In this document: one piece after another, positions 1 to 64,000 of the stretch
Numbering within the stretch: position 1 is the stretch's first letter
Layout of the letters: the number at the start of each line of letters is the position of its first letter
Assembly: GCA_934276735.1 (NCBI GenBank)
Contig: CAKQTG010000001.1
Coordinates: 418,203-482,202 of the forward strand
Direction of reading: 5' to 3'
DNA length: 64,000 nucleotides
Origin: an uncultured Alphaproteobacteria bacterium
GTDB lineage: Bacteria; Pseudomonadota; Alphaproteobacteria; Rs-D84
Notes under the pieces: generated by a model
The model's input: only the letters and a program-made list of their open reading frames with translations
What the model was told of the DNA's origin: nothing
Database searches by the model: none
Position numbers and translations under genes: made by a program

Positions 1-617
1 TCACGCGCAGAAACCAGTTCGCCCCGCACAGCACTCAGATGCGCGTCGCAACCGGTGGCGTCCACACTGCATGTGGCAAAGAATTTGTCAAAATCCGCGT
101 CGGCGGCGCATGCGCTGTAATCCGCGGTGCAATGATTGTCGGCAACCATACATGCAGAAATGTCGGTCTTGCATGATGCGGCCGATACCGTTTTGGCCGC
201 CGCCGTGCGCAGTGATGCCATTTCGGCGGTAATGCCCGCCGCGCGGCACGATTGTTCAATCAATTGGTCATATGCGTCCGATACATCATCGGCGGTGCAA
301 TCGGTAACGCGGGCGATACATTGCTGGGTGGCCCATGTGTAACGTGCCGATGGCGTCGATGGTGCAGACTTTAATTCACGTTCAGAAATAGTATACTTTG
401 CGGACGCACCGACGGAAACGCTGCGCATGCCAGTCGCACCAGGGGTGCCGGCGTTTTCGGTGCCGCAATACTGGCACCGCGCCGCCGGATTAGATGACGC
501 GTTTATCGCGCACACGGAATCCAGGCATCGCGTTAAATTTGCAACCGAACACGCTGCGAATGTGCCATATGGCACAATTGCGCCGCCAATAATAAAGAAT
601 AATATGCGTGCTTTCAT
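1..617 (-). CDS. Partial CDS (N-terminal 205 codons; continues past window start): secreted Cys-rich protein, divergent member of the large-protein family (paralogs A/B/C below). Begins MKARILFFIIGGAIVPYGTFAACSVANLTRCLDSVCAINASSNPAARCQYCG
   Basis: Manual translation of the minus strand from ATG (cat at 615-617) shows no in-frame stop down to position 1. It is not in the ORF track because it is unterminated. A signal-peptide-like N-terminus is followed by a C-x..C-LD-x-VC..C-x-YC motif matching the family motif. Confidence 0.55.
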   Translation of the reverse strand, partial: MKARILFFIIGGAIVPYGTFAACSVANLTRCLDSVCAINASSNPAARCQYCGTENAGTPGATGMRSVSVGASAKYTISERELKSAPSTPSARYTWATQQCIARVTDCTADDVSDAYDQLIEQSCRAAGITAEMASLRTAAAKTVSAASCKTDISACMVADNHCTADYSACAADADFDKFFATCSVDATGCDAHLSAVRGELVSAR

Positions 618-715
618 TTCTCTCTGTCTGGATGAATTATATCAAAAAAGTAGGGCGTGCGACAACATAAAAAAGACGTGCATAAATTATTTTTGATAAA
701 AAGTTATATTTGCTA

Positions 716-744
716 TTGACAAAAATAATATTTTGTCCTATATT
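716..744 (+). promoter_or_regulatory. Sigma70-like promoter: TTGACA (716-721), 17-bp spacer, TATATT (739-744), upstream of the 776 CDS
   Basis: Consensus -35 hexamer and 5/6 -10 hexamer at ideal spacing, about 30 bp before the ATG preceded by an aagga RBS. Confidence 0.4.
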
Positions 745-775
745 ATGGTGCGTAATGAGAATAAAAGGATTTGAA

Positions 776-1441
776 ATGCAAATATCGCAATTGAAAAACA
801 AATTGAATAAACGTGTCTTGGTGGCCACTGGTGCAGGTGTCGCGGCAAGTATTTTATTGGTGTTTGGAATCACCCAATGCAGCAGTAAAAACGACGCGTA
901 TGATGAACGTGATGCGGCCCGTGCTGAAACCGAGCAGGTTCTCTCGCGTGCAAACGAAGTTATTGACAGTCTGTGCACCGCGAATGCGGGTCTGAAACGT
1001 GCGCAGCAAGATTGCAATACGGTTGTGAGTGAACAAGAGGGTCAAATTGATGCGCTGAATGATTCTATAGCGGCATTGGCGGCATCAAAGGATTCTATTG
1101 CGGCGTTGAACGATTCGCTGCAAAATGCGGCGCGCCAGTTGCAAGAGACCAGAAAGCCACGCCAGCAGCGTCAACCCCAGCGTCAGCCACGCCGTGACAA
1201 TACACAACCACGTCGTGATGATGTGCAGCCACGTCAGGATGTCCAGAATAATCCTGGGGCTAATAATGCAGGTGTATCTGTGACTGTTGGTAACGACAAC
1301 AGTGGTGCAGTTATCGTCGGTGATAACAATACAGTTATTGTTGCCAAAGAATGTGCCTCGGTAAATGTCGCCGCCGATACGCTGAAACAGCACACTGTGA
1401 CCATCACACGCCAGTGGATTGGCACACGTCGCGTAAAGTAA
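776..1441 (+). CDS. Hypothetical membrane-anchored coiled-coil protein with a Q/R/P-rich repeat segment (QPQRQPRRDNTQPRRDDVQPRQD)
   Basis: ATG at 776 with an aaaagga RBS. The track ORF 710 starts further upstream without an RBS. There is an N-terminal TM helix, then a coiled coil, then a low-complexity tail. Confidence 0.6.
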   Translation: MQISQLKNKLNKRVLVATGAGVAASILLVFGITQCSSKNDAYDERDAARAETEQVLSRANEVIDSLCTANAGLKRAQQDCNTVVSEQEGQIDALNDSIAALAASKDSIAALNDSLQNAARQLQETRKPRQQRQPQRQPRRDNTQPRRDDVQPRQDVQNNPGANNAGVSVTVGNDNSGAVIVGDNNTVIVAKECASVNVAADTLKQHTVTITRQWIGTRRVK

Positions 1442-1462
1442 TTGACGTTACCAAAAAAACAT

Positions 1463-1493
1463 CAGTCCGCAGTGTCTGCGGACTGTTTTTTTT
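1463..1493 (+). terminator. Rho-independent terminator (cagtccgcag-tgtc-tgcggactg followed by T9)
   Basis: Perfect hairpin plus T-run immediately after the 776..1441 CDS. Confidence 0.7.
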
Positions 1494-1547
1494 ATAGACA
1501 GATAAATTCAATCTGTGTTATGATACTTAGCACAGAGAGAATTTTAC

Positions 1548-4500
1548 ATGAAATACATCAGAATTTTACTGCTTTCATTGTTTGTAATGCCGTTTGCGGC
1601 ACACGCGGCGTCGTCTGAATTTATGGTTGCGGCGCAATTGCTGGCCGCGGCAAAAAATGCCGATATTCAACAGGTCCAGGCGTTGATAAACAATGGCGCA
1701 AATGTGAATTTTGTGGATTCAACGGGTATGTCGATTGTGTGCACGGCACTGATGAACAATGACGTGCGTGCGGCTCAGATTTTACAGATGTATGGTGCTG
1801 ATGCGTCAAATTGCGACCGTCAAATTCGTGCATATAAAAATAAAAACCAGACCGGTGCGGGCTCTGGCGGGCTGTTTGGTGGGCTGTCGTCCGCCCAAAG
1901 TATTACACTGGCGGCGGCAGGTGCCGCCGTTGTTATTGGTGGGCTGTTTCTGTTGACCGATGTGTTTGATCCGGGAAACGATAATGGGTCATCTGGATCG
2001 ACCGGAAATCGCGTTGACGACAATACGGGCGGTAACACCGGCGGTGGTGCGTCGGCCGCGTTCACAACGCCGTATGGTCCGGCAATGCCAACCGCGGCGG
2101 ATGAAACCGCGAATCTGGCAACCAACCTGAATTATTACAGCCCCAGCACAGATGGTATATTAAAAGATAACTTTGCGTTGATGAACGCGTATAAACAAAA
2201 CTATCTGTTGATGATGGGGGGATATACCGCGTTGGCGCGTGGATATATGGGGATGCGGACACTGCGTAATTCATCAACGCGCGCGCCGATTTCAATCAGT
2301 GGTAATAACCTGGGGTCGGAACCAGTGCTGGGGGGGCGGCCGGTGAACGTTGCGCTGGTTACGACAAATGGTATCAATGCAACCGATGATTCATCACTGG
2401 GGGACCGCATATTGCCGTGGACAACGACTAATAATAACGGCACAACCGCAAATCCGGCGGCGATTGATATGATTTCCAGCAAATATTACAACAATAAACT
2501 GGTCGCGGGCAGTGATGGCACATCGCTGGCGGGATATACCACAACCGAAGATGCGTCGTTGTTAGATTACCTGGATTTGTCGGGATTTGGCACCGCGACG
2601 AATAACACCACGGCAACCGGCAGTGATAATCTGTTGGCGAAAATTGTCGGGGGCAAGGATTCTGGATACACCACGGCGGATTTTATCGGATTTATGCCAA
2701 ATGGCCAGATGACAATATTCAGAACCGGTGGTGGCCAGAAAATGAAAACCGTTACAGGGGCCCAGGCCAGTGGCTCTTATGCAATGGCGGGCGATGCGCT
2801 GGCCACAGGGGATACGTTGACACTGTTTGATAAAACACTGACGGTGACGCGGACCGGCAATGTGATTGTCGCAACAGACGGCACGACGACATATAACGGG
2901 TATATCGGGGCGGACGGACTGCTGTATATCGACAGTGCGGCCGATGGCAAAATCAACCAGGCATATACAATCGCCGATAATAAATTGACATTGGGCAAGG
3001 AACTGGCGGCGGCGGATTATTATAATTACAAGGCGATGTTAAACGCGGCCGCGTTGTGGAGTGTTGGTGACGCCGCGTCTGGGGGGCGTTCAATGCCAAA
3101 TATAATTGCCAATGCGTCGGTGATTTCGCCGTTGCGGGTCCAGAACGTTGAATCAATTGATGATTTGCTGTCATTTTTATCATCGCAATATGTGGCAAAG
3201 TTTGCCGAATTTGTGAACAAATATTATGATGTTGACGCGACCGATGGCACAAGTGGGACAAACAGTTTGCCCGGTGTCGACGCGGTCAAATTCTTTAATG
3301 GATTGGGATCGACATATTCGCCGTTGACGCTGTTTTCAACCGGCGCATTTGAAACTGACAGCGCGTATTCTGGCAAGACATTGTCGGCGACGTTTGAAAA
3401 TGCGGCACCGCTGGTGTTTTCAAATCTGAATCATCTGTTTATGTCGGTCGTTGCCATTGGCCAGGTTGGCACCGGCACATCTGCGGCGGAAAGTGTTTCG
3501 GGGTACACGCCCGCGAATAAATATCAAATCAGTCAATGGCATGACACCACATCTGATAAATATTACAAGGCACGCGTATGCGGTATCGCGGGGCGGGGCG
3601 CAAATGGGGTTGACCCATGGTGCTTTGCCGCCACAGGTGTGACCGATGAACTGGCAACGGCGGCGGCGGCCGGTGCGGCGGGCGCGGTGCAATCGGCGTT
3701 CAGTTATATGGACAATAAACAATTGTTCGCGTTGTTGGCGTTGACGGCCGATGGGCCGTATCTGGGGTCGGTGAGTGCCGGTAAATCTGTGACCAAGGTG
3801 GAACTGATTTCATATCTGCAAAATCTGTATACGATGCCCAGTGAATATACATATCGCTGGGAAAATGGTGGCGAAAACTATCTGGATGTTTTCAAAGAGG
3901 TTTTCGGTTATGGTCTGATAAACGTTGCGCGTGCGACCACCCCAAATACCAAGGTATATTATTATGATGGCACCAATATCGTATCCAGCAAGGGTAACGC
4001 ATACTGGCGTGCGGCAACAAATACCACGTTCCGGGCGTCGTCGGCGTTCAGCCCGCGTATGGCAACCATCAGCGCGCCGTTCTTTGATAAACTGGAAAGT
4101 ATCGATGGTGATTTGACGTTGCCGCGTATTTGGAAAAATGAATTCGCGGTTGGTACGCAATCGCGTCGTGGGTTGTATATGGGTGATGTCTTGGGCGAAT
4201 TCCGGACAGGCACCGCTGCCGCGCCACGCACCCAGATTGGCAATATCGGATTTTCAATGACCGCATCGCCACGCGCATATGACGACAATATGGCCGGAAT
4301 TGATACGATGCAATTTGATTATGCACGTGGGGCATGGAACTTTGCCGCCGGATACCAGCGTTACCTGACCGATGGGGCGTCGCGCTTTGACGGGTTGTCA
4401 AATCCGATTTTGTCCCTGGCGTCAAATGCGGTTGTGTCTGGGGCGGATTATAATGCGGGCCGTTGGTCATTTGGTGCACGCGCGTTTTCGGGTGCAATTA

Positions 4501-5180
4501 CCAGCGAAGAATTACTGGAAAACGATCCAACGATTTCATCGCAGTATGCGCCTGCGCGACTGGGCCTGATTCAGGGCGGCAATGCGCACGTTGCATTGCG
4601 TGGTGATAAATTTGGCATTTCGACCGCGTTTGGTAATGCGCGTGAATCTGATACGTTCCTGGGGGCCCAGACGGGCGGATTGCTGGACCTGGGGGCGGGC
4701 GATACAATGTATGTTGATACTGAATTGTCATATCGGCCAACCGATGGCGTCGCGTTCAAATTGCGCGGGACGGTCGCGCGCACAACGTCGGATATGACGG
4801 GTGGGGATTTCATCTTGGGAATGTCTGATGTTTATTCTGATGCGTTTGGGGTTGGAATTGATGCCGGTAATTTCAGTTTTGCCGTATCGCGCCCGCTGGG
4901 GGTATCGCATGGAACGATGCGGTATGCACATGCCGACTATGACATTATTGATGTGGGCGATGGCAAATATGATATTGGCATATCAAACGCCGGTGTGCGT
5001 GATGTCAACCTGGCCCCGGAATCCCGCGAATTGCGGTTCAGTGGCGCGTATCGTCGGGCATTGGGCGCGTTCACCGACGGGGCGGTTGGGTTTATATATC
5101 GCGTAAATCCAAATCATACAGACGCGTTTGGTAATGAATCCATATTCATGTTGAAATTAAATCACAGATTGGGGATATAG
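1548..5180 (+). CDS. Large (1210 aa) secreted surface protein. It has an N-terminal signal peptide and one ankyrin repeat, then a hydrophobic segment, then a long T/G/N-rich passenger-like region with a possible C-terminal beta-domain.
   Basis: Signal peptide MKYIRILLLSLFVMPFAAHA. Ankyrin-like segment LLAAAKNADIQQVQALINNGANVNFVDSTGMSIVCTALMNND. The alternating hydrophobic pattern in the last ~400 aa is suggestive of an OM beta-barrel. The C-terminus does not end in F/W, so the autotransporter call is uncertain. Confidence 0.7.
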   Translation: MKYIRILLLSLFVMPFAAHAASSEFMVAAQLLAAAKNADIQQVQALINNGANVNFVDSTGMSIVCTALMNNDVRAAQILQMYGADASNCDRQIRAYKNKNQTGAGSGGLFGGLSSAQSITLAAAGAAVVIGGLFLLTDVFDPGNDNGSSGSTGNRVDDNTGGNTGGGASAAFTTPYGPAMPTAADETANLATNLNYYSPSTDGILKDNFALMNAYKQNYLLMMGGYTALARGYMGMRTLRNSSTRAPISISGNNLGSEPVLGGRPVNVALVTTNGINATDDSSLGDRILPWTTTNNNGTTANPAAIDMISSKYYNNKLVAGSDGTSLAGYTTTEDASLLDYLDLSGFGTATNNTTATGSDNLLAKIVGGKDSGYTTADFIGFMPNGQMTIFRTGGGQKMKTVTGAQASGSYAMAGDALATGDTLTLFDKTLTVTRTGNVIVATDGTTTYNGYIGADGLLYIDSAADGKINQAYTIADNKLTLGKELAAADYYNYKAMLNAAALWSVGDAASGGRSMPNIIANASVISPLRVQNVESIDDLLSFLSSQYVAKFAEFVNKYYDVDATDGTSGTNSLPGVDAVKFFNGLGSTYSPLTLFSTGAFETDSAYSGKTLSATFENAAPLVFSNLNHLFMSVVAIGQVGTGTSAAESVSGYTPANKYQISQWHDTTSDKYYKARVCGIAGRGANGVDPWCFAATGVTDELATAAAAGAAGAVQSAFSYMDNKQLFALLALTADGPYLGSVSAGKSVTKVELISYLQNLYTMPSEYTYRWENGGENYLDVFKEVFGYGLINVARATTPNTKVYYYDGTNIVSSKGNAYWRAATNTTFRASSAFSPRMATISAPFFDKLESIDGDLTLPRIWKNEFAVGTQSRRGLYMGDVLGEFRTGTAAAPRTQIGNIGFSMTASPRAYDDNMAGIDTMQFDYARGAWNFAAGYQRYLTDGASRFDGLSNPILSLASNAVVSGADYNAGRWSFGARAFSGAITSEELLENDPTISSQYAPARLGLIQGGNAHVALRGDKFGISTAFGNARESDTFLGAQTGGLLDLGAGDTMYVDTELSYRPTDGVAFKLRGTVARTTSDMTGGDFILGMSDVYSDAFGVGIDAGNFSFAVSRPLGVSHGTMRYAHADYDIIDVGDGKYDIGISNAGVRDVNLAPESRELRFSGAYRRALGAFTDGAVGFIYRVNPNHTDAFGNESIFMLKLNHRLGI

Positions 5181-5197
5181 TCCCAATCTGTTTTTTT
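5164..5197 (+). terminator. Rho-independent terminator (acagattggg...cccaatctg followed by T7)
   Basis: Hairpin overlapping the stop codon of the 1210-aa CDS, followed by a T-run. Confidence 0.6.
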
Positions 5198-5257
5198 GAT
5201 TGACAAAATAAAATATTTGTATTACTGTCTGGTGGGCTAGAACCAAAAGGCAATAAT

Positions 5258-5677
5258 ATGAACATTTATTCTGGGATTGAATATATCAAAGATTATTTTA
5301 ACGGCACGGCCAAGAAGCAGATTGGCGCGGACGCACAATCTGATGCAGAAATTTTGGGCTATTTGGTTTCCAATTTTCGCAAGATGCGTGGCCGCAATGG
5401 TGTTATGTATTACTATCTGTTTGTGTATGATAATGCAGATTTGCCGGTTCTGTGCAAGATATTGTCCCGCAATGGGATTTTGCCACGTGTCCATACCAGT
5501 GAATATTTCATTACACCGGCCAAGGTCGTTCGTTTCCCGGTGTCATCGGTAATCAAGGATAATGCCAAGGTTGATTTTCTGCGGAAAGTTCAGGGATATG
5601 TGTTTAATACCACGGGCGGTGATATCCAGGCAAAGCTGGATGCGGTGCGTCAACAGATAAAATCAAAAGTCAGATAA
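5258..5677 (+). CDS. Hypothetical protein (139 aa)
   Basis: ATG with an upstream aaaagg RBS. Clean ORF between terminators. No recognisable motif. Confidence 0.5.
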   Translation: MNIYSGIEYIKDYFNGTAKKQIGADAQSDAEILGYLVSNFRKMRGRNGVMYYYLFVYDNADLPVLCKILSRNGILPRVHTSEYFITPAKVVRFPVSSVIKDNAKVDFLRKVQGYVFNTTGGDIQAKLDAVRQQIKSKVR

Positions 5678-5707
5678 AAAAATGACCCGTTTGGGTCATT
5701 TTTTTAT
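5676..5707. terminator. Bidirectional terminator (aaaaaaatgacccgtttgggtcattttttt) between convergent genes
   Basis: Hairpin flanked by A-run and T-run, sitting between the 5258..5677 (+) CDS and grpE (-). Confidence 0.65.
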
Positions 5708-6258
5708 TTAGATACAACAACCATTGCCGTGCGCAGAACAGTGTCGCCGAACATGTATCCGGTCTGCATTTCCTGGATAATGGTGTTGGGTGCCGTGCCG
5801 TCTGGGGCGGGGATAACCTGAATCGCGTTGTGGAATTGCGGATTCAGCGTCTGGCCAACGGATTCAATTTTTGTAATTCCAATTTGCGCAAATGCCGATT
5901 CAATTGCGCGCGCCATTGATTTAATTCCCGCGTCGTCCGGGGCGTGTTGCATGGCGGCCTGGACCGCGTCCATCACGGGCAGTATTTGTTTCGCAACGTT
6001 CATTGCGCTGGTGCGGCTGCGTGATTCAATGTCCAATGCCGCACGCCGACGCGTGTTTTCCAATTCGGCAACTGCACGCAAGTATTTGTCGTTTAATTCA
6101 CTGAATTCTGATTTCAGCGCGGCCAGTTCCGCCGCAACCGGGGCGCATTCGTCGGGGGCCACATCGCTTGGTGCGTCCGCCGGCGCGTCGTCTGATACCG
6201 ATATGGTGTCAATTGCAACTTCTTTTACATCATTTTCTGTTTTTTTGTTTTCGTCCAT
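5704..6258 (-). CDS. grpE: Nucleotide exchange factor GrpE
   Basis: GrpE-like sequence (…LNDKYLRAVAELENTRRRAALDIE…). Start moved to ATG at 6258 (MDENKK), which has an RBS. The track ORF begins further upstream. Confidence 0.8.
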   Translation of the reverse strand: MDENKKTENDVKEVAIDTISVSDDAPADAPSDVAPDECAPVAAELAALKSEFSELNDKYLRAVAELENTRRRAALDIESRSRTSAMNVAKQILPVMDAVQAAMQHAPDDAGIKSMARAIESAFAQIGITKIESVGQTLNPQFHNAIQVIPAPDGTAPNTIIQEMQTGYMFGDTVLRTAMVVVSK

Positions 6259-6342
6259 GTTTTTGCCTGCCTGTATAATAAATGTCTGATTAAAAACATG
6301 TGCGGGGGCGGCGGATTTGCCCCCACGCCGCACACTATATAT

Positions 6343-7044
6343 TTATTCTATACTGGTTATTATAGGTATGAAATCGTCTGGTTTCAAGGACGCGCCTCCA
6401 ACCAGCACCCCATCAACATTTGCAATAGACATAATTTCGGCGGCATTTGACCCCTTGACACTGGCACCGTATAAAACAGGCGTCCCGTCCAGGCCCATGT
6501 CGGTCAATGTGTTCGCAATCAGTGTGTGTGCCGCGCTGATTTCATCGGCGGTGGGGGTTATGCCTGCGCCAATGGCCCATCGTGGTTCGTATGCAACGAT
6601 AACGTCGCGTGCGTCGGTCGGCACGGATTCCCGAACCCCAGATTCAATAATCGCCATTGTTTTGCCAGCCTGTTTTTCGTCCATTGTTTCACCAACGCAT
6701 ATAATCGGGGTCAGACCAGCGGCAATGGCGGTCGCGGCCTTGGCCCGGACAATGTCGTTTGTGTCGCCATGATATGCCCGACATTCACTGTGGCCGACAA
6801 TGACGTATTTTGCCCCGGTTGCCGCAATCATATTGGCCGAAACCTCGCCCGTGAATGCGCCGTGGTCGTGACGGCTGACGTCTTGGGCACCGATAAATGC
6901 AGTGCCAGATTCGGCACCCAATAATGGGTATGGAACGCACAGAATAACCCGATTTTTTGTTTTTACGCCACGCAATGCCTCTATCATATTTTTCAGCATT
7001 TCACGTGTTCCGTTCATCTTCCAATTACCTGCGATAATTTTCAT
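6343..7044 (-). CDS. tpiA: Triosephosphate isomerase
   Basis: MKIIAGNWKMNGT…; conserved TIM motifs (IVGHSECR, AYEPRWAIGAG). RBS aagggaaa. Confidence 0.9.
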   Translation of the reverse strand: MKIIAGNWKMNGTREMLKNMIEALRGVKTKNRVILCVPYPLLGAESGTAFIGAQDVSRHDHGAFTGEVSANMIAATGAKYVIVGHSECRAYHGDTNDIVRAKAATAIAAGLTPIICVGETMDEKQAGKTMAIIESGVRESVPTDARDVIVAYEPRWAIGAGITPTADEISAAHTLIANTLTDMGLDGTPVLYGASVKGSNAAEIMSIANVDGVLVGGASLKPDDFIPIITSIE

Positions 7045-7111
7045 AGAATTTCCCTTTTTTTCGTTGATTTTCGTGCTATCGTTTTGCTATGGTATCGCAA
7101 AAGGGGATTAA

Positions 7112-8524
7112 ATGCTAGAATATTTACGTAATGCAGCAGATAAACCAGTGGCAAAAGTTTTAATTGCCATATTGGCGTTTTCTTTTGTTGGTTGGGGTGT
7201 CGCCGAATGGGTTTTCGGGGGCAGTCGTGGTGATAACACATTGGTTCGCGTTGGTGATTCTGAGGTCACAATGCAACAGTATAATGCCGAACGCTCGCGC
7301 CAGTTGGCCCAGATGACGCGTGAACAACAGCGTGCGGTCTATACCGACGCGCAAACGGGTGCGGCATTTACGGCACGCGTGTTGGGTGACCTGTCAACCC
7401 AGCGTATGGCAGAAAACCGCGCAAATGATTTGGGCTTTGTCGTGACTGATGCACGTATCGCGCGTGAAATTCGTGAATTCCCAGAATTTCAACAAAATGG
7501 AAAGTTTTCAGCATATCTGTTTGATGTCGTGTTGGCAAATTCCGGCTATACCGAGGCCCAGTTTGCCGATGTCCTGCGTAATCAAATTTTGCGTGGGTAT
7601 GCGATTGGCGCGATTGGGATAAAAATGCCAGTGCCTGGGTTCGCGGCGACGGCGACATATAATGCGCGCTATGGCCAGAAACAGATTGATTTCGCAACGG
7701 TAAAATTTTCTGATTTCAAGGTTGGACAACCAACAGACGCGCAATTACAGGAATATTACACCGCGCATCCGCAAATCGTCCCAGAAAGTCGCACTGTTTC
7801 GTATGTCTTGATTCCAGCAGAAATGAGCAAACCTGACGCCTATGACGCAGGTTTGGCCATCGCGCAAAAGGTTGAAGATGACATCATCGCAGGCGAAACG
7901 ATGGCAACGGCGGCCAAACGTCACGGTGCGAAATACGTATCGCTGGGCGCGTTCACGGCGGATAAACGTCCAGCAGACGCAATTATGAACGACAAAATGG
8001 TTGCCAAGATTTTTGATATGGAGGTCGGCCTGGAAAGCGAACTGACTGAAACCAAACAGGGTTTTGTAATTGTTCGCGTGGACAAGGTTGCGCCCCAGCA
8101 TAACGCAGAATTTGCATCTGTGAAAAAGAATCTGGTTGCCGATTGGCAGCGTGACGCCCAACGCAAACAGGCATACGTTCGTGCAAACGAAATCTTGGTT
8201 GATTTGAACAAGACGGGCAAATTGGCGAATAAAAAATCTGTGACTGTGTCGCGCACATCGGGCGCACCGACAGATGTTCTGGTTGCGGCATTCCGTGCGC
8301 CGGCCGGTGATAATTCCATTGTTGATGGTGCGGACGCGTTCTATGTTCTGCATACTGGGGAATTTGTTGCGCCAAAAATGGACGCGAAAAAAATGGCCGA
8401 TGTTCGCAAAGAATTACAGAACACACAATCGCGCGAAATTACAGACGATTATAATGCGTTCTTGATTCGCACGTATCCGGTCAAAATAAATCACAAGGTT
8501 TATGATAAATTCTTTGCAAAATAA
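7112..8524 (+). CDS. ppiD: Periplasmic chaperone / peptidyl-prolyl isomerase PpiD-like (SurA-family), N-terminally membrane-anchored
   Basis: N-terminal TM segment (VAKVLIAILAFSFVGWGV), then a SurA/PpiD-like chaperone domain. 470 aa. Good RBS. Confidence 0.65.
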   Translation: MLEYLRNAADKPVAKVLIAILAFSFVGWGVAEWVFGGSRGDNTLVRVGDSEVTMQQYNAERSRQLAQMTREQQRAVYTDAQTGAAFTARVLGDLSTQRMAENRANDLGFVVTDARIAREIREFPEFQQNGKFSAYLFDVVLANSGYTEAQFADVLRNQILRGYAIGAIGIKMPVPGFAATATYNARYGQKQIDFATVKFSDFKVGQPTDAQLQEYYTAHPQIVPESRTVSYVLIPAEMSKPDAYDAGLAIAQKVEDDIIAGETMATAAKRHGAKYVSLGAFTADKRPADAIMNDKMVAKIFDMEVGLESELTETKQGFVIVRVDKVAPQHNAEFASVKKNLVADWQRDAQRKQAYVRANEILVDLNKTGKLANKKSVTVSRTSGAPTDVLVAAFRAPAGDNSIVDGADAFYVLHTGEFVAPKMDAKKMADVRKELQNTQSREITDDYNAFLIRTYPVKINHKVYDKFFAK

Positions 8525-8525
8525 T

Positions 8526-8549
8526 AAAACGCCCACTTGGGCGTTTTTT
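8526..8549 (+). terminator. Rho-independent terminator (aaaacgcccacttgggcgtttttt)
   Basis: Hairpin plus T-run directly after the ppiD stop. Confidence 0.7.
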
Positions 8550-8563
8550 AGTCGGGGGCGTAT

Positions 8564-9124
8564 ATGACAACAAAATGGGCGGATGGCAAAAATCGATGCG
8601 CGTGGGCAAATCCGAATAATCCAGAATACATAAAATATCACGACACTGAATGGGGGCGCACCGTGCATGATGATGCGCGGCTGTTTGAAATTCTGGTGCT
8701 GGAATCGTTTCAGGCGGGCCTGTCGTGGGAATGCATTTTGGCAAAGCGTGAAAACTTTCGCTGCGCATTTGATGGATTTGATGCACGCCGCATTGCCGAA
8801 TATACAGACAGCGATGTCAGCCGATTGATGGCGGATGCGGGGATTGTTCGCAATCGATTAAAGATTTGCGCGACAATAAAAAATGCGCGCGTATTTTTGG
8901 AAATCGTAAGCGAATTTGGTTCGTTTGACGCGTACATTTGGCGCGTGACGGGCGGGGCGGTAATCCGAGAGGTGGGCCGCACACATTCAGAAATTTCGGA
9001 CGCGATTTCCCGCGACCTGCGCCGGCGCGGTATGCGATTTGTTGGCACAACAATCATCTATGCATACTTGCAGGCCATCGGCGTTATCAACGGCCACAGC
9101 GCAGATTGCTGGTGCACAAAATAA
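8564..9124 (+). CDS. tag: DNA-3-methyladenine glycosylase I
   Basis: Tag-family sequence (KNRCAWANPNNPEYIKYHDTEWGRTVHDD…LEIVSEFGSFDAYIW…) with the Zn-binding C/H residues conserved. Confidence 0.85.
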   Translation: MTTKWADGKNRCAWANPNNPEYIKYHDTEWGRTVHDDARLFEILVLESFQAGLSWECILAKRENFRCAFDGFDARRIAEYTDSDVSRLMADAGIVRNRLKICATIKNARVFLEIVSEFGSFDAYIWRVTGGAVIREVGRTHSEISDAISRDLRRRGMRFVGTTIIYAYLQAIGVINGHSADCWCTK

Positions 9125-9193
9125 TCCCGCCCCGAATAGGGCTATATGTGCGATACGCGAGATTGAAGGGTTTAAAGCGAATCTTAATTTGCG

Positions 9194-10099
9194 TCAATTA
9201 CTCTGTTTTTTCTTTTGAATAACAATCATTATATGTGCACTTAATGATAACATATCTGGACACTCGCAAATTGAAAAATGCAAATCCAACCATTTTTTAT
9301 ATTGGGTTTTATTTTTTGCAATTTCATTAAATTCTTTATGTGCGTTTTGATTGGGCCATTCAAGAGCAACCTGATGTAATAATTTTGTGTTTTTTGCTGT
9401 TTTTAAAACTAAATCTTTCAATTCACTTGGCCAATAAAAATGTGCATACGAACAACCAACGAACCAATTATCATCACCGGTTTGTGCTAGTAAATTCGTT
9501 TCTTGCCAAAAATTTTTTTCGTTTTTATATCCATATGTTTTCAAATATCCTTTAAAATCTTTAACACATAAATTTAACACCGCCGGTCTTGCCATAACAG
9601 ATATAAATATCGGCGCCCCTGGTTTTGATACACGAACTAATTCTTTAATTGCTTTCTTTCTATCTTGTTCTGTTCGTAAATGTGATAACGGACCACCAAT
9701 ACATAATACCATATCAAAAGAATTATCTTTATATGGTAATTCTGTGATAGACCCTAAATCAACAGAATCAATAAATTTACCAACACGATATTGTTTGATT
9801 TTTCTTTTTGCTAATTCTAATTCTTTATCAGATATGTCCAGCAACGTCATATGATGACCTTGTTTTGCTAAATCTATTGTATACCGTCCAGGTCCGCCAC
9901 CTGCATCCAATATTTTCATACCCTTTTTCAAATACTTTTTATAAAAATATTCTGTTGTTTGAAATTCCAGCATATGTGCTGCATTTTTTGTTGTTCTGGT
10001 GAATTCTTTTTCTGCGGATTCATTATAAAAATCTTTTACGGAAACACCATTTTTGCGTTTCTTTGGTTTAACAAATAATGATTTAATGAACTGAAACAC
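9194..10099 (-). CDS. Class I SAM-dependent methyltransferase, encoded in a sharply AT-rich segment (probably acquired horizontally)
   Basis: SAM-binding motif ILDAGGGPGRYTIDLA. Start set to GTG at 10099, 8 nt after a strong aggaaggag RBS, with a tataat -10 box upstream. The track ORF start at 10180 is a TTG without an RBS. Local GC is far below the flanking genes. Confidence 0.65.
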   Translation of the reverse strand: MFQFIKSLFVKPKKRKNGVSVKDFYNESAEKEFTRTTKNAAHMLEFQTTEYFYKKYLKKGMKILDAGGGPGRYTIDLAKQGHHMTLLDISDKELELAKRKIKQYRVGKFIDSVDLGSITELPYKDNSFDMVLCIGGPLSHLRTEQDRKKAIKELVRVSKPGAPIFISVMARPAVLNLCVKDFKGYLKTYGYKNEKNFWQETNLLAQTGDDNWFVGCSYAHFYWPSELKDLVLKTAKNTKLLHQVALEWPNQNAHKEFNEIAKNKTQYKKWLDLHFSICECPDMLSLSAHIMIVIQKKKQSN

Positions 10100-10240
10100 G
10101 ATTTTTCTCCTTCCTCGTATTATACCACAGAAAGTTCGAAAATGATAATTTTCTGCAATTTTCCCAAACCGAACTTTCAAACTCGGTAAAAATATTACAA
10201 AACGAAAGAAATCTTGCCCCGATTGGCAAGTTTTGTTTTA

Positions 10241-10577
10241 GCAGCTGATTCCCTCGGCACGGTTGTGCCTGTGGGGCATTCGTATGACGTTCACGGCACT
10301 ACGTTTGTGAACATCAACTCATAGTCGAACCAACTGGTTCTGCCACCAGAAAACCCAACCAAAAATTAAACCGGCGCAAGGCCGGTTAAATTTTATATTT
10401 TATCGGTAGGCAGCTGATTCCCTCGGCACGGTTGTGCCTGTGGGGCATTCGTATGACGTTCACAGCACTGTTGTTTGTGAACGTCAACTCATTGTCGAAC
10501 CAAATGACTGGCGTCATGTGGTCGAACTGCGTTGACCACGACCAAAAATTAAACCGGCACAAGGCCGGTTAAATTTT
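10241..10577. repeat. Two tandem ~169-bp direct repeats (10241-10409 and 10410-10577) abutting the 3' end of tRNA-Gln. Each copy begins with a degenerate copy of the tRNA 3' region and ends with the same terminator-like hairpin (aaaccggcgcaaggccggttaaatttt).
   Basis: The copies are about 85-90% identical on direct reading. Both start gcagctgattccctcgg (compare the tRNA 3' region ggcagctggattcgaacc) and end ...ccaaaaattaaaccggc(g/a)caaggccggttaaatttt. Confidence 0.8.
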
Positions 10578-10651
10578 TGGTTGGGGCAGCTGGATTCGAA
10601 CCAACACTGACGGAGTCAGAGTCCGGAGTTCTACCGTTAAACTATGCCCCA
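10578..10651 (-). tRNA. tRNA-Gln (anticodon CTG)
   Basis: The reverse complement folds as a cloverleaf. It has U1-A72 like the E. coli tRNA-Gln alignment, anticodon loop CUCUGAC, T-arm GGTTCGAATCC, and an encoded CCA. Confidence 0.85.
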
Positions 10652-10737
10652 ATGCGTCGCGTATTATATAACGCCTTTTTCTGCTTTGCAATCAAAATTT
10701 GCGCTTTTGGTGGCAAGATAGGCATTTTTATGATATT

Positions 10738-11271
10738 ATGCCACCTATGAATATTCCGTTGGACAATATAATCAATTTTCACTTGGTGCGGACGCAATGT
10801 CACATAGATTGCTTGAATTATTTCGCGGGTTTGCTGGGCGCGGCGTTTCCGGCCCACGATTGTGATAAATTTACAGAACCGTATCAAACCGGATACGCAT
10901 ATCGCAACTATATGGCATATCACCCAGATATGAAAATGTTGCCCCAGCATTTGGAACTGTACAGGCGCGTTCACGACGAACATCATCAGCTGCAAGCGCA
11001 CCATATTGGTTCGTGGGACGATGTGCGCCAAATCCCAAAAATCGTTTTAACAGAAATGGTCTGTGATTGGCACAGCGCGAATTTTGAACAACTGGAAATC
11101 CAGAAATCATCAGAATACGAAAATGTTCGGGCGTTCTTTGGCCGTGTGATGGCGCCGTTGTCGTGGACCGATGCACAGCGTGAATTTATCTTGAATCTGG
11201 TTGATGAATTGGCTAAACGCACAGATTCTGGGGCATTGCGTGCAATTTGGGCACCTGCGCTGGAATTATGA
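10738..11271 (+). CDS. Hypothetical protein (His-rich HDEHHQLQAHH segment); start uncertain
   Basis: The track ORF begins at a TTG at 10699. The first in-frame ATG is at 10738. No clear RBS and no recognised domain. Confidence 0.45.
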   Translation: MPPMNIPLDNIINFHLVRTQCHIDCLNYFAGLLGAAFPAHDCDKFTEPYQTGYAYRNYMAYHPDMKMLPQHLELYRRVHDEHHQLQAHHIGSWDDVRQIPKIVLTEMVCDWHSANFEQLEIQKSSEYENVRAFFGRVMAPLSWTDAQREFILNLVDELAKRTDSGALRAIWAPALEL

Positions 11272-11318
11272 AATCAAACCCATAGATTTTACATACCGCT
11301 GCGCCGCATAATGCGGAT

Positions 11319-12458
11319 ATGGAGACGAGAAAAATATTTTATGCGCTGGCGGTGGCAATGCCATTGGTGGCTGCAAACAATGCGTATGCCTGTACGGGTA
11401 TCACATTGAAATCCGACGACGGCGGTGTCGTTGTCGCCCGAACAATAGACTGGTCGCGCGAAGAAATGGATAATATCTATGTTGTTGTCCCACGCGGTCA
11501 AACCCAGACGGCGATTTTGCCAGACAATGCGCCCGGCGGTATGCAATATACTGCAAAATACGGATACGTCGGGCTGGGTATGGAACAGGCAGAATTTATC
11601 GTAGATGGCACGAATGAGGCGGGTTTGTCTGCGGCGTTGTTCTATTTCCCGAAATATGGAAAATACAAGCCCTATGATGAGGCCCTGGCCGGGCAATCCA
11701 TTGGCGATTTGCAGTTGGTGTCGTGGGTGCTGGCAAATTGCGCCACAATCGATGATGTGCGAAATGCACTGCAAAATGTGCGCGTGATAAATATTGATTC
11801 GCGTGCCGATACGGTTCACTGGCGTTTTACCGAGAAAAATGGTCGCCAAATGATTCTGGAAATCGTTGATGGAAACATGAATTTCTATGACAGTCCGATG
11901 GGCGTTTTAACCAACGCGCCGGGATTTTCGTGGCAGACGACGAATCTGAATAACTATGTGAATTTAATCCCTGGGACCGCCGGGCCGATAAATCTGAACG
12001 GCGTAAAGTTATCTGCGTTCGGTTCAGGCAGTGGTTTCCACGGTCTGCCGGGGGATTTTACACCGCCGTCGCGATTCGTTCGCGCGTCGTTTTTGTCGTC
12101 GTATTCACTGAAACAGAAAACCGCATTTGATTCCGCAATGCAGGCGTTTCATATTCTGAATAATTTTGATGTGCCAACCGGTGTCCAGTTCGCTGTTGGT
12201 GCGGCACCAAACAATATGCCGTCGGCGACCCAGTGGACAATCGCAACAGATATGAAAAATATGGTGATTTATTACCATACTATGTATGACCGCACGGTTC
12301 GTTCAATTGATATGTCGGCAATTGACTTTGGCACGGTTGCGTTCCAGACGCACCCGCTGGACACGAACAAGCGTCCGACAATTATGCCGGTGCAAATTGA
12401 TTACAGTGCCCCGGTTGTGGTGGAAACAGACGTGACCGTGACCGAGTTTATGGAATAA
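11319..12458 (+). CDS. Choloylglycine hydrolase / penicillin V acylase family protein (Ntn hydrolase, linear amide C-N hydrolase), secreted
   Basis: Signal peptide followed immediately by the nucleophile Cys (…NNAYAC TGITLKSDDGGVVVARTIDW…), as expected for the CBAH/PVA family. Confidence 0.7.
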   Translation: METRKIFYALAVAMPLVAANNAYACTGITLKSDDGGVVVARTIDWSREEMDNIYVVVPRGQTQTAILPDNAPGGMQYTAKYGYVGLGMEQAEFIVDGTNEAGLSAALFYFPKYGKYKPYDEALAGQSIGDLQLVSWVLANCATIDDVRNALQNVRVINIDSRADTVHWRFTEKNGRQMILEIVDGNMNFYDSPMGVLTNAPGFSWQTTNLNNYVNLIPGTAGPINLNGVKLSAFGSGSGFHGLPGDFTPPSRFVRASFLSSYSLKQKTAFDSAMQAFHILNNFDVPTGVQFAVGAAPNNMPSATQWTIATDMKNMVIYYHTMYDRTVRSIDMSAIDFGTVAFQTHPLDTNKRPTIMPVQIDYSAPVVVETDVTVTEFME

Positions 12459-12540
12459 AAAATATTTGTCTTTGATTTATTATAAAAACGGCTATAATCC
12501 TTGGGTCATTTGATGAAAAACAACCCAAGGAGAAAGCATA

Positions 12541-13779
12541 ATGAAAATCAAACCATTTGCCGGCGTTCGTCCCCCAAAAGATTTAGCGGCCCAGGTCGCA
12601 TCGCGTCCATATGACGTTCTGAATTCTGTGGAGGCCAAGCAAGAGGCCGGTGAAAAATCACTGTTGCATATTATCAAACCAGAAATTGATTTTGACCCGA
12701 TTGCCGATGAACATTCACAGGCTGTCTATGACAAAGCGGTTGAAAATTTCAAACTGTGGCAGGAACGTGGCTGGCTGGTCCAGGACCCAAAAGAAATGTA
12801 TTACATCTATGCCCAGACAATGGACGGTCGCACCCAGTATGGTTTGGTCGCGGCGGCAAATGTTGATGACTATATGTCGGGCAAAATTAAAAAGCACGAA
12901 TTGACGCGCAAAGACAAAGAAGATGACCGTATGATTCACGTTCGTATCCAAAACGCGAATATTGAACCGGTGTTTTTTGCGTATCCTGATGTTGATGAAA
13001 TGAACAAAATTGTTTCGGACTGGGTTGCGTCGCACGCCCCAGAATATGACTTTGTCGCAGACGATGGTTTTGGCCACACGTTCTGGGCAATTACAGATGA
13101 CGCGGTCAATGCACGCATAACCGAAATATTCAAAAATATCCCGGCGATGTATGTTGCCGATGGTCACCACAGGACCGCCGCCGCCGCCCGTGTTGGCGCA
13201 GAAAAACGCGCACAAAATCCGAATCACACAGGAAACGAAGAATACAACTATTTCTTGGCGGTGATATTCCCAGAATCACAACTGCACGTTATTGACTATA
13301 ACCGCGTGGTGCGTGATTTGAACGGGCTGACGCCGGACGAATTCTTGGCACGCCTGGGCGAATCGTTTGATGTTGTTGATATGGGCACAGAAATTTACAA
13401 GCCGGCAAAACTGCATAACTTTGGTATGTATCTGAACGGCCATTGGTACAGTCTGACGGCGAAAGCGGGCACGTATAACGACAACGACCCGATTGGTGTT
13501 CTGGACGTGACAGTGCTGTCAAATTTGGTGTTTGATAAAATCTTGAACCTGGGCGATTTGCGCACCAGCAAGCGTATTGATTTCGTTGGTGGAATTCGCG
13601 GATTGGCCGAATTGCAAAAGCGCGTTGATTCGGGCGAAATGGTTGCGGCGTTTGCGCTGTATCCTGTCACCATGCGCCAGATTATTGACATCGCCGATAC
13701 TGGCAACATTATGCCACCCAAGACAACGTGGTTTGAACCAAAGTTGCGCAGTGGTTTGGTAATACATAAACTGTCATAA
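12541..13779 (+). CDS. DUF1015 family protein
   Basis: N-terminus MKIKPFAGVRPPKDLAAQVASRPYDVL is characteristic of DUF1015. Strong RBS aaggagaaagcataATG. Confidence 0.7.
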   Translation: MKIKPFAGVRPPKDLAAQVASRPYDVLNSVEAKQEAGEKSLLHIIKPEIDFDPIADEHSQAVYDKAVENFKLWQERGWLVQDPKEMYYIYAQTMDGRTQYGLVAAANVDDYMSGKIKKHELTRKDKEDDRMIHVRIQNANIEPVFFAYPDVDEMNKIVSDWVASHAPEYDFVADDGFGHTFWAITDDAVNARITEIFKNIPAMYVADGHHRTAAAARVGAEKRAQNPNHTGNEEYNYFLAVIFPESQLHVIDYNRVVRDLNGLTPDEFLARLGESFDVVDMGTEIYKPAKLHNFGMYLNGHWYSLTAKAGTYNDNDPIGVLDVTVLSNLVFDKILNLGDLRTSKRIDFVGGIRGLAELQKRVDSGEMVAAFALYPVTMRQIIDIADTGNIMPPKTTWFEPKLRSGLVIHKLS

Positions 13780-13806
13780 AAAACGGGGCATCGCCCCGTT
13801 TTTTAT
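13780..13806 (+). terminator. Rho-independent terminator (aaaaacggggcatcgccccgtttttt)
   Basis: Hairpin plus T-run after the DUF1015 stop. Confidence 0.7.
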
Positions 13807-13880
13807 TAGTGATAAAGCGAGTAAGTGATAGAGTGATAAAGTTTTCAGCATAAAAAATTAAAAACTTGTCGTTACTGCCG
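13806..13880. repeat. Copy of the intergenic repeat module 'gtgataaag…agtgataaag…taaaaacttgtc' (other copies at 40170-40200 reverse, 54680-54730, 63570-63640)
   Basis: Shared string (a/g)agtaagtga(c/t)agagtgataaagt…aaaaacttgtc recurs at four loci in the window. Confidence 0.6.
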
Positions 13881-14317
13881 TTGCCAACTCACAAAATTCC
13901 CGTAGGTATTTTTTATGGTTGAAATTTAATTTTTTGGCGATTATAGTGAATATGAATCCAAAGGGATTTGGGTTCGGGGCCTTCAACAAGCCCGTAAATC
14001 TGTGGTATGCGCGATGCGTATATCAAATCCGCACAGTAAAGCGGCGCACATGCGCCATTTATTGTATGTACCCCACCATTATGGTCGGGGATCCACCGGT
14101 AATACAACAGGGGAAACCCAAAGATCGGTGGGGTCATTCTGATTTATGATTTGTTGAAATCCCCGACCGTCAAATAATTTTTGGCGGTTTTTTGTAATTT
14201 GTTTTGACGTATGTCCTGGGGCGATAATTTTGCACTTGCAAGCGTCAAAACAGATGGTATAAATAAAACTAACAGACGATGAAAATCGTCATCATTTGGA
14301 ATGAAAAGGAGAGCCTT

Positions 14318-17300
14318 ATGAAAATGTCCCGTACAGCAATCAAAGAATTAACCGCGGCATATCGTGCCGTATTGAAACATGCATTTATTGCCGCAATGGG
14401 CGCAATGGTCGTTATCGGTGGCGCATCAGCCGAAAATACGAACAATCGTGAATACTTTACAGCAGATACAGAATGGTCTGGTAAAAATATTTCAAACAAT
14501 GATTTTAAGTATGCCGAAGGTCGGACTGATAAAAACAAAGCGTTTGGAGGATTGGCTTTTGTTGATGGGGCAAAATTGACGGTTGCAGATTCTGTGTTTG
14601 ACAATAACACATTTGATTATGTTGGTGGTGTTTTTGCAACTGGCGTCGGTGGGGGCGTATTAGATGTATCTGGTTCAACATTTTCTAATAATCATAGCAC
14701 ATTTGATGGTGGTGCCATTGGTGGCTATGGCGTGTTAAAGGTCACAAATTCTACATTTGTTGGAAACACAACAGATTTGACCAAGGATGCCGAAGGTAAT
14801 TATACTGTTGCAGTTGAGGATAATTTGCCAGTAGGCGGTGGTGCAATTTCGTTTGGTGCGGTTTCATCATCAGATATTGCATCAATCAATGACACAAAAT
14901 TTATTAATAATGTGTCTGGAATAAATGGTGGTGCTATTGGAACGCGTTTGGGCAAGGATGCAAATAACAGTGCAGCAAAATTAAACGTATCGGCAACGTT
15001 TGAAGGCAATCGCGCATATCAAAATGGTGGTGCGATTTATAATACGTTTTATGCGAATAATGGTTTGGAATTGGGCGATGGTGTGACCGTGGCTGGTAAT
15101 TTTACCAAAAATTCCGCAGGCAAAAACGGTGGCGCAATCTTTAACGATGGTGCCAAGGACAATATTGGTAATGCCGGTGGCGTTATGACCATTCGCGATT
15201 CGTTGTTCAGTGAAAACAGTGCAACAAAATGGGGCGGGGCAATCTTTAACAGTGGCACATTGACACTGGGCGATGGCGTTTCGTTCACAGGCAACAGCGC
15301 AACAGATGGTGGTGCGGTTTGGAATGACGGTAAAATGGAAATCGCCGCAGGAACTAAGTTTGTTGGCAATAATAGTAAAAATGCCGCTGGTGCGTTGTAT
15401 AACAATGGTACTGGAACATTGGACAATCTGATTGGTGTTGTTTTTGAAAATAATACCGCGGCGAAGGGTGGTGCTATTAACAATTCAAAAACATCAGCCA
15501 GCGTCAAGGGTGGAATAATAAATCTGATTTCAAAATCACATTTCATTGGTAATTCTGGTGGAATATCTCAAGGGGGGGCAATCCGTAATCAGGGAACTAT
15601 ATCTAAAATTGAAAAGAGTGTATTTGACTCCAACGTCGCAGGAAATGGTGGCGCAATCAATAATGGAACCTGGGGCAGCGTGGTAGAAGGTATTTATCAG
15701 ACAAAGTTTATCAATAATACGGCGGTTGTGGGACCAGCCCAGCAAGGTGGTGCGATTGTCAATGCAGGACACATCGGCATTATTGATGAAACGGTGTTTG
15801 AATCAAACCATGCTGGCAAGATTGGTGGTGCAATAGCAAATGTGACCCCACAAAATAGTGGTGGCGACCCTGCAGAGGTTAATATTGCAAATTCTACATT
15901 TACAGGTAATGTTGCCGGTGAAAGCGGTGGTGCAATATACAATGCCACAGGTGGGGCGGTAAGTCTGTCTGGGGAAAATACGTTTACTGGTAATATGGCG
16001 GGTGGCGTCGGAAACGATATTCACAATTTGGGTAAATTGACGGTGTCGGGCGGCACAACGACCATTGATGGCGGTATCACAGGCGATGGCGCATTGACCA
16101 TTGCTGATGGCGCAACACTGAATATCGGTACCACAACGGTTCAACAAAAAGAATTGACACTGGACGGCACGGTTGGAGTATCACTGATAGACGCTGAAAA
16201 TTACGGTAAATTGTGGGTGGAAACATATACAGGCAACGGTAAGATTGCGCTGAATGTTGCAACGCCTGGGACATACGATGTTTTTGGAGAGTATGTCGTG
16301 TATGATAATGTTGATGCCGGTGCGGTATATAACATGGTCAGAGATGGCGGTAAGTTCACTTTCAAAACCAAAGCAGTGAATGAAATTGCAGCTGACACTG
16401 GGTTGACGAATGTTGCCGCAAATACGGTTGCTGCGTTGGCAAATGCAGATAACAATTTGGCAAATATTGCATCGCTGAACGCGCAACAGGCATTGCGTAA
16501 TGGCGATACAGATTATGTTGAAATCGAATCTGCCAAGGCAAACCCAATTGATCAACCTGTCGTTCAATCGGTTGCGCAATCTGTTCAGGGCGCAGTCATG
16601 ACACTGGCGGCGAATCGTATGGCGGGCACACCATCGGCGGGCACAATGGGCCGCAGCGGTGGTGATTTGTCTGATGCTGATTACGGCGTGTGGGCACAGG
16701 GTATGTTTAACAAATCCAAATTCAATGGCCAGTTCAACGGATACACCCGTGGTGTGTCGGCTGGGTTTGATGCGCTGATTGACAAACAGTACACGATTGG
16801 TTTGGGTTATGCGTTCGGACATTCTGATGTTCATGCCAATGGCGGTCGCGATACCGAAATTGACAGCAATAGCATATTTGCATATGCCCAGTACAAGCCA
16901 AGCGAATGGTTCGTCAATGCGGCATTGAATTACACAATGTCAAAATATACCGAAACCGTTGACGCATTTGGTGTTCGTCTGAAATCAGACCACGATACTG
17001 ATGCGTTCGGTGGCCAGGTTATGACCGGTTATGATTTTGCATCAGGCCTGACGCCGGAAATTGGTCTGCGCTATTTGCACGTGACCCAGGACGGATACAA
17101 TAACGGTCTGGCACACGTCAGCAGCGATGATACAGATTTCTTGACTGGAATTGCCGGTATGAAATATCGTTTCGCAATTGAAAACGATTCGGTTATCAAC
17201 TGGTTCCCAGAACTGCGTGCGGCGGCGACGTATGATTTTGTGTCTGACCGTGCGATGTCCACCGTTACAATGCCAGGCGCGGCGTCCTATGTGGTTGATG

Positions 17301-17449
17301 GCGACCGTCTGTCCCGATTCGGTGGGGAATTCGGAATTGGTCTGACCGCAGAATACAAAGGACTGGAAATCTCGCTGGTTTATGATTTGGATCTGCACAA
17401 AGATTACACATCACAAACCGGTATGGCAAAATTCAGATATGAATTCTGA
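14318..17449 (+). CDS. Polymorphic-outer-membrane-protein (Pmp)-like autotransporter. The passenger is full of GGAI and FxxN repeats; a C-terminal beta-barrel ends in ...KFRYEF.
   Basis: At least 12 GGA[IV] motifs (GGAISFG, GGAIGTR, GGAIYNT, GGAIFND…) alternate with F(V/T/E/I)GN motifs. The C-terminal ~300 aa is beta-strand-like and ends in an aromatic residue. Start moved to ATG 14318, six nt after an aaggag RBS. Confidence 0.8.
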   Translation: MKMSRTAIKELTAAYRAVLKHAFIAAMGAMVVIGGASAENTNNREYFTADTEWSGKNISNNDFKYAEGRTDKNKAFGGLAFVDGAKLTVADSVFDNNTFDYVGGVFATGVGGGVLDVSGSTFSNNHSTFDGGAIGGYGVLKVTNSTFVGNTTDLTKDAEGNYTVAVEDNLPVGGGAISFGAVSSSDIASINDTKFINNVSGINGGAIGTRLGKDANNSAAKLNVSATFEGNRAYQNGGAIYNTFYANNGLELGDGVTVAGNFTKNSAGKNGGAIFNDGAKDNIGNAGGVMTIRDSLFSENSATKWGGAIFNSGTLTLGDGVSFTGNSATDGGAVWNDGKMEIAAGTKFVGNNSKNAAGALYNNGTGTLDNLIGVVFENNTAAKGGAINNSKTSASVKGGIINLISKSHFIGNSGGISQGGAIRNQGTISKIEKSVFDSNVAGNGGAINNGTWGSVVEGIYQTKFINNTAVVGPAQQGGAIVNAGHIGIIDETVFESNHAGKIGGAIANVTPQNSGGDPAEVNIANSTFTGNVAGESGGAIYNATGGAVSLSGENTFTGNMAGGVGNDIHNLGKLTVSGGTTTIDGGITGDGALTIADGATLNIGTTTVQQKELTLDGTVGVSLIDAENYGKLWVETYTGNGKIALNVATPGTYDVFGEYVVYDNVDAGAVYNMVRDGGKFTFKTKAVNEIAADTGLTNVAANTVAALANADNNLANIASLNAQQALRNGDTDYVEIESAKANPIDQPVVQSVAQSVQGAVMTLAANRMAGTPSAGTMGRSGGDLSDADYGVWAQGMFNKSKFNGQFNGYTRGVSAGFDALIDKQYTIGLGYAFGHSDVHANGGRDTEIDSNSIFAYAQYKPSEWFVNAALNYTMSKYTETVDAFGVRLKSDHDTDAFGGQVMTGYDFASGLTPEIGLRYLHVTQDGYNNGLAHVSSDDTDFLTGIAGMKYRFAIENDSVINWFPELRAAATYDFVSDRAMSTVTMPGAASYVVDGDRLSRFGGEFGIGLTAEYKGLEISLVYDLDLHKDYTSQTGMAKFRYEF

Positions 17450-17451
17450 TA

Positions 17452-17490
17452 GAACAGAAACGGGGCAATGCCCCGTTTCTTTTTTCAGTA
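17452..17490. terminator. Bidirectional terminator (agaaacggggcaatgccccgtttct followed by T-run) between convergent genes
   Basis: Perfect hairpin flanked by A-run and T-run. Confidence 0.7.
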
Positions 17491-17525
17491 ATAAAGTTTA
17501 AATTGTCGGCCCACAGAGCAGGGGG

Positions 17526-18230
17526 TTATTTAAAATATTTGCTGTGTTGTTCTTGGGATATTTTATACATTTTGTCAAACAGTGCGTCGGCATCGGCGCG
17601 TGTTGCGGGGCCCGATGTTGTGCCACCAATATCGGCACCGTTTAATATAACCAGACGACTGGGGGCCAGGTCATTGCCACATTCGATAAAGTATTCGGCA
17701 CTGTCGTAATATTTACCAAAACAGCGACCGTTTGCAATCCCGGCATATCCGGCATCGGCCAGTGCATTGCACGATGGTTGCGCACCGCGTGTGATTTCGC
17801 CATTACCCAATGTTTCATACACATCGTATCCCGCCGCGCCCAGGACACCATTGCACCATACGTTCACGTATTGCCCGTCCAGTGAAACGGTTGTGCCATT
17901 TGAACTGGTCTTGCGTGAACCAAAGCAATCGCCATTTAATATATTTATGTCATAGTCACGGGTATTGATTCCCGCGCCACGTGAAATTTCTGCGCGTCCG
18001 ATTGGGGTTGCGTCGTCTGATTGCGGACTGAGTGCCGCACCGCAAATCATTTTGATTCCGCGACAATTACTGGTCGCGTCCCATAATTCGGTGTCATAAC
18101 CCGCGCCCATTGAAACATAGCATTTTGTTGGATCCAGGCGGCAAACCGTCGGCTGTTGCCACCAGGGGGTGGCGGCTGTTGCCGCGCCACATAATACCGA
18201 AATCACAGAAAACGCAAATATTTTTTTCAT
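17526..18230 (-). CDS. Secreted hypothetical protein (234 aa, 10 Cys), last gene of the infA / paralog-A transcription unit
   Basis: Start moved to ATG 18230 (MKKIFAFSVISVLCGAATAATPWW, signal peptide). It lies 60 bp downstream of paralog A on the same strand. Confidence 0.6.
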   Translation of the reverse strand: MKKIFAFSVISVLCGAATAATPWWQQPTVCRLDPTKCYVSMGAGYDTELWDATSNCRGIKMICGAALSPQSDDATPIGRAEISRGAGINTRDYDINILNGDCFGSRKTSSNGTTVSLDGQYVNVWCNGVLGAAGYDVYETLGNGEITRGAQPSCNALADAGYAGIANGRCFGKYYDSAEYFIECGNDLAPSRLVILNGADIGGTTSGPATRADADALFDKMYKISQEQHSKYFK

Positions 18231-18289
18231 TTCAATCTCTTGGTATGTGTGTATTCTACCAGAATTTGCCCCGATATGCAAGGTCGCCA

Positions 18290-20845
18290 CTATTGCCCAG
18301 TGCCTGTGCCACCGCCCGATGTGTTGTCGCTTGTCGTTGCGCCATTGGTGGTTGAGTTGTTATTACTGGTTGTTTCGTCATCTGAGGCACGGCAATAACC
18401 CCATTTTGTATTTGCACCTGTTTCGGAATAGAATTTCTGGTGCAATTTATGTCCCGTAATGTCATGCTTGCCGTTACCACCTTTCGTGTTGTTTGTGGCC
18501 TGTTGGTCGGTTGTGGTTTCGGTGGAATCGTTTTCTTCTTGGTCAATCCATTGCGTATCAACCCACAGTCCGTTCAGACGTTTGCATTCCGCCGCTAGCA
18601 CTGTTGCCATTTCAACACGTATTGAATCCATGACGACATTTACATCTTCCATAACAGTGGTCGGCAATACGTAATTGGATTTGGTCGCCTCGGACGGACG
18701 GACACAGGTCTGCATTGCGTAGCGCACCATTTTTTGATACAGACTGCCGATATAGTCGGTGCCACATTTGCTGGTGTCAACCTCTGGTTCGTCCGGCGTT
18801 TCTGTGCCGCCGCATACACCATCCGTGCATGGCTGGCAACTGTTGCCGGTGGTGAGGGTGTTGTCTGCAACCCATATACCGTTTTTACGGACCGCCAGGA
18901 AGTAACCTTGTTTGCAACGCGTGTATTGTTTGCTGGTTGGGCAAATGTATCCGGATGCGGTTGATGTGTCGCCATCGTCACCGCCCGGTGTATTGCCGCC
19001 GGTATCATCATCGCCACCACTGTCGCCATTATTGCGATTCCACAATTCCTGGTTACACTGGTAATTTGTGGCGTATTGCTGTTCGCCCGGCGCATACACG
19101 CGGCAACCATACGGATATGCGTGCAGACTGTCGTTAGATGGGACGGCGCACATGTCGCGTGCAAATTCTTGCAAAGTGACACGGCATTCCTTGCCAATCT
19201 TTTGATCGGTGATGTTGCGCATGGCCTGGACCAGTAAATCCAGGGCGTTGCCGGAACCGTCGCTATATAACATGCTGCACGCCTGTAATTTTTCCTTGCA
19301 CATTTCTTCGGATAATTCCAGGCGCGACCCCCGTAATAATTGCTCTTTGACATTACTAAAATCTTTTAACGATTTGCTCTGTTCATCGTAACAGGCATTT
19401 ACGACGTCCAGACATTCGTTTTTGACGGTGCGGATTCGTTCATGCTGGCCCTGGTATATTTCGGCGATTGCCTGGCGCATGAATTCATCCCACACATCGT
19501 CGGCCAGATCGCGACACGTGTCCAGTCCGCGCGCGGCGTATGCACGCTTGCTGTTTAATTCGGCGACAATCAGGCGGTTTGAAGGATTGGTCAACACGTC
19601 GCCCGATAATGAAATCTGGGTTTCCAATTGGTAAAAATCCGCCGTGTAAATAGGTTCGCCCTTGTCCCGGGTCAGATACCGGCCAGATATATCCAGACAA
19701 TGAACATAATCTGTGCCACACGCCGTGTCGGCGGTGATATCCTTGCGCACCTGGGCGATACAGTCGTTGATTGATGTTGAATTATGGGCGTTATAATTTT
19801 CCAGACGCGCGTCGTTCATTTCGCGCTCGGTGCTGCGTATCGTGCCCTGGGCGGTCGCCAGTTTTTTATTCAGTGCCGTCAGCAATGTTGTGCAATCGTT
19901 TTCAATATACATGCCATACGCTGCGACAACCATGTTCAGGGTTGATCGTGACGGACAGCGTTCAGAAACCAAATCGGCACACTGGCTGTGCACCGCGTTG
20001 TATAATGATTCCCCGGTCAGGTTCGCAATGTTTGCGCCCGATGCCAAATCTGTGGTTGCCCAGATTGCGTTTATGTCGCCGGCGATGTCCAGTGTCCCCA
20101 GTGTTGATAACGAATTTGATTTGGTCTTGGTTAAAACCGCACTGATACCGGCCAGTTTTTGCGCCGATGATGAATTGTCGCGTGCGGTTGATGCCGCAGT
20201 TTCGCCGGTGGTCGCGTTGACCATTGCCTTGACCTCGGCCGCGGTTTTGGGAATAACCTCTATATTCAAGTTCTTGAAATCTTGCAGTTGGTCAGATGCC
20301 TGGCCCAGGGCGCGTTCACGTGATTTTATTTCGGTCAGCTTGGACGAGCATACGCACCGACGGTATGTGTCATCTTGTTTTGCACAGAATTGATCCATGC
20401 ATGAAAAGTATGCGTCACGGCACGTGTTGTATCCGGTGCCAAATGTGTTTGTGCCGGCCGCCGATGTGGTGGTGGCGCGGGCGACCGCCCCGCTGCGCGC
20501 GACGGTTTTTGTTGCACTGCGTGCAGATGATTGTGTCGTGGTCGCACTGCGCGCGGTGGTTGTTGCACTGCGTGCGGTGGTGTTGGTGCGGGCCGCACTG
20601 CGCGCCGTGGCGGTGCGGTTGACCGTATTGCGTGCGGTGGTGCGCGCCGTTGCATTACGTGCGGTGGTCGCGGTTGCCCCCGTGCGCGTTGATGTTTGTT
20701 GTGATTGTGCGGTGTCTGATTTTGCGCGCGTGGTGACACTGTCTCTGGGCGTGGTGCGGGTGACGCTGGACGCGCTGCGCACCGCGGCATCGGCAAAACC
20801 GATGCCGGCACAGAGTGTTGCGGCAAAAAGCAAAATCTTTTTCAT
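18290..20845 (-). CDS. Paralog A of the large secreted Cys-rich protein family (851 aa). Signal peptide, then a T/A/R-rich tandem-repeat linker, then the family motif CRDAYFSCMDQFCAKQDDTYRRCVCSS, then a Cys-rich helical body.
   Basis: Start moved to ATG 20845 (MKKILLFAATLCAGIGFADA). Motif and downstream blocks (ACGTDYVHCLD, CRDLADDVWDEF) align with paralogs B and C. Confidence 0.75.
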   Translation of the reverse strand: MKKILLFAATLCAGIGFADAAVRSASSVTRTTPRDSVTTRAKSDTAQSQQTSTRTGATATTARNATARTTARNTVNRTATARSAARTNTTARSATTTARSATTTQSSARSATKTVARSGAVARATTTSAAGTNTFGTGYNTCRDAYFSCMDQFCAKQDDTYRRCVCSSKLTEIKSRERALGQASDQLQDFKNLNIEVIPKTAAEVKAMVNATTGETAASTARDNSSSAQKLAGISAVLTKTKSNSLSTLGTLDIAGDINAIWATTDLASGANIANLTGESLYNAVHSQCADLVSERCPSRSTLNMVVAAYGMYIENDCTTLLTALNKKLATAQGTIRSTEREMNDARLENYNAHNSTSINDCIAQVRKDITADTACGTDYVHCLDISGRYLTRDKGEPIYTADFYQLETQISLSGDVLTNPSNRLIVAELNSKRAYAARGLDTCRDLADDVWDEFMRQAIAEIYQGQHERIRTVKNECLDVVNACYDEQSKSLKDFSNVKEQLLRGSRLELSEEMCKEKLQACSMLYSDGSGNALDLLVQAMRNITDQKIGKECRVTLQEFARDMCAVPSNDSLHAYPYGCRVYAPGEQQYATNYQCNQELWNRNNGDSGGDDDTGGNTPGGDDGDTSTASGYICPTSKQYTRCKQGYFLAVRKNGIWVADNTLTTGNSCQPCTDGVCGGTETPDEPEVDTSKCGTDYIGSLYQKMVRYAMQTCVRPSEATKSNYVLPTTVMEDVNVVMDSIRVEMATVLAAECKRLNGLWVDTQWIDQEENDSTETTTDQQATNNTKGGNGKHDITGHKLHQKFYSETGANTKWGYCRASDDETTSNNNSTTNGATTSDNTSGGGTGTGQ
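20480..20720. repeat. Intragenic tandem repeat (~24-30 bp units encoding TTARNATARTTARNTVNRTATARSAARTNTTARSATTTARSATTT) inside paralog A
   Basis: Reiterated gcactgcg(t/c)gc(g/a)gtggt… units are visible in the DNA. Confidence 0.6.
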
Positions 20846-20956
20846 CCTTGGCTTTGTGATAATGATAGCAAAAATGCCCTTTTCGGGGCAAGGGTTATTT
20901 CGCACAATCGCGCAATTTTTTTGCAAAAATAATCCCGCAGATTACGGGACTTTTTA

Positions 20957-21205
20957 TTAATTATTTGTATCTGTGTTGGACGGACGGTTACGTTCAACAA
21001 ATGTGATACGTCCCTTGTCCAAATCGTATGGGGTCATTTCAACACGGACGCGTTCGCCAATGTTGACCCAGATGCGCGCCTTGCGCATTTTGCCACACAC
21101 GGTGGCCAAAATTTCGTGACCGTTTTCCAATTTAACACGAAACATCGTGTTCGGTAATTTATCTTCGACCGTGCCACTGAATACAATTACATCATCTTTT
21201 GCCAT
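20957..21205 (-). CDS. infA: Translation initiation factor IF-1
   Basis: [69 protein letters not shown]… is the canonical IF-1 S1 domain, followed by a short extension ([12 protein letters not shown]) not found in E. coli IF-1 (established knowledge of infA). Confidence 0.9.
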
Positions 21206-21345
21206 AGTTTATCCTTAGCATTTTTCTGAATTTTTACTGGTCTAATATTATATTTTTGCATAAAAAATTGCAAGTTGTTTTTATCTGCTTGCACGGCGGG
21301 GCCGGATTTGATAAAATTAGACATAATAATGTAGGGTGGAGTCAT

Positions 21346-23514
21346 ATGAGATTAGGCTTGTTTTTCACATTGTTGTGTGTTGTGCCGGGACTGGCATATG
21401 GGGCGGCGCGTGATGATACGAACGTTCGTGTCGGGGTGACGCGTATGTCAATGGCGGGTGCGCGTGCGCCAAATATGACGGGAAATCTGGGCGGAAATAA
21501 AACCACCACGCCGACGATACCAACCACCAGCAGCAGTGGTGGCACAACAAATCCGACGCCAAATCCAACACCCACTCCCACACCAGAACCGACACCGGCC
21601 CCCGCGCCAAATCCGGGCACGTCCGACGCTGGCACTGACACATCGTGTCGCACGGCGTATCGCGCGTGTATGGATGAATTCTGCCTGTTGGACGAGAGCG
21701 AGGGTAATCGTTGCGCCTGTTCGGATAACATAAACAAATCAAAATCATTGATTCAAGAAATTCAAAAAATTCAATCAGACGCTGATAATTTATACACCGA
21801 GGGGGTAGAGCGCGAACAACTGGGGGCCAAGGCAAAACTGGTATTTGGCCAGAGTGCGGCCGCACAGAAAAGTTCGCGTGCATCGGGACTGAGTTTTACC
21901 GAGTGGTTAAACAGCGACAATAATTCGGATTCGCTGGGTGCGGACGAAGATATTGGCGATGGTCTGTATTCGATGGCGGCAACATATTGTGCCGACGCAT
22001 TGGCGAAATGTGGCAGTTCTGCCGATATGGAAGAGGCGTTATATTCTCGTCAAATTGTTGCCGATTGCAAGGCGTTTGATTCATATCTGGCCGACCAGAA
22101 ATCAAATGCCCAGGCCAACAAACGCACGGCCGAGGCCGCTGTGCGCAAGGCGCGTCTGGAAATGTTGGATACAACAAATAAATATAACCGCGGCGAATGC
22201 CTGTTGGCGTATAAATCGTGTATCGCGGACAAGGGCGGCTGTGGCGCGAACTTTGAAAACTGTTTGGATCGCGACCTGTTGGGGCGTCGTGCAAATGCGT
22301 GCGAAAATGTTCTGGACCAGTGTATGGCGGTGCGGGACAGTGTATTACAGGATTGGGATGCAGAATCCGAAAGTATTTTAGTTGATGCGGCGAAATACGC
22401 GGATAAAAATGCCCGCGCAACATGTCTGGCACGGATTCAGGTCTGTTTGGAAGATGGATGCAGCACGGCAACAAATTCGGCGTGCCTGACCGATGTCAAG
22501 GTTGCGGCCGGTGTTTGCCCGGTTATTACCGAATGCGAAGAAATGATTCCGGGTATCCAAAGTGCGGTCAATGATAAACTGGGGTATCTGCGGACGCATT
22601 TCTGCCAGAACGATATTGATAAATGCCTGCAAAGCAAGTGCGGTGAAAACTTTACTGCGCCGGAATGCGTTGGTAAAAGTGCAACGGAAATTGCCGCGCT
22701 GTGCCCCCAGGATATGTATCCGTCATGCAAAAACGAAACCCAATTTGACATAATTGTGCAATCGGTTTTGTTACAGATGGATTACCAGATGTTGCAAGGG
22801 TGCCTGAATTACTTTGGCGAACAGTTGGGCAAGGTTTGCGGCACGGATATGTCGTGCCTGCCGACGGATACGACGATTGCGTCACTGACGTCGGTGCCGG
22901 ACGATTCTGCGGCATTGGCGCAGTTGCGCGAAACCGTGCGCAGCAATGTTGCCACGTCGGTGGATGAATTCTTTACCCAGTTTGAACAGGATAAAACGGT
23001 TGCTGCCTGTGCAGACAGCCAGAAACCCGCCGGTAAAAAATCATTGGGCGACACGGTGTTCAACAGTGCGAAAATGATCGCACAAATCGGGGCGGAAAAT
23101 CGTGCGATGCGCGCATTGGAAACCAAGATTTCAGAACTGTCGCGCCAGCAAGATTTGAATGCGGCCGAAAAGAACTGTCTGAATACATACAAGGTGGAAT
23201 CGCCGGACAAATCGTCCAAGAATTACAGTTATATCCGCAGTGTATCGTTTGAACCATCGTTGCGTAATTGCCATGTGTGCCGTATGCAACAGGTCTGCGA
23301 AACGGGTGGCGAATCCAAGGGAACCGCGGGCCTGAAAGGATTGGCGGGCGGCCTGTCGGCGGGTGCGGCGGCTGGCACGATGGTGACCCCGGGGTGGGGC
23401 ACGGCAATCGGCGGTGTCGTTGGCGCGGTTGGTGGTCTGTTCGCAGGGCGCAGTGCGGGTGGCAAACAAGAATTCTGCCAGGAAATTGAATCCTGTGAAG
23501 ATATAAATATGTAA
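21346..23514 (+). CDS. Paralog B of the large secreted Cys-rich protein family (722 aa). Signal peptide, P/T-rich linker, motif CRTAYRACMDEFCLLDESEGNRCACSD, Cys-rich body, C-terminal RNCHVC box, glycine-zipper hydrophobic tail.
   Basis: Start moved to ATG 21346 (ggtggagtcatATG; MRLGLFFTLLCVVPGLAYG). Blocks YSRQIVADC, NKYNRGEC, CGANFENC and CENVLDQCMAVRDSV are shared with paralog C. Confidence 0.8.
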   Translation: MRLGLFFTLLCVVPGLAYGAARDDTNVRVGVTRMSMAGARAPNMTGNLGGNKTTTPTIPTTSSSGGTTNPTPNPTPTPTPEPTPAPAPNPGTSDAGTDTSCRTAYRACMDEFCLLDESEGNRCACSDNINKSKSLIQEIQKIQSDADNLYTEGVEREQLGAKAKLVFGQSAAAQKSSRASGLSFTEWLNSDNNSDSLGADEDIGDGLYSMAATYCADALAKCGSSADMEEALYSRQIVADCKAFDSYLADQKSNAQANKRTAEAAVRKARLEMLDTTNKYNRGECLLAYKSCIADKGGCGANFENCLDRDLLGRRANACENVLDQCMAVRDSVLQDWDAESESILVDAAKYADKNARATCLARIQVCLEDGCSTATNSACLTDVKVAAGVCPVITECEEMIPGIQSAVNDKLGYLRTHFCQNDIDKCLQSKCGENFTAPECVGKSATEIAALCPQDMYPSCKNETQFDIIVQSVLLQMDYQMLQGCLNYFGEQLGKVCGTDMSCLPTDTTIASLTSVPDDSAALAQLRETVRSNVATSVDEFFTQFEQDKTVAACADSQKPAGKKSLGDTVFNSAKMIAQIGAENRAMRALETKISELSRQQDLNAAEKNCLNTYKVESPDKSSKNYSYIRSVSFEPSLRNCHVCRMQQVCETGGESKGTAGLKGLAGGLSAGAAAGTMVTPGWGTAIGGVVGAVGGLFAGRSAGGKQEFCQEIESCEDINM

Positions 23515-23530
23515 TATTCGGGCATAAAAT

Positions 23531-25972
23531 ATGAATATAAAAAATATATTGACGTTTGTGATTTGTGGTGTTGTGGCCGTGGGCGCGGGTGACGCGTTGG
23601 CGGCGGCCAAGACATCGAAACAGGCGGCAATACAAACCGGGACAAATGTTCGGGCGCGGCTGACGGCAACAGGTCTGTATGACCAGGAATGTTATGACGC
23701 GTATTATTCGTGCATGGATCAATTCTGTATCGCGGATAATTCCAGTGGGGGCAGTTGCGCATGCAGTGACGAAAACGCAAAATATGAACAACAACTGGCC
23801 GAAATCCAAGATATGGTGGACGAGGCCGCACGTATCCGCACCGAAGAGGTTGAAAAGGTTCGCGCGGGTGCGGATGCCGATATTATATTTACGGGCGAAC
23901 GCAAATACGATGAAAACGGCAATATTATCAAGACGGGCGAATTGACCGCGGCAGAAAAAAAAGCCCAAGACCGCCAGAGTTTGATGGCGTTGTTTAACGC
24001 GACCAGCGACGATGACGAAGATGTTGTAACAGGTATCGCGGACAAGGCCGGCAACGCGCTGTATAACGCGGCCCAGGAACTGTGCACGGCCCAGATTCCG
24101 GACAAATGTTCGTCTGATTTGAATTTCTTGACCCAATTATATTCACGCCAGATTGTATCAGACTGTCGCGGTTTTGAAAACAGCATCAACGCCAAAATGG
24201 CCACCGCAAAGCAAGACTTGGTTACTGCCCAGGGCGAAGTGCGCACCGCACTGCAAGAAAGTTTTGAATCGGCCAATAAATATGATTTGGGCACATGCAT
24301 GGTGGAATTTAAAAAGTGCATGCAGACCGATGATGCCTGTGGCGCGGGTTGGGAAAATTGTGTTTCGACAATTGCATCTGAAAATATGCAAAACAATACC
24401 GCGGTCAGCACCGCCGGCACCACGGTTGCAACGGTTGATAAATATGACATAACCACGTCAACCATGGAAATCTTGAATTCCAAGCGCACCATTTGTGAAA
24501 AGGTTTTGGACCAATGCGTCGCCGTCCGCGACCAGGTTTGGCCGGCGTTCCTGCGCGAAGCGGCCCCAACGATAAAGGTTGCCGAATCCCAGGTTGAATC
24601 AAAGTTTCGTCAATCGTGCCTGGGCACAATTTCCGACTGTATCCAGACGGCGTGTCGCGACGATATCGCGGGCAAGGGCGTTGCAACAATGGACGCATGC
24701 TTGGCACGTCCCGATATGGCACGCAGTTTCTGCAAGGTTGAAATTGACCCGTGTGAACGCATGGAACCGCAAATTTGGGACTATGTAACCGATAAACTGG
24801 CGGCGATGCGTGTTGATGCCTGCACGAACGAGGTCAAAGAGTGTTTTACCGCGGATACACGTTGCGGCGCGAATTTCCAGAACTGTATCGGTATGGATTA
24901 CGATTATATTCACGATATTTGCCCGATTGACACGTTGGTTGTCTGCAAACAGAATAACAAAGACTTTTCAATGGATGATTTGGATTCTATGTTGATGGGG
25001 CTGTATCTGAATATTGATAACAGTGCGCTGACCCAGTGTGAAAACCTGGTCGACACCAAAATGGCCGAAATTTGTGGCAGCACCACCGACTGTAACAAAT
25101 TCGCCAGTGATGATACAATTGGCACCGGATCATTGCGTTCCCAGAAAGATGGCACGACGTATCGTGTGACCGGTATGATTTCGTTCGGCAGTATCAAGAT
25201 GGGCGACGCGTCTGGCAAAACGATTGACAATGGCGATGGCAAGACTGTGCGTCTGGGCCCCGGTGAAATCGGTGTTGCAGAATACCTGAACCAGATTCGC
25301 ACGCGCAATTCGTCGGTCAAAAATGCCGATGGCATCATTTCGTCAATTGAAGAAGAACTGAACAACATTGCTGGCACAATCAATCGCACAATTGAAATGA
25401 TTGAACAGGACCCGCAAATCCAATACTGTGTGAACGGGCGCGATTTGTCCCAGATTACGGGCAAGGCGAACCAGAAAACCACGGCACGTTTTCCGAACCT
25501 GTTAAACAGTGTGAAAATGCAAATCGCGGTCGCTGCACTGCGCCAGGCCCAGGATAACTATAACGCCAAACTGAATAAACAAATCGCAGACGCAACCAAA
25601 GACGCGTCCACAGATTTGGCGCAATATATGTGCCAGAAAATGGCCGAAACCGGCGGGGCGGGCACAACCGGAATTTCATCATCAACGCCGCTGGCGGCAC
25701 CATATGCAATCAGTTATGATGTGGGCTCGGGCCTCAGTAATGATGACCTGACACGTGGCGGGACGGGTGAAACATCAATTACGACCACCGCGGGCAGTGG
25801 CGTCACCAAAACCGTGACCAGTCTGTTTAACCGTGAAACACGTAATTGCCACGTCTGCACCACAACCACCACACAGAGTTGCACTATAAAGGGCGGCAAT
25901 TGGTTCCGCAAGGCGAACAAGAATTGCGACGTTAAAACCGATGGCCCGAATTGTGAAGATATCGCAATGTAA
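23531..25972 (+). CDS. Paralog C of the large secreted Cys-rich protein family (813 aa). Signal peptide, motif CYDAYYSCMDQFCIADNSSGGSCACSD, Cys-rich body, C-terminal RNCHVC box.
   Basis: 16 bp downstream of paralog B, so probably in an operon with it. Blocks YSRQIVSDC, NKYDLGTC, CGAGWENC and CEKVLDQCVAVRDQV are conserved. Confidence 0.8.
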   Translation: MNIKNILTFVICGVVAVGAGDALAAAKTSKQAAIQTGTNVRARLTATGLYDQECYDAYYSCMDQFCIADNSSGGSCACSDENAKYEQQLAEIQDMVDEAARIRTEEVEKVRAGADADIIFTGERKYDENGNIIKTGELTAAEKKAQDRQSLMALFNATSDDDEDVVTGIADKAGNALYNAAQELCTAQIPDKCSSDLNFLTQLYSRQIVSDCRGFENSINAKMATAKQDLVTAQGEVRTALQESFESANKYDLGTCMVEFKKCMQTDDACGAGWENCVSTIASENMQNNTAVSTAGTTVATVDKYDITTSTMEILNSKRTICEKVLDQCVAVRDQVWPAFLREAAPTIKVAESQVESKFRQSCLGTISDCIQTACRDDIAGKGVATMDACLARPDMARSFCKVEIDPCERMEPQIWDYVTDKLAAMRVDACTNEVKECFTADTRCGANFQNCIGMDYDYIHDICPIDTLVVCKQNNKDFSMDDLDSMLMGLYLNIDNSALTQCENLVDTKMAEICGSTTDCNKFASDDTIGTGSLRSQKDGTTYRVTGMISFGSIKMGDASGKTIDNGDGKTVRLGPGEIGVAEYLNQIRTRNSSVKNADGIISSIEEELNNIAGTINRTIEMIEQDPQIQYCVNGRDLSQITGKANQKTTARFPNLLNSVKMQIAVAALRQAQDNYNAKLNKQIADATKDASTDLAQYMCQKMAETGGAGTTGISSSTPLAAPYAISYDVGSGLSNDDLTRGGTGETSITTTAGSGVTKTVTSLFNRETRNCHVCTTTTTQSCTIKGGNWFRKANKNCDVKTDGPNCEDIAM

Positions 25973-25994
25973 TATATCTGGGGGATAATTCATT

Positions 25995-26837
25995 ATGGAA
26001 AATACACACGCATTGGCAAACGGGATAAACCTGGAATCCGTTATTACATCACTGGGCCAGACGGCGATACATTTTTCTGTTCGTTTGACGGCGTCTATAT
26101 TCATACTGGTGGCGGGGCTGTGGCTGGCGTCACGCGTTTCTAAATCTGTGCGTCGCGGAATGGAACGGCGCAAACTGGACCCGTCGTTACAGTCGTTCAT
26201 CGGCTCGTTTGTCAGCATTGCACTGCGTATAATCGCAATAATCGTATCGTTGACCACGGTCGGTGTTCAAATGACGTCAATCGTCGCGGTCTTGGGGGCC
26301 GGCACGTTGGCGGTCGGCATGGCATTGTCTGGCACAATGCAGAATTTCGCCGGCGGTGTGATTATCTTGTTCTTGAAACCGTTCAAGGTTGGTGACACAA
26401 TCGCGACCGCATCGGGCAAGACCGGCGTCGTTAAAAAGATTATGATTTTTACAACCGAATTGCACACGTTTGATAACCAGGTTGTATTTTTGCCAAATGG
26501 CGCGCTGTCTAATGGTGAAATAACGAATTTGTCGGGTGGGGCATTGCGCCGCACGGAATTGACGGTTGGCATTGAATACGGGGCCAGTGTCGCAACCGCC
26601 CGTCGGGTGATTTTGGATATCTTGGCACGTGACCCGCGTATTGCGGACAAACCGGCACCATTGGTTATGGTCAAAGACCTGGGCGACAATGCTGTTGTGT
26701 TGAAAATTTTGTTCTGGGCAAAATATGCAGATATGTTCATGACGGGCCCAGACATTTTGGAAAAGATTTATAACGAATTACCGAAAAAGAAAGTCGGATT
26801 CCCATTCCCCCAGGTGGATGTGCATATCAAAAAATAA
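25995..26837 (+). CDS. Small-conductance mechanosensitive channel (MscS family)
   Basis: Three N-terminal TM helices, then the MscS beta-domain signature (…GDTIATASGKTGVVKKIMIFTTELHTFDNQVVFLPNGALSNGEITNLS…). Confidence 0.8.
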   Translation: MENTHALANGINLESVITSLGQTAIHFSVRLTASIFILVAGLWLASRVSKSVRRGMERRKLDPSLQSFIGSFVSIALRIIAIIVSLTTVGVQMTSIVAVLGAGTLAVGMALSGTMQNFAGGVIILFLKPFKVGDTIATASGKTGVVKKIMIFTTELHTFDNQVVFLPNGALSNGEITNLSGGALRRTELTVGIEYGASVATARRVILDILARDPRIADKPAPLVMVKDLGDNAVVLKILFWAKYADMFMTGPDILEKIYNELPKKKVGFPFPQVDVHIKK

Positions 26838-26858
26838 TAAAAATAAAGGAGTTGACAT

Positions 26859-27194
26859 ATGAAAAAAATGTTTGTTGGTGCAATGGCGGTCGTGATGTCT
26901 GTGGCGGCGGCCAGTGCCGGTTTTGTTGATAATAATGAAACCATCGTCACCGTGGCCCAGGTCAAAGAAATGCGCGACGATGTTCCTGTAATTGTCACGG
27001 GGAATATTATCAAGAGTATGGGCGACGAAAAATATTTGTTCCGCGATGCCACCGATTCAATTGTTATTGAAATCGATGACGATGATTGGAACGGCCTGAC
27101 GGTGACACCGGACGATAACGTTAAACTGTATGGCGAGGTTGAATCCAAACTGTTCAAAACAGAAATCGAAGTAGACCGAATTGAAAAGTTATAA
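26859..27194 (+). CDS. BOF (YgiW/YdeI) family periplasmic OB-fold stress protein
   Basis: Signal peptide, then TIVTVAQVKEMRDDVPVIVTGNIIKSMGDEKYLFRDATDSIVIEIDDDDW…, typical of DUF388/BOF. RBS taaaggag. Confidence 0.7.
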   Translation: MKKMFVGAMAVVMSVAAASAGFVDNNETIVTVAQVKEMRDDVPVIVTGNIIKSMGDEKYLFRDATDSIVIEIDDDDWNGLTVTPDDNVKLYGEVESKLFKTEIEVDRIEKL

Positions 27195-27221
27195 AAAACG
27201 CGCCATCGGCGCGTTTTTTAC
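27195..27221 (+). terminator. Rho-independent terminator (aaaaacgcgccatcggcgcgtttttt)
   Basis: CGCGCC-NNNG-GCGCG hairpin plus T-run. The same hairpin type recurs at several gene ends. Confidence 0.7.
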
Positions 27222-27560
27222 AAGAGAGCAATGCGCAGAGAGCAGAGAGCAATGAAGCGCGCCAGTGGCGCGCTTGTTTTTATCGTCGCGGTCTAAGTTC
27301 CCCTTCGCTGGCGAAGGGGTGTCCACATAGTGGACGGGGTAGTGGTGGTCCCTGCGGGGCAATGGATACCGGCCTGCGCCGGTATGACAGTTGTGTGTGG
27401 TTGAGGACCATATTTTACGAACATAGTTTATGTCTTAGTTGCGGACCAAGTTCTCCTCCGGTAACCACCCGCGAAATTGATAAATTTCGTGGGTGGTTAC
27501 CAGGCCGGGGCCCATTGCCCCGCAGGGACATCGTTGCCCCAAAAAAACACAAAAAATCAT
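27222..27560. repeat. Mosaic intergenic repeat array (modules M1-M5). An inverted near-copy of the same ~250-bp composite is at 54920-55200.
   Basis: Contains agagagcagagagcaatgaagcgcgcc…gcttgtttttatcgtcgcgg, gttcccct…gcgaagggg, ggataccggcctgcgccggtatgac, ccacccgcgaaattgataaatttcgtgggtgg, all of which recur elsewhere in the window. Confidence 0.8.
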
Positions 27561-27619
27561 GCTGAATAAAAGGGGGTGAATCACGCGGAAATCAGGGCAA
27601 AAATACCCATAAAACCGTG

Positions 27620-27744
27620 CCGAAAATAAACCACCGTTTGGTTTTGACGTAAATTCGCGCTTGGTGATTGGTAAAAAATGTGCTAAAATTAAACCATTGT
27701 ATATAAGTGAGAAATGCCGAACCCAAACGGTGGTTTATTTTCGG
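27620..27744. promoter_or_regulatory. Perfect 22-bp inverted repeat (27620-27641 / 27723-27744) bracketing an 81-bp segment with promoter-like elements (TTGGTG …17 bp… TGcTAAAAT) upstream of the 27760 CDS
   Basis: ccgaaaataaaccaccgtttgg is an exact reverse complement of ccaaacggtggtttattttcgg. An extended -10 TGnTAAAAT lies between the arms. Confidence 0.5.
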
Positions 27745-27759
27745 CGCGGGGGATATATT

Positions 27760-29823
27760 ATGAAAAAAATCTGGTTTCTATCAATGTGTTGTGCGTGTAT
27801 GTTGGTCGGAATTTCTAATTCATATGGTGATTGTGGCGGAGATCAGTGCCAGTATAAGTTGTCTGATGGAACAACAGATTGCGCTAACATCGGCGAGGTC
27901 AGGCCCTTTAAGTGTAGACTCGGTAGCGGCGGCGTATATAGTCTAGATCATGTAAAAGTTGGAGACGGCGAGAATCATTGCGATGCAAAATGCAAGTCTG
28001 GAGTGTTTTCTAATTGGTGGTATTATACATTGCAGTCTGACGCATGCGAAGATGGGTGGAAGGTTGACTTCGATAAAAAAATCTGTGTCGCTGCTGATAA
28101 CCAAAAATGTAAATACACCGATGGGACGTTTGCTCAAACAGGTGTTGTTCGGAATAAGGGCAACTGTATTTTTGCTAGTCTAGAACATATAAAAAATGGT
28201 GGCAAGGGCCAGTGCAAGAACACGTGTAAGTCTGACGGTTGGTATTCGGAATTACACAATGACGCATGTGAAGATGGGTGGCTGGTTTCTGCTGATAAAA
28301 AAAGCTGTTGGCCGAAATGTAAAGAAAACCAGTGTGTACAGTCGGTTGATGGTAAAAAATCCTGTGTTGACAGCGGCAAGAGTGTTTACGAGAACTGCAA
28401 AACAGGGGATGGGGGCATAGATAGCCTGGAGCATGTAAAAGGTGGCAGTGGCTGGTGCACGGTCATGTGTGTATCAGGAAAGTGGGGACAACGAGAGTTG
28501 CGCCCCAATGCATGCGAATCTGGTTATGTGGTTGCCGCCAATAAAAAAAGCTGTGTTGCGGCCGAGAAAAAAAGCGATGTTGACGTGCCAGCGTCTGACC
28601 AGGGTGCGTCGAAACAGAAACCTGGTGCCTGTAAAGAAAACCAGTGTATATCTTCCCTTGATGGTAGCTGTATTGACAGCGGCACGAGTTTTAACGATAA
28701 CTGCAACACTGGGGAAGGAGGCATAGATAGCCTGGAACATGTAAAAGATGGTGGCTCGATTCAGTGCACGGTCACATGTGTATCAGGAAAGTGGGGACAA
28801 CGAGAGTTGCGCCCCGATGCATGCGAATCTGGTTATGTGGTTGCCGCCGATAAAAAAAGCTGTGTTGCCGACGATAAAAAGGGTGATGCTGGTGCTGATG
28901 CCTCGTGCGAGCTGGGGAAAGCATGTAAGCCATCCAGCCATGGCGCAAAGGGTGATGGAATATGTATCAAATATCAGGGTGACACGGTTAGTTGTGCGGC
29001 AACGGCGTGCGATACAGACAATGGATATCACCTGGTAAAGCAAAATGGTCAATCCATGGGATGGTGCCAAAAGTGCAAAAAGGACGAGCAGGTAAATGCC
29101 ACCGGCGATGGTTGCGTGTCGAAAAGTGCGAATGGCAATTGCCCCTATGAAGACGGGACGTCTGCCCAAACAGGTGACGTTGTGAACGATACGAACTGTG
29201 TTTCAGTTAATCTGGATCATGTAACAATGGGGGGTAAAGACCGGTGCAAGTCCACGTGTAAGTCTAATGGTTGGGATTATGAATTACACGTTTACGCATG
29301 TGAATCTGGTTATGTGGTTGCCGACGATAAAAAGAGCTGTGTAGAGAAAACCACCGTCGCAGCCGAGAAAGATATCAATCCGACAGAAACTTTGACGGAC
29401 AGCAAACAGGTCACCTGTGGTAAAATTATTGGTGCCCAGTGGATTGATGGCGAGTGCAGATGCACAACTGCCGGGTGGGTTATGAATGCGACTGGAACCC
29501 AGTGCGTCAAGGGCGAGGCACTGATAAAGGCCGAGCGGTTGTCGGCGTCCCGGACGAATATAAGCCGCCTGTATAAAAAACTGGACAGCATGTCAAATGA
29601 CTTTAAGGTGTCGGTATGGCGTGACAAACAGGGGAATTTTAACACATCGCGTCTGGCGTCTGATTCAATTGCGGCGGTGGTGTTGGGGACGACGGGGGCG
29701 TTGGTAACCAGCAGCGTTGTAAAAAAGAATCAGGTATCCAGTGGGTTTGAAGGTATTAGTTGCCAGATAGGCGGCCAGACCGTTGCCGGCTGGGGTGACG
29801 AGTTCAGTGTTGGAATGCAATAA
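27760..29823 (+). CDS. Secreted Cys-rich tandem-repeat protein (687 aa; about 60 Cys). It is built from ~100-aa repeats carrying C-x-S-G-[KW]… and C-E-[SD]-G-[WY]-[VL]-V-[AS]-A-[DN]-KK-S-C units, with a C-terminal hydrophobic anchor.
   Basis: Start moved to ATG 27760 (MKKIWFLSMCCACMLVGISNSYG). Repeats such as CVSGKWGQRELRPNACESGYVVAANKKSCVAA and CVSGKWGQRELRPDACESGYVVAADKKSCVAD differ by two residues. Confidence 0.8.
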   Translation: MKKIWFLSMCCACMLVGISNSYGDCGGDQCQYKLSDGTTDCANIGEVRPFKCRLGSGGVYSLDHVKVGDGENHCDAKCKSGVFSNWWYYTLQSDACEDGWKVDFDKKICVAADNQKCKYTDGTFAQTGVVRNKGNCIFASLEHIKNGGKGQCKNTCKSDGWYSELHNDACEDGWLVSADKKSCWPKCKENQCVQSVDGKKSCVDSGKSVYENCKTGDGGIDSLEHVKGGSGWCTVMCVSGKWGQRELRPNACESGYVVAANKKSCVAAEKKSDVDVPASDQGASKQKPGACKENQCISSLDGSCIDSGTSFNDNCNTGEGGIDSLEHVKDGGSIQCTVTCVSGKWGQRELRPDACESGYVVAADKKSCVADDKKGDAGADASCELGKACKPSSHGAKGDGICIKYQGDTVSCAATACDTDNGYHLVKQNGQSMGWCQKCKKDEQVNATGDGCVSKSANGNCPYEDGTSAQTGDVVNDTNCVSVNLDHVTMGGKDRCKSTCKSNGWDYELHVYACESGYVVADDKKSCVEKTTVAAEKDINPTETLTDSKQVTCGKIIGAQWIDGECRCTTAGWVMNATGTQCVKGEALIKAERLSASRTNISRLYKKLDSMSNDFKVSVWRDKQGNFNTSRLASDSIAAVVLGTTGALVTSSVVKKNQVSSGFEGISCQIGGQTVAGWGDEFSVGMQ
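28318..28929. repeat. Intragenic tandem DNA repeat, unit ~306 bp. Two near-identical copies (about 28318-28623 and 28624-28929) are flanked by more degenerate copies.
   Basis: For example 28461-28560 and 28767-28866 are ~97% identical; 28318-28475 matches 28625-28780. Confidence 0.8.
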
Positions 29824-29850
29824 AAAACGCGCCGATGGCGCGTTTTTTTA
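29824..29850. terminator. Bidirectional terminator (aaaaacgcgccgatggcgcgttttttt)
   Basis: CGCGCC-GATG-GCGCG hairpin with A/T runs on both sides, between convergent CDSs. Confidence 0.7.
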
Positions 29851-30042
29851 TCTGGTGCGGGTGGCGTGTAATGATTTTTGAATGTATTTCGCATATGCAC
29901 GCAGCGCGGAATTATACACGTTCTGGATATTATACCGCGCCTGGACATCGTGCCCGATGGAATAAGAGCAAACGACAATCCATTGTTTGTCGGCGGTCTG
30001 GTATGGACGGTGCACCTTTACCAATTTATCGTGTGTGTTCAT
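29848..30042 (-). CDS. Small hypothetical protein (64 aa)
   Basis: ATG preceded by an aaaggatcaaaaaaa RBS. It terminates inside the bidirectional terminator. No known motif. Confidence 0.35.
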   Translation of the reverse strand: MNTHDKLVKVHRPYQTADKQWIVVCSYSIGHDVQARYNIQNVYNSALRAYAKYIQKSLHATRTR

Positions 30043-30219
30043 TTTTTTTGATCCTTTGATACAGATTTTTATTTCCGGTCAATTTTTTACAACATATTTG
30101 CCCCAGGTCAAGGCATTTTTTGCGCTAATTGTGAATTTTTGCCCGTTGTGGGGACTTGAATATTCGCGCCGTTTGCATTACAATGTGTGTATCACATAAA
30201 TACCAAAAGGGGGGATTTT

Positions 30220-30861
30220 ATGCCAAAGAAGGAATCAACTGCTAAGAAAGTCAAGCCGGTTCGCGCAACCCGCACGCGCCGCGCGCTGTCTGATCCAATT
30301 GCCGCCGGGGTGCAACGCCTGTATGATCACAGTGCGCCATTGCTGTTATGCGAGGGGCTGTTGTTCGGTGTCGCCGCAATACTGATGGCGTTCAAGCCGA
30401 TGGTCGTACTGACCGCGTTTATGTTTATCATCGGTATCGGATTGGTGCTGTTTGGAATGTATCGCACAATCGTCGGGTTTATCGCATCGCGTAATGTCGG
30501 TGGCGGGTGGTTTGATGTGCTGTTCGGACTGATAAACGTGGTGTTGGGTGTGCTGTTCTGTGTATATCCGACGGGGTCAATCCGTGTGATGACCGTGATA
30601 TTTGTCGCGCTGTTCTTGTTCAAGGCCTTGCGTGCGTTGATATTTGCAATCAATATGGCGCGTGCGCGGTTTGGACATTGGGTATTTGACCTGGTTATGG
30701 CGGTTGTGTTGGTCGCGCTGGCGGTGGCGTTGCTGTTCTGGCCGATGGCGGCACCAATCGCAGTGGTGTATTACCTGGCCATAACATTGTTGCTGTATGC
30801 GGCATCAGATATATACATGTATATAGAATTGCTGAAATTAAAACGCAATGTAATCGGATAA
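30220..30861 (+). CDS. HdeD/DUF308 family membrane protein
   Basis: Start moved to ATG 30220 (RBS aaaagggggga). Six predicted TM helices with the repeated short hydrophobic hairpins typical of DUF308. Confidence 0.55.
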   Translation: MPKKESTAKKVKPVRATRTRRALSDPIAAGVQRLYDHSAPLLLCEGLLFGVAAILMAFKPMVVLTAFMFIIGIGLVLFGMYRTIVGFIASRNVGGGWFDVLFGLINVVLGVLFCVYPTGSIRVMTVIFVALFLFKALRALIFAINMARARFGHWVFDLVMAVVLVALAVALLFWPMAAPIAVVYYLAITLLLYAASDIYMYIELLKLKRNVIG

Positions 30862-30886
30862 CAAATCCACGGATGAAACACCGCCC

Positions 30887-30915
30887 ATTTGGGCGGTGTT
30901 TTTGTGTGTTTATGC
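30887..30915 (+). terminator. Rho-independent terminator (aacaccgcccatttgggcggtgttttt)
   Basis: Hairpin plus T-run after the HdeD-like CDS. Confidence 0.7.
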
Positions 30916-30958
30916 AAAACTTGAAATTTTGGGAAATATAGTATAGAATAGGGGCTGT

Positions 30959-31035
30959 GCGCCCTTAGCCCAGCTGGATAGAGCATCGGATTTCTAATCC
31001 GCAGGTCGCAGGTTCGAATCCTGCAGGGCGCGCCA
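30959..31035 (+). tRNA. tRNA-Arg (anticodon TCT)
   Basis: GCGCCCTTAGCCCAGCTGGATAGAGCATCGGATTTCTAATCCGCAGGTCGCAGGTTCGAATCCTGCAGGGCGCGCCA, nearly colinear with E. coli argU. Anticodon loop TTTCTAA. Confidence 0.9.
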
Positions 31036-31081
31036 AGATAAATGCGCAGCCACGGGAATTGCACGTTGCGGGGGGAATTTT

Positions 31082-31207
31082 GATTCGAACCTGCGACAGG
31101 GAGCGGTTTGACCCGACGCAAAAAGGCGGAAACGCGCCGGTCCACCGTAGTTTTAACGGAGGTGGATTTTGCAAGGGCGGCGTCAGCCAGTCCTGCAGGG
31201 CGCGCCA
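31082..31207. repeat. tRNA-Arg fragment copies. An inverted 16-nt copy of the T-arm (gattcgaacctgcgac, 31082-31097) and a direct 17-nt copy of the tRNA 3' end (tcctgcagggcgcgcca, 31191-31207) look like att-site-like scars.
   Basis: Exact matches to tRNA-Arg positions 31004-31019 (reverse complement) and 31019-31035 (direct). Confidence 0.75.
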
Positions 31208-31239
31208 GTTTTTTTTATTTTGGGCAAGTGGGGACAAAA

Positions 31240-32166
31240 ATGACACTGGAAGAAATCACCGCGTTTTTAGAGAAAAATTACCCGGGACAAAAAATCAAAT
31301 ATCTGGGGCATGGCAGTGATTCTGCGGCGTTTCGTGTGGGAACACGTGTGTTTCGGTTCACCACCAAGGGCATTTCAATCTACACGCGCGAGGCAGATGT
31401 TTGCAATTTCTTGCGCAAATACATAACGGTCCAGATTCCTGATATTAAAATCGTCCAGCGTGACGGATTTCAATATGCGATGCATGAAATGTTGACTGGG
31501 GAAAAGTGGTCATGGCATCGGTTCCAGTTTTCACCACGACGCCAGCGCAACCTGGCGCGGTCGGTGGCGGGATTCTTGGCAGAATTGCATTCGGTGGATG
31601 TGGATGCGATGGTGCGCGCGGTGCCAGAGGTGCACAATACTATGCCGTATATTGACTTTGATTTGGTCCAAGACCACCTGCGGCCATATATGTCGGCGCG
31701 GTCGCTGGCACGATTCCGCAAATTTTACGAAAATGTTATAAATGCGCCGGTTGCAAAATCTGATATGGTGCCAGTGCACATGGGGGTCAAGGGTGCGAAT
31801 TCTGTGGTGTATCCAGATGGTCGGTTAAAGGGTGTGTTTGATTTTGGCAATTGCGGTATTTATGAACGGGGGCGTGATTTGGTGTTGTTTTCATTGTCAC
31901 GTAATCCGCGTCTGTATCGCCAGGTCTTGCGCGAATACCAGGCAAAAACAGGTGTGCGTATTGACCGGCGGCGCATTCGTGAATTGGCGTTGGTGGAATT
32001 TTTGTGGGCAAAGCGGTGGTATGTTGATGGCACGTTTGTGCCACTGAAAGCGCATTTCTTGCGCCGTAATGTCGGGCTGGTCCTGATGTATTTCTGGCAT
32101 ATGCCCGAATTTATGAAGCCGTTTGTGCGCTTGATGATAAATATTCGCAGTCGTCGCGTGCAATAG
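31240..32166 (+). CDS. Phosphotransferase-family protein (aminoglycoside/choline-kinase-like, APH fold)
   Basis: Start moved to ATG 31240 (MTLEEITAFLEKNYPG). N-terminal nucleotide-binding region (YLGHGSDSAAFRV…RFT) and catalytic-loop-like segment HMGVKGANSVV…DFGNCG. Confidence 0.55.
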   Translation: MTLEEITAFLEKNYPGQKIKYLGHGSDSAAFRVGTRVFRFTTKGISIYTREADVCNFLRKYITVQIPDIKIVQRDGFQYAMHEMLTGEKWSWHRFQFSPRRQRNLARSVAGFLAELHSVDVDAMVRAVPEVHNTMPYIDFDLVQDHLRPYMSARSLARFRKFYENVINAPVAKSDMVPVHMGVKGANSVVYPDGRLKGVFDFGNCGIYERGRDLVLFSLSRNPRLYRQVLREYQAKTGVRIDRRRIRELALVEFLWAKRWYVDGTFVPLKAHFLRRNVGLVLMYFWHMPEFMKPFVRLMINIRSRRVQ

Positions 32167-32282
32167 GAAAAACCAGGCCGCCAAATGGCGGTCTGGTTTT
32201 TTTGTGAAATCGTTCCTGTGGTTGTGGGGCGGGGCATTGACGTATAATCATATGGCACAGAGTCCAATAAAGGAGAGTCCAT

Positions 32283-32756
32283 ATGAAAGCCTTTTTTCAA
32301 TTCATTTTGGCCATGGTGTTGGCATTTATACCCGGCGCAATCGGGATTATGTTCACGCCGCGTGGCGCATCAGATTTATGGTATAACGCACTGGAAAAGT
32401 CAATGCTGACGCCAGATGGTTGGGTGTTTGGTGTCGCGTGGACGATATTGTATTTCTTGTTGGGTTTGGCGTTATTCCTGGTTATTCGTAATACAAAGGC
32501 GCGCCAGTCCAAGGTGCCGGCGTATTTATTATTCCTGGGCCAGATGGCGTTAAACGCGCTGTGGTCATATGTGTTCTTTGGTTTGCATATGGCGGGCGCG
32601 GCGTTGATTGTGTTGGTTGGTCTGATTATCGTTTCGGCGTTTATGATGCGGGCATTCCGACCATTTAATCGTTGGGCCGAATACCTGGTGTGGCCGTATA
32701 TCATATGGATGATTTTTGCAACGTATTTAAATGTGATGATTATATGGTTGAATTGA
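32283..32756 (+). CDS. tspO: TspO/MBR family tryptophan-rich sensory protein
   Basis: Five TM helices with conserved W/Y/P positions (…WYNALEKSMLTPDGWVFGVAWTILYFLLGLALFLV…LNALWSYVFFG…). RBS aaggagag. Confidence 0.8.
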   Translation: MKAFFQFILAMVLAFIPGAIGIMFTPRGASDLWYNALEKSMLTPDGWVFGVAWTILYFLLGLALFLVIRNTKARQSKVPAYLLFLGQMALNALWSYVFFGLHMAGAALIVLVGLIIVSAFMMRAFRPFNRWAEYLVWPYIIWMIFATYLNVMIIWLN

Positions 32757-32757
32757 T

Positions 32758-32786
32758 AAAAATCCCCGTAAAACGGGGATTTTTAT
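32758..32786. terminator. Bidirectional terminator (aaaaatccccgtaaaacggggattttt)
   Basis: Perfect hairpin between tspO (+) and the ftsB-like gene (-). Confidence 0.7.
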
Positions 32787-33118
32787 ATCTTTAAAATCTT
32801 GAATTTTGCGTCGCCGATATTCAGGTATTTTAACCCCAGTTCTTCGACATAATCTGGACTGTAAGATTGCAACAGATCGATATGACGGTTCAGTGCGTCC
32901 AGTTTTGCCTGTTCCGTGGCCAGTTGTGATTGTTCGTTGTTCAATCGCCAGATGTTTATAACGAAATTTTGGACGTTGACCGCCCCCCAGAAAATGCGCA
33001 CAAACATAAACAATGCGAACGCAGTCGCCAAAATACCAGCCTTGCCACGCCAACTGGCACCCCAGGCGCGGCCGATGAAACCAAATAAATTTTTGATTTT
33101 TTCCTTCATAGATGTCAT
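32783..33118 (-). CDS. ftsB: Septum formation initiator family protein (FtsB/DivIC-like)
   Basis: Single TM helix followed by a short coiled coil (NVQNFVINIWRLNNEQSQLATEQAKLDALNRHIDLLQ), typical of FtsB. Divergent to dus, as in many alphaproteobacteria. Confidence 0.55.
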   Translation of the reverse strand: MTSMKEKIKNLFGFIGRAWGASWRGKAGILATAFALFMFVRIFWGAVNVQNFVINIWRLNNEQSQLATEQAKLDALNRHIDLLQSYSPDYVEELGLKYLNIGDAKFKILKI

Positions 33119-33128
33119 TATATCATAA

Positions 33129-34061
33129 ATGTTTAGCGATAATCAAATTTTTGCTGCGCCACTGGCGGGAATTACAGATAAACCATTTCGGCGCGTCTTG
33201 CGTATATTCGCGCCAGATTCGCCATTGGTAACAGAAATGATTTCATGTCATTCGTTGGTGGGGGCGCATAAAAACTGTTTGCGTAATTTTGATTCTTATA
33301 CAGACGAAGGGTGCGTCGGTGCCCAGATTTTTGGCGCAAATGTGTCGCTGATGGCAGATGCGGCACGTATATTACAGGATAATGGCGCACGGTGGATTGA
33401 TATAAATATGGGCTGTCCTGTGCCAAAGGTTGCAACGCGTGCCGGTGCCGGTGCGTTTTTGATGCGGGATCATGTGCTGGCCGGGAAAATAATGTCGGCG
33501 GTGGTGCGTGCGGTGGATATTCCGGTGTCAATTAAAACACGCCTGGGGTGGGACGACGCACATCGCGACTGGTGTGAACTGGTGCGAATTGCCGCGGATT
33601 CTGGCGTGCGTTTTGCAACCCTGCACGGACGAACACGCGCCCAGTTATATGTTGGACCGGCGGTGCATCCAGATGTGTCAGACGCGCCAATCCCGATTAT
33701 TGCAAATGGCGATATTGCCACCGCCCAAGATGCCCAGAATATGGAAAATCTGGGCTATGCGGGGGTAATGGTTGGTCGTGCAATATTGGGGCGTCCGTGG
33801 GTTTTGGGGCAAATTGCAGGGCGCAATTGCGTGCCAAAAAATGTGGGCGAGATAGTGCTGAAACATTTGCAATATGCGATTGAATATTATGGCGCGTCGG
33901 TTGCGGTGCCAATGTTTCGCAAGCACGCGGCGTGGTATTCATCGGGGTTGCCAAATTCGTCTGAATTTCGCATTCGCGTCAATCAAATCACAGATGCAGA
34001 TGCATTGCATGATGCGATTAGTGAATTTTGGGGTTGCGGGTCGCAAAATATAGGTTTATGA
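33129..34061 (+). CDS. dus: tRNA-dihydrouridine synthase (Dus family)
   Basis: FMN-binding TIM-barrel motifs including INMGCPVPKV and the catalytic Cys. Confidence 0.8.
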   Translation: MFSDNQIFAAPLAGITDKPFRRVLRIFAPDSPLVTEMISCHSLVGAHKNCLRNFDSYTDEGCVGAQIFGANVSLMADAARILQDNGARWIDINMGCPVPKVATRAGAGAFLMRDHVLAGKIMSAVVRAVDIPVSIKTRLGWDDAHRDWCELVRIAADSGVRFATLHGRTRAQLYVGPAVHPDVSDAPIPIIANGDIATAQDAQNMENLGYAGVMVGRAILGRPWVLGQIAGRNCVPKNVGEIVLKHLQYAIEYYGASVAVPMFRKHAAWYSSGLPNSSEFRIRVNQITDADALHDAISEFWGCGSQNIGL

Positions 34062-34090
34062 TAGCAAGGTGCAACAAGGGATAAAGAAAT

Positions 34091-34948
34091 ATGATCGAAA
34101 ATAATACAGAACCACAAGTTGAAGTTACGGTTGGCGAAATACTGCGTAATGCACGAACAACCGGTCGTCGCAAGCGTGAAATTCAAACAATTTCTAAATT
34201 GTTGTGTATTCGCGAAGAATTCTTGCAGGCACTGGAAAATGGCAATTACGACGCGTTGCCAGAACCGGTATATATTCTGGGGTTTGCGCGTAATTACGCG
34301 ATGGAATTGGGGCTGAATCCTGATGAAATTGTGGCGAAATTAAAACGTGAAATGGGGCTGGGCGATGAATGCCAGGCACATTCGGACAAGGACGATGCCG
34401 TTGATGATTCTGCGACATGCAATGTTGCACATGCCTGTCCGACGTTTGGTGGCGCGTTGCGTCGCGCAATGCAGTTCGTGCGTGCCCATTGGGTATGGTT
34501 CGCGGGCGCGGTTGCGACGATAATCTTGGTGATTGTAGTGGTCGCGGCTGTGATGGGTGGAAAATCAAATGATGATGCGACCACGATGGCGGATACTCCT
34601 GTGGTTGCGGCGGTGATTGAGCCAAGTTATGCGGTCGCCGTGCGTGAACGCTTTGGCGTTGATAATCGTGACAAGGCTGCCGTTATTTTACAGGCGATTG
34701 ATGAATCCTGGGTCAAGGTCGAAGATGGCCGCGGAAACACCGTGTTCAGCCGTGTCTTGGTTCCGGGCGATGTATATTATGTTCCATCTGGGACCAGCAC
34801 CAAGGCAACATTTGGCAATGCCGGTGGCGTAGATATTTGGGTAAATGGTAAATTGGCACCCAAGGCCGGTGCAGATCATACCAGTAAATCTGGGATTGAT
34901 TTAAGTCCTGAAAAACTGATGCCGGCAACCACCGCCAGTGCCGAGTAA
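34091..34948 (+). CDS. rodZ: RodZ-like cytoskeleton protein (N-terminal HTH, TM helix, C-terminal DUF4115)
   Basis: N-terminal XRE-type HTH (VGEILRNARTTGRRKREIQTISKLLCIREEFLQALENGNYDALPEPVYILGFARNYAMELGL), TM (WVWFAGAVATIILVIVVVAAV), C-terminal DUF4115-like beta region. Confidence 0.65.
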   Translation: MIENNTEPQVEVTVGEILRNARTTGRRKREIQTISKLLCIREEFLQALENGNYDALPEPVYILGFARNYAMELGLNPDEIVAKLKREMGLGDECQAHSDKDDAVDDSATCNVAHACPTFGGALRRAMQFVRAHWVWFAGAVATIILVIVVVAAVMGGKSNDDATTMADTPVVAAVIEPSYAVAVRERFGVDNRDKAAVILQAIDESWVKVEDGRGNTVFSRVLVPGDVYYVPSGTSTKATFGNAGGVDIWVNGKLAPKAGADHTSKSGIDLSPEKLMPATTASAE

Positions 34949-35035
34949 TTATGCGGAATACATACATATGTTCGGGGCGAAAGAAATTTCGCCCCGTCTA
35001 TTGCAATTTTTAATATTTTTTCTATATTTAAAACT

Positions 35036-37894
35036 ATGAGTGGAATAATAAAAATTCGCGGTGCGCGCGAAAATAATCTTAAAAATATTGACCTGGACAT
35101 ACCAAAGAATAAATTGGTGGTCTTGACCGGCGTGTCGGGGTCAGGTAAATCGTCGCTGGCATTTAATACCATTTATGCCGAGGGGCAACGTCGTTATGTT
35201 GAATCGCTGTCATCGTATGCGCGCCAGTTCTTGGATATGCAGAAAAAGCCAGATGTTGATTTAATAGAAGGTCTGGCCCCGGCGATTTCCATTGAACAAA
35301 AGACCACGTCAAAAAATCCACGTTCAACTGTTGGAACAGTGACCGAAATTTACGATTATCTGCGTTTGTTGTGGGCGCGTGTCGGTGTGCCGCATTCGCC
35401 GGTAACAGGTCTGCCAATTAAATCCCAGACGATTGCTGAAATGGTTGATTGGACAATGAAAATCCCGGCTGCAACGCGTATTTATATCCTGGCCCCGCTG
35501 GTGCGGTCGCGCAAGGGTGAATATAAAAAAGAAATCGCATTTTTAATAAAGCAGGGTTACCAGCGTGCGATAGTTGACGGTGAGTTATATGATTTATCAT
35601 CTGTGCCGCCATTGGACAAGAATAAAAAGCACGACATATTTGTGATTGTAGACCGTCTGGCCATGCCGGCGGCGGACGCCGACAGCAATGCGATTGATGA
35701 ATTCCGCAGTCGTATGTATGCATCGTTCGAGGGCTCTTTGCGTCTGGTGCCGGGGTCGGTGCTGGTGCGTCGTCTGGACACGAACGAAGACACGTTGTAT
35801 TCCCAAAACTATGCGTGCCCGGTCAGTGGTTTTACCGTGCCGAAAATTGAACCGCGCCTGTTTTCATTTAATGCGCCATTGGGGGCATGTCCGGCGTGTG
35901 ATGGATTAGGTATGCAATTGAATATGTCGCCGGATTTGGTGATACCGGACCCGTCAAAGTCAATTCTGGACGGTGCAATTGCACCGTGGTCGCGTGGCGG
36001 AATGCTAAGCCAGTTTGAACATCTGTTGGACGCGTTACATAAAAAATACAAGATTCCGTTGTCAAAGCCGTGGCATACATTAACCGCCGAACAAAAGAAT
36101 TTAATCCTGTATGGCAGTGGCGATGACCCGATTAAAATCAACTGGAACGGGTTTGTTTATGAAAAACCGTATGAGGGCGTAATTCCAAATATTGAACGTC
36201 GTTGGCGCGAATCGGAATCCGATGCGATGAAGGCCGAACTGGCGAAATACCTGTCTGAAAAGCCGTGCCCGATGTGCCACGGCAAACGTCTGAATATCCA
36301 GGCGTTGTGTGTAAAAATCAATGGGTTTGATATTATGGACGCATGCGATTTGTCGGTGGACGATTCGCTGGCTTGGTTTACGGATTTGCCAAATCATTTG
36401 ACACAAAAAGAAAACGATATTGCGCGTATAATTTTGCGTGAAATTACGTCGCGTCTGCAATTTTTGCAGAACGTTGGTCTGGGGTATTTGACGTTGTCGC
36501 GTATGGCTGGGACCCTGTCCGGGGGCGAGGCGCAACGTATTCGTCTGGCGTCCCAGATTGGCAGTGGCCTGTCCGGTGTGCTGTATGTATTGGATGAACC
36601 GTCAATCGGCCTGCACCAGAGTGATAACGACAAATTGTTGGATACGTTGAAAATGCTGCGCGACAAGGATAATACAGTCATCGTTGTTGAACATGACGAA
36701 GACGCTATGCGGGCGGCAGATTACCTGGTTGATATTGGCCGTGGTGCAGGGGTAAATGGCGGTAATGTCGTTGTTGCCGGAACACCACAACAGGTGATGA
36801 AGTGTAAAGATTCACTGACTGCGCAGTATCTGACCGGCAAGCGCAAGATAGAGGTTCCAAAAAAACGTCGTGCCGGCAATGGCAAATCAATCACGATTAC
36901 CGGGGCGCACGAAAACAACCTGAAAAATATAGACGTTGAATTTCCGCTGGGTAAATTTATTGCACTGACGGGTGTATCAGGGTCGGGTAAATCGACACTG
37001 TTGTTAGATACGCTGTATCCGGCATTGATGCGTGCGCTGTATAATTCAAAAATTGCAATGGGGGCGCACGATATTATCCGTGGTATGGAAAACGTGGACA
37101 AGGTCGTTGATATTGACCAGTCGCCCATCGGGCGCAGCCCGCGCAGTAATCCTGCAACATATACTGGTGTATTTTCAAATATCCGTGATTTCTTTGCTGG
37201 TCTGCCCGAGGCCAAGGCTCGTGGATACACGTCTGGACGTTTTTCATTTAATGTCAAGGGCGGTCGGTGCGAGGCGTGTCAAGGCGACGGCCAGATAAAG
37301 ATTGAAATGAATTTTTTGGCAGATGTGTATGTCGAGTGTGATAAATGCCATGGTGCGCGTTATAACGAAGAAACGTTGGCAGTCAAATACAAGGGCAAAT
37401 CAATCGCAGATGTCTTGAACATGACTGTTGACGAGGCATATCATCTGTTCATCAATGTGCCCCAGATTTCACGCAAACTGGAATTATTGAAACGCGTCGG
37501 TTTGGATTATATAAAATTGGGTCAAAGTTCGCTGGATCTGTCCGGGGGCGAAGCGCAACGTATCAAACTGTCCAAAGAATTGGCCGCGCGCAGCACGGGC
37601 CAGACGATGTATATCTTGGACGAGCCAACAACTGGTCTGCATTTCGAAGATATAAAATTGTTGCTGTCGGTGCTGCACGAATTGGTTGATTCAGGAAACA
37701 CGGTTATTGTGATTGAACATAATCTGGACGTGATTAAAACTGCAGACTGGGTAATTGATCTGGGGCCGACCGGTGGGGCAGGTGGTGGCCGCGTGATTGC
37801 CGCTGGCACGCCAGAGCAGGTTGCCGCGGTTCCAGAATCGTTGACTGGAAAATATTTGCGTCGGTATCTGGACAAAACGCAAATTGGCAAATAA
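35036..37894 (+). CDS. uvrA: Excinuclease ABC subunit A
   Basis: 952 aa with two ABC ATPase modules (Walker [13 protein letters not shown] and [11 protein letters not shown]; signature LSGGEAQR twice) and Zn-finger Cys clusters. Confidence 0.95.
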
Positions 37895-37922
37895 TATATA
37901 AATAAAACATAAGGAGTGAAAA

Positions 37923-38423
37923 ATGTTCGGCTTTGGCAAAAAGAAACAAGAAACAGTTAAAACAGACAACGCCACACTTAGCGAGAAAGAATTAAAACAG
38001 ATGGAAGAAAAAATGCCATCTGGGATGAAGGAAACTGCCCAACGTATGATGTCAGGTCAGTTTGACATGAACGACATGTTGGCCCAGTTAAAACAGATTA
38101 AAAAGATGAGCAATTTCAGTGGGCTGTTAAAAATGGTGCCGGGTATGTCGGGTGCGGTTGCCGCGATGAAGGAAAAAATTAAAGATGGCAGTGTTGAAGC
38201 CCAGATAAAGATACTGGAGGCGATGACCCCCGCCGAACGTGCGGAACCAGATAAAGTGTTTGCCAATGCCAAGGCTCGCATTGCCGAAACCGCGGGCTGC
38301 ACGGTGCGTGATGTTGAACATATTATCAAACAATATAACAAAATGCGCCAACAGATGGCGATGGTGCAACGCATGGGCGGAATGGAAGCCATTATGGAAC
38401 GCATGAAAAAACAAGGTAACTAA
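37923..38423 (+). CDS. Stand-alone SRP54/Ffh M-domain protein (166 aa). There is no NG GTPase domain.
   Basis: FDMNDMLAQLKQIKKMSNFSGLLKMVPGMSG … AMTPAERAEPDKVFANAKARIAETAGCTVRDVEHIIKQYNKMRQQMAMVQRMGG aligns with the E. coli Ffh M-domain (FDLNDFLEQLRQMKNMGGMASLMGKLPGMG … [48 protein letters not shown]). Strong RBS aaggagtgaaaaATG. It is 28 bp after the uvrA stop, so no upstream NG domain is possible. Confidence 0.7.
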   Translation: MFGFGKKKQETVKTDNATLSEKELKQMEEKMPSGMKETAQRMMSGQFDMNDMLAQLKQIKKMSNFSGLLKMVPGMSGAVAAMKEKIKDGSVEAQIKILEAMTPAERAEPDKVFANAKARIAETAGCTVRDVEHIIKQYNKMRQQMAMVQRMGGMEAIMERMKKQGN

Positions 38424-38427
38424 GGCA

Positions 38428-38685
38428 ATGAAAGTAAAACTGACAAAACTGTTTAATTGGGATATTAAAAACGTATATCCTGTCCGTGTCACGATGAAAG
38501 ATGGCGCGATTGATGCGTATACGGTCACTGTTGAATATGTATATCATGGACGGCGTGATATCGTGATACGACCGTCAGATGCGGGGTCTTATCGTCTGTA
38601 TCCTGATGCGCGGGCGGCCGCAGCGGCTGTGTATTCTGATTACTGGGAATTGATGCGTCGCCAGCGTACGTCCCGCCAACAGTAA
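38428..38685 (+). CDS. Small hypothetical protein (85 aa)
   Basis: ATG 5 bp after the Ffh-M stop with a weak aagg RBS. No known motif. Confidence 0.4.
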   Translation: MKVKLTKLFNWDIKNVYPVRVTMKDGAIDAYTVTVEYVYHGRRDIVIRPSDAGSYRLYPDARAAAAAVYSDYWELMRRQRTSRQQ

Positions 38686-38774
38686 CTAAATGAAAATACT
38701 GGATAAAAAATTCTGCACTCGCCATATGACTGTTGCTGGCGCAACACGCACAGGCTCTGCGGAATGACAATAAA

Positions 38775-39434
38775 ATGAAAATACTGAATAAAAAAATTGC
38801 AGCACATAAATCATCGGTCGCGTGGTTGCAACGCCAGGCAGCGGATCCATATGTTGCGCGTGCCCATCGTGATGGCTATCGTGCGCGGGCAGCGTATAAA
38901 TTGATTGAAATGGACGAAAAATTTCATTTCTTGAAAAATGGTCAGATTGTTGTTGACTTGGGGGCGGCACCGGGCTCGTGGACACAATACGTGGTGCGTC
39001 AGTATCCGCGTTCGCGTGTGTTTGCAATGGATTTACTGGAAATAGCACCGATTCCAGGTGTTGAATTTTATCAGGGCGATTTTACAACCGATGCTGCGCT
39101 GGGGTGGCTGGTGGACAAGTTGAATTTGCCAGATGATGCAGTGGGTCACGGCACGGTTGACGTTGTATTATCTGATATGGCACCGAACACTGTGGGGCAT
39201 AAAAAGACCGACCATTTGCGCCAGATGGTGTTGCTGGAATACGCATTTGATTTTGCGTTGCGTGCATTAAAACCGGGTGGGACATTTGTCGCCAAATCGT
39301 TCACTGGTGGCACAACCGGCGAATTGATAAAACAGATAAAGGCTAAATTTGATACGGTGCATCATATAAAACCGCCTGCCTCGCGCAAGGACAGCGTTGA
39401 AATGTTTGTCGTTGCGATGGGATATCGTGGATAA
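38775..39434 (+). CDS. rlmE: 23S rRNA (uridine2552-2'-O)-methyltransferase RlmE/FtsJ
   Basis: …DPYVARAHRDGYRARAAYKLIEMDEKFHFLKNGQIVVDLGAAPGSWTQYVV… shows the SAM-binding motif and catalytic K-D-K-E context. Start moved to ATG 38775 (MKILNKK). Confidence 0.85.
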   Translation: MKILNKKIAAHKSSVAWLQRQAADPYVARAHRDGYRARAAYKLIEMDEKFHFLKNGQIVVDLGAAPGSWTQYVVRQYPRSRVFAMDLLEIAPIPGVEFYQGDFTTDAALGWLVDKLNLPDDAVGHGTVDVVLSDMAPNTVGHKKTDHLRQMVLLEYAFDFALRALKPGGTFVAKSFTGGTTGELIKQIKAKFDTVHHIKPPASRKDSVEMFVVAMGYRG

Positions 39435-39436
39435 AA

Positions 39437-39462
39437 ATGCCCCGCCGGGGCATTTTTTATTA
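39437..39462 (+). terminator. Rho-independent terminator (aaaatgccccgccggggcatttttt)
   Basis: Hairpin plus T-run after rlmE. Confidence 0.7.
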
Positions 39463-40200
39463 GAGAGCATCCGTCTCCGCTGCGCTCCGTCGCGATAAAG
39501 AGAGCAGAGAGCAATGAAGCGCGCCGATGGCGGACACTCCTTATTTGTCATTCCCGCGTAGGCGGGAATAGGGACTATACAGTGCGAGCGAACGCGAGCC
39601 ATGTCCGAGCAATTGCGGATTTTATTATTGGTGACTAATCACTCAATTGTGACGTGCCAAGGGAACACAATGGATACCGGCCAGGCACCACCCACGAAAT
39701 TTATCAATTTCGCGGGGCCCGGACGGCCGGTATGACGGTGGTGTGTGGTTTGGGTGCTAATTTTTACGTATATTGTGCAACAATGAGCAAAAGTAATTTC
39801 TTAGTCCCTATTCCTGCCTTTGCCCACCCACAAAATCTTGCGATTTTGCGGGACCCGGAGCAGGAATGACAATAAGCACGCACTGTGTGTGACATTATTA
39901 CCTGGATCCTGGGGTCAAGCCCCAGGATGACAAGAGTAAAAATGTGCTAAGTTCCCCTCCGGTGGAGGGGTGGCACGCAGTGCCGGGGTGGTCTTGAGAG
40001 CCCGTAATGTTGAACAAGTGTAAAATACAAAAGACCACCTCCCCGCTGCGCGGGACTCCTCCATGGAACCACCCACAAAATTTGACAATTTCGCGGGGCC
40101 CGGAGGAGGAGAACTTAGTCCGCGACGGAAACGAAACAAAGTTCCCCTCTGGCCAGAGGGGAACTTTAATTTTATCACTCTATCACTTACTCACTAAAAA
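39463..40200. repeat. Mosaic intergenic repeat array (~740 bp) between rlmE and the dsbA-like gene, using modules M1-M6
   Basis: agagagcatccgtctccgctgcgctccgtcgcgataaagagagcagagagcaatgaagcgcgcc is identical to 45209-45275. Other module copies: cattcctgcgcaggcaggaatagggactatacagtgcgagcg, ggataccggccaggcacc, ccacccacgaaatttatcaatttcgcggggcccgg, ttgtgcaacaatgagcaaaagtaatttcttagtccctattcctgcc, cctggatcctggggtcaagccccaggatgacaagagtaaaaa, gttcccctccggtggagggg, gttcccctctggccagaggggaac. Confidence 0.85.
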
Positions 40201-40228
40201 AAACGGGGCGGGGCCCCGTTTTTTTATT
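40198..40228 (-). terminator. Terminator for the dsbA-like gene (aaaaaacggggcggggccccgttttttt)
   Basis: Hairpin flanked by A/T runs, immediately 3' of the minus-strand CDS. Confidence 0.65.
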
Positions 40229-41048
40229 TTTCCAATGCCCGGATAATCTGGTCATATGGAATTGCACCTGGGAATGCCTGTTCCTGGACAATCAAGAACG
40301 GTGTGCCGCTGATTTCAAACTGTTGTGCCAAATCACGAACGTTTGCCATTTCACGGGCAACAACCTCGCCATTCATGTCTTTCTTTAATTGAGTGGTGTC
40401 CAGACCTGCTTCTTCGGCCATTTTCAGCACGTTCTTTTCAACCTTTTCGGCGATTTTAGACTGGTCTTTCAAATCGTCCTGGGTATAGAATTCACGTGTC
40501 ATCATCATGTCAACCAATTTTGCGGCCTTTTCTGGGCTCTGCAATTTTGCAGCAATCGCGGCCTTGGCTGGGGCATCAGATAATGCGCCATGGATAGAGA
40601 AGTTTTTAACAACAACGCGGACGTCATTGCGGGCCTTTAATACACGGTCCAGTTCACCGTGAACACGGCGGCAGTATGGGCAGCTGAAGTCTGTCCAGAT
40701 GTAGATTGTCTTTTTCGCATCCTGGGCACCCAAAATCGGGGCATCAGCAATCATTGTGTCGGCGTGATCGCGAACAAATGTGCGAACGGCCTTGTTCTTT
40801 TCAGCGTTCAGCTGTTCCTGGGCACCGTTGGCCATCTGTTGGATAATCAGCGGATTGACCGATGTCAGGTAATATGGAACATACAAGCGGCAAACGCTGC
40901 CTGCGACCAAGATGATGGCAAAAACCTTTGTTGCTTTCTTTGCCAATTTCAAACCAGCACTGGATTCGTTACCGATATGGGCCAGCAACATGCCGCCAAA
41001 CATATACAGCGCAATACCCAGAACCAGAACCAAGATTGTCCAAGTCAT
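40224..41048 (-). CDS. DsbA-family thiol:disulfide interchange protein with N-terminal membrane anchor
   Basis: Thioredoxin-fold CxxC active site (FSCPYCRR). N-terminal TM helix. RBS aaggag. Confidence 0.75.
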   Translation of the reverse strand: MTWTILVLVLGIALYMFGGMLLAHIGNESSAGLKLAKKATKVFAIILVAGSVCRLYVPYYLTSVNPLIIQQMANGAQEQLNAEKNKAVRTFVRDHADTMIADAPILGAQDAKKTIYIWTDFSCPYCRRVHGELDRVLKARNDVRVVVKNFSIHGALSDAPAKAAIAAKLQSPEKAAKLVDMMMTREFYTQDDLKDQSKIAEKVEKNVLKMAEEAGLDTTQLKKDMNGEVVAREMANVRDLAQQFEISGTPFLIVQEQAFPGAIPYDQIIRALEK

Positions 41049-41126
41049 GTTTTTTCTCCTTTTGTATTGAACACAGATACCATAGAAAAAATTTATTAAA
41101 TTCGCAAGGAATAAATATGTATTTTT

Positions 41127-41789
41127 TTACGCGTCGGTGCGCCCGCCCAGGCGTCGCCGCGATGGCGGTAATGTTGCGCCTTGGTCAGCACAAATCACGT
41201 CTAAAAATCGCGCCGTCACGCCCAACGTCAGCGGTAATTCATACAGTCGCCCGATATACGGCGCAGCACAATTGTCGCACACGGCGCGGCCTGTGCGTGG
41301 CGACAGGTAATTCAGATTTGTTCGCGCCCCGCATCCGGAACAGTGTGATAAATCCAACGCGTATCCTAAATCACGTAACAGGGCGATTTCCCAATTCAAA
41401 TATGCCATCGCTGCATCAGGGCCGGCCAGTCCGTCCAACAAATCTATGGTTGCGTCATACAGGGTGGGATACGCCTCGCGTTCGGGCAACAATGTTGCGA
41501 CCAGGTCAAACGCACTGTTCAATAGTGCCAATCGCGCCCCAGACATCATAATCGGCGCGGCCATATTGCGTGACGATTCCCAATGAAATGTCCCCAATTG
41601 CGATTCCAGTCGCGCGTTCCACGCCATTGCCCCAATTTGCCCAACCAGTGGGCGATTTGTGCGCGCAACCGTCGCCCCGCGCAAGACGCCACACATCACG
41701 CCAAAATCACGCGTAAATATGCGCGCAACCGAATCGCGTTCGCCCATCGGCCGCATGCCAATTAAAATCCCGACTGATTCCAATTTCAT
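41127..41789 (-). CDS. recO: DNA repair protein RecO
   Basis: N-terminal OB fold (MKLESVGILIGMRPMGERDSVARIFTRDFGVMCGVLRGA) and the C-terminal CxxC…CxxC zinc motif (CSGCGA…CDNC). Confidence 0.8.
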   Translation of the reverse strand: MKLESVGILIGMRPMGERDSVARIFTRDFGVMCGVLRGATVARTNRPLVGQIGAMAWNARLESQLGTFHWESSRNMAAPIMMSGARLALLNSAFDLVATLLPEREAYPTLYDATIDLLDGLAGPDAAMAYLNWEIALLRDLGYALDLSHCSGCGARTNLNYLSPRTGRAVCDNCAAPYIGRLYELPLTLGVTARFLDVICADQGATLPPSRRRLGGRTDA

Positions 41790-41825
41790 GATTTGGATTA
41801 TAATCCCGTGAAATATTTTTCAAAA

Positions 41826-41852
41826 TAAAAAAACGCCCCGTGGGGCGTTTTT
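41826..41852 (-). terminator. Terminator (aaaaaacgccccgtggggcgttttt) after the MotB-like gene
   Basis: Hairpin plus T-run. Confidence 0.65.
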
Positions 41853-41854
41853 AT

Positions 41855-42967
41855 TTAACGGTTGGTCAACTGTAACTCAATACGACGATTCTTTTGCAGG
41901 CTGGCCGCGTCGTTGCCCAGTTCAACCGGATGCATATCGCCGAATCCGCTGGGGACCAAGCGGCGTTTTGACACGCCGTCGTTCGCCAATTCGTTTGCCA
42001 CCGCCGTCGCACGCAACAGTGATAATTCTGTATTGTTTTTGTATCCGCGTGTGCCGGGAACAACAGGCTTTTTATCCGTGTGGCCATCAACGCGAATAAT
42101 CCAATTTACATCAGACGGAATTTTGTTTTCCAAATCCTTTATCACGTTCGCAATCAGGCGCAGTTGATTTTTCCCTTCAGGCGACAGGGTGTATGAACCG
42201 CTGCTGAATAAAATGTCGCTGGACACGATAAAGCGGTCGCCGTCCGGTTGCACTGTTGTGCGGTCGCCCAGGGCGTCCTTTATCGCGCGGTAAAATGCCG
42301 ATTGATATTGTGAAACTTTGTTCAATTCGGCGACTTTGTCCGCCAAGGCCTTGTTCAAGCGTGCCGACATTTCAACATACTGGATTTCCTGGGCGTGCGA
42401 CTTTTCTTCGGCTGCATCCAGTGCCGATTGCAGTTTTGCCAACTGGTCCGACAATTCTGCACGTTGGGCGTCCATCTGGGTTTGTAATTCGCGCCGCTGT
42501 TGTTCTAATTCGGCGGTTTTTGCCTTGTCCAATTTGGCCTGGCTTAATTGCTGGGACAATTCGGCAACGCGCGCCGATAAATCGGTGCCCTGGGATTGCA
42601 ATTGGGCGACCTTGGCCTCGTAATCGGCAATCAGTTCGTTCATACTGGTATCAACCGCTGCCAATTCAGATGTCAATTTCGTGTTGTTTGATTCCAGGTT
42701 TTCCAATTGCGCACGCGCCAATACCAACAGACGCTTGGCCTCTTGCTCGTCCGCGGTCATTTGTTGGATTTGTTGCGCCTGATCGGCGTTCGCCTGTTTC
42801 AAGTCGGCAACTGTTTTGGCACCGGTCTTGGTGTTAAATACACTGGTTGTGGTCCACAGGAATACAAACACAATCAGCAAAAATATCAATATGATAACCA
42901 GGTTCGAAAACAGATCAACGAACCCCGGCCATGTATTTGTTCTGTCGCGAAAACGAATATTTAGCAT
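41855..42967 (-). CDS. MotB-like stator B subunit. N-terminal TM helix with conserved Asp, a ~190-aa Q/A/E/L-rich coiled coil, and a C-terminal OmpA-type peptidoglycan-binding domain.
   Basis: Start moved to ATG 42967 (MLNIRFRDRTNTWPGFVDLFSNLVIILIFLL; RBS gagaggaaaag). The C-terminus carries the OmpA/MotB motif (…NWIIRVDGHTDKKPV…NTELSLLRATAVANEL…). The long coiled coil is atypical for MotB. Confidence 0.7.
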   Translation of the reverse strand: MLNIRFRDRTNTWPGFVDLFSNLVIILIFLLIVFVFLWTTTSVFNTKTGAKTVADLKQANADQAQQIQQMTADEQEAKRLLVLARAQLENLESNNTKLTSELAAVDTSMNELIADYEAKVAQLQSQGTDLSARVAELSQQLSQAKLDKAKTAELEQQRRELQTQMDAQRAELSDQLAKLQSALDAAEEKSHAQEIQYVEMSARLNKALADKVAELNKVSQYQSAFYRAIKDALGDRTTVQPDGDRFIVSSDILFSSGSYTLSPEGKNQLRLIANVIKDLENKIPSDVNWIIRVDGHTDKKPVVPGTRGYKNNTELSLLRATAVANELANDGVSKRRLVPSGFGDMHPVELGNDAASLQKNRRIELQLTNR

Positions 42968-43001
42968 GATTTCTTTTCCTCTCTCTCGGTATGTCCTGGG
43001 C

Positions 43002-43706
43002 TTATTTATTGTCCAATTCACAATCCGGGGCGTTTGCCACATGGGTGTGTGCCGCCAGATAATCTTCCAGTTCACGGAATATCGCATTCTGGGCCAATTG
43101 CACTTGGAGTCCCAAGAACCCGACAATCAAACTGCCCCCCAGGCCCATCATCGAACTGGTAAAGGCGGTTGCCATACCAGCCAACGGTTTTGCCAGACCC
43201 GTCTGCATTGCGGTCAAAACCGCATCGTCGGCAAAATTCAGTCCGCCAATCAAATTGGCAAAACCACCAACGGTCATAATCAGACCCCAAAATGTTCCCA
43301 ACAATCCTAAAAATACCAATGTATTACCAATATATCGGATAGATTCACGGGCATCTTCGAAACGCAACTGTATTAAATCCAGCATGTCGTGCAGTGACGA
43401 TGCCGAAATCCGCGTCGGTCGCGACCGCAACAACAATGCCACCGGTCGCAATAACATCGGGGGCAGGGCACCTGTGCGCCGACCCATTAAATACCCGCGC
43501 AACCAGCGATATTCGGGCAGCAATCTGAACATATGGACAAATGTCAGTCCAATTCCAAACAGCGCGGTGCCAATAATTACACCGTTCAGATATATATTTG
43601 CGACCGCAATCTGCATAAACCGGTCATAGAACAAAATCAGTCCCACTGCCAATAACGCGGTCATCAATGCCATACGATTCAATGTTCTGTGAAACTGGTT
43701 TGTCAT
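43002..43706 (-). CDS. MotA/TolQ/ExbB-family proton-channel A subunit (234 aa, TolQ/ExbB-sized)
   Basis: Three or four TM helices with the conserved C-terminal TM segment (…GLAKPLAGMATAFTSSMMGLGGSLIVGFLGLQ…). It lies 35 bp upstream of the MotB-like gene on the same strand. Confidence 0.7.
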   Translation of the reverse strand: MTNQFHRTLNRMALMTALLAVGLILFYDRFMQIAVANIYLNGVIIGTALFGIGLTFVHMFRLLPEYRWLRGYLMGRRTGALPPMLLRPVALLLRSRPTRISASSLHDMLDLIQLRFEDARESIRYIGNTLVFLGLLGTFWGLIMTVGGFANLIGGLNFADDAVLTAMQTGLAKPLAGMATAFTSSMMGLGGSLIVGFLGLQVQLAQNAIFRELEDYLAAHTHVANAPDCELDNK

Positions 43707-43884
43707 ATAATCTCTCTTGCTATTCAGACCAATGATAGTAAATTTTATAAAATCGTGTCAATAGGGATTATTCATATAAAAACGAGTGGAAAAATTACTT
43801 GATTTTATTAAAAAAATCGGCATAATTGGCGATGTCCTGCTGGCACATGGGGTGTCGGCTGATTAAACCATAGGAAAAATATAA

Positions 43885-44223
43885 ATGGCTTACTATGAAA
43901 GCGTCTTGGTTTTCCGCCAGGACTTGACCGAACCGCAGGTCAAAGAAAAAGCGGCAAAATACACCGAAATTATCAAGGAACTGGGCGGTGATGTTAAATC
44001 CACAGAATTCTGGGGTTTAAAGAATCTGGCCTATGTTATCCGCAAAAATCGCAAAGCACATTATGTTATGCTGAACGTTGAATTGCCTGGGGCCCAGGTT
44101 GCAGAACTGGAACGTCGTGCGCGTATTGACGAAGACGTGATTCGTTTCTTGAACGTTCGCGTTGACGAATTGGCAAAACAACCATCGGTCATGATGAAAA
44201 AAAATAACGAAGAGGCAGAATAA
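43885..44223 (+). CDS. rpsF: 30S ribosomal protein S6
   Basis: [21 protein letters not shown]…; canonical S6, in the rpsF-rpsR-rplI order. Confidence 0.9.
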
Positions 44224-44450
44224 TGGCAGTCCGTGCAGCAATTTATCGCAAAAAATCTAACCCTTTAAAGGGCAAGGTTATTGATTACAAAGATATTAAA
44301 ACACTGTCGCACTATATCACAGAACGCGGCAAAATTGTCCCATCACGTATCAGTGGTGTTTCCCAGAAAGACCAGCGCGAATTGGCAACCGCCATCAAAC
44401 GTGCACGTCATTTGGGGTTGATGCCATTTGTTCGCAACAACTTGGGCTAA
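44223..44450 (+). CDS. rpsR: 30S ribosomal protein S18
   Basis: …[52 protein letters not shown]…; overlaps the rpsF stop (TAATGG). Confidence 0.9.
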
Positions 44451-44605
44451 AATTGATTATAATCGCACATCTGCTTGTTATTGGCGCGCTCATGTAACAT
44501 TTGTACACTACGCTTGCCAACAACGGCGCATCTGCACAATTCTAATCAATTTACATAAAAAACATCTGGAATTAAAAATTCCTAACTTGAAAAAGGACAG
44601 ATAAA

Positions 44606-45181
44606 ATGAAAATTATTTTGACAGAAAAAATCGCACACTTGGGCAATATCGGTGATACAGTCGAAGTGAAAACAGGTTTCGCACGCAACTATTTGTTGCC
44701 AAATGGCAAGGCTATGCGCTGCACACGTGAAAACGTCGCGTTGTTCGAGGCGAAAAAGGCCGAACTGACTGCACGTCAAGAAGCCGCCAAGGCCGCAGCC
44801 CAGGCAAATGTTGACGCTGTCAAGAACGCAAAACTGCACATGATTCGCCAGGCGGGGGATACCGGTCAGTTGTATGGTTCGGTTTCGACACGTGATATCG
44901 CGCGTATGTTGAAAGAAATTGCGAACGTCAACGTTGAATCCGCCCAGGTCTTGTTGGGCAGCCCGATTAAATCCATCGGTGCGTTCGACACCAAGATTGC
45001 ATTGCACCCAGACGTTATTGTTCCGGTCAAGGTATACGTTGCCCAGACCCAGGACGAAATTGAGGCATTGATTGCGGGCAAGGTTCTGACATTTGGAACA
45101 AAAAAGGTTGAAGAAGAAGTTGCCGAAGAAAAACCGGCAGCGGAACCAAAAGCCGAAGAAAAAGCAGCAGACGCTGAATAA
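44606..45181 (+). CDS. rplI: 50S ribosomal protein L9 with an acidic/Lys-rich C-terminal tail
   Basis: MKIILTEKIAHLGNIGDTVEVKTGFARNYLLPNGKA…; canonical L9 N- and C-domains. Confidence 0.9.
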   Translation: MKIILTEKIAHLGNIGDTVEVKTGFARNYLLPNGKAMRCTRENVALFEAKKAELTARQEAAKAAAQANVDAVKNAKLHMIRQAGDTGQLYGSVSTRDIARMLKEIANVNVESAQVLLGSPIKSIGAFDTKIALHPDVIVPVKVYVAQTQDEIEALIAGKVLTFGTKKVEEEVAEEKPAAEPKAEEKAADAE

Positions 45182-45208
45182 AAAAATGCCCCACCGGGGC
45201 ATTTTTTT
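45182..45208 (+). terminator. Rho-independent terminator (aaaaaatgccccaccggggcattttttt)
   Basis: Hairpin plus T-run after rplI. Confidence 0.7.
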
Positions 45209-45345
45209 TAGAGAGCATCCGTCTCCGCTGCGCTCCGTCGCGATAAAGAGAGCAGAGAGCAATGAAGCGCGCCATCGGCGCGCTTGTTTTTATCGTCGCG
45301 GACTAAGTTCCCCTCTGGCCAGAGGGGTGGCGCAACGCGCCAATG
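45209..45345. repeat. Mosaic repeat array (M1 + palindrome gttcccctctggccagaggggtgg + terminator-like cgcgccaatggcgcg) between rplI and pgk
   Basis: The first 67 bp are identical to 39463-39529. The M1 module plus the CCCCTCTGGCCAGAGGGG palindrome are seen at four or more loci. Confidence 0.85.
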
Positions 45346-45354
45346 GCGCGTTTT

Positions 45355-46524
45355 TTATTGTTGTTCCAGTATTTGAATCCCGGGCAGGGGGCGACCCTCG
45401 ATATATTCCAGAAATGCGCCGCCACCGGTGGAAACGTATGTCATGTCGTCCTTGACACCGCATGCGGTCAATGCCGCCACCGTGTCGCCACCACCAATGA
45501 CGCTGGTCATACCACCTGTCCGTGTCTGTTCTGCGATGGCGCGTGCCAGTGTGAATGTGCCAAATGACCATGTCGGCTGCCATTCGGCCATGCCGACACT
45601 GCCGTTCCAAATGACTGTTCCAGACTTTTCAATCACAGATATGTCGGATGCGATTGTCTGTGGGCCTTCGTCCATTATAACGTCGTTGTCTGCGATTTCG
45701 GCAAATGTTTTGTCGGTGCGTGGCGCGGCTGGGGCAAATTCTGGGGCCGTGCCCTTGTCAATTGGTAAAACGACATTGCAGTTGTTTTCGCGTGCAAATG
45801 CTAAAATTTCCAATGCGGTGTCGCGTTGGTCTGGTTCATACAGTGAATTGCCAACATTTGCGCCAGTTGCAAATTTAAATGTTGTCCCCAGTGCCCCACC
45901 GATAATCAGGTTGTCTGCCAACGTGGCCAGCGCCTTTAACACGCCGATTTTCGTGGAAACCTTGCTGCCGGCGACAATCGCGGTCAGGGGACGTGCGGGA
46001 CGCGTCATTACCGCGTCCAGATTTGCAATTTCGGACGCCAACAGTAATCCTGCGTATGACGGTAATATCTCGGCAACGCCAACCGTGCTGGCGTGGGCGC
46101 GGTGCGACACGGCAAATGCGTCGTTGACAAACAAATCAAATCCGCTGGCCAAATCGGCACTGAACGCCGGGTCATTTTTTTCTTCGCCGGCATAAAAACG
46201 CACATTTTCCAGCAATACTACGTCGCCATCGTGCATATCCGCCATAAAATTTTTGTCCAGGCAGTCCCTAATCAGCGGCACCCCCATATATTCGGCAATC
46301 GGACGCAGTGAAAATTCCATGTTGCGCGTCCCCTTGGGCCGGCCCAGGTGGGCGCAAATCGCGATTTTTGCACCACCTGTGCGCAGGGCGTTTATGGTGG
46401 CCATACTCTGTTCAATGCGAAATGCGTCGGTAATTTTGCCATCAACAATTTGAACGTTAAAATCGTCCCGCAACAATACAAACTTGCCCCGAACGTCCAG
46501 GTTTTCAATTGTGCGTAATTTCAT
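45355..46524 (-). CDS. pgk: Phosphoglycerate kinase
   Basis: Pgk motifs (…FVLLRDDFNV…GGAKIAICAHLGRPKG…). Start set to ATG 46524 (MKLRT), 7 nt after an aaggaaagga RBS. The track start at 46530 is a TTG. Confidence 0.9.
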   Translation of the reverse strand: MKLRTIENLDVRGKFVLLRDDFNVQIVDGKITDAFRIEQSMATINALRTGGAKIAICAHLGRPKGTRNMEFSLRPIAEYMGVPLIRDCLDKNFMADMHDGDVVLLENVRFYAGEEKNDPAFSADLASGFDLFVNDAFAVSHRAHASTVGVAEILPSYAGLLLASEIANLDAVMTRPARPLTAIVAGSKVSTKIGVLKALATLADNLIIGGALGTTFKFATGANVGNSLYEPDQRDTALEILAFARENNCNVVLPIDKGTAPEFAPAAPRTDKTFAEIADNDVIMDEGPQTIASDISVIEKSGTVIWNGSVGMAEWQPTWSFGTFTLARAIAEQTRTGGMTSVIGGGDTVAALTACGVKDDMTYVSTGGGAFLEYIEGRPLPGIQILEQQ

Positions 46525-47128
46525 GTTCAATCCTTTCCTTTACTGGTTTGAAACTTTTACGATAATGTTCGTTTATACCATATTTTTCAATTGCACGCAA
46601 ATGTTCCGGCGTTGGGTATCCGGCATTTTTATCCCATGCGTATTCGGGGTATTGCGCCGCCAGGTCATGCATAATTTTATCACGTGTTTCCTTGGCAATA
46701 ATAGATGCGGCGGCGATAGATAGTGATTTTGCATCGCCCTTGACGATGGGGCAACCATGTAAATCACGCGGCAACCTGTTCCCGTCAATCAGGCAAAAGT
46801 CCGGGCAAACCGCCAGTTTTTCTACCGCGCGTGTCATCGCCAGCATTGATGCCCATAAAATGTTCAGTTCGTCAATTTCGGTGGGACTGCATACGCCAAT
46901 CGCCCAAATAGTATTGTGCGTAATCCAATCGTATGCGGTGGCACGTGCGTGCGTGGTCATCTGTTTTGAATCACGAATAACGACCGGAATTTCAATATCA
47001 TGGTCGGGAAAAATCACCGCGGCTGCAACAACCGGCCCGCACAGGGGGCCACGGCCGGCCTCGTCCACGCCAGCAACCATGCGGTAACCGCATTCGCATT
47101 CAAATGAAAAGTCAGGTGTCGCACGCAT
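46505..47128 (-). CDS. rnhB: Ribonuclease HII
   Basis: GVDEAGRGPLCGPVVAAAVIF catalytic motif; overlaps the pgk start by 20 bp. Confidence 0.85.
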   Translation of the reverse strand: MRATPDFSFECECGYRMVAGVDEAGRGPLCGPVVAAAVIFPDHDIEIPVVIRDSKQMTTHARATAYDWITHNTIWAIGVCSPTEIDELNILWASMLAMTRAVEKLAVCPDFCLIDGNRLPRDLHGCPIVKGDAKSLSIAAASIIAKETRDKIMHDLAAQYPEYAWDKNAGYPTPEHLRAIEKYGINEHYRKSFKPVKERIEHEITHN

Positions 47129-48852
47129 TATATTGACATACGATTCGCAATTTGCTGTTGGACGTATTCATCTTGGCTGTTATACAGGGGCCATGTGCCA
47201 TTTGCTAATTCTTCCATCGCGGTCAGTGGTTGGCCTAATCGCGCACGATACAGCCACATGTTCGACATCACGCGTTTAATATAACCGCGCGTTTCGTATG
47301 CCGGAAAACTTTCTATATACAGTAACGGATCATATGTTGAAAAATTCTTTTCAAATTTGACAACTGTGCCCATGCCAGCATTATACGCAGCCAGCATTTT
47401 TATAATATTATTATTGATGTTCGGGTGCGCCAACAAGTCAACGATATATTGCTGGCCCAGGAACATGTTATGTTCAGGATTGCTCATATCAATATCAGAC
47501 ATGGCGACGTTGTTGTGGCGTGCAACGCGACGAGCGGTGCTGGGCATAATCTGCATCAGGCCAGACGCACCCGCAGTTGATTTTGCGTTTGGACGAAAAC
47601 CGCTTTCTTGTTTTGTGATGGCCAGCAGCAACGCACGATCAATTGACCAACCACCCATTGGTTCCCAGTCTGGCAGAGGGTATTGTGCCGAATAAATAAT
47701 GTCATCATCAATTTCTAAAATTCCGCGATCACGGATAACGCTGGACGCCTGAATTGATACACGGGGCAGGCCATACGCCGTTGCAACCGAATTTACCGCG
47801 TGCAATGTTCGGTCTGACGCACGCGCCGTAATCAAGTATTTTAAGTATTGTTCGGCACGACCCTTTTGGTCAACCTGTAATAACGCCAGGGCAGTTTTGC
47901 CATATTTCGTCTCGCACAGAGCGTCAATGTCGTCGTCGGTAAGATCTTGTTCAAAGAATTCGTATTGCGGTGTTTCACCCAACATCACGGATGATAATGC
48001 ACCATAAAACGCCATCGGGTGTGCAGCAGCGATTTTCCAATATTTTTTCGCACTGTCGCGGTTGCCGTTGGCGTCCGCTGCGCGACCGGCCCAAAATGCG
48101 GCCTCGGTCTTTCTGGCGTTATTGATTTGTTCCAGTTTTAAAATTTGGCTGAAATACTTTTCGCTTTCTGCAAATTTTTCTTCTTTGAAATACAACAGCC
48201 CCATCGCCCACAGGCCGTATTCTGATTTTGCGTCAGATGCGACAAAACCCCACTTTTTTGCCAATTCAAATTCGCCATTTGTGTAATATATATATGAGAG
48301 GCGACCCGCCAGACGACCATAATCTGATTCGGTCAGACGGCGTTTGAACGATGCGTCTTCCAGAATATTGCGGGCGGTTTTTGTGCTGCCACTGCGGATG
48401 GCACGCTTAAATTTAGTGATTTTTGTATCGGTTGCCCCAGAATATTTTTTCGCTGTCCAGGTTTCAGATTGTGCCGTTTCAATTGACGCGCCACCACTGA
48501 TGGTTTTTGGAATAACAGATTTGCGAACGGTTGCCTGTTTGATTTTTGCCAATTTTTCCATGCGCGGCGCACCAGGTGTATCGTAATACTTGGTCATCCA
48601 TGATGCAATTTCACGTCCGCGTGTGCGATATGTTTTTGATGTATAGCGTTGGTATAAAACTTCGCCCAGCAGGGTGTCGTCGGTCAATTGTGATTCTAAC
48701 TTGGTTGCTGCATCAATTTTTTCGCGTGATTGTAATGCAAATATTTGTTCATATAAACTGGCATCTGCGTCGGTCAAAATCATTGGGGTATCAACAGCAT
48801 AGGCCGTGGCCGACAGGAATATTGCTGTTAAAAATGTGAAAACTTTTTTCAT
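47128..48852 (-). CDS. slt: Soluble lytic murein transglycosylase (Slt family), secreted
   Basis: Signal peptide MKKVFTFLTAIFLSATAYA. A superhelical N-domain, then the SLT catalytic motif ESGFRPNAKSTAGASGLMQIMPSTA. Confidence 0.8.
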   Translation of the reverse strand: MKKVFTFLTAIFLSATAYAVDTPMILTDADASLYEQIFALQSREKIDAATKLESQLTDDTLLGEVLYQRYTSKTYRTRGREIASWMTKYYDTPGAPRMEKLAKIKQATVRKSVIPKTISGGASIETAQSETWTAKKYSGATDTKITKFKRAIRSGSTKTARNILEDASFKRRLTESDYGRLAGRLSYIYYTNGEFELAKKWGFVASDAKSEYGLWAMGLLYFKEEKFAESEKYFSQILKLEQINNARKTEAAFWAGRAADANGNRDSAKKYWKIAAAHPMAFYGALSSVMLGETPQYEFFEQDLTDDDIDALCETKYGKTALALLQVDQKGRAEQYLKYLITARASDRTLHAVNSVATAYGLPRVSIQASSVIRDRGILEIDDDIIYSAQYPLPDWEPMGGWSIDRALLLAITKQESGFRPNAKSTAGASGLMQIMPSTARRVARHNNVAMSDIDMSNPEHNMFLGQQYIVDLLAHPNINNNIIKMLAAYNAGMGTVVKFEKNFSTYDPLLYIESFPAYETRGYIKRVMSNMWLYRARLGQPLTAMEELANGTWPLYNSQDEYVQQQIANRMSI

Positions 48853-48857
48853 GTAAA

Positions 48858-49358
48858 TCAGAACAATGATGTCTTGGGCAGGTGGCAGACCGCCGCACCT
48901 TCGTCAGCCTCGGGTATTTGGTCGATTATCTTTTTAAAATCTGATATGCGTGAAAATTTACGATACACGGATACAAAACGTATAAACGCAATCGGATCCA
49001 AGTTTAACAACGAATCCGCCACCATTTGACCGACCATCACGCTGGTCACCGTGTCGTCGGCCGTTTCTGTTTCCAGACGGCGGTGGATTGATGTTACCAA
49101 TTTTTCAATTTGTTCATCGCCCACATCGCGATTGCGGCACGCCAATTTAATACTGCGACGCAGTTTTTCACGGTCAAATGGTTCCATTTTGCCACTGTTC
49201 TTGCGCACCATCAGGTCACGCATTTGAACGCGTTCAACGGTCGTGAATTTTGCGCCGCATTGATTGCAAACACGGCGACGCCGAATAATTGCATCTTCGG
49301 TGTCGGGGCGCGAATCTGTCACGCGGCTATCAGTAGAGTTACAGTATGGGCATCTCAT
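48858..49358 (-). CDS. nrdR: Transcriptional repressor NrdR
   Basis: MRCPYCNSTDSRVTDSR…CNQCGAKFTT zinc ribbon plus ATP-cone. Confidence 0.9.
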   Translation of the reverse strand: MRCPYCNSTDSRVTDSRPDTEDAIIRRRRVCNQCGAKFTTVERVQMRDLMVRKNSGKMEPFDREKLRRSIKLACRNRDVGDEQIEKLVTSIHRRLETETADDTVTSVMVGQMVADSLLNLDPIAFIRFVSVYRKFSRISDFKKIIDQIPEADEGAAVCHLPKTSLF

Positions 49359-49526
49359 ATTGGTGTAAAGAATAGCAATCTATTTTGCACCCTGCAAGTA
49401 ATATTTGCATCGGCAAAAAATCGTGTTTTTGGAAAAATCAAGCCCTTTATTTAAAAAACATTGCTTGCGCCCGTCTTTTTCCGGGGGGCGATTTGTGATA
49501 AAATAGTATCCAGGGAAAACGGAGAG

Positions 49527-50627
49527 ATGGAAAAATATCTGAATCAGATTTTGTCTGGTGATTGTATCGAGGTTATGCGTGGCATACCAGATGCGTCGGT
49601 TGATGCTGTCTTTGCCGATTGTCCGTATAATTTGCAATTGGGGGCGAAAACACTATATCGACCCGAAGATCAAACCGCCGCACGCGCTGTGCGTGACGCA
49701 TGGGATACGTTTGACAGCCCAGCGGCATATGATGAATTTACGCGTGCCTGGATGCGTGAGTGTCAGCGTATATTAAAACCAGATGGTGCTATGTGGGTCA
49801 TCGGCAGTTATCATAATATCTTTCGCGTTGGCGCAATTTTACAGGATTTGGGTTTCTGGATTTTAAATGACATTGTATGGGTCAAGACAAATCCAATGCC
49901 GAATTTCCGTGGCACGCGTTTTACAAACGCGCACGAAACACTGATTTGGGCAACCCCGCGCAAGACCGGTAAATACACATTTAATTACGAAACGATGAAA
50001 AAACTGAACGGCGGAAAACAAATGCGTTCAGATTGGAATATCAATATTTGCCTGGGCGAAGAACGCGTCAAAGACACCAATGGCAAAAGTTTGCACAATA
50101 CGCAAAAACCGATGGATTTATTACGCCGTGTGATACTGGCGTCAACCAAACAGGGCGATGTCATACTTGATCCATTTTTGGGCAGTGGAACAACCGCCGC
50201 CGCGGCCAAAGAATTGGGACGTAATTTTATTGGGATAGAGCGCGAGCAAGCCTATGTGGACGCTGCACGGGAACGTGTTGCCGCGGTAAAACCGGTTGAT
50301 TTGTCGGATATAGAGGTTGCAATTCCGAAACGGGCCGAGGTACGTGTTGCATTTCGTGAATTGCTGGAAGCGGGATTATTGTATGTCGGGCAGACATTGG
50401 TCAGTCCGCGTGGCGAACGCGTTATGATTACACGCGATGCACAGTTGGCACATACCCTGCACGGCAAGGCGTCAATTCACGTTATGGCGGCGCGACTGCA
50501 ACACAGTGTTAGTTTCAATGGTTGGGATTATTGGTCGGCAGAAAAGCGTGATGGGACGCTGGTCCCGATTGACGAGTTGCGCAAATACGTGCGTGATATC
50601 AAACGTGATATTAAACAAGCCGCCTGA
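49527..50627 (+). CDS. ccrM: Cell-cycle-regulated DNA adenine (GANTC) methyltransferase CcrM-like
   Basis: N6-MTase motifs (DCPY catalytic-motif variant in AVFADCPYNLQ; SAM-binding DPFLGSGTT), plus the characteristic ~80-aa C-terminal extension. Start moved to ATG 49527 (RBS aacggagag). Confidence 0.8.
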   Translation: MEKYLNQILSGDCIEVMRGIPDASVDAVFADCPYNLQLGAKTLYRPEDQTAARAVRDAWDTFDSPAAYDEFTRAWMRECQRILKPDGAMWVIGSYHNIFRVGAILQDLGFWILNDIVWVKTNPMPNFRGTRFTNAHETLIWATPRKTGKYTFNYETMKKLNGGKQMRSDWNINICLGEERVKDTNGKSLHNTQKPMDLLRRVILASTKQGDVILDPFLGSGTTAAAAKELGRNFIGIEREQAYVDAARERVAAVKPVDLSDIEVAIPKRAEVRVAFRELLEAGLLYVGQTLVSPRGERVMITRDAQLAHTLHGKASIHVMAARLQHSVSFNGWDYWSAEKRDGTLVPIDELRKYVRDIKRDIKQAA

Positions 50628-50656
50628 TATTTTTAGCGGCGGCCGTGTTTTTTGCC

Positions 50657-50980
50657 CTAGCGGGATTTTTCATTTAATTGCATTGCGCGTTCGTGTGCAC
50701 GTGCAACGATTGCCTGACGACGATAACTGCATGCATAGTCTGCCATATTCAGGTCAGCAAACATACGTTTACGCAGTTGTTCCGCGGCATGGATTTCATC
50801 GTATTTTTTCGATATCAGGCGGTCGCGACGAAATGTCGTATGGCCGGTGGCCAGCAACTGGTTGCGCTGATATGTCATTTCTAATACCTGGCGGCGCAGC
50901 GCGGCCAGATGGGCGTTTATGCTGTCGATAGCTCGCTGGACACGGACGCGTTCGATACTGTATGCCCCTGGTGCTTTCAT
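50657..50980 (-). CDS. Hypothetical protein (107 aa, basic/helical)
   Basis: Start moved to ATG 50980 (MKAPGAYSIERVR; RBS aaggataataaaATG). No recognised domain. Confidence 0.45.
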   Translation of the reverse strand: MKAPGAYSIERVRVQRAIDSINAHLAALRRQVLEMTYQRNQLLATGHTTFRRDRLISKKYDEIHAAEQLRKRMFADLNMADYACSYRRQAIVARAHERAMQLNEKSR

Positions 50981-51145
50981 TTTATTATCCTTGTTATTAT
51001 TACGGTAATATATAATACATAAAATAGATTTTGTCAATCATGGGTGCCTACTTGTATTTTTACCATATTTTCCTATATATCAGACTATGAATTCGCGAAT
51101 CGGATTTTTTGTGGTATAATTGGCTGGAAATAAAAGGATTTTTTT

Positions 51146-51727
51146 ATGGCACTGATACCAATGGTTATCGAGGAATCGCCCCGGGGTGAACGCTCGTTTG
51201 ATATTTATTCACGCTTGTTGCGTGATCGTATCGTTATGATAAATGGCCAGATTGAGCCAACGATGGCAAACAGTATTGTTGCTCAGTTGTTGTTCTTGGA
51301 ATCTGAAAACCCAAATGCAGAAATTTCTGTTTATATCAACAGTCCGGGCGGTGATGTATCCGCAGGTTGGGCTATTATGGACACGATGCAGTATATCAAG
51401 TCACCGGTGTCAACGATTGGTATGGGATTGGTCGCATCAATGGGGTCGGTGTTGCTGGCGGCGGGCGCACGTGGAAAACGTTTCGTTCTGCCCAATACCC
51501 AGATTATGATTCACCAGCCACTGGCGGGGGCCGAGGGCCAGATTACTGATATGGAAATCCGTATGAACCAATATCAAAAGAATAAAAAGACATTGATTAA
51601 ACAGATGTCTGAATTCACTGGGCGCAGCGAGAAAGAACTGTTTGATGCGATGGAACGTGATAACTGGATGACCCCGACCGAGGCCAAGGATTTTGGCCTG
51701 ATTGACGGTGTTTTGGCGCGTAAATAA
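51146..51727 (+). CDS. clpP: ATP-dependent Clp protease proteolytic subunit
   Basis: …ERSFDIYSRLLRDRIVMINGQIEP…GMGLVASMGSVLLAAG…IMIHQP… with the Ser-His-Asp triad context. Confidence 0.95.
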   Translation: MALIPMVIEESPRGERSFDIYSRLLRDRIVMINGQIEPTMANSIVAQLLFLESENPNAEISVYINSPGGDVSAGWAIMDTMQYIKSPVSTIGMGLVASMGSVLLAAGARGKRFVLPNTQIMIHQPLAGAEGQITDMEIRMNQYQKNKKTLIKQMSEFTGRSEKELFDAMERDNWMTPTEAKDFGLIDGVLARK

Positions 51728-51751
51728 TTTGCTTTGAACGGGATATAAGAT

Positions 51752-53032
51752 ATGAGCGACGATAAAAACAACAATACACCAACAACGACCGACGAAACTC
51801 AGACTGCACAACAGTTTTGTAGTTTTTGCGGTAAATCTGTGTACGAGGTAAAAAAACTGGTTCGTGGGCGCAATGTATGCATTTGCGACGAATGCATAAA
51901 TCTGTGTAACGATATTATGGCGGACGATATTCGCGACGAAGTGAACAAAGACGCCGCAAAATTACCGACCCCGTCCCAGATTTACAAATTCTTGAACGAA
52001 TATATTATCGGCCAGGATATGGCAAAGCGCACACTGGCGGTGGCGGTGTATAACCACTATAAACGTCACAGTGCGGCGATGTCGTCCAATGTTGAAATTC
52101 AAAAGTCTAATGTTTTGCTGATTGGGCCAACGGGAACGGGCAAAACGCTGTTTGCGCAAACATTGGCGCGCATTTTGGATGTGCCGTTTGCAATCGCCGA
52201 TGCCACCACTTTGACCGAGGCGGGCTACGTCGGTGATGACGTGGAAAGTGTCCTGACGCGCCTGTTACAGAACGCGAATTTTGACGTGGAACGCGCGGGG
52301 CGGGGCATTATCTATATTGACGAAATTGATAAAATCGCACGCAAGTCTGAAAATCCATCACTGACCCGTGATGTTTCCGGCGAAGGCGTGCAACAGGCAT
52401 TGTTGAAATTGGTAGAAGGGACGGTCGCCAACGTTCCGGCCGGTGGCGCAGGACGCAAGCACCCGGGCGAAGCCACCGTTCAACTGGACACTTCCAAGAT
52501 TCTGTTTATTTGTGGTGGCGCGTTTGATGGTCTGAACAAAATTATTGGTGGGCGTAAATCTGAGCGTGCCGGCATTGGTTTTGGTGCAAATGTCCAATCT
52601 AAAAAGGAACGTGAATCCAAAAACTATCTGGACGATGTTCAGCCCGAAGATTTGGTTAAATTCGGTATTATCCCAGAATTGGTTGGTCGTTTGCCGGTGA
52701 TTACCACATTACAAGATTTGGACGAAAGCGCATTGGTAAAAATCCTGACTGAACCGAAAAATGCGATTGTGAAACAATATGCTGCGATGTTGGAAATGGA
52801 CGATGTGAAATTAAACATTACCGATGACGGCCTGCGTGAAATTGCGAAATTGGCCGTTGCCCGGAAAACAGGTGCACGCGGCCTGCGCAGTATTTTGGAA
52901 CGCATATTGCTGGCACCAATGTTTGATGCGCCCGATAACCCCGAATTGGCAGAAATCGTGATTGATAAAAACGTTGTGCTGGGGAAAAAGCAACCTGTGC
53001 AAATCCTGCGCGACGCCAAGAAGGCCGCATAA
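51752..53032 (+). CDS. clpX: ATP-dependent Clp protease ATP-binding subunit ClpX
   Basis: N-terminal Zn-binding CSFCGK…CICDECI, then the AAA+ Walker A GPTGTGKT. Confidence 0.95.
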
Positions 53033-53039
53033 ACATACC

Positions 53040-53800
53040 GCCAATCCCTCATCACTGAGGCAAAGGCTGGGAATAAACTAAAATCCCCTTCGCTGGAAAC
53101 CGCCCACGGAATTTATCAATTCCGCGGGGCCCGGACAAGCCCCAGAACGATGAGAGTAAAAAACGGACTGAAGTTCCCCTCCGGTGGAGGGGGACTTAGT
53201 CCGCAAATAAGACATAAACAATGTTCATAACATGGGACACCACCCACAAAACACTCGTCATACCGGCGAAGGCCGGTATCTATTGCCCCGCAGGGCCTGA
53301 TATTATCACTACCCCGTCCACTGCGTGGACACTCCGACCCGAGCCCCGCGGAATTGTTAAATTCCGTGGGTGGTTCCCGGAGGGGAACTTAGTCCGCGCC
53401 CCAGACATAAACGACGTTAGTAAAATAAAAACAAATACACCACGTGTCGCCTGCGGACTGCGTCCTTGCCGCATCCTGCGCTTCGCTTGGATTCATTCCT
53501 GCGCAGGCAGGAATAGGGTCTATGCAGTGCGAGCGTATGCGAGCCATATCAAAATAATCGCGGATTTTATCATTGGTGACTAATTGCCAAGTTGTGATAT
53601 ACCAATGGAACCCAATGTTGACCCTCCTGCACCGGTATGACGGTGTTGTGTGGTTAAGTTCTTATTTTTGCGTATATTGTGCAACAATGAGCATAAGTAA
53701 TTTCTTAGACCCCATTCCTGCCTTTGCCCACCCACAAAATCTTGCGATTTTGCGGGGCCCGAAGCAGGAATGACAAGTTTGAATGTATCGCTGGTGCGTG
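53040..53800. repeat. Mosaic intergenic repeat array (~760 bp) after clpX, using the same module set (M2-M5 and the cattcctgcgcaggcaggaatagg inverted-repeat module)
   Basis: Carries gttcccctccggtggagggggac, ccgcggaattgttaaattccgtgggtggttcccggaggggaacttagtccgcg, ttcattcctgcgcaggcaggaatagggtctatgcagtgcgagcg, ttgtgcaacaatgagcataagtaatttcttagaccccattcctgcctttgcccacccacaaaatcttgcgattttgcgggg, all matching other arrays. Confidence 0.85.
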
Positions 53801-53906
53801 GTAATCCATTAGGAATTTTCTATTTGCATTATGTGCTAGAATGTGTAATTCTTGTGGTGAAGCGTGTGTGGGCTGGTATTGTTTTTTATGTAAGGGGGAA
53901 CGAAAA

Positions 53907-54284
53907 ATGAAACAAATATCAACTCTGGGCTTGGTAGTGCTCGTGATATCGTGCCTGGGGGTGACGCCCGCAATGGCAGCAAACCTGGAGGGGTGCGAGC
54001 CATCCACAGAAAAACCGTGTTGTTGTCCAGATGAACCGGTAACGTACACTTGCCGTGGTTGTCCGCCCGGTTGGTACAAGGCAAGCGTGGTTGGAGTTGG
54101 GAAAGTGTGCGTGCCTGATTCTGGGACCACCAATAATATTCCAAGTGATAAAAAAGGTTATCTCTATGCCGAGGTCTGCACCGGCCAGCAATGCTTTACG
54201 GCCACTAGCAGTGAGGATGCTGCTGCCCGCGCTGATAAAGGGGAAGCATGTTTTTGCCCTGCTGCTTTAGGAGAAAAAAAATGA
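53907..54284 (+). CDS. Small secreted Cys-rich protein (125 aa; 12 Cys in the mature part; CRGCPPGWYKAS motif)
   Basis: Start moved to ATG 53907 (RBS aagggggaacgaaaaATG; MKQISTLGLVVLVISCLGVTPAMA signal peptide). Confidence 0.6.
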   Translation: MKQISTLGLVVLVISCLGVTPAMAANLEGCEPSTEKPCCCPDEPVTYTCRGCPPGWYKASVVGVGKVCVPDSGTTNNIPSDKKGYLYAEVCTGQQCFTATSSEDAAARADKGEACFCPAALGEKK

Positions 54285-54583
54285 AAAAATATTTTTTTGT
54301 ATGTGCTGTAATGGCACTGGTATCCGGGGCAGACGCCGCCGCCCCAACGTGTACAGTTACAGCGTCCGGATCTTATATGTCATGCAAGCCGGGATATTAT
54401 TATGATAGTTTTTTAATTGGAGACACAGGGAAAACGTGCAATCCGTGCCCGCAGTTTGATGATGCCATCAGCGCGGATAAAAATATTGACGGGGTAACGT
54501 CCTGCTATTTGCCCGCCGGAACAACAGGGTCCGATAGCACCGGCACATTTAAATATACATCTGATTGTCCTTATACCAATTAA
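54281..54583 (+). CDS. Small secreted Cys-rich protein (100 aa; 6 Cys; CKPGYYYDS motif), translationally coupled to the preceding gene (ATGA overlap)
   Basis: ATG 54281 overlaps the upstream TGA stop. RBS taggagaaaaaaaATG. Signal peptide MKKYFFVCAVMALVSGADA. Confidence 0.6.
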   Translation: MKKYFFVCAVMALVSGADAAAPTCTVTASGSYMSCKPGYYYDSFLIGDTGKTCNPCPQFDDAISADKNIDGVTSCYLPAGTTGSDSTGTFKYTSDCPYTN

Positions 54584-54589
54584 AACAGT

Positions 54590-55200
54590 TCGCCACTTTA
54601 TTGGCACCTATTTTCCCCCCGCCCCGAGAGAACGGGGGGAACAAATATAAGAGAGCAGGGGGCAATGAAAAGTGAGCAAGTGACAGAGTGATAAAGTGAT
54701 ATAGTTTTAGAATAGAGAACAATTCATGTGTCGCCTGCAGACCAAGGTCTTCGCCGCCAGGCCCCCGCAAAATCGCAAGATTTTGTGGGTGGACAAAGGC
54801 AGAAATAGGAACTAAGAAATTACTTTTGCTCATTGTTGCACGATGTTCGTAAAATATGGCCCCCAACCACACACCATCGTCACCCCGACCCGGGCCCCGC
54901 AAAATCGCAAGATTTTGTGGGTGGTTCCCGGAGGGGAACTTGGTCCGCAACTAAGACATAAACTATGTTCGTAAAATATGGCCCTCAACCACACACAACC
55001 GTCATACCGGCGCAGGCCGGTATCCATTGCCCCGCAGGGACCACCACTACCCCGTCCACTACGTGGACACCCCTTCGCCAGCGAAGGGGAACTTAGACCG
55101 CGACGATAAAAACAAGCGCGCCGATGGCGCGCTTCATTGCTCTCTGCTCTCTGCTCTCTGCGCATTGCTCTCTTGCATGACGAACCGCGGTTCTCGTCCG
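54590..55200. repeat. Mosaic intergenic repeat array (~610 bp). 54920-55200 is an inverted copy of the 27222-27470 composite.
   Basis: By reverse-complement comparison, ccgcaactaagacataaactatgttcgtaaaatatggccctcaaccacacacaaccgtcataccggcgcaggccggtatccattgccccgcagggaccaccactaccccgtccactacgtggacaccccttcgccagcgaaggggaacttagaccgcgacgataaaaacaagcgcgccgatggcgcgcttcattgctctctgctctctgcgcattgctctcttg is about 95% identical to 27222-27470. Confidence 0.85.
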
Positions 55201-55243
55201 ACAGGGCAAAAATAAAAACCACCAAAATGGTGGTTTATATTTT

Positions 55244-55328
55244 TGGTGGCCCTGGTCGGACTCGAACCGACACTCCTTGCAGAACTTGATTTTGAGTCAA
55301 GCGCGTCTACCAATTCCGCCACGGGGCC
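55244..55328 (-). tRNA. tRNA-Leu (anticodon CAA), type II with long variable arm
   Basis: Reverse complement GGCCCCGTGGCGGAATTGGTAGACGCGCTTGACTCAAAATCAAGTTCTGCAAGGAGTGTCGGTTCGAGTCCGACCAGGGCCACCA. Anticodon loop CTCAAAA. Confidence 0.9.
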
Positions 55329-55343
55329 AAAACCAACATGCGA

Positions 55344-55718
55344 TTACTTCGCAGCGGCTTTCTTGGCTTCTACTTTTTTAACCAAGCGGGCACTGCGTGC
55401 GGGTTTGTGAACCGGCTTTTTCGCAGGTGCTGCGGCCGTGCCTTGTTTCTTTTCAATCGCTTTCTTAATCGCGGCCATATCATCGGTCAAACGTGACACC
55501 GGCTTTGACATTACGTATGCGTCCAGACCGCCATGCTTGGTCAATGTGCGCAGGCCGGCTGTAGAAATACGCAACGAGAAATCGCGATTCAAAATATCGC
55601 TGTGGAACTTTAATTTTTGCAGATTTGGCAAGAACGTGCGTTTTGTATGACGCATAGAGTGGGAAACATTCATTCCAACTTCTGTTTTCTTACCTGTAAC
55701 TTTACATACACGTGGCAT
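55344..55718 (-). CDS. rpmB: 50S ribosomal protein L28 with a long Lys/Ala-rich C-terminal extension (124 aa)
   Basis: MPRVCKVTGKKTEVGMNVSHSMRHTKRTFLPNLQ is the canonical L28 N-terminus. About 45 extra C-terminal residues are rich in K/A/P. Confidence 0.85.
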   Translation of the reverse strand: MPRVCKVTGKKTEVGMNVSHSMRHTKRTFLPNLQKLKFHSDILNRDFSLRISTAGLRTLTKHGGLDAYVMSKPVSRLTDDMAAIKKAIEKKQGTAAAPAKKPVHKPARSARLVKKVEAKKAAAK

Positions 55719-55795
55719 ATCAATAATCCTTTAATAACTGGGGCATAATTTATACTAAATTTCCCGAAATGTCAAGTAATGTTTTATGTTATTGT

Positions 55796-57238
55796 TTATT
55801 TTGCGCCGTGCGATGACGACAACAGGTCAGTTACAACCTTGACCGGGGTAAACGTAGACGCTGGAACCGCAACGAAAACCGTGTTCCAGTGTGCCATTGC
55901 GCCATTCCACAGACCCGGGCGTTCCATCGCACGCAAAGCGTGGCCGCCATATGATTTTTCTGAAATAAAGCCCGCTTTGTGGTCAACAAAAGCTGTCAAA
56001 TCAAACGGTTTGCCGTGCGCATCACGTGTGCCACAGACTAAATCTACTGGGTTAAAGTGTGATGATGCGTTCATTATATCGCGTGCGTCGGGGGCAATCT
56101 GGCTGGATTCTACGATTTGCAGGGATTCTGTGCCATGTTCGTCACGCACCCAGAACGGGCCGCCACCCGGTGCACCGATGTTTTTTACCACGCCGCACAC
56201 GCGAATTGGACGATTTAAAATCTGACGCAACATTTCAGCCGGTGCGTCATCAGACGTGCGGACACATAAATCGTTTTTGATAAATGTGCGGATTTCGTTC
56301 AAATCGTACGCCACAAAATTATTCAAGTATTCAAATGCGCGTGCTTGCAATGACAACAACAAGCCCGCCAGCACGTGTTTATATTTAATGGTGTCGCCAC
56401 GTAATTCATCAGTTGTGACGTTATCAATGTTTTTAATAAACACGATATCGGCGTCAATATTGTTCAGGTTTTCAATCAGTGCCCCATGTCCCGCCGGCCT
56501 GAATAACAGGCGTCCATCATCAGTGCGAAATGGCGTATTGTCCGGATTTACGGCGATTGTGTCGGTGCTGGCGCGCTGGTTCGACATTGTTATATCGTAT
56601 TTTACACCATATTTCGCGCCATATTCCGGAACCGCCCGCGCCAGGATTGCGTGGAATCCCGCCATATGTTCGGGCGACACGGTAAAGTGGATATGCACGG
56701 TGCCAGATGTTGTGGCATACTGGGCACCTTCGACCAAGTGTTCTTCGACGGCGGTGCGACTGTATGTGTCATATTTATGAAACGCAATCAGTCCTTTGGG
56801 CAAATTACCATAATCCAGACCGGCATTGGTCAACATACAGGCGATTTTGTCGCGATCGGTTGGTGTGTCTGGCAAAAATTGCCGTAAGTCGTCCCAGAAC
56901 GCGAATTTATCTAAATTGTCCAGCACGCGTCGCGTCACATCATTCATTGTGCCGGTGTTCAAGAATTCAAACAAATCGCGGAACATACGTGTTGCGGCAC
57001 CGGACGCAGGAACGAATTTTACAATTTTTTTTGTTGCCTGGGCGGCGTTATATATTTCGGTATATTGCGCGATGTCTGCGTCAGATAATTCAGCAATGCC
57101 GTCGCCAACGGTTGCAGGCCGTGTGATATTTGCGTATGGAAATCCACACACAAAATCTGCCAGTTGCTGGGCAACAATATCAGGCGTCAGCCCGTGTGAT
57201 TTTATCTGTTCTGTATCTGGGGTGGAAAATTCTGTCAT
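55796..57238 (-). CDS. DUF4301-like protein, a putative nucleotidyltransferase (UDP-sugar-pyrophosphorylase-like fold is an inference)
   Basis: 480 aa. It has a G-rich loop KFVPASGAATRMFRDL and a PAGHGALIENL segment resembling UGPase/UAP motifs. The assignment is tentative. Confidence 0.5.
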   Translation of the reverse strand: MTEFSTPDTEQIKSHGLTPDIVAQQLADFVCGFPYANITRPATVGDGIAELSDADIAQYTEIYNAAQATKKIVKFVPASGAATRMFRDLFEFLNTGTMNDVTRRVLDNLDKFAFWDDLRQFLPDTPTDRDKIACMLTNAGLDYGNLPKGLIAFHKYDTYSRTAVEEHLVEGAQYATTSGTVHIHFTVSPEHMAGFHAILARAVPEYGAKYGVKYDITMSNQRASTDTIAVNPDNTPFRTDDGRLLFRPAGHGALIENLNNIDADIVFIKNIDNVTTDELRGDTIKYKHVLAGLLLSLQARAFEYLNNFVAYDLNEIRTFIKNDLCVRTSDDAPAEMLRQILNRPIRVCGVVKNIGAPGGGPFWVRDEHGTESLQIVESSQIAPDARDIMNASSHFNPVDLVCGTRDAHGKPFDLTAFVDHKAGFISEKSYGGHALRAMERPGLWNGAMAHWNTVFVAVPASTFTPVKVVTDLLSSSHGAK

Positions 57239-57377
57239 AATTATGAATCCCTTGGGTTATTGTCAGAATAATACAAAAAAAATTTGTGCGCAATATATTC
57301 CTGATGTCTTGAAAACAGGACGTATGATATTATATATCTGATAACAGAAATAAAAAATAAACAGGAGGATTTAAAAT

Positions 57378-59435
57378 ATGAATCCAGAAGAAATGCAAGA
57401 AACGCCACAACAGGCGATTGAAAAATATACGACAGACTTTACCAAACTGGCGTCTGATGGAAAATTGGACCCGGTGATTGGTCGTGACGAAGAAATTCGC
57501 CGCACTATCCAGGTATTGTCGCGCCGCACAAAAAATAACCCGGTGCTGATTGGTAATCCAGGGGTTGGTAAAACAGCAATAGTAGAAGGTTTGGCCGAAC
57601 GAATCGTTTCGGGTGACGTTCCAGAAAATCTGTTAAAGAAAAAACTGTTGTCGTTGGACATGGGGGCACTGATGGCGGGCGCGATGTTCCGTGGCCAGTT
57701 CGAGGCGCGTTTCAAGGCGATATTAAAAGCGGTCAAAGAAGCCGATGGCGGGATTATTCTGTTCATTGACGAATTGCACACGTTGGTCGGTGCCGGCAAG
57801 GGCGAGGGCAGCATGGATGCCGGTAATCTGTTAAAGCCTATGTTGGCGCGTGGCGAATTGCACTGTTTGGGCGCAACCACACTGGACGAATATCGTCAAT
57901 ATATTGAAAAAGATCCAGCGCTGGCGCGTCGGTTTCAGCCCGTCTATGTGGACGAGCCGACCGTTGATGACACAATTTCAATTTTGCGTGGGTTAAAAGA
58001 AAAATACGAAGGTCATCATGGTGTGCGGATTTCAGATTCTGCGCTGGTTTCGGCAGTTAAATTATCGAATCGGTATATTACAGACCGCTTTTTGCCAGAT
58101 AAAGCGATTGATTTAATTGACGAGGCTGCCGCTCGTGTTCGCATTGAAATTGCATCTAAACCGGAGAAGTTGGACGAGGTTGATCGTCACCTGATGCAGC
58201 TGAAAATCGAACAACAGGCATTAAAAAAGGAAAAAGATGCGGATTCTAAAAAGCGTTTGAGCGAACTGGACAAATTGATTGCAGAATTGCAAAACGAATC
58301 GAATAAAATGACTGCTGATTGGCGTGCCGAGCAGAGTAAAATGCGTGCACTGTCCGATGCGATGGCGTCGTTGGATTCTGCCAAGGCCGAGGTTGCAACC
58401 GCCATGCGTAATGGCGATTATGAAAAGGCGTCTGCATTGCAATATGGCAAGGTTCCAGAACTGGAAGAACAAATTCGCAAGCTGAACGCGGACGCACGCG
58501 AGTACAAGACGGTTCTGCCGGAACATATTGCCGCGGTTGTCAGTAAATGGACCGGTGTCCCAGCCGACAAGTTGACGATGGAAGAGCAATCAAAATTGCT
58601 GAACATAGAAGATGAATTGCGTAAACGTGTCGTTGGCCAGGATCACGCATTGACGGTTGTCGCGCGTGCGATTCGGCGCAGTCGTGCCGGATTGTCTGAC
58701 CCGCATCGGCCCGCAGGCAGTTTTATGTTTTTGGGGCCAACCGGCGTCGGCAAGACCGAGGTCGCCAAGGCCCTGGCCGAGTATCTGTTTAACGACGATA
58801 CGGCGATGACCAGAATTGATATGAGTGAATATATGGAACCACATTCGGTGTCACGCCTGATCGGCAGTCCCCCCGGATATGTCGGATATGAACAAGGTGG
58901 CGTCTTGACCGAATCGGTGCGTCGCCGTCCATATCAGGTATTGCTGTTTGATGAAATTGAAAAGGCAAACCCAGACGTGTTTAATGTGTTCCTGCAAATC
59001 TTGGACGATGGTCGTTTGACCGATGGCCAGGGTCATGTTGTGAACTTTACAAACACGATTATCATTATGACCAGCAATTTGCCGTCAATGGATGCGGTGA
59101 AACATCATTTCCGCCCAGAATTCATCAATCGTATTGATGAAATAGTGTTCTTTAATCCGTTGGGCAAAGACGTTATGGCGGGCATTGTCAAGATTCAGTT
59201 GCGCAACCTGTCGCGTCGTTTGGCCGAACGTCGTATAACGCTGGACGTGTCGGATGCCGCGATTAAATGGTTGGGCGACAACGGATATGACGAAGCGTTT
59301 GGTGCGCGCCCGTTAAAACGTCTGATTACGTCGGCGGTTGAAGATAAAATCGCAGACCTGATTTTGTCTGGCACCGTGGGCGAGGGCAGCACCGTCTATG
59401 TTGATGTTCATGGCAAAGAACTGACCGTCAAATAA
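57378..59435 (+). CDS. clpB: Chaperone ClpB lacking the N-terminal domain (685 aa; begins immediately before NBD1)
   Basis: It begins …[48 protein letters not shown]…, which corresponds to about residue 150 of E. coli ClpB. Two AAA+ modules and the middle coiled coil are present. Only 139 bp of non-coding DNA lies upstream. Strong RBS aggagg. Confidence 0.9.
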
Positions 59436-59448
59436 GATATGTTTGTTC

Positions 59449-59487
59449 GTATGAAGAAAGCCCCATATTTGTGGGGCTTTCTTGTTT
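59449..59487. terminator. Bidirectional terminator (gaagaaagccccatatttgtggggctttcttg followed by T-run)
   Basis: Hairpin between clpB (+) and the 59503..60219 (-) CDS. Confidence 0.7.
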
Positions 59488-59502
59488 TTATATGTGTGCC
59501 GT

Positions 59503-60219
59503 TTATTTTTGGTTCGCCATTGCCAATTTGCGCGTCAGTAATGCGCGGATAAATTCTGCGCGGCGCGCGGCATCCATGGCGTTTGGCGCGCGATTTTGTA
59601 ACGCAGCGGCACGCATAGGGATACCAACATTTGTGGTGGTCTGGGCGCGCAATGAATATGGCACGGTTACGCGGGCCGATATCGCCGGGCGTGCGGCGCG
59701 CACCGGTAATGGGCGCATTGTGTTTTTACGGATATTTTTGGCACGTGCACGCACGCGACGGCGTGCCTTCTTTTTTGTGCGACGTTTTGCAACCGCGATT
59801 GGTGTGCCGACGGTCATCGCATTTGTAAATTGCAGTTTCGGCGTAATACCATTTTGACGCAGTAATAACTGGGCCAAATCGGCGTGATTGGTGTCAAACA
59901 CGCTGGAATAATAAAAACGGTTCGTCGCGGCGTCAAACGCAATTTCTGCGGTGCCGTTCTGAATCAATGGTGGCATTTCGCCCGTTTTGGTATTGACCAG
60001 ATACAGTTTGTTTTCCGCCCCGCTTGGTGTCATCACGGTGCGACGAATTGCAACGTATGGCATATTTGGAAACGTTGCGACAACCTGGAACGGTTGCGAT
60101 GCAAATCCAATGCCATTGACGCGACGCAACCGACCATACATGTCGGTCATATACAGGGCATAACGCCCACCTGCGGTTTTAATACATTTAAAATTGTTAT
60201 TTTGTGTTACGTTATCCAT
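59503..60219 (-). CDS. Hypothetical protein (238 aa) with a strongly basic C-terminal segment (KRRTKKKARRRVRARAKNIRKN)
   Basis: Clean ORF with ATG. No recognised domain. Confidence 0.5.
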   Translation of the reverse strand: MDNVTQNNNFKCIKTAGGRYALYMTDMYGRLRRVNGIGFASQPFQVVATFPNMPYVAIRRTVMTPSGAENKLYLVNTKTGEMPPLIQNGTAEIAFDAATNRFYYSSVFDTNHADLAQLLLRQNGITPKLQFTNAMTVGTPIAVAKRRTKKKARRRVRARAKNIRKNTMRPLPVRAARPAISARVTVPYSLRAQTTTNVGIPMRAAALQNRAPNAMDAARRAEFIRALLTRKLAMANQK

Positions 60220-60234
60220 TTAAAACATGCCTCT

Positions 60235-62058
60235 TTACTTTGACTTTGTTTTTGTCTTTTTCGCTGCCTTGAACTGAATATCGCGCAGTTTTTTGTATTC
60301 CCCGCCCAGCGCACACAGTTCGGAATCTGTTCCTTGTTCGACGATATGACCGTCCTTGATCACACATATTATATCAGCATCCAAGATTGTTGACAAGCGG
60401 TGTGCGATAACAAATGTTGTGCGCCCCACCATCAGGCTTTTTAATGCCGATTGAATCAATTTCTCACTCTGGGTGTCCAGGGCGGACGTCGCCTCGTCCA
60501 GTAACAGAATAGGCGCGTCTTTTAAAATTGCGCGTGCGATAGCAATACGCTGTTTCTGGCCGCCAGATAATAACGCGCCCCCTTCGCCAACGGTGGATTT
60601 GTATTTCTTGGGGAATTTCATGATGAAATCATGCGCATTTGCCGCCCGAGCCGCCGCGATAACCTGGTCAGGGGTGGCGTCAGGACTGCCGTATTTGATG
60701 TTATCTTCAATTGTGCCATTGAACAAAAACACATCTTGGGATACTTCCGCAATATTCTGACGCAGTGATTTCAGTGTGTATTTCTTGATGTCGGTGCGGT
60801 TGATTTCAACCTTGCCCGATTGCGGGTCATAGAAACGTTCCAGCAAATTAAACATCGTGGTTTTCCCGCCGCCCGATGGCCCGACCAGCGCGCAAACACG
60901 ACCCGCCGGCACGTGCAAGTGTATATCGCGCAATACCGGTTCGTCCGGATTATACGCAAATGTGACATGATGGAAATCAACTGACATCTTTTTATCAGAT
61001 TTCAATTCGCGCGCGTTTGGGGCGTCTTGAATTTCTGGCTTGCTGTCCAGGAAATCGAACAAAACCTCGGCCGCCAGCAGGCCATGCTGAACCGTGTTTC
61101 CAGTGCCGGTAATGCTTTTTGCAGGTTTGTATGCGGCCGTCAATGCCAACAAGAACGCCGTAAAGTCACCGGTTGAAATCGCGCCCGTCACAATAAAGTG
61201 CCCACCGATAATTAACGCCAGGCACAGCCCGATTGAAATCATCAATTCCAGCAATGGTGATTGCAAGGCGTGGGCCTGGGTGCTTTTATATGAATTGCAC
61301 ATTGATGTGTCCAGCACGTGGCGAAAACGTTTGGTTTCAGATTCTTCGGTTGCAAACGCTTGAATTGTTTTGATTCCATGCAGAGTTTGATTCAAATGCT
61401 GTGATACGTTGTTCGCGATACCAAACGACTCGCGCGATAGACGCCGACGCTTGCGCATAATTAGCACCATTGGCACCATAATCGCTGGCACCAAGAATAT
61501 CAATACCGCGCACATCTGAGGCGCGTAATACACCATCAAACCCAATGTCATCATCAGGGTTGCAACCTGTTGAATCGTGCTGACGATTGTGCCAGTGACC
61601 AAGGTCAACACCGCGCCGGCCTGGACACTGAAATAGTTCAAATTCTTGCCGATACCGTCGCCATAGAATTTTGAAATATTCATTTTGACCATGTGATTAT
61701 AAATGCGCTGTTGTAAATTCGCACTGGCCAACAGTCCAGCCTTGGCCATCAGCAGGGCCTTGGAATAATTAAAAGCGCCCTTGAATCCGAACGCAGCAAT
61801 GATTTGCAAGCCGAATATATATATAGATTGCATACTGCGTTCAATAAATGCCTTGTCCACGATGCGTTGAACCAGGGTAATAGTATATGCCTCGGCTGCG
61901 GATGCGCCGATTGTCGCGATGATGCCCGCCAACAGCCATTTCCATTGTGGTTTGCCGATTTCGCGCCAAACGCGCCCATATAGTGACCATTTAATACGGA
62001 CATTGGACGCATCGCCCTTGACCAAAGTTTTTACTTTTTCAGATATTTTATTTAACAT
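60235..62058 (-). CDS. ABC transporter ATP-binding/permease protein (MsbA-like exporter)
   Basis: Six-TM permease domain, then an ABC NBD (Walker A GPSGGGKTT, signature LSGGQKQR, Walker B ILLLDEATSALD). Start moved to ATG 62058 (MLNKISEK). The track start at 62181 would overlap tRNA-Ala. Confidence 0.85.
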   Translation of the reverse strand: MLNKISEKVKTLVKGDASNVRIKWSLYGRVWREIGKPQWKWLLAGIIATIGASAAEAYTITLVQRIVDKAFIERSMQSIYIFGLQIIAAFGFKGAFNYSKALLMAKAGLLASANLQQRIYNHMVKMNISKFYGDGIGKNLNYFSVQAGAVLTLVTGTIVSTIQQVATLMMTLGLMVYYAPQMCAVLIFLVPAIMVPMVLIMRKRRRLSRESFGIANNVSQHLNQTLHGIKTIQAFATEESETKRFRHVLDTSMCNSYKSTQAHALQSPLLELMISIGLCLALIIGGHFIVTGAISTGDFTAFLLALTAAYKPAKSITGTGNTVQHGLLAAEVLFDFLDSKPEIQDAPNARELKSDKKMSVDFHHVTFAYNPDEPVLRDIHLHVPAGRVCALVGPSGGGKTTMFNLLERFYDPQSGKVEINRTDIKKYTLKSLRQNIAEVSQDVFLFNGTIEDNIKYGSPDATPDQVIAAARAANAHDFIMKFPKKYKSTVGEGGALLSGGQKQRIAIARAILKDAPILLLDEATSALDTQSEKLIQSALKSLMVGRTTFVIAHRLSTILDADIICVIKDGHIVEQGTDSELCALGGEYKKLRDIQFKAAKKTKTKSK

Positions 62059-62173
62059 AGCGGCACTATTATAAAGTGATATATAAAAACTGTCCAGTGA
62101 AAGATTTACATTGACAACGCATACAAAAGCGTATAAAATGCGTGAGCTTTCAGAGATGAAAGGGCAAAGTTTT

Positions 62174-62249
62174 GGGGTCATAGCTCAGTTGGTAGAGCAC
62201 CTGCTTTGCAAGCAGGGGGTCGTCAGTTCGAGTCTGATTGGCTCCACCA
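62174..62249 (+). tRNA. tRNA-Ala (anticodon TGC)
   Basis: GGGGTCATAGCTCAGTTGGTAGAGCACCTGCTTTGCAAGCAGGGGGTCGTCAGTTCGAGTCTGATTGGCTCCACCA. G3-U70 identity pair. Anticodon loop TTTGCAA. Confidence 0.9.
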
Positions 62250-62291
62250 AAAAATTGATACAAATGTCACGCTAAAGGGGGTGAATGCATT

Positions 62292-62498
62292 ATGGTGAAG
62301 GTTCTGGTTCGCGACAATAACGTTGAACAGGCGTTGCGCGTTGCAAAACGTAAATCTCAGAAAGAAGGTCTGTATCGCGAAATGAAAGAACGTCAGCGTT
62401 ATGAAAAACCAACAACAAAGCGCAAACGTTTGAAAGAAGAGGCTGTGCGTAACGAGAAAAAACGTCAGTCGAAACAAAGAATGGTCTTTGGATTCTAA
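62292..62498 (+). CDS. rpsU: 30S ribosomal protein S21
   Basis: [46 protein letters not shown]…; canonical S21. RBS aagggggtg. Confidence 0.9.
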
Positions 62499-62530
62499 AA
62501 AAACGCCCCACCCGGGGCGGTTTTTTATTA
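62499..62530 (+). terminator. Rho-independent terminator (aaaaaacgccccacccggggcggtttttt)
   Basis: Hairpin plus T-run after rpsU. Confidence 0.7.
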
Positions 62531-62990
62531 GAGCGCAATGCGCAGAGAGCGATTAAAGTTCCCCTCTGGCCAGAGGGGTGGCACGTAGTGCCGGGGTGTC
62601 GGTTTCTCAGGGAGCAGAGTGTAGAGAGCAGAGTGCAATGAAAATGTCCGCCGATGGCGGACGACTCCAATGACCTGGATCCTGGGGTCAAGCCCCAGGA
62701 TGACGAGAGTAAAAAACGCGCTAAGTTCCCCTCCGGTGGAGGGGTGTCCGCTAGGACGGGGTGGTCTTGAGAGTGCGTAATGTTGGTATATGTATAAAAA
62801 GACCACCTCCCCGCTACGCGGTACTCCTCCATGGAACCACCCACAAAATCTGACGATTTTGCGGGGCCCGGAGGAGGAGAACTTGCCCCGCGCCGGGAAC
62901 GAAATAAGGTTCCCCTCTGGCCAGAGGGGTGGCGCAACGCGCCGGGGTGTCGGCATTGCTCTCTGCTCTCTGCGCGTTGCACTCTAATAA
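62531..62990. repeat. Mosaic intergenic repeat array (~460 bp) between rpsU and the DUF805 gene (modules M1, M2 three times, M3, M5)
   Basis: gttcccctctggccagaggggtggc (twice), cctggatcctggggtcaagccccaggatgacgagagtaaaaaacgcgctaagttcccctccggtggaggggtg, ccacccacaaaatctgacgattttgcggggcccggaggaggagaacttg. All have copies at 39900-40160. Confidence 0.85.
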
Positions 62991-63018
62991 AAAAGTGCGC
63001 CATTGGCGCACTTTTTAT
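62991..63018. terminator. Bidirectional terminator (aaaaagtgcgccattggcgcactttttatt)
   Basis: GCGCC-ATTG-GCGC hairpin 3' of the minus-strand DUF805 gene. Confidence 0.65.
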
Positions 63019-63479
63019 TTATTAAACTTGTGATACGGGTTGTCGTCAACCTTGGTCGGCAACAGCGAGAATACAAACATCACCACACTGGCGAAAATCG
63101 ACAAGAACGGTATCACGCACAGCGCATATATAAACCACCACCACGCCGACAGGCCCGCATCATGCAAACGCCGTGTGCGCATTGAAATCAGTGGGATTGC
63201 AATCGCGAGACTGTAAATCACGCCCACCAATATCATCAGGCCGAACATAACACTGACATCGCCTGAAAGTGCAAAGTCAATGGTCATACCCATTACCACC
63301 AATATGCCCCAAACCAGGTAAATCAGCACATTGACCAACGTTGTCCACCAGAATTCAGACCGTGACGATGTGCCCGCCCATTCGGTGAAACCACGCCGCC
63401 AGAACGCCGCATACGCCAAGAACATATTTGTGTATGTCGTGCTGGATTGAACTTTCTTTGACTTTTTAACGTTTGGCAT
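63015..63479 (-). CDS. DUF805 family inner-membrane protein
   Basis: Start moved to ATG 63479 (MPNVKKSKK; RBS aaggaaattct). DUF805 hallmarks (…RRGFTEWAGTSSRSEFWWTTLVN… RRLHDAGLSAWWW). Confidence 0.65.
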   Translation of the reverse strand: MPNVKKSKKVQSSTTYTNMFLAYAAFWRRGFTEWAGTSSRSEFWWTTLVNVLIYLVWGILVVMGMTIDFALSGDVSVMFGLMILVGVIYSLAIAIPLISMRTRRLHDAGLSAWWWFIYALCVIPFLSIFASVVMFVFSLLPTKVDDNPYHKFNK

Positions 63480-63534
63480 AGAATTTCCTTTTTTTGCTTT
63501 GCTTGGGTATTCTAGCACAATTTTTCCCACCTGC

Positions 63535-64000
63535 CCAGAATTTATTTCTCAGAGAGCAGAGCGCAATGACAAGTGAGTAAGTGACAGAGTGATAAAGTGA
63601 TTTAGTTTTAGAATAGAAAACTTAAAAACTTGTCATTCCTGCGCAGGCAGGAATAGGGACTATACAGTGCGAGCGGACGCGAGCCATACACACGCAATCG
63701 CGGATTTATTATTGGGGACCATGTTTTACGAACATTGTGCAACAATGGGCGGGAGTAATTTCTTAGACCCTATTCCTGCCTGCGCAGGAATGACAAGGGC
63801 GGTGTATTTGTGTTTATTTTATGACCATAGTTTATGTCTTGGCCGCGAGCTAAATTCCCCTCTGGGGAGCCGGGGTGGTGCGCAGCACCGGGGTGTCGGA
63901 TTCTCAGAGAGCAGAGCGCAATGAAAATGTCCGCCGATGGCGCGCTTGTTTTTTACCGTTGCGGTGTGAAAATCCCCTTCGCTGGCGAAGGGGTGTCCAC
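63535..64000. repeat. Mosaic intergenic repeat array running to the window end (M6, inverted-repeat module cattcctgcgcaggcaggaatagg…, ttgtgcaacaatgggcgggagtaatttcttagaccctattcctgcc, M1, M2-variant ccccttcgctggcgaagggg)
   Basis: Near-identical copies of these modules are at 39545-39830, 53490-53760, 54680-54730 and 27222-27330. Confidence 0.85.

Follow-up and report, generated by a model that had tools for sequence, protein, structure and literature searches.

At the left edge of the 64,000-nucleotide stretch analyzed here (the window), the minus strand is open from an ATG at position 617 down to base 1, and its 205 codons, free of stops and translating just as the initial annotation had quoted them, encode a Cys-rich product that opens with MKARILFFIIGGAIVPYGTFAACSVANLTRCLDSVCAINASSNPAARCQYCG. 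The complete gene extends further. Specifically, a public contig (ENA ERZ28614899, scaffold_5; locus L001) that is 100% identical to the window across 11,441 nt carries, at positions 8985-9842, a 285-aa gene delineated by a gene caller and starting at the same ATG, such that window positions 1-617 (minus strand) hold the first 205 of 285 codons, while its last 80 codons, with the stop, occupy 241 nt past base 1. An early stop immediately beyond base 1, which would have left a very short product, is absent from the identical contig. The frame is missing from the mechanical ORF list because that list omits ORFs extending past the window end, as the initial annotation had recognized; the omission is a window-edge artifact only, and the label "unannotated" had to be dropped, since public data already call the gene, as a hypothetical protein. 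Edge-truncated frames dropped by ORF tracks can hide real genes, for which contig extension is the fix.

The full-length protein, which we call p285, has 571 homologs (clusters at 90% identity), mostly 275-317 aa long, and it belongs to a tight orthologous group of its own (67 representatives), none of which HMMER connects with the large paralogs A-C introduced below. Given its presence in more than 570 such clusters and in 229 species-level genomes from many host animals, the frame is more than a chance opening. Long sequence blocks and 20 cysteines are invariant across the 229 species; in an alignment of 81 orthologs, the 20 Cys columns are kept in at least 85% of sequences, and the mature Cys count is exactly 20 in 74. 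Across the same 39 genomes, the mean identity of p285 is 60.1%, compared with 63.1% for GrpE (r 0.80), so that the two proteins change at similarly slow rates. The open frame, the identical contig, and the breadth of homologs strongly support a genuine core gene, inherited vertically in Candidatus Enterousia (order Rs-D84), whose 5' 72% is what positions 617 to 1 hold. Candidatus Enterousia is a widespread, uncultured gut alphaproteobacterial lineage of humans and animals with a genome below 1 Mb and about 900 genes. Rs-D84/Enterousia genomes have been described as reduced and rich in uncharacterized membrane proteins, with Rs-D84 reported to lack respiratory chains and Enterousia to retain rod-shape and peptidoglycan genes, and it has been suggested that these bacteria live as obligate symbionts or parasites, drawing metabolites from other cells (PMC12306168). 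Among the window ORFs, a Pfam scan also showed RodZ, SLT, and OmpA matches. In the literature collection searched, we found no paper linking Enterousia or Rs-D84 with cysteine-rich proteins.

The first 21 codons of p285 (positions 555-617, minus strand; MKARILFFIIGGAIVPYGTFA) encode a predicted Sec-type signal peptide, with an A-x-A site of the signal peptidase I type and without a conserved lipobox. An N-terminus with K/R and a hydrophobic core recurs in 72 of 72 orthologs, which agrees with the signal peptide proposed at the outset and strongly supports p285 as a protein that would be exported by the Sec route and cleaved by signal peptidase I, and not as a lipoprotein. Lipidation at Cys23 (FAAC) was considered and rejected because the lipobox, [LVI][ASTVI][GAS]-C, is not conserved: only 3 of the 72 orthologs are compatible with it, the commonest contexts being AATT-C and VAAT-C. 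Cysteines make up 7% of p285, at spacings of x6/x4/x12 among which C-x6-C dominates. They begin with an N-terminal 5-Cys motif, C23-x7-C31-LD-x2-C36-x11-C48-x2-C51 (465-551, minus strand), which is invariant among p285 orthologs and includes the single CxxC of the protein (C48-QY-C51). This is followed by a 3-Cys module, C100-x6-C107-x16-C124 (246-320, minus strand), in which Y116 and I120 are conserved, and by a first 6-Cys module, C149-x6-C156-x6-C163-x6-C170-x12-C183-x6-C190 (48-173, minus strand). The protein ends after a second 6-Cys cluster, at residue 285. An internal duplication giving rise to the two 6-Cys clusters found no support (hhalign probability below 5%).

Four larger proteins share this architecture in part. 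Paralogs A (852 aa; 18290-20848, minus strand), B (722 aa; 21346-23514, plus strand), and C (813 aa; 23531-25972, plus strand) lie inside the window; A matches C at E 1e-27, B has a C-terminal Gly-zipper segment, and C contains three 6-Cys modules. The fifth member, p519 (519 aa), is encoded a short way past base 1 and so falls outside the window. With it, the family comprises five or more members within about 28 kb, which replaces the earlier figure of at least four in 26 kb. All four have signal-like peptides at their N-termini and appear in public records only as "hypothetical protein." Fifteen cysteines are conserved in p519, the Cys count is odd in 71 of 79 of its orthologs, and extra cysteines among those orthologs come in pairs; the odd conserved count is the sole hint, and an indirect one, of possible intermolecular disulfide cross-linking. 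Searches of p285, p519, A-C, and p989 (the third gene of the operon described below) against Pfam and NCBIfam identified no family for the Cys-rich proteins, and a PDB sequence profile search returned nothing below E 0.2.

The first 6-Cys module is the statistically decisive domain connecting p285 to these proteins. Its consensus in the family, C-x6-C-[MILF]-x4-6-C-G-x-[DN]-[FYW]-x2-C-x11-14-C-x5-7-C, includes a non-Cys signature, CG-x-[DN]-[FYW], common to the family modules. By hhalign, the p285 module matches paralog C modules (96%, E 4e-9) and p519 (93%, E 2e-7). When p285 sequences were left out of the training set, an HMM of the B, C, and p519 modules recovered the edge ORF with an E of 1.3e-8, and one built from B and C only did so at E 4.4e-6; reciprocally, a p285-only HMM detected paralog C at 1.2e-5. 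Paralog A, which lay outside the training set, was detected by the module HMM at E 4.7e-5, and these searches yielded no other match among 296 six-frame window segments. Further, the 20 cysteines of p285 are collinear with the first 20 mature cysteines of B, all 19 inter-Cys spacings matching (9 exactly), and 17 of 19 spacings match in C and 12 of 19 in A. Full-length hhalign is collinear as well, aligning residues 1-284 of p285 with 1-411 of C at E 7.6e-5 (native score 45.3; column shuffles averaged 26.6, sd 2.1). The 3-Cys module, which BLASTP, hhalign, and the spacing test each support, aligns with C185/C193/C212 of paralog C, and helix order runs parallel between the two proteins in a low-confidence model of C. 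Over whole proteins, similarity to A-C is weak, and an earlier hhalign comparison on poorer alignments, since superseded, covered only 26 columns at 47%. The shared module and Cys collinearity uphold the initial view of the gene as a divergent family member.

The basis first given for that view, the N-terminal motif, fared less well. In the form C-x6-7-C-[LM]D-x2-C-x9-11-C-x1-2-C, it has exactly four six-frame matches in the window, one each in p285, A, B, and C, as had been claimed, but taken alone it is not significant in profile-profile comparison (probability 3%, E 0.014), and it is absent from p519. The second 6-Cys cluster of p285 is not individually significant in profile comparison either. 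The motif result is one of several that would fit convergence or a Cys-composition artifact, with p285 no member of the family at all: BLASTP with whole p285 was non-significant against A and B (E 5e-4 against C), exhaustive HMMER with the p285 profile recruited no large paralog at E <= 1e-3, and block shuffles keeping local motifs scored 44.0 in hhalign, so near the native score that the profile signal must come mostly from one module. That module is nonetheless recovered by the leave-family-out HMM and in reciprocal searches with zero false positives, and it carries the common CG-x-[DN]-[FYW] signature. In 5,000 trials, gap-order shuffles of the p285 spacings reached at most 15 of 19 matches, and two unrelated Cys-rich control proteins from the same genome stayed at background, with 9 of 19 spacings and nothing in hhalign. 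In many genomes, moreover, the p285 operon adjoins the A/B/C cluster. We therefore regard non-membership as very improbable. An 840-aa protein (P0304) with 10 matched stretches in the exhaustive representative search was discarded as spurious, since inspection showed Cys-poor tandem repeats.

Thus, comparison at the sequence level strongly supports p285 as the minimal member of an uncharacterized, candidate lineage-specific family comprising A, B, C, and p519. The elements taken to mark out the family are the N-terminal 5-Cys motif, the 3-Cys module, and the 6-Cys module, which is repeated. With A, B, and C, p285 shares its lineage, the signal peptide, the 3-Cys and 6-Cys modules, and the order and near-identical spacing of 20 cysteines, and putatively the 5-Cys motif, and the succession 5-Cys / 3-Cys / 6-Cys / 6-Cys appears to be common to p285 and the large paralogs. 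Unlike them, it has no low-complexity N-terminal linker, coiled-coil inserts, third module, or Gly-zipper, nor does it extend into a beta-rich C-terminal half or end in the CEDI[AN]M tail that B and C have. There is strong support for p285 being equivalent to just the N-terminal core of these larger proteins (5+3+6+6 Cys); the missing C-terminal half makes it a minimal, core-only member and does not thereby exclude it.

An AlphaFold2 (AF2) model, built on a sequence (P0001) 98% identical to the p285 of the identical contig, is all-alpha, with a pLDDT of 77.8 overall and above 90 for residues 150-285, while a pTM of only 0.41 leaves the global packing uncertain. A conserved linker at residues 63-96 has low pLDDT. 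Foldseek found no PDB neighbor for the model (two matches only, both at E 9.6), and a search with paralog C, whose model is of low confidence, likewise gave none (best E 0.2, TM < 0.1). The model, read with the conservation, strongly supports a predicted all-alpha fold held by the 20 invariant cysteines. These would form ten intramolecular disulfides, with i/i+7 spacing setting both Cys of a pair on the same side of a helix. The window encodes a DsbA-like thiol oxidase, anchored in the membrane and bearing a CPYC active site (40224-41048, minus strand; Pfam DSBA, E 2.7e-20), which would oxidize p285 and is the candidate to catalyze disulfide formation throughout the family. The window ORFs covered by the Pfam scan included no DsbB/VKOR partner, which counts against the disulfide reading, since re-oxidation of DsbA is hard to account for in an anaerobic gut if Rs-D84 lacks respiratory chains as reported. 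The missing partner, along with the high Cys content, the single CxxC, a faint match to the zinc-ribbon-like DUF7577 (E 0.04), the anaerobic habitat, and a lineage without respiratory quinone-dependent chains (PMC12306168), could instead indicate cysteines that stay reduced in the anaerobic gut, where they would serve as metal ligands (Zn, Cu, or Fe-S) or as a redox buffer. We consider this improbable: the dominant arrangement is C-x6-C on predicted helices rather than CxxC or CxH metal sites, conserved His is absent, and no metal-binding family matched in Pfam or NCBIfam. Further, the strictly even count of 20 in p285 and the paired extra cysteines of p519 orthologs fit disulfides, and the CPYC oxidase is kept in a genome below 1 Mb.

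The surroundings of p285 are conserved to varying degrees. The p519 gene follows p285 directly on the same strand in all 80 loci, and in the identical contig the putative p285-p519-p989 operon has gaps of 21 nt and 3 nt. The third gene, p989, was found in 60 of the 80 loci, many contigs in the set ending early; it encodes a large Cys-rich protein with a CarboxypepD_reg match (E 6e-13) and an OmpA domain that is borderline in Pfam (27.1 bits, where the cut-off is 27.2). In about 24 loci, no more than 8 kb separates the operon from the A/B/C cluster. On the other side of p285, a divergent spacer (618-775) was confirmed to be 158 bp long and, as had been proposed, to carry putative promoters, with one sigma70-like site per strand by consensus scan only: TTGTCG-18-TATAAT with a TG (665 to 636) on the minus strand, and TTGACA-17-TATATT (716-744) on the plus strand. 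Across it lies cc221 (776-1441, plus strand), a membrane-anchored, coiled-coil, Q-R-P-rich protein that is fast-evolving (mean identity of 33% across genomes), and then a 1,210-aa exported ankyrin-repeat protein (1548-5180, plus strand) whose weak Ank matches fall below the Pfam cut-off. An ankyrin-repeat protein gene lies divergently upstream of p285 in 73 of the 80 loci, and Pfam matches indicate a Chlam_PMP-repeat autotransporter elsewhere in the window.

Conservation close to that of a housekeeping chaperone points toward p285 having a core structural function in the envelope, and the p285 family probably builds a disulfide-stabilized cell-envelope structure. As an overall explanation, we favor, with some confidence, p285 as the core-gene product that serves as a soluble periplasmic subunit of a disulfide-stabilized envelope complex. 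In this model, p285 would be the first gene of the operon, co-transcribed with p519 and p989; its product would reside as the soluble subunit in the periplasm; p519 would contribute a membrane-associated paralog, with a Gly-zipper segment and one conserved unpaired Cys; and p989 would contribute a large Cys-rich protein with CarboxypepD_reg-like and OmpA-type peptidoglycan-binding domains. The physical interaction among the three is suggested by gene order only. The outcome would be a disulfide-stabilized envelope scaffold, functionally like the chlamydial cysteine-rich envelope complex and unrelated to it.

Alternatively, p285 and its paralogs could be secreted or surface effectors, or adhesins, directed at a host or partner cell rather than at the bacterium's own envelope. 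The lineage has been proposed to be symbiotic or parasitic and to encode numerous hypothetical membrane proteins through which cells would interact (PMC12306168), the exported ankyrin-repeat protein and the Chlam_PMP-repeat autotransporter nearby are typical host-interaction modules, and small disulfide-rich proteins are frequently extracellular. Yet GrpE-like slow evolution and 20 cysteines invariant across 229 species are unlike arms-race effectors or antigens, p285 lacks an anchor as well as any autotransporter or beta-barrel domain, no secretion-system gene lies next to it that would take it across the outer membrane, and its operon partner p989 bears the borderline OmpA-type peptidoglycan-binding domain. 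We judge the effector reading unlikely. Returning to the envelope complex, a more far-reaching version is possible, though doubtful: p285, p519, A, B, C, and p989 would together form an undescribed disulfide-cross-linked envelope scaffold of Rs-D84, its building block a novel helical 6-Cys module lacking any structural neighbor in the PDB. In that scaffold p285 would act as a soluble linker and the unpaired Cys of p519 would bond intermolecularly, the whole being an independent invention of the strategy of the chlamydial outer membrane complex.

Several known systems offer points of comparison. In Chlamydia, OmcA and OmcB of the outer membrane complex (COMC) are oxidized via DsbA/DsbB (PMC6752827, PMC6812762). 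The proposed likeness is that a Gram-negative with a small genome and a dependence on a host exports Cys-rich proteins, encodes Pmp-type autotransporters and a DsbA alongside them, and would gain from these proteins a disulfide-stabilized envelope layer. However, there is no sequence relationship, as p285, p519, and A-C matched neither Chlam_OMP6 nor Chlam_OMP3 in Pfam and NCBIfam; OmcB is beta-rich, whereas p285 is predicted to be all-alpha; and Enterousia keeps its rod-shape and peptidoglycan genes. Intermolecular disulfide cross-linking in a detergent-insoluble envelope fraction, a mark of the COMC proteins, is for the p285 family only proposed. A second likeness is to the Helicobacter Hcp/Sel1-like repeat (SLR) proteins, which are secreted and all-alpha, with regular Cys pairs that staple the helix pairs of a repeated module (PMC1941758). 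Pfam nevertheless found no Sel1/SLR match in p285, p519, or A-C, and Foldseek against the PDB found no SLR structure. The p285 module has 6 Cys in about 45 aa, in contrast to the single disulfide per 36-aa SLR. Third, the twin CX9C/CX3C (CHCH) proteins of the mitochondrial intermembrane space, in which two CX9C (or CX3C) motifs sit in a helix-turn-helix of about 40-60 aa and paired disulfides join the two antiparallel helices once the protein has folded oxidatively in a compartment resembling the periplasm, resemble p285 in having cysteines set fixed numbers of helical turns apart. In p285, the spacings are x6/x4/x12 instead of x9/x3, the protein is much larger and multi-module, the pathway would be the bacterial Sec/DsbA one rather than Mia40, and Pfam gave no CHCH match. 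The probable envelope role of the p285 family is unnamed in current databases, and the 6-Cys module and the p285-p519-p989 operon are targets for structures, envelope proteomics, and antibody or enrichment tools. Together, the five paralogs (p285, p519, A, B, and C) add up to some 9.6 kb, or around 1% of the genome.

The cysteine-rich frame at the edge of the window is part of a complete gene. The initial annotation described a minus-strand frame open from an ATG at 617 to base 1; we recovered it as 205 codons without a stop, encoding the peptide exactly as quoted, and the mechanical ORF list does lack it, for the sole reason that ORFs running off the window are left out there. An exact-sequence look-up of the neighboring 221-aa protein retrieved an ENA contig (ERZ28614899 scaffold_5, 484 kb; here L001) and a Logan contig (L002), which overlap the window by 11,441 and 10,270 nt, respectively, both with 0 mismatches. 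On L001, the gene occupies 8985-9842, uses the same ATG, and encodes 285 aa (p285). Therefore, 80 codons and the stop are missing from the window, and there is no early stop just past its start. The description of the gene as unannotated has to be withdrawn, since a public pipeline had already called it and NCBI MAG orthologs carry it as "hypothetical protein"; this status is a window-edge artefact. We consider the significance moderate: a conserved core gene that the window edge had hidden, from an uncharacterized and structurally novel Cys-rich envelope family of a poorly understood gut lineage, with a function that we infer.

The proposal that this gene is a further member of the Cys-rich family was borne out by formal profile alignment, leave-out module HMMs, and a Cys-spacing test, and we regard the gene and its membership as very likely. 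The large paralogs A (18290-20848, minus strand) and B (21346-23514, plus strand) match paralog C (23531-25972, plus strand) at E 1e-27 and 5e-61, respectively, and C is a clear paralog of both. By BLASTP, p285 matched C at E 5e-4 and gave nothing significant against A or B; it is far more distant from these three than they are among themselves. The N-terminal motif on which the proposal was based was examined in two ways: as a regular expression it finds exactly p285, A, B, and C, and no other place in the six-frame window, while as a profile alone it is not significant (probability 3%, E 0.014). A first profile-profile run of p285 aligned 26 columns only, at 47% probability. With richer alignments made from 80 fetched loci, hhalign placed p285 1-284 collinearly on C 1-411 (E 7.6e-5, 62%), with ~16 Cys in register. 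The best local score was 45.3. Column shuffles gave 26.6 +/- 2.1 and the profile in reverse 26.0; shuffling in blocks of twelve columns attained 44.0, so the score stems mainly from local modules. The unrelated Cys-rich protein p989, used as a control, matched nothing except the signal peptide.

At the module level, p285 143-196 aligned with C 425-478 (96%, E 4e-9), C 250-335 (91%), and residues 158-212 of p519, the product of the next gene (93%, E 2e-7), under the common signature C-x6-C-[MILF]-x4-6-C-G-x-[DN]-[FYW]-x2-C-x11-14-C-x5-7-C. Convergence between non-homologous proteins could be proposed for this resemblance, and two results argue against it. First, module HMMs built from B, C, and p519 only, or from B and C only, matched the edge ORF at E 1.3e-8 and 4.4e-6, respectively, a p285-only HMM matched C at 1.2e-5, and paralog A, outside every training set, was matched at 4.7e-5; among 296 six-frame segments, there was no further match at domain E-value < 1. 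Second, the inter-Cys spacings of p285, [7,4,11,2]-48-[6,16]-24-[6,6,6,12,6]-47-[8,4,7,13,6], follow those of the first 20 mature Cys of B, [6,4,9,1]-89-[6,18]-43-[6,6,6,12,6]-33-[6,4,7,10,5], from the first mature Cys on, with 19/19 gaps within tolerance and 9 exact. Against C, 17/19 gaps match, while two Cys-rich proteins unrelated to the family scored 9/19 and no gap-order shuffle among 5,000 exceeded 15. Given the collinear alignment, module matches, and Cys spacing, p285 is a family member reduced to the core (5 + 3 + 6 + 6 Cys), which does without the inserts and C-terminal half of the large paralogs.

Searching 5.8 billion proteins yielded 571 p285 matches at E <= 1e-3, and the 120 matches listed had 275-317 aa and 56-98% identity to the query. 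Run exhaustively with HMMER against 1.84 billion representatives, the family profile recovered just 67 proteins (E <= 1e-3), mostly of ~260-340 aa, with shorter fragments making up many of the remainder; the single long match (P0304, 840 aa), a repeat protein poor in Cys, was discarded as spurious. When each species was represented by one genome, relatives occurred in 229 of the genomes scanned. Two exceptions apart, those meaningfully labelled are Candidatus Enterousia, "uncultured Rickettsiales", or "Alphaproteobacteria" MAGs, and the sources are the gut of human, ruminant, horse, mouse, and chicken. The exceptions, "Bacteroides fragilis" (L032) and "uncultured Muribaculaceae" (L051), carry a complete Enterousia p285-p519 operon amid Enterousia-type neighbors and are probably mis-binned. 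In Enterousia (order Rs-D84), genomes are < 1 Mb, a respiratory chain is lacking, glycolysis is incomplete, and dependence on a partner cell has been proposed (PMC12306168). Across 81 aligned sequences, all 20 Cys columns of p285 are kept in >= 85%, and 74 of the 81 proteins have exactly 20 mature Cys. The evolution rate resembles that of a housekeeping gene: mean identity to the window protein across 39 genomes was 60.1%, versus 63.1% for GrpE at the same loci (r = 0.80).

Ahead of the first Cys, a K/R n-region and hydrophobic core were present in all 72 orthologs tested. Compatibility with a lipobox was seen in only 3/72, which rules out a lipoprotein and indicates a Sec/SPase I substrate. 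The AlphaFold2 model (72-sequence alignment) is all-alpha (mean pLDDT 77.8, > 90 at 150-285; pTM 0.41), with a 65-residue helix at 191-255. The C-x6-C pairs lie on helices, both Cys of a pair facing the same side at a distance of two turns. Residues 63-96 (window 330-431, minus strand) are highly conserved, with G70, L82, A85, P86, R92, Y93, and W95 invariant, and are mostly modelled at low confidence with little regular structure; this combination suggests a candidate partner-binding linker. No PDB relative of p285 was found by sequence or by fold, nor a PDB neighbor for the poor model of paralog C (pLDDT 63), in which helices come in the same order up to residue ~410 and beta structure is confined to the C-terminal part. 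p285 is probably an exported, disulfide-rich helical protein, its 20 Cys potentially forming ten intramolecular disulfides that would staple a helical bundle. A metal or redox protein with reduced thiols would suit the anaerobic habitat and the unclear route of DsbA re-oxidation (the window ORFs that were compared with Pfam include no DsbB/VKOR), but Cys spacing and parity, a lack of conserved His, and the retention of a DsbA-like protein argue against it. This DsbA-like protein (40224-41048, minus strand) has a thioredoxin fold, the active site CPYC, and an N-terminal membrane anchor.

The p285 gene probably heads a conserved operon. On L001, the minus-strand gene for p519 (7404-8963, 519 aa, starting 262 nt past window base 1), a fifth family member, starts 21 nt downstream of p285, and that for p989 starts 3 nt beyond p519. 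In p519, two 6-Cys modules are accompanied by a signal peptide, a linker of low complexity, a hydrophobic Gly-zipper-like segment, and an acidic tail. Fifteen of its Cys are conserved, and the total, ranging from 15 to 35, is odd in 71/79 orthologs, as if extra Cys arrive in pairs and leave one unpaired, which suggests one conserved unpaired Cys. p989 starts with a CarboxypepD_reg-like domain (E 6e-13) and also contains numerous EGF-like Cys repeats and a domain of OmpA type, whose 27.1 bits fall just short of the 27.2 cut-off. Among 80 loci from different species, p519 follows p285 on the same strand in all 80, p989 comes next in 60, a count affected by the many contigs that end early, and an exported ankyrin protein (window 1548-5180) lies divergently upstream in 73; in ~24 (e.g., L007 and L045), the A/B/C cluster is <= 8 kb away. 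The spacer to the divergent gene 776-1441, described initially as promoter-containing, does measure 158 bp and holds one sigma70-like site per strand (665->636, minus, TTGTCG-18-TATAAT with TG in front; 716-744, plus, TTGACA-17-TATATT), both consensus matches only. A consensus scan of 1..1600 found 6 such sites versus 2.2 +/- 1.3 in shuffles.

Beyond the gene, export signal, conservation, family relationship, and operon context, all directly evidenced or strongly supported, p285 may work in the periplasm with membrane-associated p519 and peptidoglycan-binding p989, and the whole family may build an envelope scaffold stabilized by disulfides, a tentative function that we rate somewhat below even. 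That p285 is instead a secreted adhesin or effector would be consistent with lifestyle and neighbors, but is argued against by its slow evolution, the absence of an outer-membrane export device, and an operon partner with an OmpA domain. The closest functional analogy for such a scaffold is the cysteine-rich envelope complex of chlamydiae, where OmcA/OmcB go together with Pmp autotransporters and DsbA/DsbB (PMC6752827, PMC6812762). The window likewise encodes a Chlam_PMP-repeat autotransporter (14279-17449, plus strand, 1056 aa), with Chlamydia polymorphic-membrane-protein repeats and an autotransporter beta-domain in an alphaproteobacterium; however, p285 has no sequence or fold relationship to the chlamydial proteins, and Enterousia keeps its peptidoglycan machinery. 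Helicobacter Hcp/Sel1-like repeat proteins also have helical repeats stapled by disulfides, and neither a Sel1 profile nor an SLR fold was detected for p285. As it is related to none of these systems, p285 falls outside every named family, and its family appears to be unnamed and lineage-specific.

Among the paralogs, B and C have an "NCHVC" motif in common at the C-terminus (window 22900-23514 and 25800-25972, respectively, both plus strand), and their last residues are "CEDINM" and "CEDIAM"; motif and tail are not in A and could be a sorting or anchoring signal. Residues 748-812 of the C model are beta-rich. Directly downstream of A on the same strand, and probably co-transcribed with it, lies a 234-aa exported protein with 9 Cys and no family match (17526-18230, minus). 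A small-conductance mechanosensitive channel (MscS) gene (25995-27194, plus), followed by one for a BOF (OB-fold) periplasmic protein, starts 23 nt after C, so that an osmotic-stress gene adjoins the envelope family. The 688-aa exported protein at 27757-29823 (plus), with ~49 Cys in ~100-aa repeats and a cEGF-like match, was not matched by the 6-Cys module HMM and represents another Cys-rich family. Two small adjoining ORFs (53841-54284 and 54248-54583, both plus) with signal peptides and many Cys (e.g., MKKYFFVCAVMALVSGADA followed by AAPTCTV) may be more small secreted Cys-rich proteins. Finally, GC dips to 0.41, versus ~0.49, at 8001-10000, over a methyltransferase gene (9194-10180, minus) and the adjoining stretch near a tRNA (10581-10651), which may be acquired DNA.

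Follow-up and report, generated by a model that had tools for sequence, protein, structure and literature searches.

Hairpin-rich modules and a compositionally foreign methyltransferase cassette beside tRNA-Gln in Candidatus Enterousia

Results

The window analyzed here is a 64,000-nucleotide stretch of a metagenome assembly (L001/L108) from Candidatus Enterousia (order Rs-D84), a group of uncultured gut bacteria with genomes of less than 1 Mb (PMC12306168). A variable region of 1.45 kb lies in it between tRNA-Gln(CTG) and tag. The tRNA gene (10578-10651, minus strand; ARAGORN; Rfam RF00005, 62.9 bits) has an encoded CCA and a promoter TTGCAA-17-TATAAT at 10691-10663 in the promoter scan. It stays intact and anchors the array, which starts at the base right after the CCA. 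The conserved distal border is the tag terminator hairpin GCCCTATTCGGGGC (9129-9142). Between these borders we found three units on the minus strand, namely two gene-less structured modules (10410-10577 and 10241-10394) and one gene cassette (approximately 9143-10240). The terminator scan gave nine terminator-like sites, compared with 2.2 expected.

The two modules correspond to a pair of direct repeats of about 169 bp that a sequence-only reading had placed immediately 3′ of tRNA-Gln. The repeats are real, with in-register blocks of 60, 34 and 37 nt that share 98%, 91% and 97% identity, respectively, at a spacing of 169-183 between the two copies, although the overall identity of the two units is just 75%. 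Their middle hairpin segments are non-homologous, which explains why Tandem Repeats Finder reported no repeat on positions 8000-12500. Module 1, the tRNA-proximal one (10410-10577, minus strand), is non-coding and matches the module profile with an nhmmer E value of 5e-57; it is 87% identical to the modules L100_m3 and L099_m1. In the direction of the tRNA, it consists of the terminator hairpin H1a (stem 10552-10570), the H2a hairpins, the motif GGTTCGAC, H3a, the motif CGAATGCCCCACAG, H4a and GAGGGAATC, and is closed by AGCTGCC (10409-10415), which copies part of the tRNA 3′ end. A spacer TACCGATAAAATAT (10395-10408, minus strand), which we call a “type II” junction, stands between modules 1 and 2 in place of the CCAACCA part of the tRNA-end copy. 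Module 2, the distal one (10241-10394, minus strand), is also non-coding and has the same architecture except for its H2b hairpin. It is 94.9% identical to L098_m2 and ends with GAGGGAATC followed by a truncated tRNA 3′ copy, AGCTGC (10241-10246).

On the plus strand each unit starts with GCAGCTGATTCCC, the reverse complement of GGGAATCAGCTGC, where the tRNA itself reads GAATCCAGCTGCCCCAACCA. The tRNA-end copies in the window are reduced to AGCTGCC and AGCTGC, that is, 6-7 nt, preceded by GAATC. That such degenerate copies begin each repeat had been proposed from the letters of the window, and they are not due to chance, because the homologous modules in L012, L098, L099 and L100 carry a perfect 15-nt copy, CAGCTGCCCCAACCA. 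The other end of each plus-strand unit, read earlier as a shared hairpin with a T-run, is AACCGGC(R)CAAGGCCGGTT followed by the T-run, and both copies indeed score as terminators on both strands.

The modules have a GC content of about 0.48, without deviation from the host composition. Their 32 base pairs are 96.3% paired across the family, compared with 31-43% when the partners are slid, and 12 of the pairs show compensatory changes (none of 500 shuffles scored as high). Single-strand fold z-scores range from -3 to -6. The makeup of the modules is mosaic, with alternative alleles for each segment. These alignments show that selection maintains the hairpins of the modules, and the 169-bp units are best described as a conserved, hairpin-rich, mosaic module family. 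Terminal inverted repeats were absent from the modules, the inverted-repeat search giving internal hairpins only. In Rfam, at both gathering and E-value thresholds, the tRNA was the sole match, all others having E values of about 1, far under threshold. Decayed tRNA pseudogenes were also considered and set aside, since the modules have no tRNA covariance-model match at E≤10 and their putative T-arm motifs are unpaired on inspection.

The third unit starts with TAAAACAAAA and a “native-type” terminator hairpin CTTGCCAATCGGGGCAAG (10213-10230), together spanning 10213-10240 on the minus strand. A promoter/operator segment with two TTCGAA-centred inverted motifs follows (10100-10212, minus strand). 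Its promoter, TTATCA-18-TATAAT with an upstream TG, spans 10148-10119 (-35 TTATCA at 10148-10143; -10 TATAAT at 10124-10119), and the ribosome-binding site AGGAAGGAG lies at 10107-10115 (minus strand). The ORF of 906 bp and 301 amino acids (9194-10099, minus strand) begins with GTG at 10099. The TATAAT box, ribosome-binding site and GTG start had been read from sequence before. A degenerate cassette right end occupies 9143-9193 (minus strand), in which TCTCGCGTATCGCACA (9162-9147) matches the right-end motif GCTCGCGAATTGCACA of relatives; it is truncated, with its terminal ..CAACCA missing, and fused to the tag terminator. The promoter/operator segment is kept upstream of variable cargo in L008, L009, L022, L103 and L015, and as a remnant in L100.

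The ORF is predicted to encode a class I SAM-dependent methyltransferase, with a domain score above cut-off, a SAM motif and a Rossmann-like fold. It matches the Pfam families PF13649 (Methyltransf_25; 69.5 bits, cut-off 27, 4e-19) and PF08241 (65.6), and its invariant L64-D-A-G-G-G-P-G-R72 is the glycine-rich SAM motif. The AlphaFold model has a pLDDT of 90, and its Foldseek matches include TM1389, CmoM, TleD and RebM, the top structural matches all being methyltransferases. All NCBIfam scores are under their cut-offs (MenG_MenH_UbiE, 53 bits against 158; CmoM, 46 against 366), and the protein does not qualify as a UbiE/MenG or CmoM equivalog.

The composition of the gene is as unusual as had been claimed. 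Its GC content is 0.306, compared with 0.43-0.56 for the 52 other long ORFs, so that it is the sole low-GC ORF among 53 in the window, and its GC3 is 0.202, compared with 0.512±0.047 (minimum 0.397). For the cassette the values are 0.31 and 0.20, compared with 0.48 and 0.51 in the host. In the low-GC congener L103, the same block of hairpin, promoter and methyltransferase directly adjoins tRNA-Gln and has a degenerate copy of the tRNA end at its far side. A contiguous match of 1037 bp to L103, at 84.4% identity, covers positions 10235-9206 of the window, and the gene of L103 has a GC content (0.33) that equals that of its contig (0.34). Between the window and L008, dS is 0.64 for the methyltransferase and 1.57 for DUF1015. 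The cassette in the window has the composition of low-GC Enterousia, in which the same cassette directly adjoins tRNA-Gln, and the data support its interpretation as compositionally foreign accessory cargo. The phage or plasmid neighborhood expected for such a gene did not appear: in tblastn searches the best identity was 31% among plasmids and 25% among phages, with no mobile-element neighborhood.

The same site differs considerably among related genomes. L009, L011 and L103 have no module; the native hairpin, with the cassette-start sequence of the 10213-10240 type, comes directly after the tRNA CCA. One module with perfect tRNA-end repeats of 15-19 nt is present in L008 and L012, and two to three modules are present in L099, L098 and L100, so that the range is 0 to 3. 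The single module in L008 is flanked by a 19-nt repeat, AATCCGTGTACCCCAACCA, which matches the tRNA variant of L008 itself, and in L012, L099, L098 and L100 the CAGCTGCCCCAACCA repeats occur at 160-512 nt. The methyltransferase is absent from L098 and L099, which have no cargo in the slot, and in L100 a Panacea antitoxin, a putative toxin and a HaeIII endonuclease take its place. Kinase-like genes are also found beside tRNA genes in relatives. Gene cassettes with a right end GCTCGCGAATTGCACA..GCACAACCA plus hairpin were identified in L008, L009, L010, L011, L015 (twice), L017, L022 and L103, and the right ends of units in general read ..GAGGGAATCAGCTGCCCCAACCA or ..GCACAACCA. Modules are missing from some relatives and the methyltransferase from others, and in L103 the gene has native composition. 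Compared with the relatives that lack them, the units are shown to be insertions, the number and content of which vary across related species and lineages.

The junctions are also informative. An odd “type II” junction, AGCTGCC directly followed by TACCGATAAAA, separates the units in the window and recurs across four species (twice in L098, and also in L099 and L100), showing that the arrays grow partly by internal duplication. Matching modules from different species reach 95% identity, compared with 82-84% for the flanking genes; tag is likewise 94-95% identical between species whose neighboring genes are 82-84% identical. In L099, a truncated module is fused to the tag terminator sequence. 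The window and L100 share, at 95% identity, the junction of the last module with the cassette, and the cargo distal to it differs. The methyltransferase is a cassette in its own right, distal to the modules and with a conserved right end of its own, not the surviving cargo of the two repeats, as had been supposed. The view that the repeats are scars of serial att duplication holds in part. The tRNA 3′ end does receive insertions, but the modules are not plain decayed scars; they are a conserved, structured and mosaic family, and internal duplication has contributed to the arrays as well.

We then looked at other tRNA genes. Further module copies were not found in the 64-kb window by a search with mismatches or with the nhmmer profile, apart from weak hairpin-only matches near tRNA-Leu. 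Module-like inserts do occur at two other tRNAs. In the window, tRNA-Arg(TCT) is followed by a 155-bp insert and then a perfect 17-nt repeat. In a relative (L003), tRNA-Tyr is followed by a 234-bp module with a 15-nt repeat. This module is picked up by the profile of the tRNA-Gln modules (E = 1e-7), and about 85 nt of it recur in the insert that the genome has at tRNA-Gln (L022). In every case the repeat copies 14-20 nt of the adjoining tRNA, with CCA(+A) as its end. Module copies were found only beside tRNA genes; this, the repeat of 14-20 nt of tRNA in place of 2-10 bp, and the missing terminal inverted repeats argue against classifying the modules as MITEs.

A recombinase was sought in several ways. 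By Pfam, none of 20 further window ORFs is an integrase, transposase, Cas1 or reverse transcriptase, and an integrase ORF or remnant was found neither in the 1.45-kb region, nor in the tested window ORFs, nor in approximately 25 related loci. An integrase lost from the locus, as proposed before, remains an assumption for this reason. The tRNA-end repeats in related loci are all within 512 nt of the tRNA, and repeat-bounded inserts there are 135-512 nt from it. Three scans of IMG/VR for an excised or viral form, with the right end of the modules, hairpin H1a and the right end of the gene cassettes, returned unrelated coding matches or nothing, and the array had no blastn match among INPHARED phages. 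A small ORF at the cassette right end (MC..CNSR..) was considered as a recombinase N-terminus and rejected, having no homologue in the protein collection. The DNA of the right-end motif itself is probably the conserved entity, since the modules keep the same motif out of frame.

Discussion

The explanation that we favor, with a probability of roughly 0.55, is that the locus is a cassette array anchored at the tRNA 3′ end, remodelled by unequal recombination, with a methyltransferase cassette that would have come from low-GC Enterousia. Read in the tRNA direction, a unit opens with a G+C hairpin that is a bidirectional terminator and comes directly after a copy, complete or not, of the final 14-20 nt of the tRNA; it closes with a conserved right end, after which the next copy begins. 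Entry may take place by site-specific recombination between an incoming tRNA-3′-like core and the tRNA end or a copy of it in the array, with the recombinase supplied in trans, and the leading hairpin would restore termination of the tRNA. Unequal or homologous recombination between the conserved unit borders could then duplicate, shuffle, swap and delete units, and a low-GC congener could have passed the methyltransferase cassette to this genome of 48% GC by one of these routes. Several observations sit less well with this explanation. Neither a candidate enzyme nor, in IMG/VR or INPHARED, an excised or viral form with joined ends was found; near-identical module segments beside Gln and Tyr repeats in one genome are awkward if attP/attB identity is needed; and the different cargo beyond the junction shared by the window and L100 could as easily result from homologous exchange. 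Furthermore, the tRNA-end copies in the window amount to just 6-7 nt plus GAATC, and the role of the hairpins in recombination is putative.

It is possible, if rather doubtful, that recombination alone suffices. The tRNA 3′ end and terminator would have been duplicated once, the unit borders would serve as portable homology arms, and after DNA uptake from other Enterousia, RecA-type exchange, unequal crossing-over and slippage would shuffle units and methyltransferase with no dedicated recombinase. The mosaic modules, the “type II” junction duplicated inside arrays and the cargo that changes beyond a 95%-identical junction all agree with this explanation, as do the deletions in L099 and the window that fuse a unit to the tag terminator. 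The recombinase searches are compatible with it too, and the high identity of tag relative to its neighbors hints at local recombination. Left unexplained are the exact placement after CCA with a 14-20-nt copy of the adjoining tRNA, be it Gln, Tyr or Arg, and the L008 repeat that matches its own tRNA variant; a 15-nt repeat is also short for RecA-dependent exchange.

The strong covariation and the fold z-scores raise the question whether the modules are functional RNA elements instead, such as tandem small RNAs, tRNA trailers of the 3′-ETS type or stacks of terminators and insulators, with copy numbers changing as in a tandem gene family and with the tRNA-end copies supplying a tRNA-like 3′ end or, for the opposite strand, an anti-tRNA 5′ end. 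The greater conservation of modules than of flanking genes between species would fit, and on the plus strand each module ends in a proper terminator. We consider such a function unlikely as the main explanation. In the arrays of the window, L098 and L100, neither strand gave a sigma-70-like promoter; a transcript running on from the tRNA would meet a terminator at the start of every module; G·U versus A·C pair counts favor neither strand; and there is no Rfam match, while some congeners lack modules altogether. In any case, it would be compatible with an origin by insertion. The specific version with plus-strand tandem small-RNA genes was rated unlikely because promoters are absent in three species and a wobble-pair strand signal is lacking.

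Casposons insert at tRNA 3′ ends in a Cas1-dependent manner and generate 14-15-bp target duplications, and both tandem and miniature derivatives have been described. The host lineage is not known to carry casposons. The tRNA-end copies could by analogy be target-site duplications made by a staggered cut or by target priming, whether casposon-like or by retro-insertion of an RNA ending in a terminator hairpin, and the modules would be non-autonomous elements. The insertion at tRNA 3′ ends with a duplication of about 15 bp is shared with casposons, each repeat copies the tRNA that it adjoins, whichever that is, and stops at CCA(+A), homologous module parts occur at two different tRNAs in one genome, and on the opposite strand the unit runs exactly to the terminator U-tail. 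Even so, we regard this origin as quite improbable: the modules lack terminal inverted repeats, the tested window ORFs include no Cas1, PolB or reverse transcriptase, and the conserved GGGAATC beside the repeat looks like an att sequence borne by the element. The small size of the host genomes (< 1 Mb; PMC12306168) also speaks against it.

Mis-assembly of low-GC and high-GC strains through shared repeats is hardly credible, even for a metagenome assembly in which the AT-rich block is flanked by repeats common to Enterousia, because assemblies from two further samples (L109 and L110, one identical and one a 98.7% variant, spanning module 2, cassette, methyltransferase, tag and ppiD) independently recover both junctions of the block, and the exact methyltransferase protein is on at least five contigs. 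The repeats do break short-read assemblies, and contigs L015, L109 and L110 end inside them.

The array shares features with several known systems. BIMEs and REPs of enterobacteria and RIMEs of rhizobia are mosaic intergenic repeats dispersed through the genome. Like the modules, they are rich in hairpins, combine alternative motifs in mosaics and often lie beside terminators; unlike them, the modules occur only downstream of tRNA genes, between copies of the tRNA end. CIMEs at ICE att sites, known from Streptococcus ICESt1 and ICESt3, are kb-sized ICE derivatives mobilised by the integrase of that ICE. They are comparable as non-autonomous units with att-like direct repeats and no recombination genes, in tandem at one site, but the array in Enterousia occupies a tRNA 3′ end, its units are much smaller, and no parent element or integrase is seen.

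Integrons and CALINs resemble the array in having ordered series of small, often single-gene units, each closed by a structured site-like element, along with gene-less units, variable cargo and, in some arrays, no integrase. They differ in that intI, attI and Pc are missing here, a tRNA heads the array, and the cassettes carry their own promoter/operator. Compared by eye with the attC R and L boxes (RYYYAAC ... GTTRRRY), the H1a arms read ATTTAAC...GTTTAAT, the second of which misfits GTTRRRY. As a tentative extension, Enterousia may have a new integron-like cassette system in which the tRNA 3′ end acts as attI, the modules of about 170 bp are possibly folded as single strands like attC, and single-gene cassettes carry their own promoter. 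A recombinase of some kind acting in trans, or host functions alone, would insert, duplicate and exchange them at the copies of the tRNA tail, and the system would be the main route by which these genomes acquire genes, among them genes for defence and for the modification of small molecules.

By the features expected of tRNA islands of the tyrosine-recombinase type, the locus shows tRNA 3′ insertion, direct repeats, an empty site in relatives and a divergent composition of the methyltransferase cassette, but not its own integrase or a remnant. Tycheposons of Prochlorococcus are kb-sized, encode a tyrosine recombinase and usually carry replication genes (bioRxiv 10.1101/2020.12.28.424599). As in those streamlined genomes, variable material with partial tRNA copies between elements lies beside a tRNA, diversity is high at the tRNA-proximal end, the cargo is adaptive or defensive, and remnants without integrases occur. 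The units here are gene-less modules of about 170 bp or cassettes of about 1 kb with one gene, approximately 25 loci yielded no recombinase, and the small units are conserved and structured instead of decaying. We consider these tRNA-proximal islands of Prochlorococcus the nearest parallel, from which the units of Enterousia stand apart as far smaller, kept structured by selection and without a visible recombinase.

Island predictors that require an integrase could be misled by such repeats. If the modules prove to be recombination sites, they would represent a new cassette system, and if they are RNAs, a new family of structured RNAs associated with tRNA genes. The arrays provide a compact and recurrent way of parking variable genes beside tRNAs, which bears on how genes are gained in sub-megabase genomes.

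Modules at the 3′ end of tRNA-Gln

Two direct repeats, as the sequence-only reading had claimed, adjoin tRNA-Gln(CTG) (10578-10651, minus strand), at 10410-10577 and 10241-10409. They have in common blocks of 60 nt (98%), 34 nt (91%) and 37 nt (97%), but their middle parts are unrelated, so that the two modules are only 75% identical overall and were not detected by Tandem Repeats Finder. Read in the tRNA direction, each unit begins with a hairpin, AACCGGCC-TTG(C/T)G-CCGGTT, placed between A- and T-runs and scoring as a terminator on both strands, and ends in ...GTGCCGAGGGAATCAGCTGC(C), compared with ...GGTTCGAATCCAGCTGCCCCAACCA at the end of tRNA-Gln. The terminator and the degenerate tRNA 3′ copy described for each repeat are both present, and relatives carry perfect copies of the tRNA end.

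Syntenic loci (L numbers) were obtained in three ways, from homologues of the methyltransferase gene (MT) beyond the repeats, from DUF1015 and with a DNA pattern from the repeat. This allowed the empty-site comparison proposed earlier to be run. In L009, L011 and L103, the last from a low-GC Enterousia congener, there are no units and no tRNA-end repeat, and a “native” hairpin (CTTGCCC..GGGCAAG) directly follows the CCA; the MT slot is empty in L098 and L099. L008 has one unit with a perfect 19-nt tRNA-end repeat (AATCCGTGTACCCCAACCA), the same as its own tRNA variant. A perfect 15-nt repeat (CAGCTGCCCCAACCA) is found in L012 (one unit and a short second unit), and also in L099 (two units and a fragment) and in L098 and L100 (three units each). 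Since these repeats are perfect, the weak copies in the window are homologous to genuine tRNA 3′ copies. Compared with the module-free sites, the units are insertions. These loci make it clear that units have been inserted at the tRNA 3′ end together with a copy of its tail, and that genomes differ in how many units they have and in what these contain.

When 11 modules, taken from six genomes, were aligned, a fixed order emerged: junction, hairpin H1, H2, GGTTCGAC, H3, CGAATGCCCCRCAG, H4 and GAGGGAATCAGCTGC. Each hairpin position has 2-4 alternative sequences, combined as a mosaic. Among the 32 pairs counted, 96.3% of the cells are paired, whereas 31-43% are after sliding of the 3′ partners. 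Both sides have changed in 12 pairs, and the observed covariation score was reached by none of 500 shuffles. Within the helix enclosing H4, one C-G pair has become U-A and, independently, A-U. Matching modules are 87-95% identical across species, compared with 82-84% for the flanking protein genes. The hairpins have been kept by selection. Thus, the view of the repeats as scars of insertion at the tRNA end stands as far as the tRNA-tail copies and the module-free relatives go, but conserved, structured and mosaic modules are more than scars. No Rfam family matches the modules, wobble-pair counts favor neither strand, and no sigma-70-like promoter was found on either strand within the arrays of the window, L098 and L100.

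The junction between the two modules of the window, AGCTGCC/TACCGATAAAATAT/hairpin, is not a product of local decay, because the same variant recurs in L098 (twice), L099 and L100. Arrays therefore also grow and shuffle via internal duplication and exchange, and mosaic exchange between modules is evident. Several public contigs end inside module arrays (L015 at 1-263; L109 and L110 at position 1, corresponding to 10270 in the window).

Inserts at other tRNA genes

The window shows the same pattern at 30959-31220: after tRNA-Arg(TCT) (30959-31035) come a 155-bp insert and a perfect 17-nt copy of this tRNA's 3′ end (TCCTGCAGGGCGCGCCA, 31191-31207). Within the insert, which has no homology with the tRNA-Gln modules, lies an inverted T-arm copy (GATTCGAACCTGCGAC). 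Beyond the tRNA-end copy come a T-run and a gene for an APH-family phosphotransferase. In L002/L003, a 234-bp module that fits the profile of the tRNA-Gln modules (E=1e-7) stands after tRNA-Tyr. Behind it come 15 nt copied from the tRNA-Tyr end, then a second module, truncated, and an MT homologue. About 85 nt are common to the L003 module and the tRNA-Gln insert of the same genome (L022). Altogether, 9 of the 23 tRNA genes in the loci collected have a downstream copy of their end, always at a distance of 135-512 nt.

Downstream of tRNA-Leu(CAA) (55244-55328, minus strand), the region 54250-55243 starts with an H1-like terminator hairpin (AAACCACCATTTTGGTGGTTT). About 1 kb without a Pfam-recognisable ORF comes next, made up of internal direct repeats (54738/54870 and 54840/54962), and no exact copy of at least 11 nt of the tRNA-Leu end was found. 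A second dispersed mosaic intergenic repeat family (AGAGAGCAGAGCGCAATGA... and TAAAGTTCCCCTCTGGCCAGAGGGGTGGCAC...GTGCCGGGGTGTCGG, with paired hairpins) has copies at 54650-54720, 55131-55173, 62530-62659, 62905-62985, 63551-63621 and 63851-63942, several of them near tRNA-Leu and downstream of tRNA-Ala.

The methyltransferase cassette and its slot

The window DNA is identical to ENA metagenome scaffold ERZ28614899 scaffold_5, and the closest MAGs to its genes are named Candidatus Enterousia or “uncultured Alphaproteobacteria”. Enterousia, of the order Rs-D84, live in the guts of farm animals and have genomes of less than ~1 Mb (PMC12306168). The genes run grpE, tpiA, a ppiD-like gene, tag (8564-9124, plus strand), MT (9194-10099, minus strand), the two repeats, tRNA-Gln(CTG), a DUF5662 gene (plus strand), a choloylglycine-hydrolase-family gene and DUF1015. 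At the protein level, the DUF1015 gene of Enterousia (12541-13779) is 71-81% identical to Bacteroidales homologues (Alistipes, Rikenellaceae and Muribaculaceae) from the same gut habitats, not much less than its identity to other Enterousia (87-92%), which suggests transfer between phyla.

MT carries the GTG start and the RBS AGGAAGGAG attributed to it, and its promoter, TG-TATAAT, contains the -10 box described earlier. Its low GC content was borne out as well (0.306, against 0.43-0.56 in the other 52 long ORFs of the window), and GC3 stands out likewise: MT has 0.202, whereas the other ORFs have 0.512±0.047 and do not fall below 0.397. MT shows a dS of 0.64 between the window and L008, compared with 1.57 for DUF1015. 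An assembly chimera was ruled out by contigs from two other samples, one identical and one 98.7% identical, which start inside module 2 and run via the cassette into tag and ppiD. The cassette is foreign, and its composition, synonymous divergence and presence/absence indicate that it was imported from a low-GC Enterousia.

Homologues of MT (the METHYLTRANSFERASE cassette) at 60-91% identity are confined to Enterousia-like genomes; the next-best matches, from Nanoarchaeota and CPR bacteria, reach at most 48%. They occupy at least six genomic contexts, several adjoining tRNA genes. L103-L105 have tRNA-Gln, hairpin, promoter segment and MT, to which L009 adds an interposed P-loop ORF cassette and L008 three interposed genes; in L003, the homologue adjoins tRNA-Tyr. 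L103 and window 10235-9206 can be aligned over a single block of 1037 bp (84.4%), and MT in L103 has a GC content of 0.33, compared with 0.34 for its own contig.

In L103, MT is followed by a conserved right end (...TCGGCTCGCGAATTGCACAGATAGCACAACCA), then by a terminator hairpin and a second promoter-segment copy. This right end also terminates the P-loop ORF cassette of L008 and L009 and recurs in L010, L011, L015 (twice), L017 and L022; it resembles the T-loop-to-CCA stretch of the tRNA (GGTTCGAAT...CCCCAACCA), of which it may be an old copy that has since diverged. In the window it is degenerate (TCTCGCGTATCGCACA, 9162-9147): CAACCA is missing, and the rest is fused with the tag terminator, to which a truncated module is joined in L099. 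Three units are therefore present in the window, two modules and the MT cassette. On the strand opposite the tRNA, the right ends contain a small open frame starting at TGGTTG, the reverse complement of CAACCA. This frame, M-C-x-x-C-N-S-R-(T/A)-(D/E)-L-..-G-Q-E-I-..-K-D-K-L, of 26-37 aa, is kept in nine diverged copies (including L008 3437-3547, L009 4804-4890, L103 2230-2328 and 3482-3589, L022 6272-6415, and L015 1467-1622 and 2208-2381). It has no homologue in the protein collection, and may encode a genuine micro-protein or simply reflect conservation of a DNA site.

The junction from the last module to the cassette (GGGAATCAGCTGC/TAAAACAAAA) is common to the window and L100 (~100 nt, 95% identical) despite different cargo, so cargo has been exchanged distal to an older junction. 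In the close high-GC relatives L098 and L099, the array runs straight into tag. In L100 (1-1484), the slot holds a Panacea-domain (SocA-like) antitoxin, a weakly PemK-like partner (putative toxin) and a HaeIII-family restriction endonuclease; it therefore also takes defence genes. The tag region (8564-9143) is 94-95% identical in DNA to L098 and L099, whereas neighbouring genes are only 80-84% identical, suggesting that this distal edge of the variable region either recombined recently or is under unusually strong constraint.

MT is a class I SAM-dependent methyltransferase by Pfam, an invariant DAGGGPGR motif and an AlphaFold model (pLDDT 90). The structures nearest to the model are TM1389 (uncharacterised), the tRNA methyltransferase CmoM and the natural-product methyltransferases TleD, RebM and MitM; all NCBIfam equivalogs scored far below their cut-offs. 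A role as an accessory gene modifying small molecules would fit the kinase-like (APH), GNAT, NUDIX and P-loop genes beside it in relatives. Elsewhere, at 49461-50627, lies a gene of normal composition for an N6/N4 DNA methylase (PF01555, 2e-64) that also contains a RAMA domain (PF18755).

Mechanism and related systems

We propose that an enzyme supplied in trans would carry out site-specific recombination at the tRNA-tail core, that the leading hairpin of the unit would restore tRNA termination, and that homologous and unequal recombination would afterwards remodel the array. The weak point of this proposal is the recombinase, which was found neither among the window ORFs tested nor in any related locus; no excised or viral form of the units was found either. 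A model of recombination only, which the mosaic exchange between modules fits, is less likely than this proposal though it keeps some standing, and a model of target duplication is improbable.

In its overall logic, the locus corresponds to the tRNA-proximal, additive islands of Prochlorococcus tycheposons (10.1101/2020.12.28.424599), but the units here are miniature, the gene-less ones are conserved and structured, and there is no integrase. The architecture is also similar to integron/CALIN arrays, but intI and attI are absent, and no attC-type boxes were seen in the window array on inspection by eye. Because module repeats break short-read assemblies, MAGs probably understate how common such arrays and their cargo are. 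The window array is a variation on known tRNA-proximal islands, new in its miniature size, its conserved, structured gene-less units and the absence of an integrase.

Follow-up and report, generated by a model that had tools for sequence, protein, structure and literature searches.

Three large Cys-rich proteins, A, B and C, encoded in the 64,000-nucleotide stretch of alphaproteobacterial DNA analyzed here (the window), are, judged from their sequences, members of a previously undescribed protein family. Together with an unrelated small exported protein, D, they form a gene module (Table 1) whose best reading, held tentatively and with less than even confidence, is an abundant disulfide-braced envelope scaffold. 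The four ORFs had been proposed in an earlier note on this DNA, and their coordinates agree with genes called independently on the source scaffold (851, 722, 813 and 234 aa for A, B, C and D, respectively); at 720-850 aa, A, B and C are large rather than "giant," as that note had called them.

Table 1. Features of the module and the DsbA-like gene, with positions counted from the first nucleotide of the window.
Feature	Position	Strand	Remarks
Gene D, 234 aa, exported	17526..18230	-	Signal peptide aa 1-19; 9 Cys including two C-x6-C pairs
Gene A, 851 aa, diverged member	18290..20845	-	Signal peptide, T/A/R-rich linker, 5-Cys motif, predicted Cys-stapled helical core ~aa 167-600
Signature motif of A, aa 142-166	20348..20422	-	CRDAYFSCMDQFCAKQDDTYRRCVC
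Tandem DNA repeats, periods 21-51 nt	20497..20677	-	Encode T/A/R-rich linker of A; variable region
Promoter-like site after hairpin, between infA and A	20862-20891		Consensus scan only
Terminator-like hairpin between infA and A	20931..20951	-	Consensus scan only
infA (translation initiation factor IF-1)	20957..21205	-	Pfam eIF-1a 7.8e-23; between the two family operons
Gene B, 722 aa	21346..23514	+	Signal peptide, P/T-rich linker, 5-Cys motif, putatively Cys-stapled helical body
Signature motif of B, aa 101-125	21646..21720	+	CRTAYRACMDEFCLLDESEGNRCAC
Gly/Ala-rich, Gly-zipper-like segment of B, aa 654-704	23305..23457	+	Central TPGWG turn
Invariant C-terminal tail of B	23470..23511	+	EFCQEIESCEDINM; 75/75 orthologs end in M, consensus conserved
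Gene C, 813 aa	23531..25972	+	Signal peptide, 5-Cys motif, predicted long helices aa 52-706, C-terminal four-strand beta region
Signature motif of C, aa 54-78	23690..23764	+	CYDAYYSCMDQFCIADNSSGGSCAC
Internal repeat copy 1 of C, aa 253-280	24287..24370	+	C-x6-C-x6-C-x6-C
Twin C-x6-C helical hairpin of C (inferred)	24617..24754	+	C363, C370 / C401, C408
Internal repeat copy 2 of C, aa 428-455	24812..24895	+	
C-terminal beta region of C, aa 727-813	25709..25969	+	5 Cys; terminal CEDI[AV]M; strands 744-812 in both models
DsbA-like thiol:disulfide oxidoreductase	40224..41048	-	Two N-terminal hydrophobic segments, CPYC; Pfam DSBA 2.7e-20

The paralogy of A, B and C, as the earlier note had held, was evident both in BLASTP comparisons (B-C, 5e-61 with 30% identity over 484 aa; A-C, 1e-27; A-B, 3e-16) and in hhalign comparisons of the ortholog alignments (B-C, 100%; A-C, 99.5%; A-B, 98.7%). 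The three motif strings and the shared blocks quoted there were all present, YSRQIV[AS]DC, NKY..G.C, CGA.[FW]ENC and C..VLDQC.AVRD.V being common to B and C, and ACGTDYVHCLD and CRDLADDVWDEF being found in gene A. The N-terminal signature motif, C-x3-[YF]-x-G-C-M-D-x-F-C-x3-N-x2-G-G-R-C-x-C, occurs in 139 of the 150 best family representatives, which is far above chance. It contains five Cys, and not the eight that had been expected to form a compact knot; since this number is odd, the motif must bond to the next Cys cluster. A family alignment of 153 members was made with hmmalign, and clustering at 50% identity divides the family into at least 871 groups; related genomes contribute additional paralogue lineages, in keeping with the expanded family that had been suggested. 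Related paralogues lie last in the secY-rpoA-rplQ operon, consistent with expression at housekeeping level. When the A/B/C alignment was used as a profile query, C orthologs only were returned. Searches of A-D against Pfam and NCBIfam were empty or generic, no model in either collection covering the family, and the same was true of PDB searched by sequence and by a 77-sequence profile, so that the motif indeed matches no described domain in these databases; D had no match in Pfam, NCBIfam or PDB. All structural matches obtained with Foldseek against PDB were non-significant (E > 0.8, probability < 0.4), the weak matches including Tc-toxin and secretin chains, and the literature held nothing relevant on CX6C or the motif strings. 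Two further candidates for membership were rejected. The minus-strand ORF at 3-641, at the start of the window, which had been put forward as an extra paralogue, gave no family HMM match at E<10, an hhalign probability of about 1% and a weak BLASTP value of 0.003; it encodes another exported Cys-rich protein. Nor can D be counted as a short member: its hhalign alignment is confined to the signal peptides, and its sequence shows no relationship to those of A, B and C.

Of 80 species-level genomes, 58 carry the full gene order D←A←infA/B→C, and the remaining loci end inside the module. A distant locus (L083), from a relative that probably belongs to order Rs-D84, also keeps the module, with proteins 45-53% identical. 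D, the downstream partner of A, adjoins it in every genome examined, including this distant one, which upholds the tie between the two genes that had been proposed, and C begins 16 nt downstream of B. The position of infA between the two divergent units, likewise claimed earlier, is kept in all loci that reach infA, again including the distant locus, where secG accompanies it; as to transcription, the terminator-like hairpin and the promoter-like site indicate that infA is probably transcribed separately from A. The signal peptides and low-complexity linkers were as described, with an AxA-type cleavage site after an N-terminal hydrophobic segment in all four proteins, a T/A/R-rich linker encoded by tandem DNA repeats in A and a P/T-rich linker in B. 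A lipobox was not found at the signal peptides, the hydrophobic-region Cys being preceded by T-L-L, A-T-L or V-I and only 36-60% conserved, and a scan of A-D revealed neither a second strongly hydrophobic segment nor amphipathic transmembrane hairpins.

The Cys of the mature proteins are 97-100% conserved across 66-80 species-level orthologs, the exceptions being C597 (91%) and C678 (6%) of A. B has 36 Cys in 75 of 75 orthologs, all of them 100% conserved, and C has 36 in 78 of 79; across the family, the count is even in 110 of 132 full-length representatives (binomial p 3e-15). In A the count is odd, ranging from 29 to 39 in steps of two, in 63 of 65 orthologs, and in D each of the nine mature Cys is conserved in 100% of 69 orthologs, the count being nine in 67 of 67. 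The odd parity of A and D leaves one spare Cys in each, and A and D may be joined through these by an intermolecular disulfide, a specific prediction arising from the analysis. The dominant spacing is a heptad-like C-x6-C (10 in C and 8 in B; x7 also occurs), and the two internal repeats of C match each other with 93% hhalign probability (E 2e-7). Four independent 50%-identity clusters have lost both C363 and C408 of C but retain C370 and C401, a pattern that speaks for intramolecular disulfides in pairs, which would staple helical hairpins, and against metal sites, with C363-C408 and C370-C401 as the proposed bonds. C363/C408 is the only pair with independent events, the rest of the family-wide co-loss being mostly uninformative: C263, C322, C375 and C390, for instance, are missing from the A subfamily as one phylogenetic block. 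Taken as sequence evidence, Cys invariance, parity and pairwise co-loss indicate that the mature proteins are almost certainly disulfide-rich, which together with the export signals bears out the earlier description of exported, disulfide-rich proteins, and the parity suggests that the bonds are mainly intramolecular. The gene that had been called DsbA-like proved to encode such a protein, membrane-anchored and with a CPYC motif; it is a candidate oxidant, and all that ties it to the module is its location 14 kb away.

The long helical body that had been described is supported by structure prediction, the AF2 model of C showing long helices of up to 58 residues, including 333-382 and 394-409. 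The models are of medium confidence only (pLDDT 67 and 61, pTM 0.39), and a domain-only model of residues 590-813 was not better than the full one (pLDDT 61 vs 67). The tail of C reads CEDIAM here, and M is the last residue in 77 of 80 C orthologs; the C-terminus fits [IVLMFT]-x-[FMWY] in 50 of 150 family representatives. We rejected a reading of the four C-terminal strands with their final M/F as either a BAM beta-signal or the anchor of a trimeric autotransporter, the tail being acidic and not amphipathic, with no YadA_anchor match. The Gly-zipper-like segment of B scores 14.6 bits against Pfam Gly-zipper_Omp (cut-off 25; best relative P0470, 21.9), and in some relatives it is replaced by a strongly hydrophobic segment; in B it is a possible re-entrant membrane hairpin.

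Purifying selection on B and C is strong, with omega values of 0.05-0.08 and 0.04-0.10, respectively, equal to that of MscS, whereas the neighboring Pmp autotransporter has an omega of 0.2-0.3, 3-5 times that of B/C. Values as low as those of MscS argue against antigen-like adhesins, so the adhesin and effector readings of the earlier note are weakened and the envelope scaffold fits best among its three functional options. A surface protein whose binding partner is itself conserved would be compatible with such conservation as well. For A, omega is 0.12-0.16, and its C-terminal third is poorly conserved. An apparent frameshift just downstream of the tandem repeats in the UMGS1303 lineage questions the essentiality of A. 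Some 7.9 kb is kept for the four-gene module, almost 1% of the ~0.9 Mb genome; given this, the housekeeping-level constraint and the recovery of the module in all 80 genomes examined as far as the sequence extends, the module is likely central to cell biology.

The organism of the window is Candidatus Enterousia, order Rs-D84, a gut alphaproteobacterium that is host-associated, as had been surmised. Rs-D84 and Candidatus Enterousia are uncultured and widespread in the gut, with genomes of ~0.75-1.0 Mb, and the lifestyle alternatives given for them are that of a free scavenger and a partner-dependent one. Rs-D84 genomes reportedly have no standard transporters for sugars, amino acids or peptides and are missing several glycolytic enzymes, partner dependence has been proposed, and respiratory chains are reported missing from the Enterousia lineage (PMC12306168). 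The latter means that the usual DsbB-quinone reoxidation of DsbA may be missing, which raises the question of how such an anaerobe oxidizes 70 or more Cys per protein set. RodA, MreB and the transpeptidase MrdA are reported as encoded in Rs-D84 genomes; peptidoglycan is therefore probably made, and the need for an extra scaffold is not obvious.

In the scaffold that we tentatively prefer, A, B and C would be Sec-exported, elongated and mostly alpha-helical proteins, expressed from two operons, A-D and B-C, that flank infA, and would constitute a core module with the unrelated small D. After export their Cys, many of them one heptad apart (C-x6-C) on helices, would form intramolecular disulfides that staple neighboring antiparallel helices in a 1-4/2-3 pattern to give rigid rods. 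All 36 Cys would be paired in each of B and C, and one Cys would be left unpaired in A and in D, perhaps joining the two proteins. B would probably be membrane-held through its Gly-zipper-like re-entrant hairpin near the C-terminus, and C is taken to have the same invariant C-terminal tail. The scaffold would be constitutively expressed and would lie in the periplasm or at the inner face of the outer membrane, and would not be a variable adhesin. Our inferences are the disulfide character of the bonds, a link between A and D, anchoring in a membrane, the cellular site and a role as scaffold. The analysis defines a new protein family with a clear signature motif and proposes for it a structural principle of heptad-spaced disulfide staples.

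Exposed adhesins usually diversify, and the omega of 0.04-0.10, that of a housekeeping channel and well below that of the adjacent autotransporter, weighs against placing the rods at the cell surface, where they would serve as adhesins or contact structures between the bacterium and a partner cell or the host mucosa, with disulfides conferring resistance to gut proteases and bile. Nor was an autotransporter barrel, a YadA anchor or a T9SS CTD recognizable in Pfam or NCBIfam, and passing 36 disulfide-forming Cys through a type V pore would be difficult. The variable low-complexity linkers do look stalk-like, a Pmp-type autotransporter is encoded next door (Pfam), anchoring in, or sorting to, the outer membrane could be provided by the conserved beta region and hydrophobic last residue at the C-terminus, and the transporter and glycolysis gaps of Rs-D84 with the proposed partner dependence (PMC12306168) would suit attachment; on balance we regard surface rods as somewhat unlikely. 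We judge as unlikely the more elaborate proposal of a new envelope/contact structure of Rs-D84, built from an all-alpha family with heptad-spaced twin Cx6C units, with a covalent A-D bridge and with B and C joined by a shared C-terminal module; this structure would be key to partner-dependent life with a tiny genome in the anoxic gut. If true, it would imply an unconventional periplasmic disulfide route in a lineage reported without respiratory chains.

Two other explanations fare worse. The proteins could form an alpha-helical, contact-dependent translocon or pore, with A-D and B-C as subassemblies, inserted in a partner membrane to obtain metabolites. The absence of standard transporters (PMC12306168), the long helical proteins, the C-terminal beta hairpin region, the potentially membrane-active segment of B and the appearance of Tc-toxin and secretin chains in Foldseek would accord with this, but those structural matches are all non-significant, extensive disulfide stapling opposes the large refolding required of pore-formers, and the amphipathic transmembrane hairpins looked for in A-D were not found, which makes a translocon improbable. 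Heptad-spaced Cys on helices would face the bundle core, as in Csp1, and the Cys might thus bind metal, as in Csp-like storage of Cu(I), Zn or Fe-S in Cys-lined helical bundles, or act as a redox buffer, for which the anoxic habitat and the reported lack of respiratory chains (PMC12306168) could also be cited. Yet there is no Pfam match to DUF326/Csp or any metal-binding domain, several Cys lie in loops and beta strands, and a DsbA-like oxidase is encoded nearby; moreover, the strong even-number rule with changes by two and the loss of exactly C363 and C408 with their two neighbors kept favor disulfide pairs over sites with 3-4 ligands. We consider this explanation very improbable.

Among known systems, the disulfide-braced scaffold would resemble in its fold two groups of mitochondrial intermembrane-space proteins, twin Cx9C (CHCH) and twin Cx3C, which carry fixed-spacing Cys pairs on two antiparallel helices, joined 1-4 and 2-3, and rely for folding on an oxidizing extracytoplasmic compartment; judging from the co-loss analysis, the C363/C370-C401/C408 unit of C may be of this kind. 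The spacing here, however, is x6 and x7, with no x9 pairs found in B/C and no Pfam CHCH match at E<=1, and in contrast to the small Mia40 substrates, A, B and C have 720-850 aa, 14-18 putative disulfides and Sec signal peptides, besides the 5-Cys signature motif and the C-terminal beta region. In setting, there is a likeness to chlamydial OmcB/OmcA, which are Sec-exported, have many conserved Cys and occur in a reduced-genome, host-associated bacterium alongside Pmp-type autotransporters, the proposed role as a disulfide-braced envelope layer being shared. There is no homology (Pfam Chlam_OMP6/DUF11 and NCBIfam gave no match), OmcB is beta-rich whereas A, B and C are predicted all-alpha rods, the Cys parity here points mainly to intramolecular bonds, and genes for peptidoglycan and rod shape are reportedly retained in Enterousia. 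Trimeric autotransporter adhesins differ in that a Pfam YadA_anchor match is missing and the CEDIxM tail, for all the four predicted C-terminal strands, is not an amphipathic beta-signal; Helicobacter cysteine-rich proteins differ in their Sel1-like repeats with one disulfide apiece, for which Pfam gave no match. The G/A-rich segment with a central turn in B and its relatives recalls Gly-zipper hairpin proteins (Gly-zipper_Omp, Gly-zipper_YMGG, Rick_17kDa_Anti; SlyB-like), but B scores under the Pfam cut-offs, and within its 722 aa the segment makes up a small insert close to the C-terminus. Also counted among the closest known systems are three-helix-bundle surface proteins (trypanosome HpHbR and invariant surface proteins) and spectrin-like repeats (spectrin, plakin). 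The family could, in addition, be used as a lineage marker in metagenomes and metaproteomes.

ORFs for the large paralogous proteins A, B and C and for D, the small neighbour of A, lie where the earlier note had placed them, and their boundaries, with that of infA, are matched by independent gene calls on the source scaffold (ENA ERZ28614899 scaffold_5, 484 kb). All four have an N-terminal hydrophobic segment followed by an AxA-type cleavage site, with cleavage before Ala and after ..FADA in A, ..AYG in B, ..ALA in C and ..ATA in D, and a Kyte-Doolittle scan found no further strongly hydrophobic stretch in any of them. The linker of A is encoded by tandem DNA repeats, and that of B is P/T-rich. 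Paralogy of A, B and C was borne out by BLASTP (B-C, 5e-61, 30% identity across 484 aa; A-C, 1e-27; A-B, 3e-16) and by hhalign of ortholog alignments (probability 100, 99.5 and 98.7%, respectively); hhalign found D to be unrelated in sequence to the three. Every motif string and shared block quoted earlier was found, and the N-terminal motif contains five Cys (C-x6-C-x4-C-x9-C-x-C), not the eight counted before. The ORF at the window start, which had been proposed as a further paralogue, gave no match to the family HMM at E<10, an hhalign probability of ~1% and a weak BLASTP value of 0.003. This ORF runs off the window edge and encodes an exported protein with 14 Cys within its first 205 aa, whose opening C-x7-C-LDSVC...C-x2-C bears a superficial likeness to the signature motif with no detectable homology.

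Coordinates of the module, its relatives and other features, with dN/dS (omega) against three relatives
Feature	Position	Strand	Description	omega
A	18290-20845	-	851 aa, 30 Cys	0.12-0.16
B	21346-23514	+	722 aa, 37 Cys	0.05-0.08
C	23531-25972	+	813 aa, 37 Cys	0.04-0.10
D	17526-18230	-	234 aa, 10 Cys	0.07-0.18
infA	20957-21205	-		
Tandem DNA repeats	20497-20677		linker of A	
Terminator-like hairpin	20931-20951		between infA and A; consensus scan only	
Promoter-like site	20862-20891		between infA and A; consensus scan only	
Family paralogue	L086:8001-10889		directly 3' of rpoA-rplQ	
Family paralogue	L088:5168-8119		directly 3' of rpoA-rplQ	
Family paralogue	L089:7898-10723		directly 3' of rpoA-rplQ	
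Window-start ORF	3-641	-		
Ankyrin protein	1548-5180	+	1210 aa	
Pmp autotransporter	14279-17449	+	adjacent to module	0.21-0.30
MscS				0.05-0.11
Second Cys-rich protein	27661-29823	+	54 Cys, five repeats	
DsbA-like protein	40224-41048		membrane-anchored, CPYC	
OmpA-domain protein	41855-43126	-	coiled coil	
MotA/ExbB-like protein	43002-43706	-	weak likeness	
Intergenic repeat elements	27214-27500, 39433-40161, 45181-45351, 53096-53776, 54650-55161, 62554-62994, 63551-63899	both	mosaic	

An exhaustive profile search recovered 871 clusters (50% identity) with E<=1e-3, of which 412 reached E<=1e-30, and the signature C-x3-[YF]-x-G-C-M-D-x-F-C-x3-N-x2-G-G-R-C-x-C was present in 139 of the 150 best. 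Neither Pfam nor NCBIfam, nor the PDB searched by sequence and by profile, gave a match to A-D, and a literature search for the motif strings also returned nothing. Homologues of C, all unnamed or 'hypothetical', come from uncultured gut Alphaproteobacteria: at 97-98% identity from MAGs labelled uncultured Alphaproteobacteria or Rickettsiales (UMGS1304), and at 62-72% from Candidatus Enterousia spp. of humans, chickens, horses, ruminants and termites; a closed genome among the carriers is 958,618 bp. Enterousia is a member of Rs-D84, an uncultured order for which genomes of 0.75-1.0 Mb, absence of the TCA cycle and respiratory chains, incomplete glycolysis, lack of standard sugar, amino-acid or peptide transporters, presence of MreB, RodA and MrdA, and a possible partner-dependent lifestyle have been reported (PMC12306168).

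The complete arrangement D<-A<-infA, B->C was found in 58 of the 80 species-level genomes that C recovered. The remaining loci break off within it or contain a split ORF, and the gene order differs in none of them. In a far more distant genome (L083) both operon pairs are whole with secG added (C'<-B'<-secG<-infA, A'->D'), at 53, 50, 50 and 45% identity for A, B, C and D. Further paralogue lineages exist in related genomes. One, 33-37% identical to C, stands at the end of the secY/ribosomal-protein operon on three independent contigs of Rs-D84 genomes, in one of which (L086) an A-D pair follows 6 kb beyond. Family members thus recur beside infA, secG, secY and rplQ, and this proximity to housekeeping genes for translation and secretion suggests that they are expressed constitutively and at a high level. 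Another lineage lies 3' of a homologue (L085, 44% identity) of the ankyrin protein of the window, a very large exported protein whose only domain match is an N-terminal ankyrin repeat. In the UMGS1303 lineage (L005:6800-7340; proteins P0152-P0164) an indel of ~10 nt frameshifts A just after its T/A/R-rich linker, leaving signal peptide and linker out of frame with motif and body, and on several independent contigs the A gene calls are truncated to 644-649 aa, starting at M208. The lesion may be genuine and specific to this lineage, or may stem from misassembly of the repeat region.

Among 66-80 orthologs, conservation of the individual mature Cys is 99-100% in B, C and D and 91-100% in A, except for C678 of A at 6%. 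The mature number is 36 in B (75/75) and in C (78/79), 9 in D (67/67), and 29, 31, 33, 35, 37 or 39 in A, being odd in 63/65 and thus changing only in steps of two; it is even in 110 of 132 full-length family representatives (p 3e-15). Since A and D, constant neighbours taken to be co-transcribed, both have odd numbers, the sequences suggest that the two are joined by one intermolecular disulfide or that each keeps one free thiol. The commonest spacing, C-x6-C (10 in C, 8 in B, 4 in A, 2 in D), is one heptad and puts two Cys on the same helix face, and C contains two copies of a 28-residue C-x6-C-x6-C-x6-C module, at 253-280 and 428-455 (hhalign 93%, E 2e-7). C363 and C408 of C are both replaced, with C370 and C401 kept, in four independent clusters at 50% identity, as would be expected if an antiparallel helical hairpin were stapled 1-4 and 2-3.

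An AlphaFold2 model of C, built from 77 sequences (orthologs of C and B, plus A; pLDDT 67, pTM 0.39), predicted long helices over residues 52-706, the longest of 58 residues, and four long C-terminal strands at 744-812; Foldseek found no PDB match to it below E 0.8. B and C have in common an invariant tail (B EFCQEIESCEDINM; C ..CEDI[AV]M), and a terminal [IVLMFT]-x-[FMWY] occurs in a third of family representatives. Ahead of this tail B-type members carry an inserted Gly/Ala-rich segment with a central turn, which resembles Gly-zipper hairpins under Pfam cut-offs only and in some relatives is replaced by a strongly hydrophobic segment.

The closest analogue in mechanism is the twin-CxnC helical hairpin of the mitochondrial intermembrane space, and the closest in proposed role is the chlamydial cysteine-rich envelope complex. 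By their sequences A, B and C could be assigned to neither, nor to the Gly-zipper, trimeric-autotransporter, Csp or Sel1-repeat families, and are therefore an undescribed family, a known principle in new form. What is new is the heptad spacing, the predicted very large multi-hairpin rods, the conserved 5-Cys signature and the four-gene module.

Omega values of the module genes, with variation concentrated in the linkers and the C-terminal third of A, are those typically seen in a structural or housekeeping component under constraint and not in an antigenically exposed adhesin. The adjacent very large exported Pmp-repeat autotransporter evolves much faster than its neighbours. We tentatively read A-D and B-C as a disulfide-braced, rod-like envelope scaffold in which B is attached to a membrane; it would be placed in the periplasm or on the inner face of the outer membrane. 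Rods for surface contact or adhesion could serve a partner-dependent lifestyle, and this selection pattern, atypical of an exposed adhesin, leaves such a role rather unlikely. That the proteins form a translocon or pore is improbable, and storage of metal or redox equivalents very improbable, loss of C363 and C408 with retention of C370 and C401 not being the pattern of a four-ligand metal site. The DsbA-like protein is a candidate oxidant; respiratory chains are reportedly absent from the lineage, and the usual route for its reoxidation may be missing.

The second, different exported Cys-rich protein has repeats ending in A-C-E-[DS]-G-[WY]-x-V-x3-K-K-x-C with a marginal Pfam cEGF match, and similar CxxG[YW] motifs occur in the C-terminal part of A (CKQGYFLA) and in two small ORFs near 53841-54583. 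The intergenic repeat elements consist of modules of 40-250 nt with 75-99% identity and internal palindromes, 27228-27477, for instance, being 95% complementary to 54912-55161 across 250 nt; they had no Rfam match at the gathering threshold and resemble REP, RPE or MITE-like elements, unexpected at a genome size of ~0.9 Mb. The coiled-coil protein with a C-terminal OmpA domain adjoins the MotA/ExbB-like membrane protein, and together they may form a peptidoglycan-anchoring or energised envelope unit.

Follow-up and report, generated by a model that had tools for sequence, protein, structure and literature searches.

The promoter region upstream of a gene for a cysteine-rich secreted protein in an uncultured alphaproteobacterium is, with a probability that we put at about 0.85, a site-specific DNA-inversion switch (an inverton), whose invertible segment carries the promoter and would turn the gene ON or OFF. 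The locus lies in a 64-kb window, by which we mean the whole stretch of 64,000 nucleotides that was analysed. A first-pass annotation of the window had read the locus as a DNA-inversion switch, and this reading is borne out across assemblies, in which both orientations of the segment 27642-27722 were found, one in the window and the other in L109, a contig from a related strain.

In the mechanism that we propose, two 32-bp near-palindromic sites, inverted with respect to each other and 97 bp apart from centre to centre, would bracket the promoter, and a recombinase encoded elsewhere in the genome would bind both of them. Strand exchange in or beside the invariant ACCG(T/A)T centre would then flip the segment. 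In the ON state, represented by the window, transcription from the promoter would cross the right arm, then the GGGGGA ribosome-binding site, and enter the gene for the 687-aa protein. In the OFF state, represented by L109, the promoter would read leftward into a gene-free, repeat-filled spacer, ending at the bidirectional terminator at 27189-27223, which would halt such leftward transcripts. The activity of the promoter, the existence and class of the recombinase, the reversibility of the inversion and the switching frequency are what we infer in this reading of the locus.

The promoter segment and its two orientations

The sequence reads as the annotation had claimed: a perfect 22-nt inverted repeat encloses 81 bp, its left arm being CCGAAAATAAACCACCGTTTGG (27620-27641) and its right arm (27723-27744) the exact reverse complement of the left. 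A repeat search extended the inverted pair to 30-nt arms (27615-27644 and 27720-27749) that are 93% complementary. When up to 3 mismatches were allowed, the 64-kb window contained two copies of the arm, both of them in the 27620-27744 pair, and no arm match arose in any of 100 dinucleotide shuffles. The 81-bp middle is devoid of any ORF. The promoter elements, too, were confirmed by reading; TTGGTG, a 17-bp spacer and TGcTAAAAT are aimed at the gene, and the right arm ends 16 nt before its ATG at 27760. The coordinates of these features are collected in Table 1.

Table 1. Features of the switch locus, with the homologous switch found on other contigs (positions refer to the window unless a contig is named)
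Feature	Position	Strand	Description
Terminator-like hairpin, bidirectional	27189..27223	.	After the upstream BOF-domain gene; 16-pair stem, then a T-run on the minus strand
Left recombination site (predicted), 32 bp	27618..27649	+	TGCCGAAAATAAACCACCGTTTGGTTTTGACG; contains the perfect arm 27620-27641; 28/32 positions as in the family consensus
Crossover core (predicted)	27633..27638	+	ACCGTT; partner AACGGT at 27726-27731
Invertible middle, 81 bp between the perfect arms	27642..27722	.	Reverse complement in L109
Predicted promoter, extended -10	27661..27689	+	TTGGTG 27661-27666, N17, TG 27681-27682, TAAAAT 27684-27689; gene-facing (ON) in the window
Right recombination site (predicted), 32 bp	27715..27746	-	CGCCGAAAATAAACCACCGTTTGGGTTCGGCA on the minus strand; contains the perfect arm 27723-27744; 30/32 positions as in the consensus
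Shine-Dalgarno-like GGGGGA	27748..27753	+	6 nt 5′ of the ATG at 27760; direct reading
Controlled gene	27760..29823	+	687-aa product; signal-peptide-like N-terminus MKKIWFLSMCCACMLVGISNSYG; cysteine-rich repeats of ~74-82 aa
Homologous switch	L039 2082-2197; L043 2032-2147; L112 about 1530-1650		Between the divergent paralogous genes A and B

The TTGGTG-N17-TGcTAAAAT promoter is kept in two orthologous loci, L109 and L012. It was not listed by a generic promoter scan of the window, because its -35 element, TTGGTG, is weak and agrees with TTGACA at only 3 of the 6 positions. On the minus strand, a promoter-like TTGATA-16-CATAAT (27757-27784; 10 of 12 positions) lies within the first codons of the gene and is aimed back into the switch; this match may be a by-product of AT-rich signal-peptide codons.

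A role for the repeat at the RNA level, in which it would regulate the downstream gene as a leader hairpin, attenuator or riboregulator, is scarcely credible. The right arm does lie in the predicted 5′ UTR, with a small GCCGAA/UUCGGC hairpin, and related loci have terminator-like hairpins that are partly made of the arm. However, the predicted 5′ UTR folds with a z score of +1.15, and an equally good or better fold was obtained for 178 of 200 shuffles, in keeping with the earlier view that a transcript-level hairpin is less likely. Moreover, the left arm precedes the promoter, the motif is found both along and against the direction of transcription, and no Rfam family was found at the region; a search of the whole window at the Rfam gathering thresholds returned four tRNAs only. 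The strong fold of the single-stranded DNA (z = -6.5) was rejected as independent support, as it merely restates the inverted repeat.

Comparison with a related strain provided the second orientation. Among 5.8 billion proteins, the 687-aa protein had one relative, P0002 (72% identity), which is encoded on L109, a 2.6-kb ENA contig (ERZ26858510). Window positions 27535-27829 are collinear with L109 635-926, the upstream flank (ccccaaaaaacacaaaaaa...tgctgaataaaaggg...) and the start of the gene (ATGaaaaaaatctggtttctatcaatgtg) being in the same order. Within this collinear stretch, 27615-27750 corresponds to L109 848-713 on the opposite strand (95.6%). The 81-bp middle differed from L109 741-821 by 3 mismatches when flipped, as compared with 55 when aligned directly, and a symmetric in-silico flip of the window (at CCA|CCG and CGG|TGG) changed the identity to L109 from 117/173 to 155/168. 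The identical promoter sits on the opposite strand in L109 and, as the middle is inverted there, is aimed away from the gene.

Misassembly of L109 seems unlikely, because arms of 22-30 bp are shorter than the larger k-mers of assemblers and because L109 has SNPs of its own. Another ENA assembly of the window strain, a 484-kb metagenome scaffold, has the same orientation as the window. A search of the JGI metagenome contigs for the exact 38-nt flipped junction of the window locus gave 0 matches; the flipped form was reached later, in the ENA contig L109, via the protein homologue, and SNPs in the flank of that contig account for the miss. The orientation differences, at this locus and at those described below, are all comparisons between assemblies or strains.

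The 32-bp site family and its loci

Alignment of 25 sites gave the 32-bp consensus TGCCGAAAATAAAC-CACC-GTTTAGATTCGGCA, which is self-complementary at 24/32 positions and has an asymmetric centre, ACCG followed by (T/A)TT. The ACCG is nearly invariant, being present in 23-25 of the 25 sites at each position. To judge from the sequence, the consensus is laid out like a recombinase core site, in which two inverted binding arms have a short asymmetric crossover region between them; the asymmetry of that region gives the site a direction. We place the crossover at the window locus within ACCGTT/AACGGT, because ACCGAT is all that the exchanging sites of two other contigs, L039 and L043, share (see below), because the centre is nearly invariant, and because of the positions of the arm polymorphisms. 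Those between the window and L109 limit the exchange to AAAATAAACCACCGTTT.

The first-pass annotation had also offered an alternative, a bipartite operator, that is, arms serving as transcription-factor palindromes that act on the promoter with no rearrangement in the window strain. Part of this stood, in that each site is near-palindromic (TGCCGAA...TTCGGCA) and many loci have them at a promoter or immediately behind it. What it leaves unexplained is the flipped middles, at this locus and at others. A bound recombinase could also affect transcription, so that operator activity would be at most an added role of the sites, and we regard an operator in place of a switch as very improbable.

The inverton reading is also consistent with how the sites are arranged and distributed. 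In the window and in eleven other paired loci (on ten contigs), the motif forms an inverted pair that is located at a promoter or shortly downstream of it, adjoins a signal-peptide gene and is present in few copies; L007 and L012 have one site each, outside the paired loci. The concern raised in the annotation, that the 22-mer could prove to be a generic dispersed repeat unrelated to promoters, is answered by these promoter-linked, low-copy inverted pairs. The partner sites are inverted in 12/12 paired loci, and their centres are either 83-85 or 96-97 bp apart (97 bp in the window). As the two spacing classes are about one helical turn apart, they would fit a tightly bent, phased loop. Against the inverton reading, a loop of 97 bp from centre to centre is very short for synapsis, and strong DNA bending would be needed.

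The exact 22-mer occurs once each in 5 species-representative MAGs of uncultured Alphaproteobacteria, from human gut and sheep colon. The ORMR01 assembly has at least three loci (L043, L072 and L080), which have the same coverage and whose adjoining genes start with signal-peptide-like sequence; the window itself has one switch. When the 17-mer CCGAAAATAAACCACCG was scanned over metagenome contigs, 99 loci were obtained. Most of them were rejected as chance matches or as conserved coding sequence of soil or water organisms, and 8 human-gut loci were relevant.

A second contrast in orientation was provided by the human-gut contigs L039 and L043. Over 4 kb they are collinear, with 96% identity, except for a 103-bp inversion in which L039 2093-2195 corresponds to L043 2034-2136 in reverse complement. 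The flipped piece bears TTGACG-N18-TAAAAT and the arm TGCCGAAAATAAACCACCG, and the switch is flanked by divergent paralogous genes for cysteine-rich signal-peptide proteins (A, MRCHITT...; B, MKRTQIV...). In L039 the promoter faces A; in L043, in a third assembly, L112, and in the Logan contig L113 it faces B. The arrangement is that of a putative two-way toggle, not an ON/OFF switch. Identity between the exchanging sites is limited to ACCGAT, which is too short for homologous recombination and therefore indicates a site-specific enzyme at this locus. L112 combines a 24-bp flank indel that it has in common with L039 with the orientation of L043, and orientation therefore does not track strain relatedness.

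L008 carries two paralogous switches, at 839-966 and 3548-3675, which are 2.7 kb apart. Their middles are identical at 50/64 positions only when one of them is flipped, and one promoter faces its gene while the other faces away. The cores of the second pair differ from each other (AACGTT vs AACATT), and this pair might be locked. In L005, the promoter is aimed away from the sole adjacent signal-peptide gene. An orthologue of the window gene (MKKIWLLSICCVC...) adjoins the locus at L012 2600-2720 (minus strand; the same in L048), on a 696-kb contig of a more distant genome. There the same TTGGTG-N17-TGcTAAAAT faces the gene and the right-hand site is kept, and the left site is absent; from this sequence arrangement, the locus appears to be locked ON.

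These contrasts bear on the possibility that rare accidental inversions, for example by RecA-dependent recombination between 22-30-bp repeats, became fixed in different strains, with no dedicated recombinase and with the repeat conserved for some other reason. Such an account gains from the fact that every orientation difference is between assemblies and that no recombinase was found nearby, and a perfect repeat of 22-30 bp is about the lower limit for homologous recombination. However, the ACCGAT that the L039 and L043 sites have in common is far too short for it. Four independent orientation contrasts were found (window/L109, L039/L043, L039/L112 and the L008 paralogues), and a 32-bp dyad with an invariant centre, in at least five species and at two discrete spacings, is the signature of a protein-recognised site. 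We therefore consider accidental inversion unlikely, and retain site-specific inversion as the preferred explanation.

At other paired loci the promoter is not the part that the sites enclose. At L009 5927-6043, a Shine-Dalgarno sequence and an ATG lie in the 53-bp piece between the paired sites, and a signal-peptide-like ORF begins there. After a symmetric in-silico flip, the frame continues stop-free into the divergent gene on the opposite side (MQISELFNKIKTTLLIGGLFSA-LYCNSA-MAKNATDV...), and the piece may be an invertible translation-start cassette. At L072 1927-2041, L080 6808-6923, L022 4774-4889 and L006 4355-4469, the promoter lies outside, just 5′ of the first site, and the sites bracket a leader of 51-53 bp; in L072, this leader piece contains CCCCGGAtttCCGGG followed by a T-run. 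The arrangement at these four loci suggests an invertible terminator or leader, not an invertible promoter.

Taken together, the loci could represent a lineage-wide regulon of uncultured gut Alphaproteobacteria, a proposal that we make tentatively and to which we would give slightly less than an even chance. A single trans-acting recombinase would act on the conserved 32-bp dyad site, flipping unusually short segments, whose site centres are ~84 or ~97 bp apart (two spacings that differ by roughly one helical turn), in several wirings and thereby varying cysteine-rich secreted proteins. The wirings would comprise promoter ON/OFF control (window and L008), a toggle between divergent paralogues (L039/L043), leader or terminator inversion (L072 and L080) and a start-codon/signal-peptide cassette (L009).

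Recombinase genes and the surroundings of the probable switch

The annotation had seen no recombinase gene in the window, and neither Pfam (~48 ORFs) nor a motif screen of ORFs of at least 100 aa revealed one. When the window and 13 loci were screened by regex for motifs of tyrosine and serine recombinases, no such gene was found except one in L072, the 8.4-kb leftward extension of the scaffold yielded no recombinase gene, and none was found in most of the related 4-14-kb loci. The L072 gene (3211-4077, minus strand) encodes a XerD-like tyrosine recombinase (TIGR02225, 299 bits, just below the cutoff) and lies 1.2 kb from the related switch. Its nearness is probably a coincidence, because its neighbours are LptG-, GreA- and MutL-like housekeeping genes. 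As to the class of the enzyme, a tyrosine recombinase would be compatible with the 6 bp that the cores share; the AAACC-AC-CGTTT centre may point to serine invertases, being reminiscent of their hix sites.

The product of the controlled gene is a predicted secreted protein, presumably located at the surface; its sole Pfam signal is a faint cEGF match. The neighbouring genes in the window are housekeeping genes (GrpE, TIM, UvrA, ClpP/X, PGK and others), and the window also encodes several large cysteine-rich proteins lacking a Pfam match, plus an autotransporter. Three adjacent genes at 18290-25972 encode cysteine-rich proteins of 878, 752 and 813 aa that have signal-peptide-like starts and no Pfam match; no member of the recombination-site family was found upstream of these three genes. 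The autotransporter (14279-17449; 1056 aa) has Chlamydia polymorphic-membrane-protein repeats and is probably a further surface protein. When three other intergenic regions of the window were scanned for inverted repeats, nothing related to the switch arms was detected, and a weak arm match at 21152-21170, which sits in an IF-1-like coding sequence, was rejected as chance.

The upstream half of the intergenic region that contains the switch (27195-27530) is a mosaic of dispersed repeats with nested palindromes. Such repeats are also present at 54919-55154, 45247-45314, 39499-40123, 53084-53772 and 62520-64000 (27235-27470 and 55154-54919, for example, are 97% identical over 236 nt). The Logan contigs L003 and L004 terminate inside this repeat region, and the upstream flank of L109 carries the same repeats. 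They make up a putative separate REP- or MITE-like family, unrelated in sequence to the switch arms.

It is extremely improbable that the switch region itself, as the 135-bp unit 27615-27749, is a MITE- or REPIN-like element with 30-bp terminal inverted repeats that was inserted oppositely in the two strains. Its size and terminal inverted repeats are MITE-like, and the intergenic region abounds in other dispersed repeats of palindromic structure. Yet the arm has two copies in 64 kb, which form one pair, with few loci per genome, and no target-site duplication is visible at the ends of the unit. In L012, the orthologous gene is preceded by the promoter and a single arm, and L039 and L043 have no long terminal repeats. 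Two independent insertions, at the same position and in opposite orientations, would be improbable as well.

Relation to known DNA-inversion systems

According to the definition of an inverton in the literature, the window locus would functionally be a classic case (PMC11602134). Gut invertons typically adjoin surface-related genes (PMC11892184), and those that have been characterised are almost all from Bacteroidota, Firmicutes, Akkermansia and enterobacteria (PMC11602134, PMC11892184). A full-text literature search, which is weak evidence given its incomplete coverage, returned no description of invertons in this alphaproteobacterial lineage. The type of switch is known, and the 32-bp site family appears to be undescribed.

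Phase-variable surface proteins affect the persistence of gut bacteria and their evasion of immunity and phages. For a gut alphaproteobacterial lineage that is uncultured and represented by MAGs alone, the present analysis provides a comparatively validated switch, a searchable 32-bp consensus and candidate variable cysteine-rich secreted proteins. Assemblies of such organisms capture one state only of these loci. The very short, helically phased spacing, together with the several wirings, would make this a compact system for the synapsis of sites less than 100 bp apart.

Among the known systems, Mycoplasma penetrans mpl consists of invertible promoters of 135 bp with 12-bp repeats, which control many variable surface-protein genes and switch independently. 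The loci described here are similar in being very short invertible promoter cassettes; they differ in lineage and repeats, and they are scattered at a few per genome, whereas mpl is a large tandem family. The Hin/hix system of Salmonella and the related Gin/Cin systems are served by serine invertases; the Hin segment spans about 1 kb, houses the gene of its invertase and requires a Fis enhancer. The ~1-kb segment, the internal invertase gene and the Fis enhancer are all absent here. An apparent likeness to hix lies in near-palindromic sites with A-rich half-sites ending in AAACC beside a short asymmetric centre (...AAAACC-AA-GGTTTT... in hix and ...TAAACC-AC-CGTTT... here).

Escherichia coli fimS is an invertible promoter of 314 bp with 9-bp repeats, has the genes of the tyrosine recombinases FimB and FimE adjacent to it, and needs DNA bending. 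It would share with the window locus an invertible promoter, the ON/OFF control of a surface structure and the need for DNA bending. The 32-bp sites, the 97-bp spacing and the lack of an adjacent recombinase set the window locus apart.

In Clostridioides difficile, a single trans-acting recombinase, RecV, serves several short switches (cwpV, flgB and others) that have imperfect inverted repeats and some of which work via a leader or terminator. These latter switches resemble L072, L080 and L006, in which the paired sites do not enclose the promoter. C. difficile belongs to another phylum, its sites have another sequence, and its segments are about 150-300 bp long.

The invertible promoters of Bacteroides fragilis are reportedly served by a global serine invertase, Mpi (Coyne et al. 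2003, cited in PMC11602134). Common to that system and to ours are short promoter segments, one repeat consensus at several loci, a recombinase that is mostly not adjacent, and surface targets in a gut commensal. The Mpi repeat, ARACGTWCGT, is unrelated to TGCCGAAAATAAACCACCGTTT here, and the 81-bp segment is about half as long as the Mpi segments, which measure roughly 170-230 bp. The targets of Mpi are capsular polysaccharide operons, in contrast to the cysteine-rich secreted proteins of the present host, which is an alphaproteobacterium.

By analogy, then, the system most resembles the regulons of trans-acting invertases, those of Mpi in B. fragilis and RecV in C. difficile, in which several loci have one consensus and no adjacent recombinase. 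It is distinguished from both by its lineage, its site sequence, its target genes and the very short, phased spacing of its sites.
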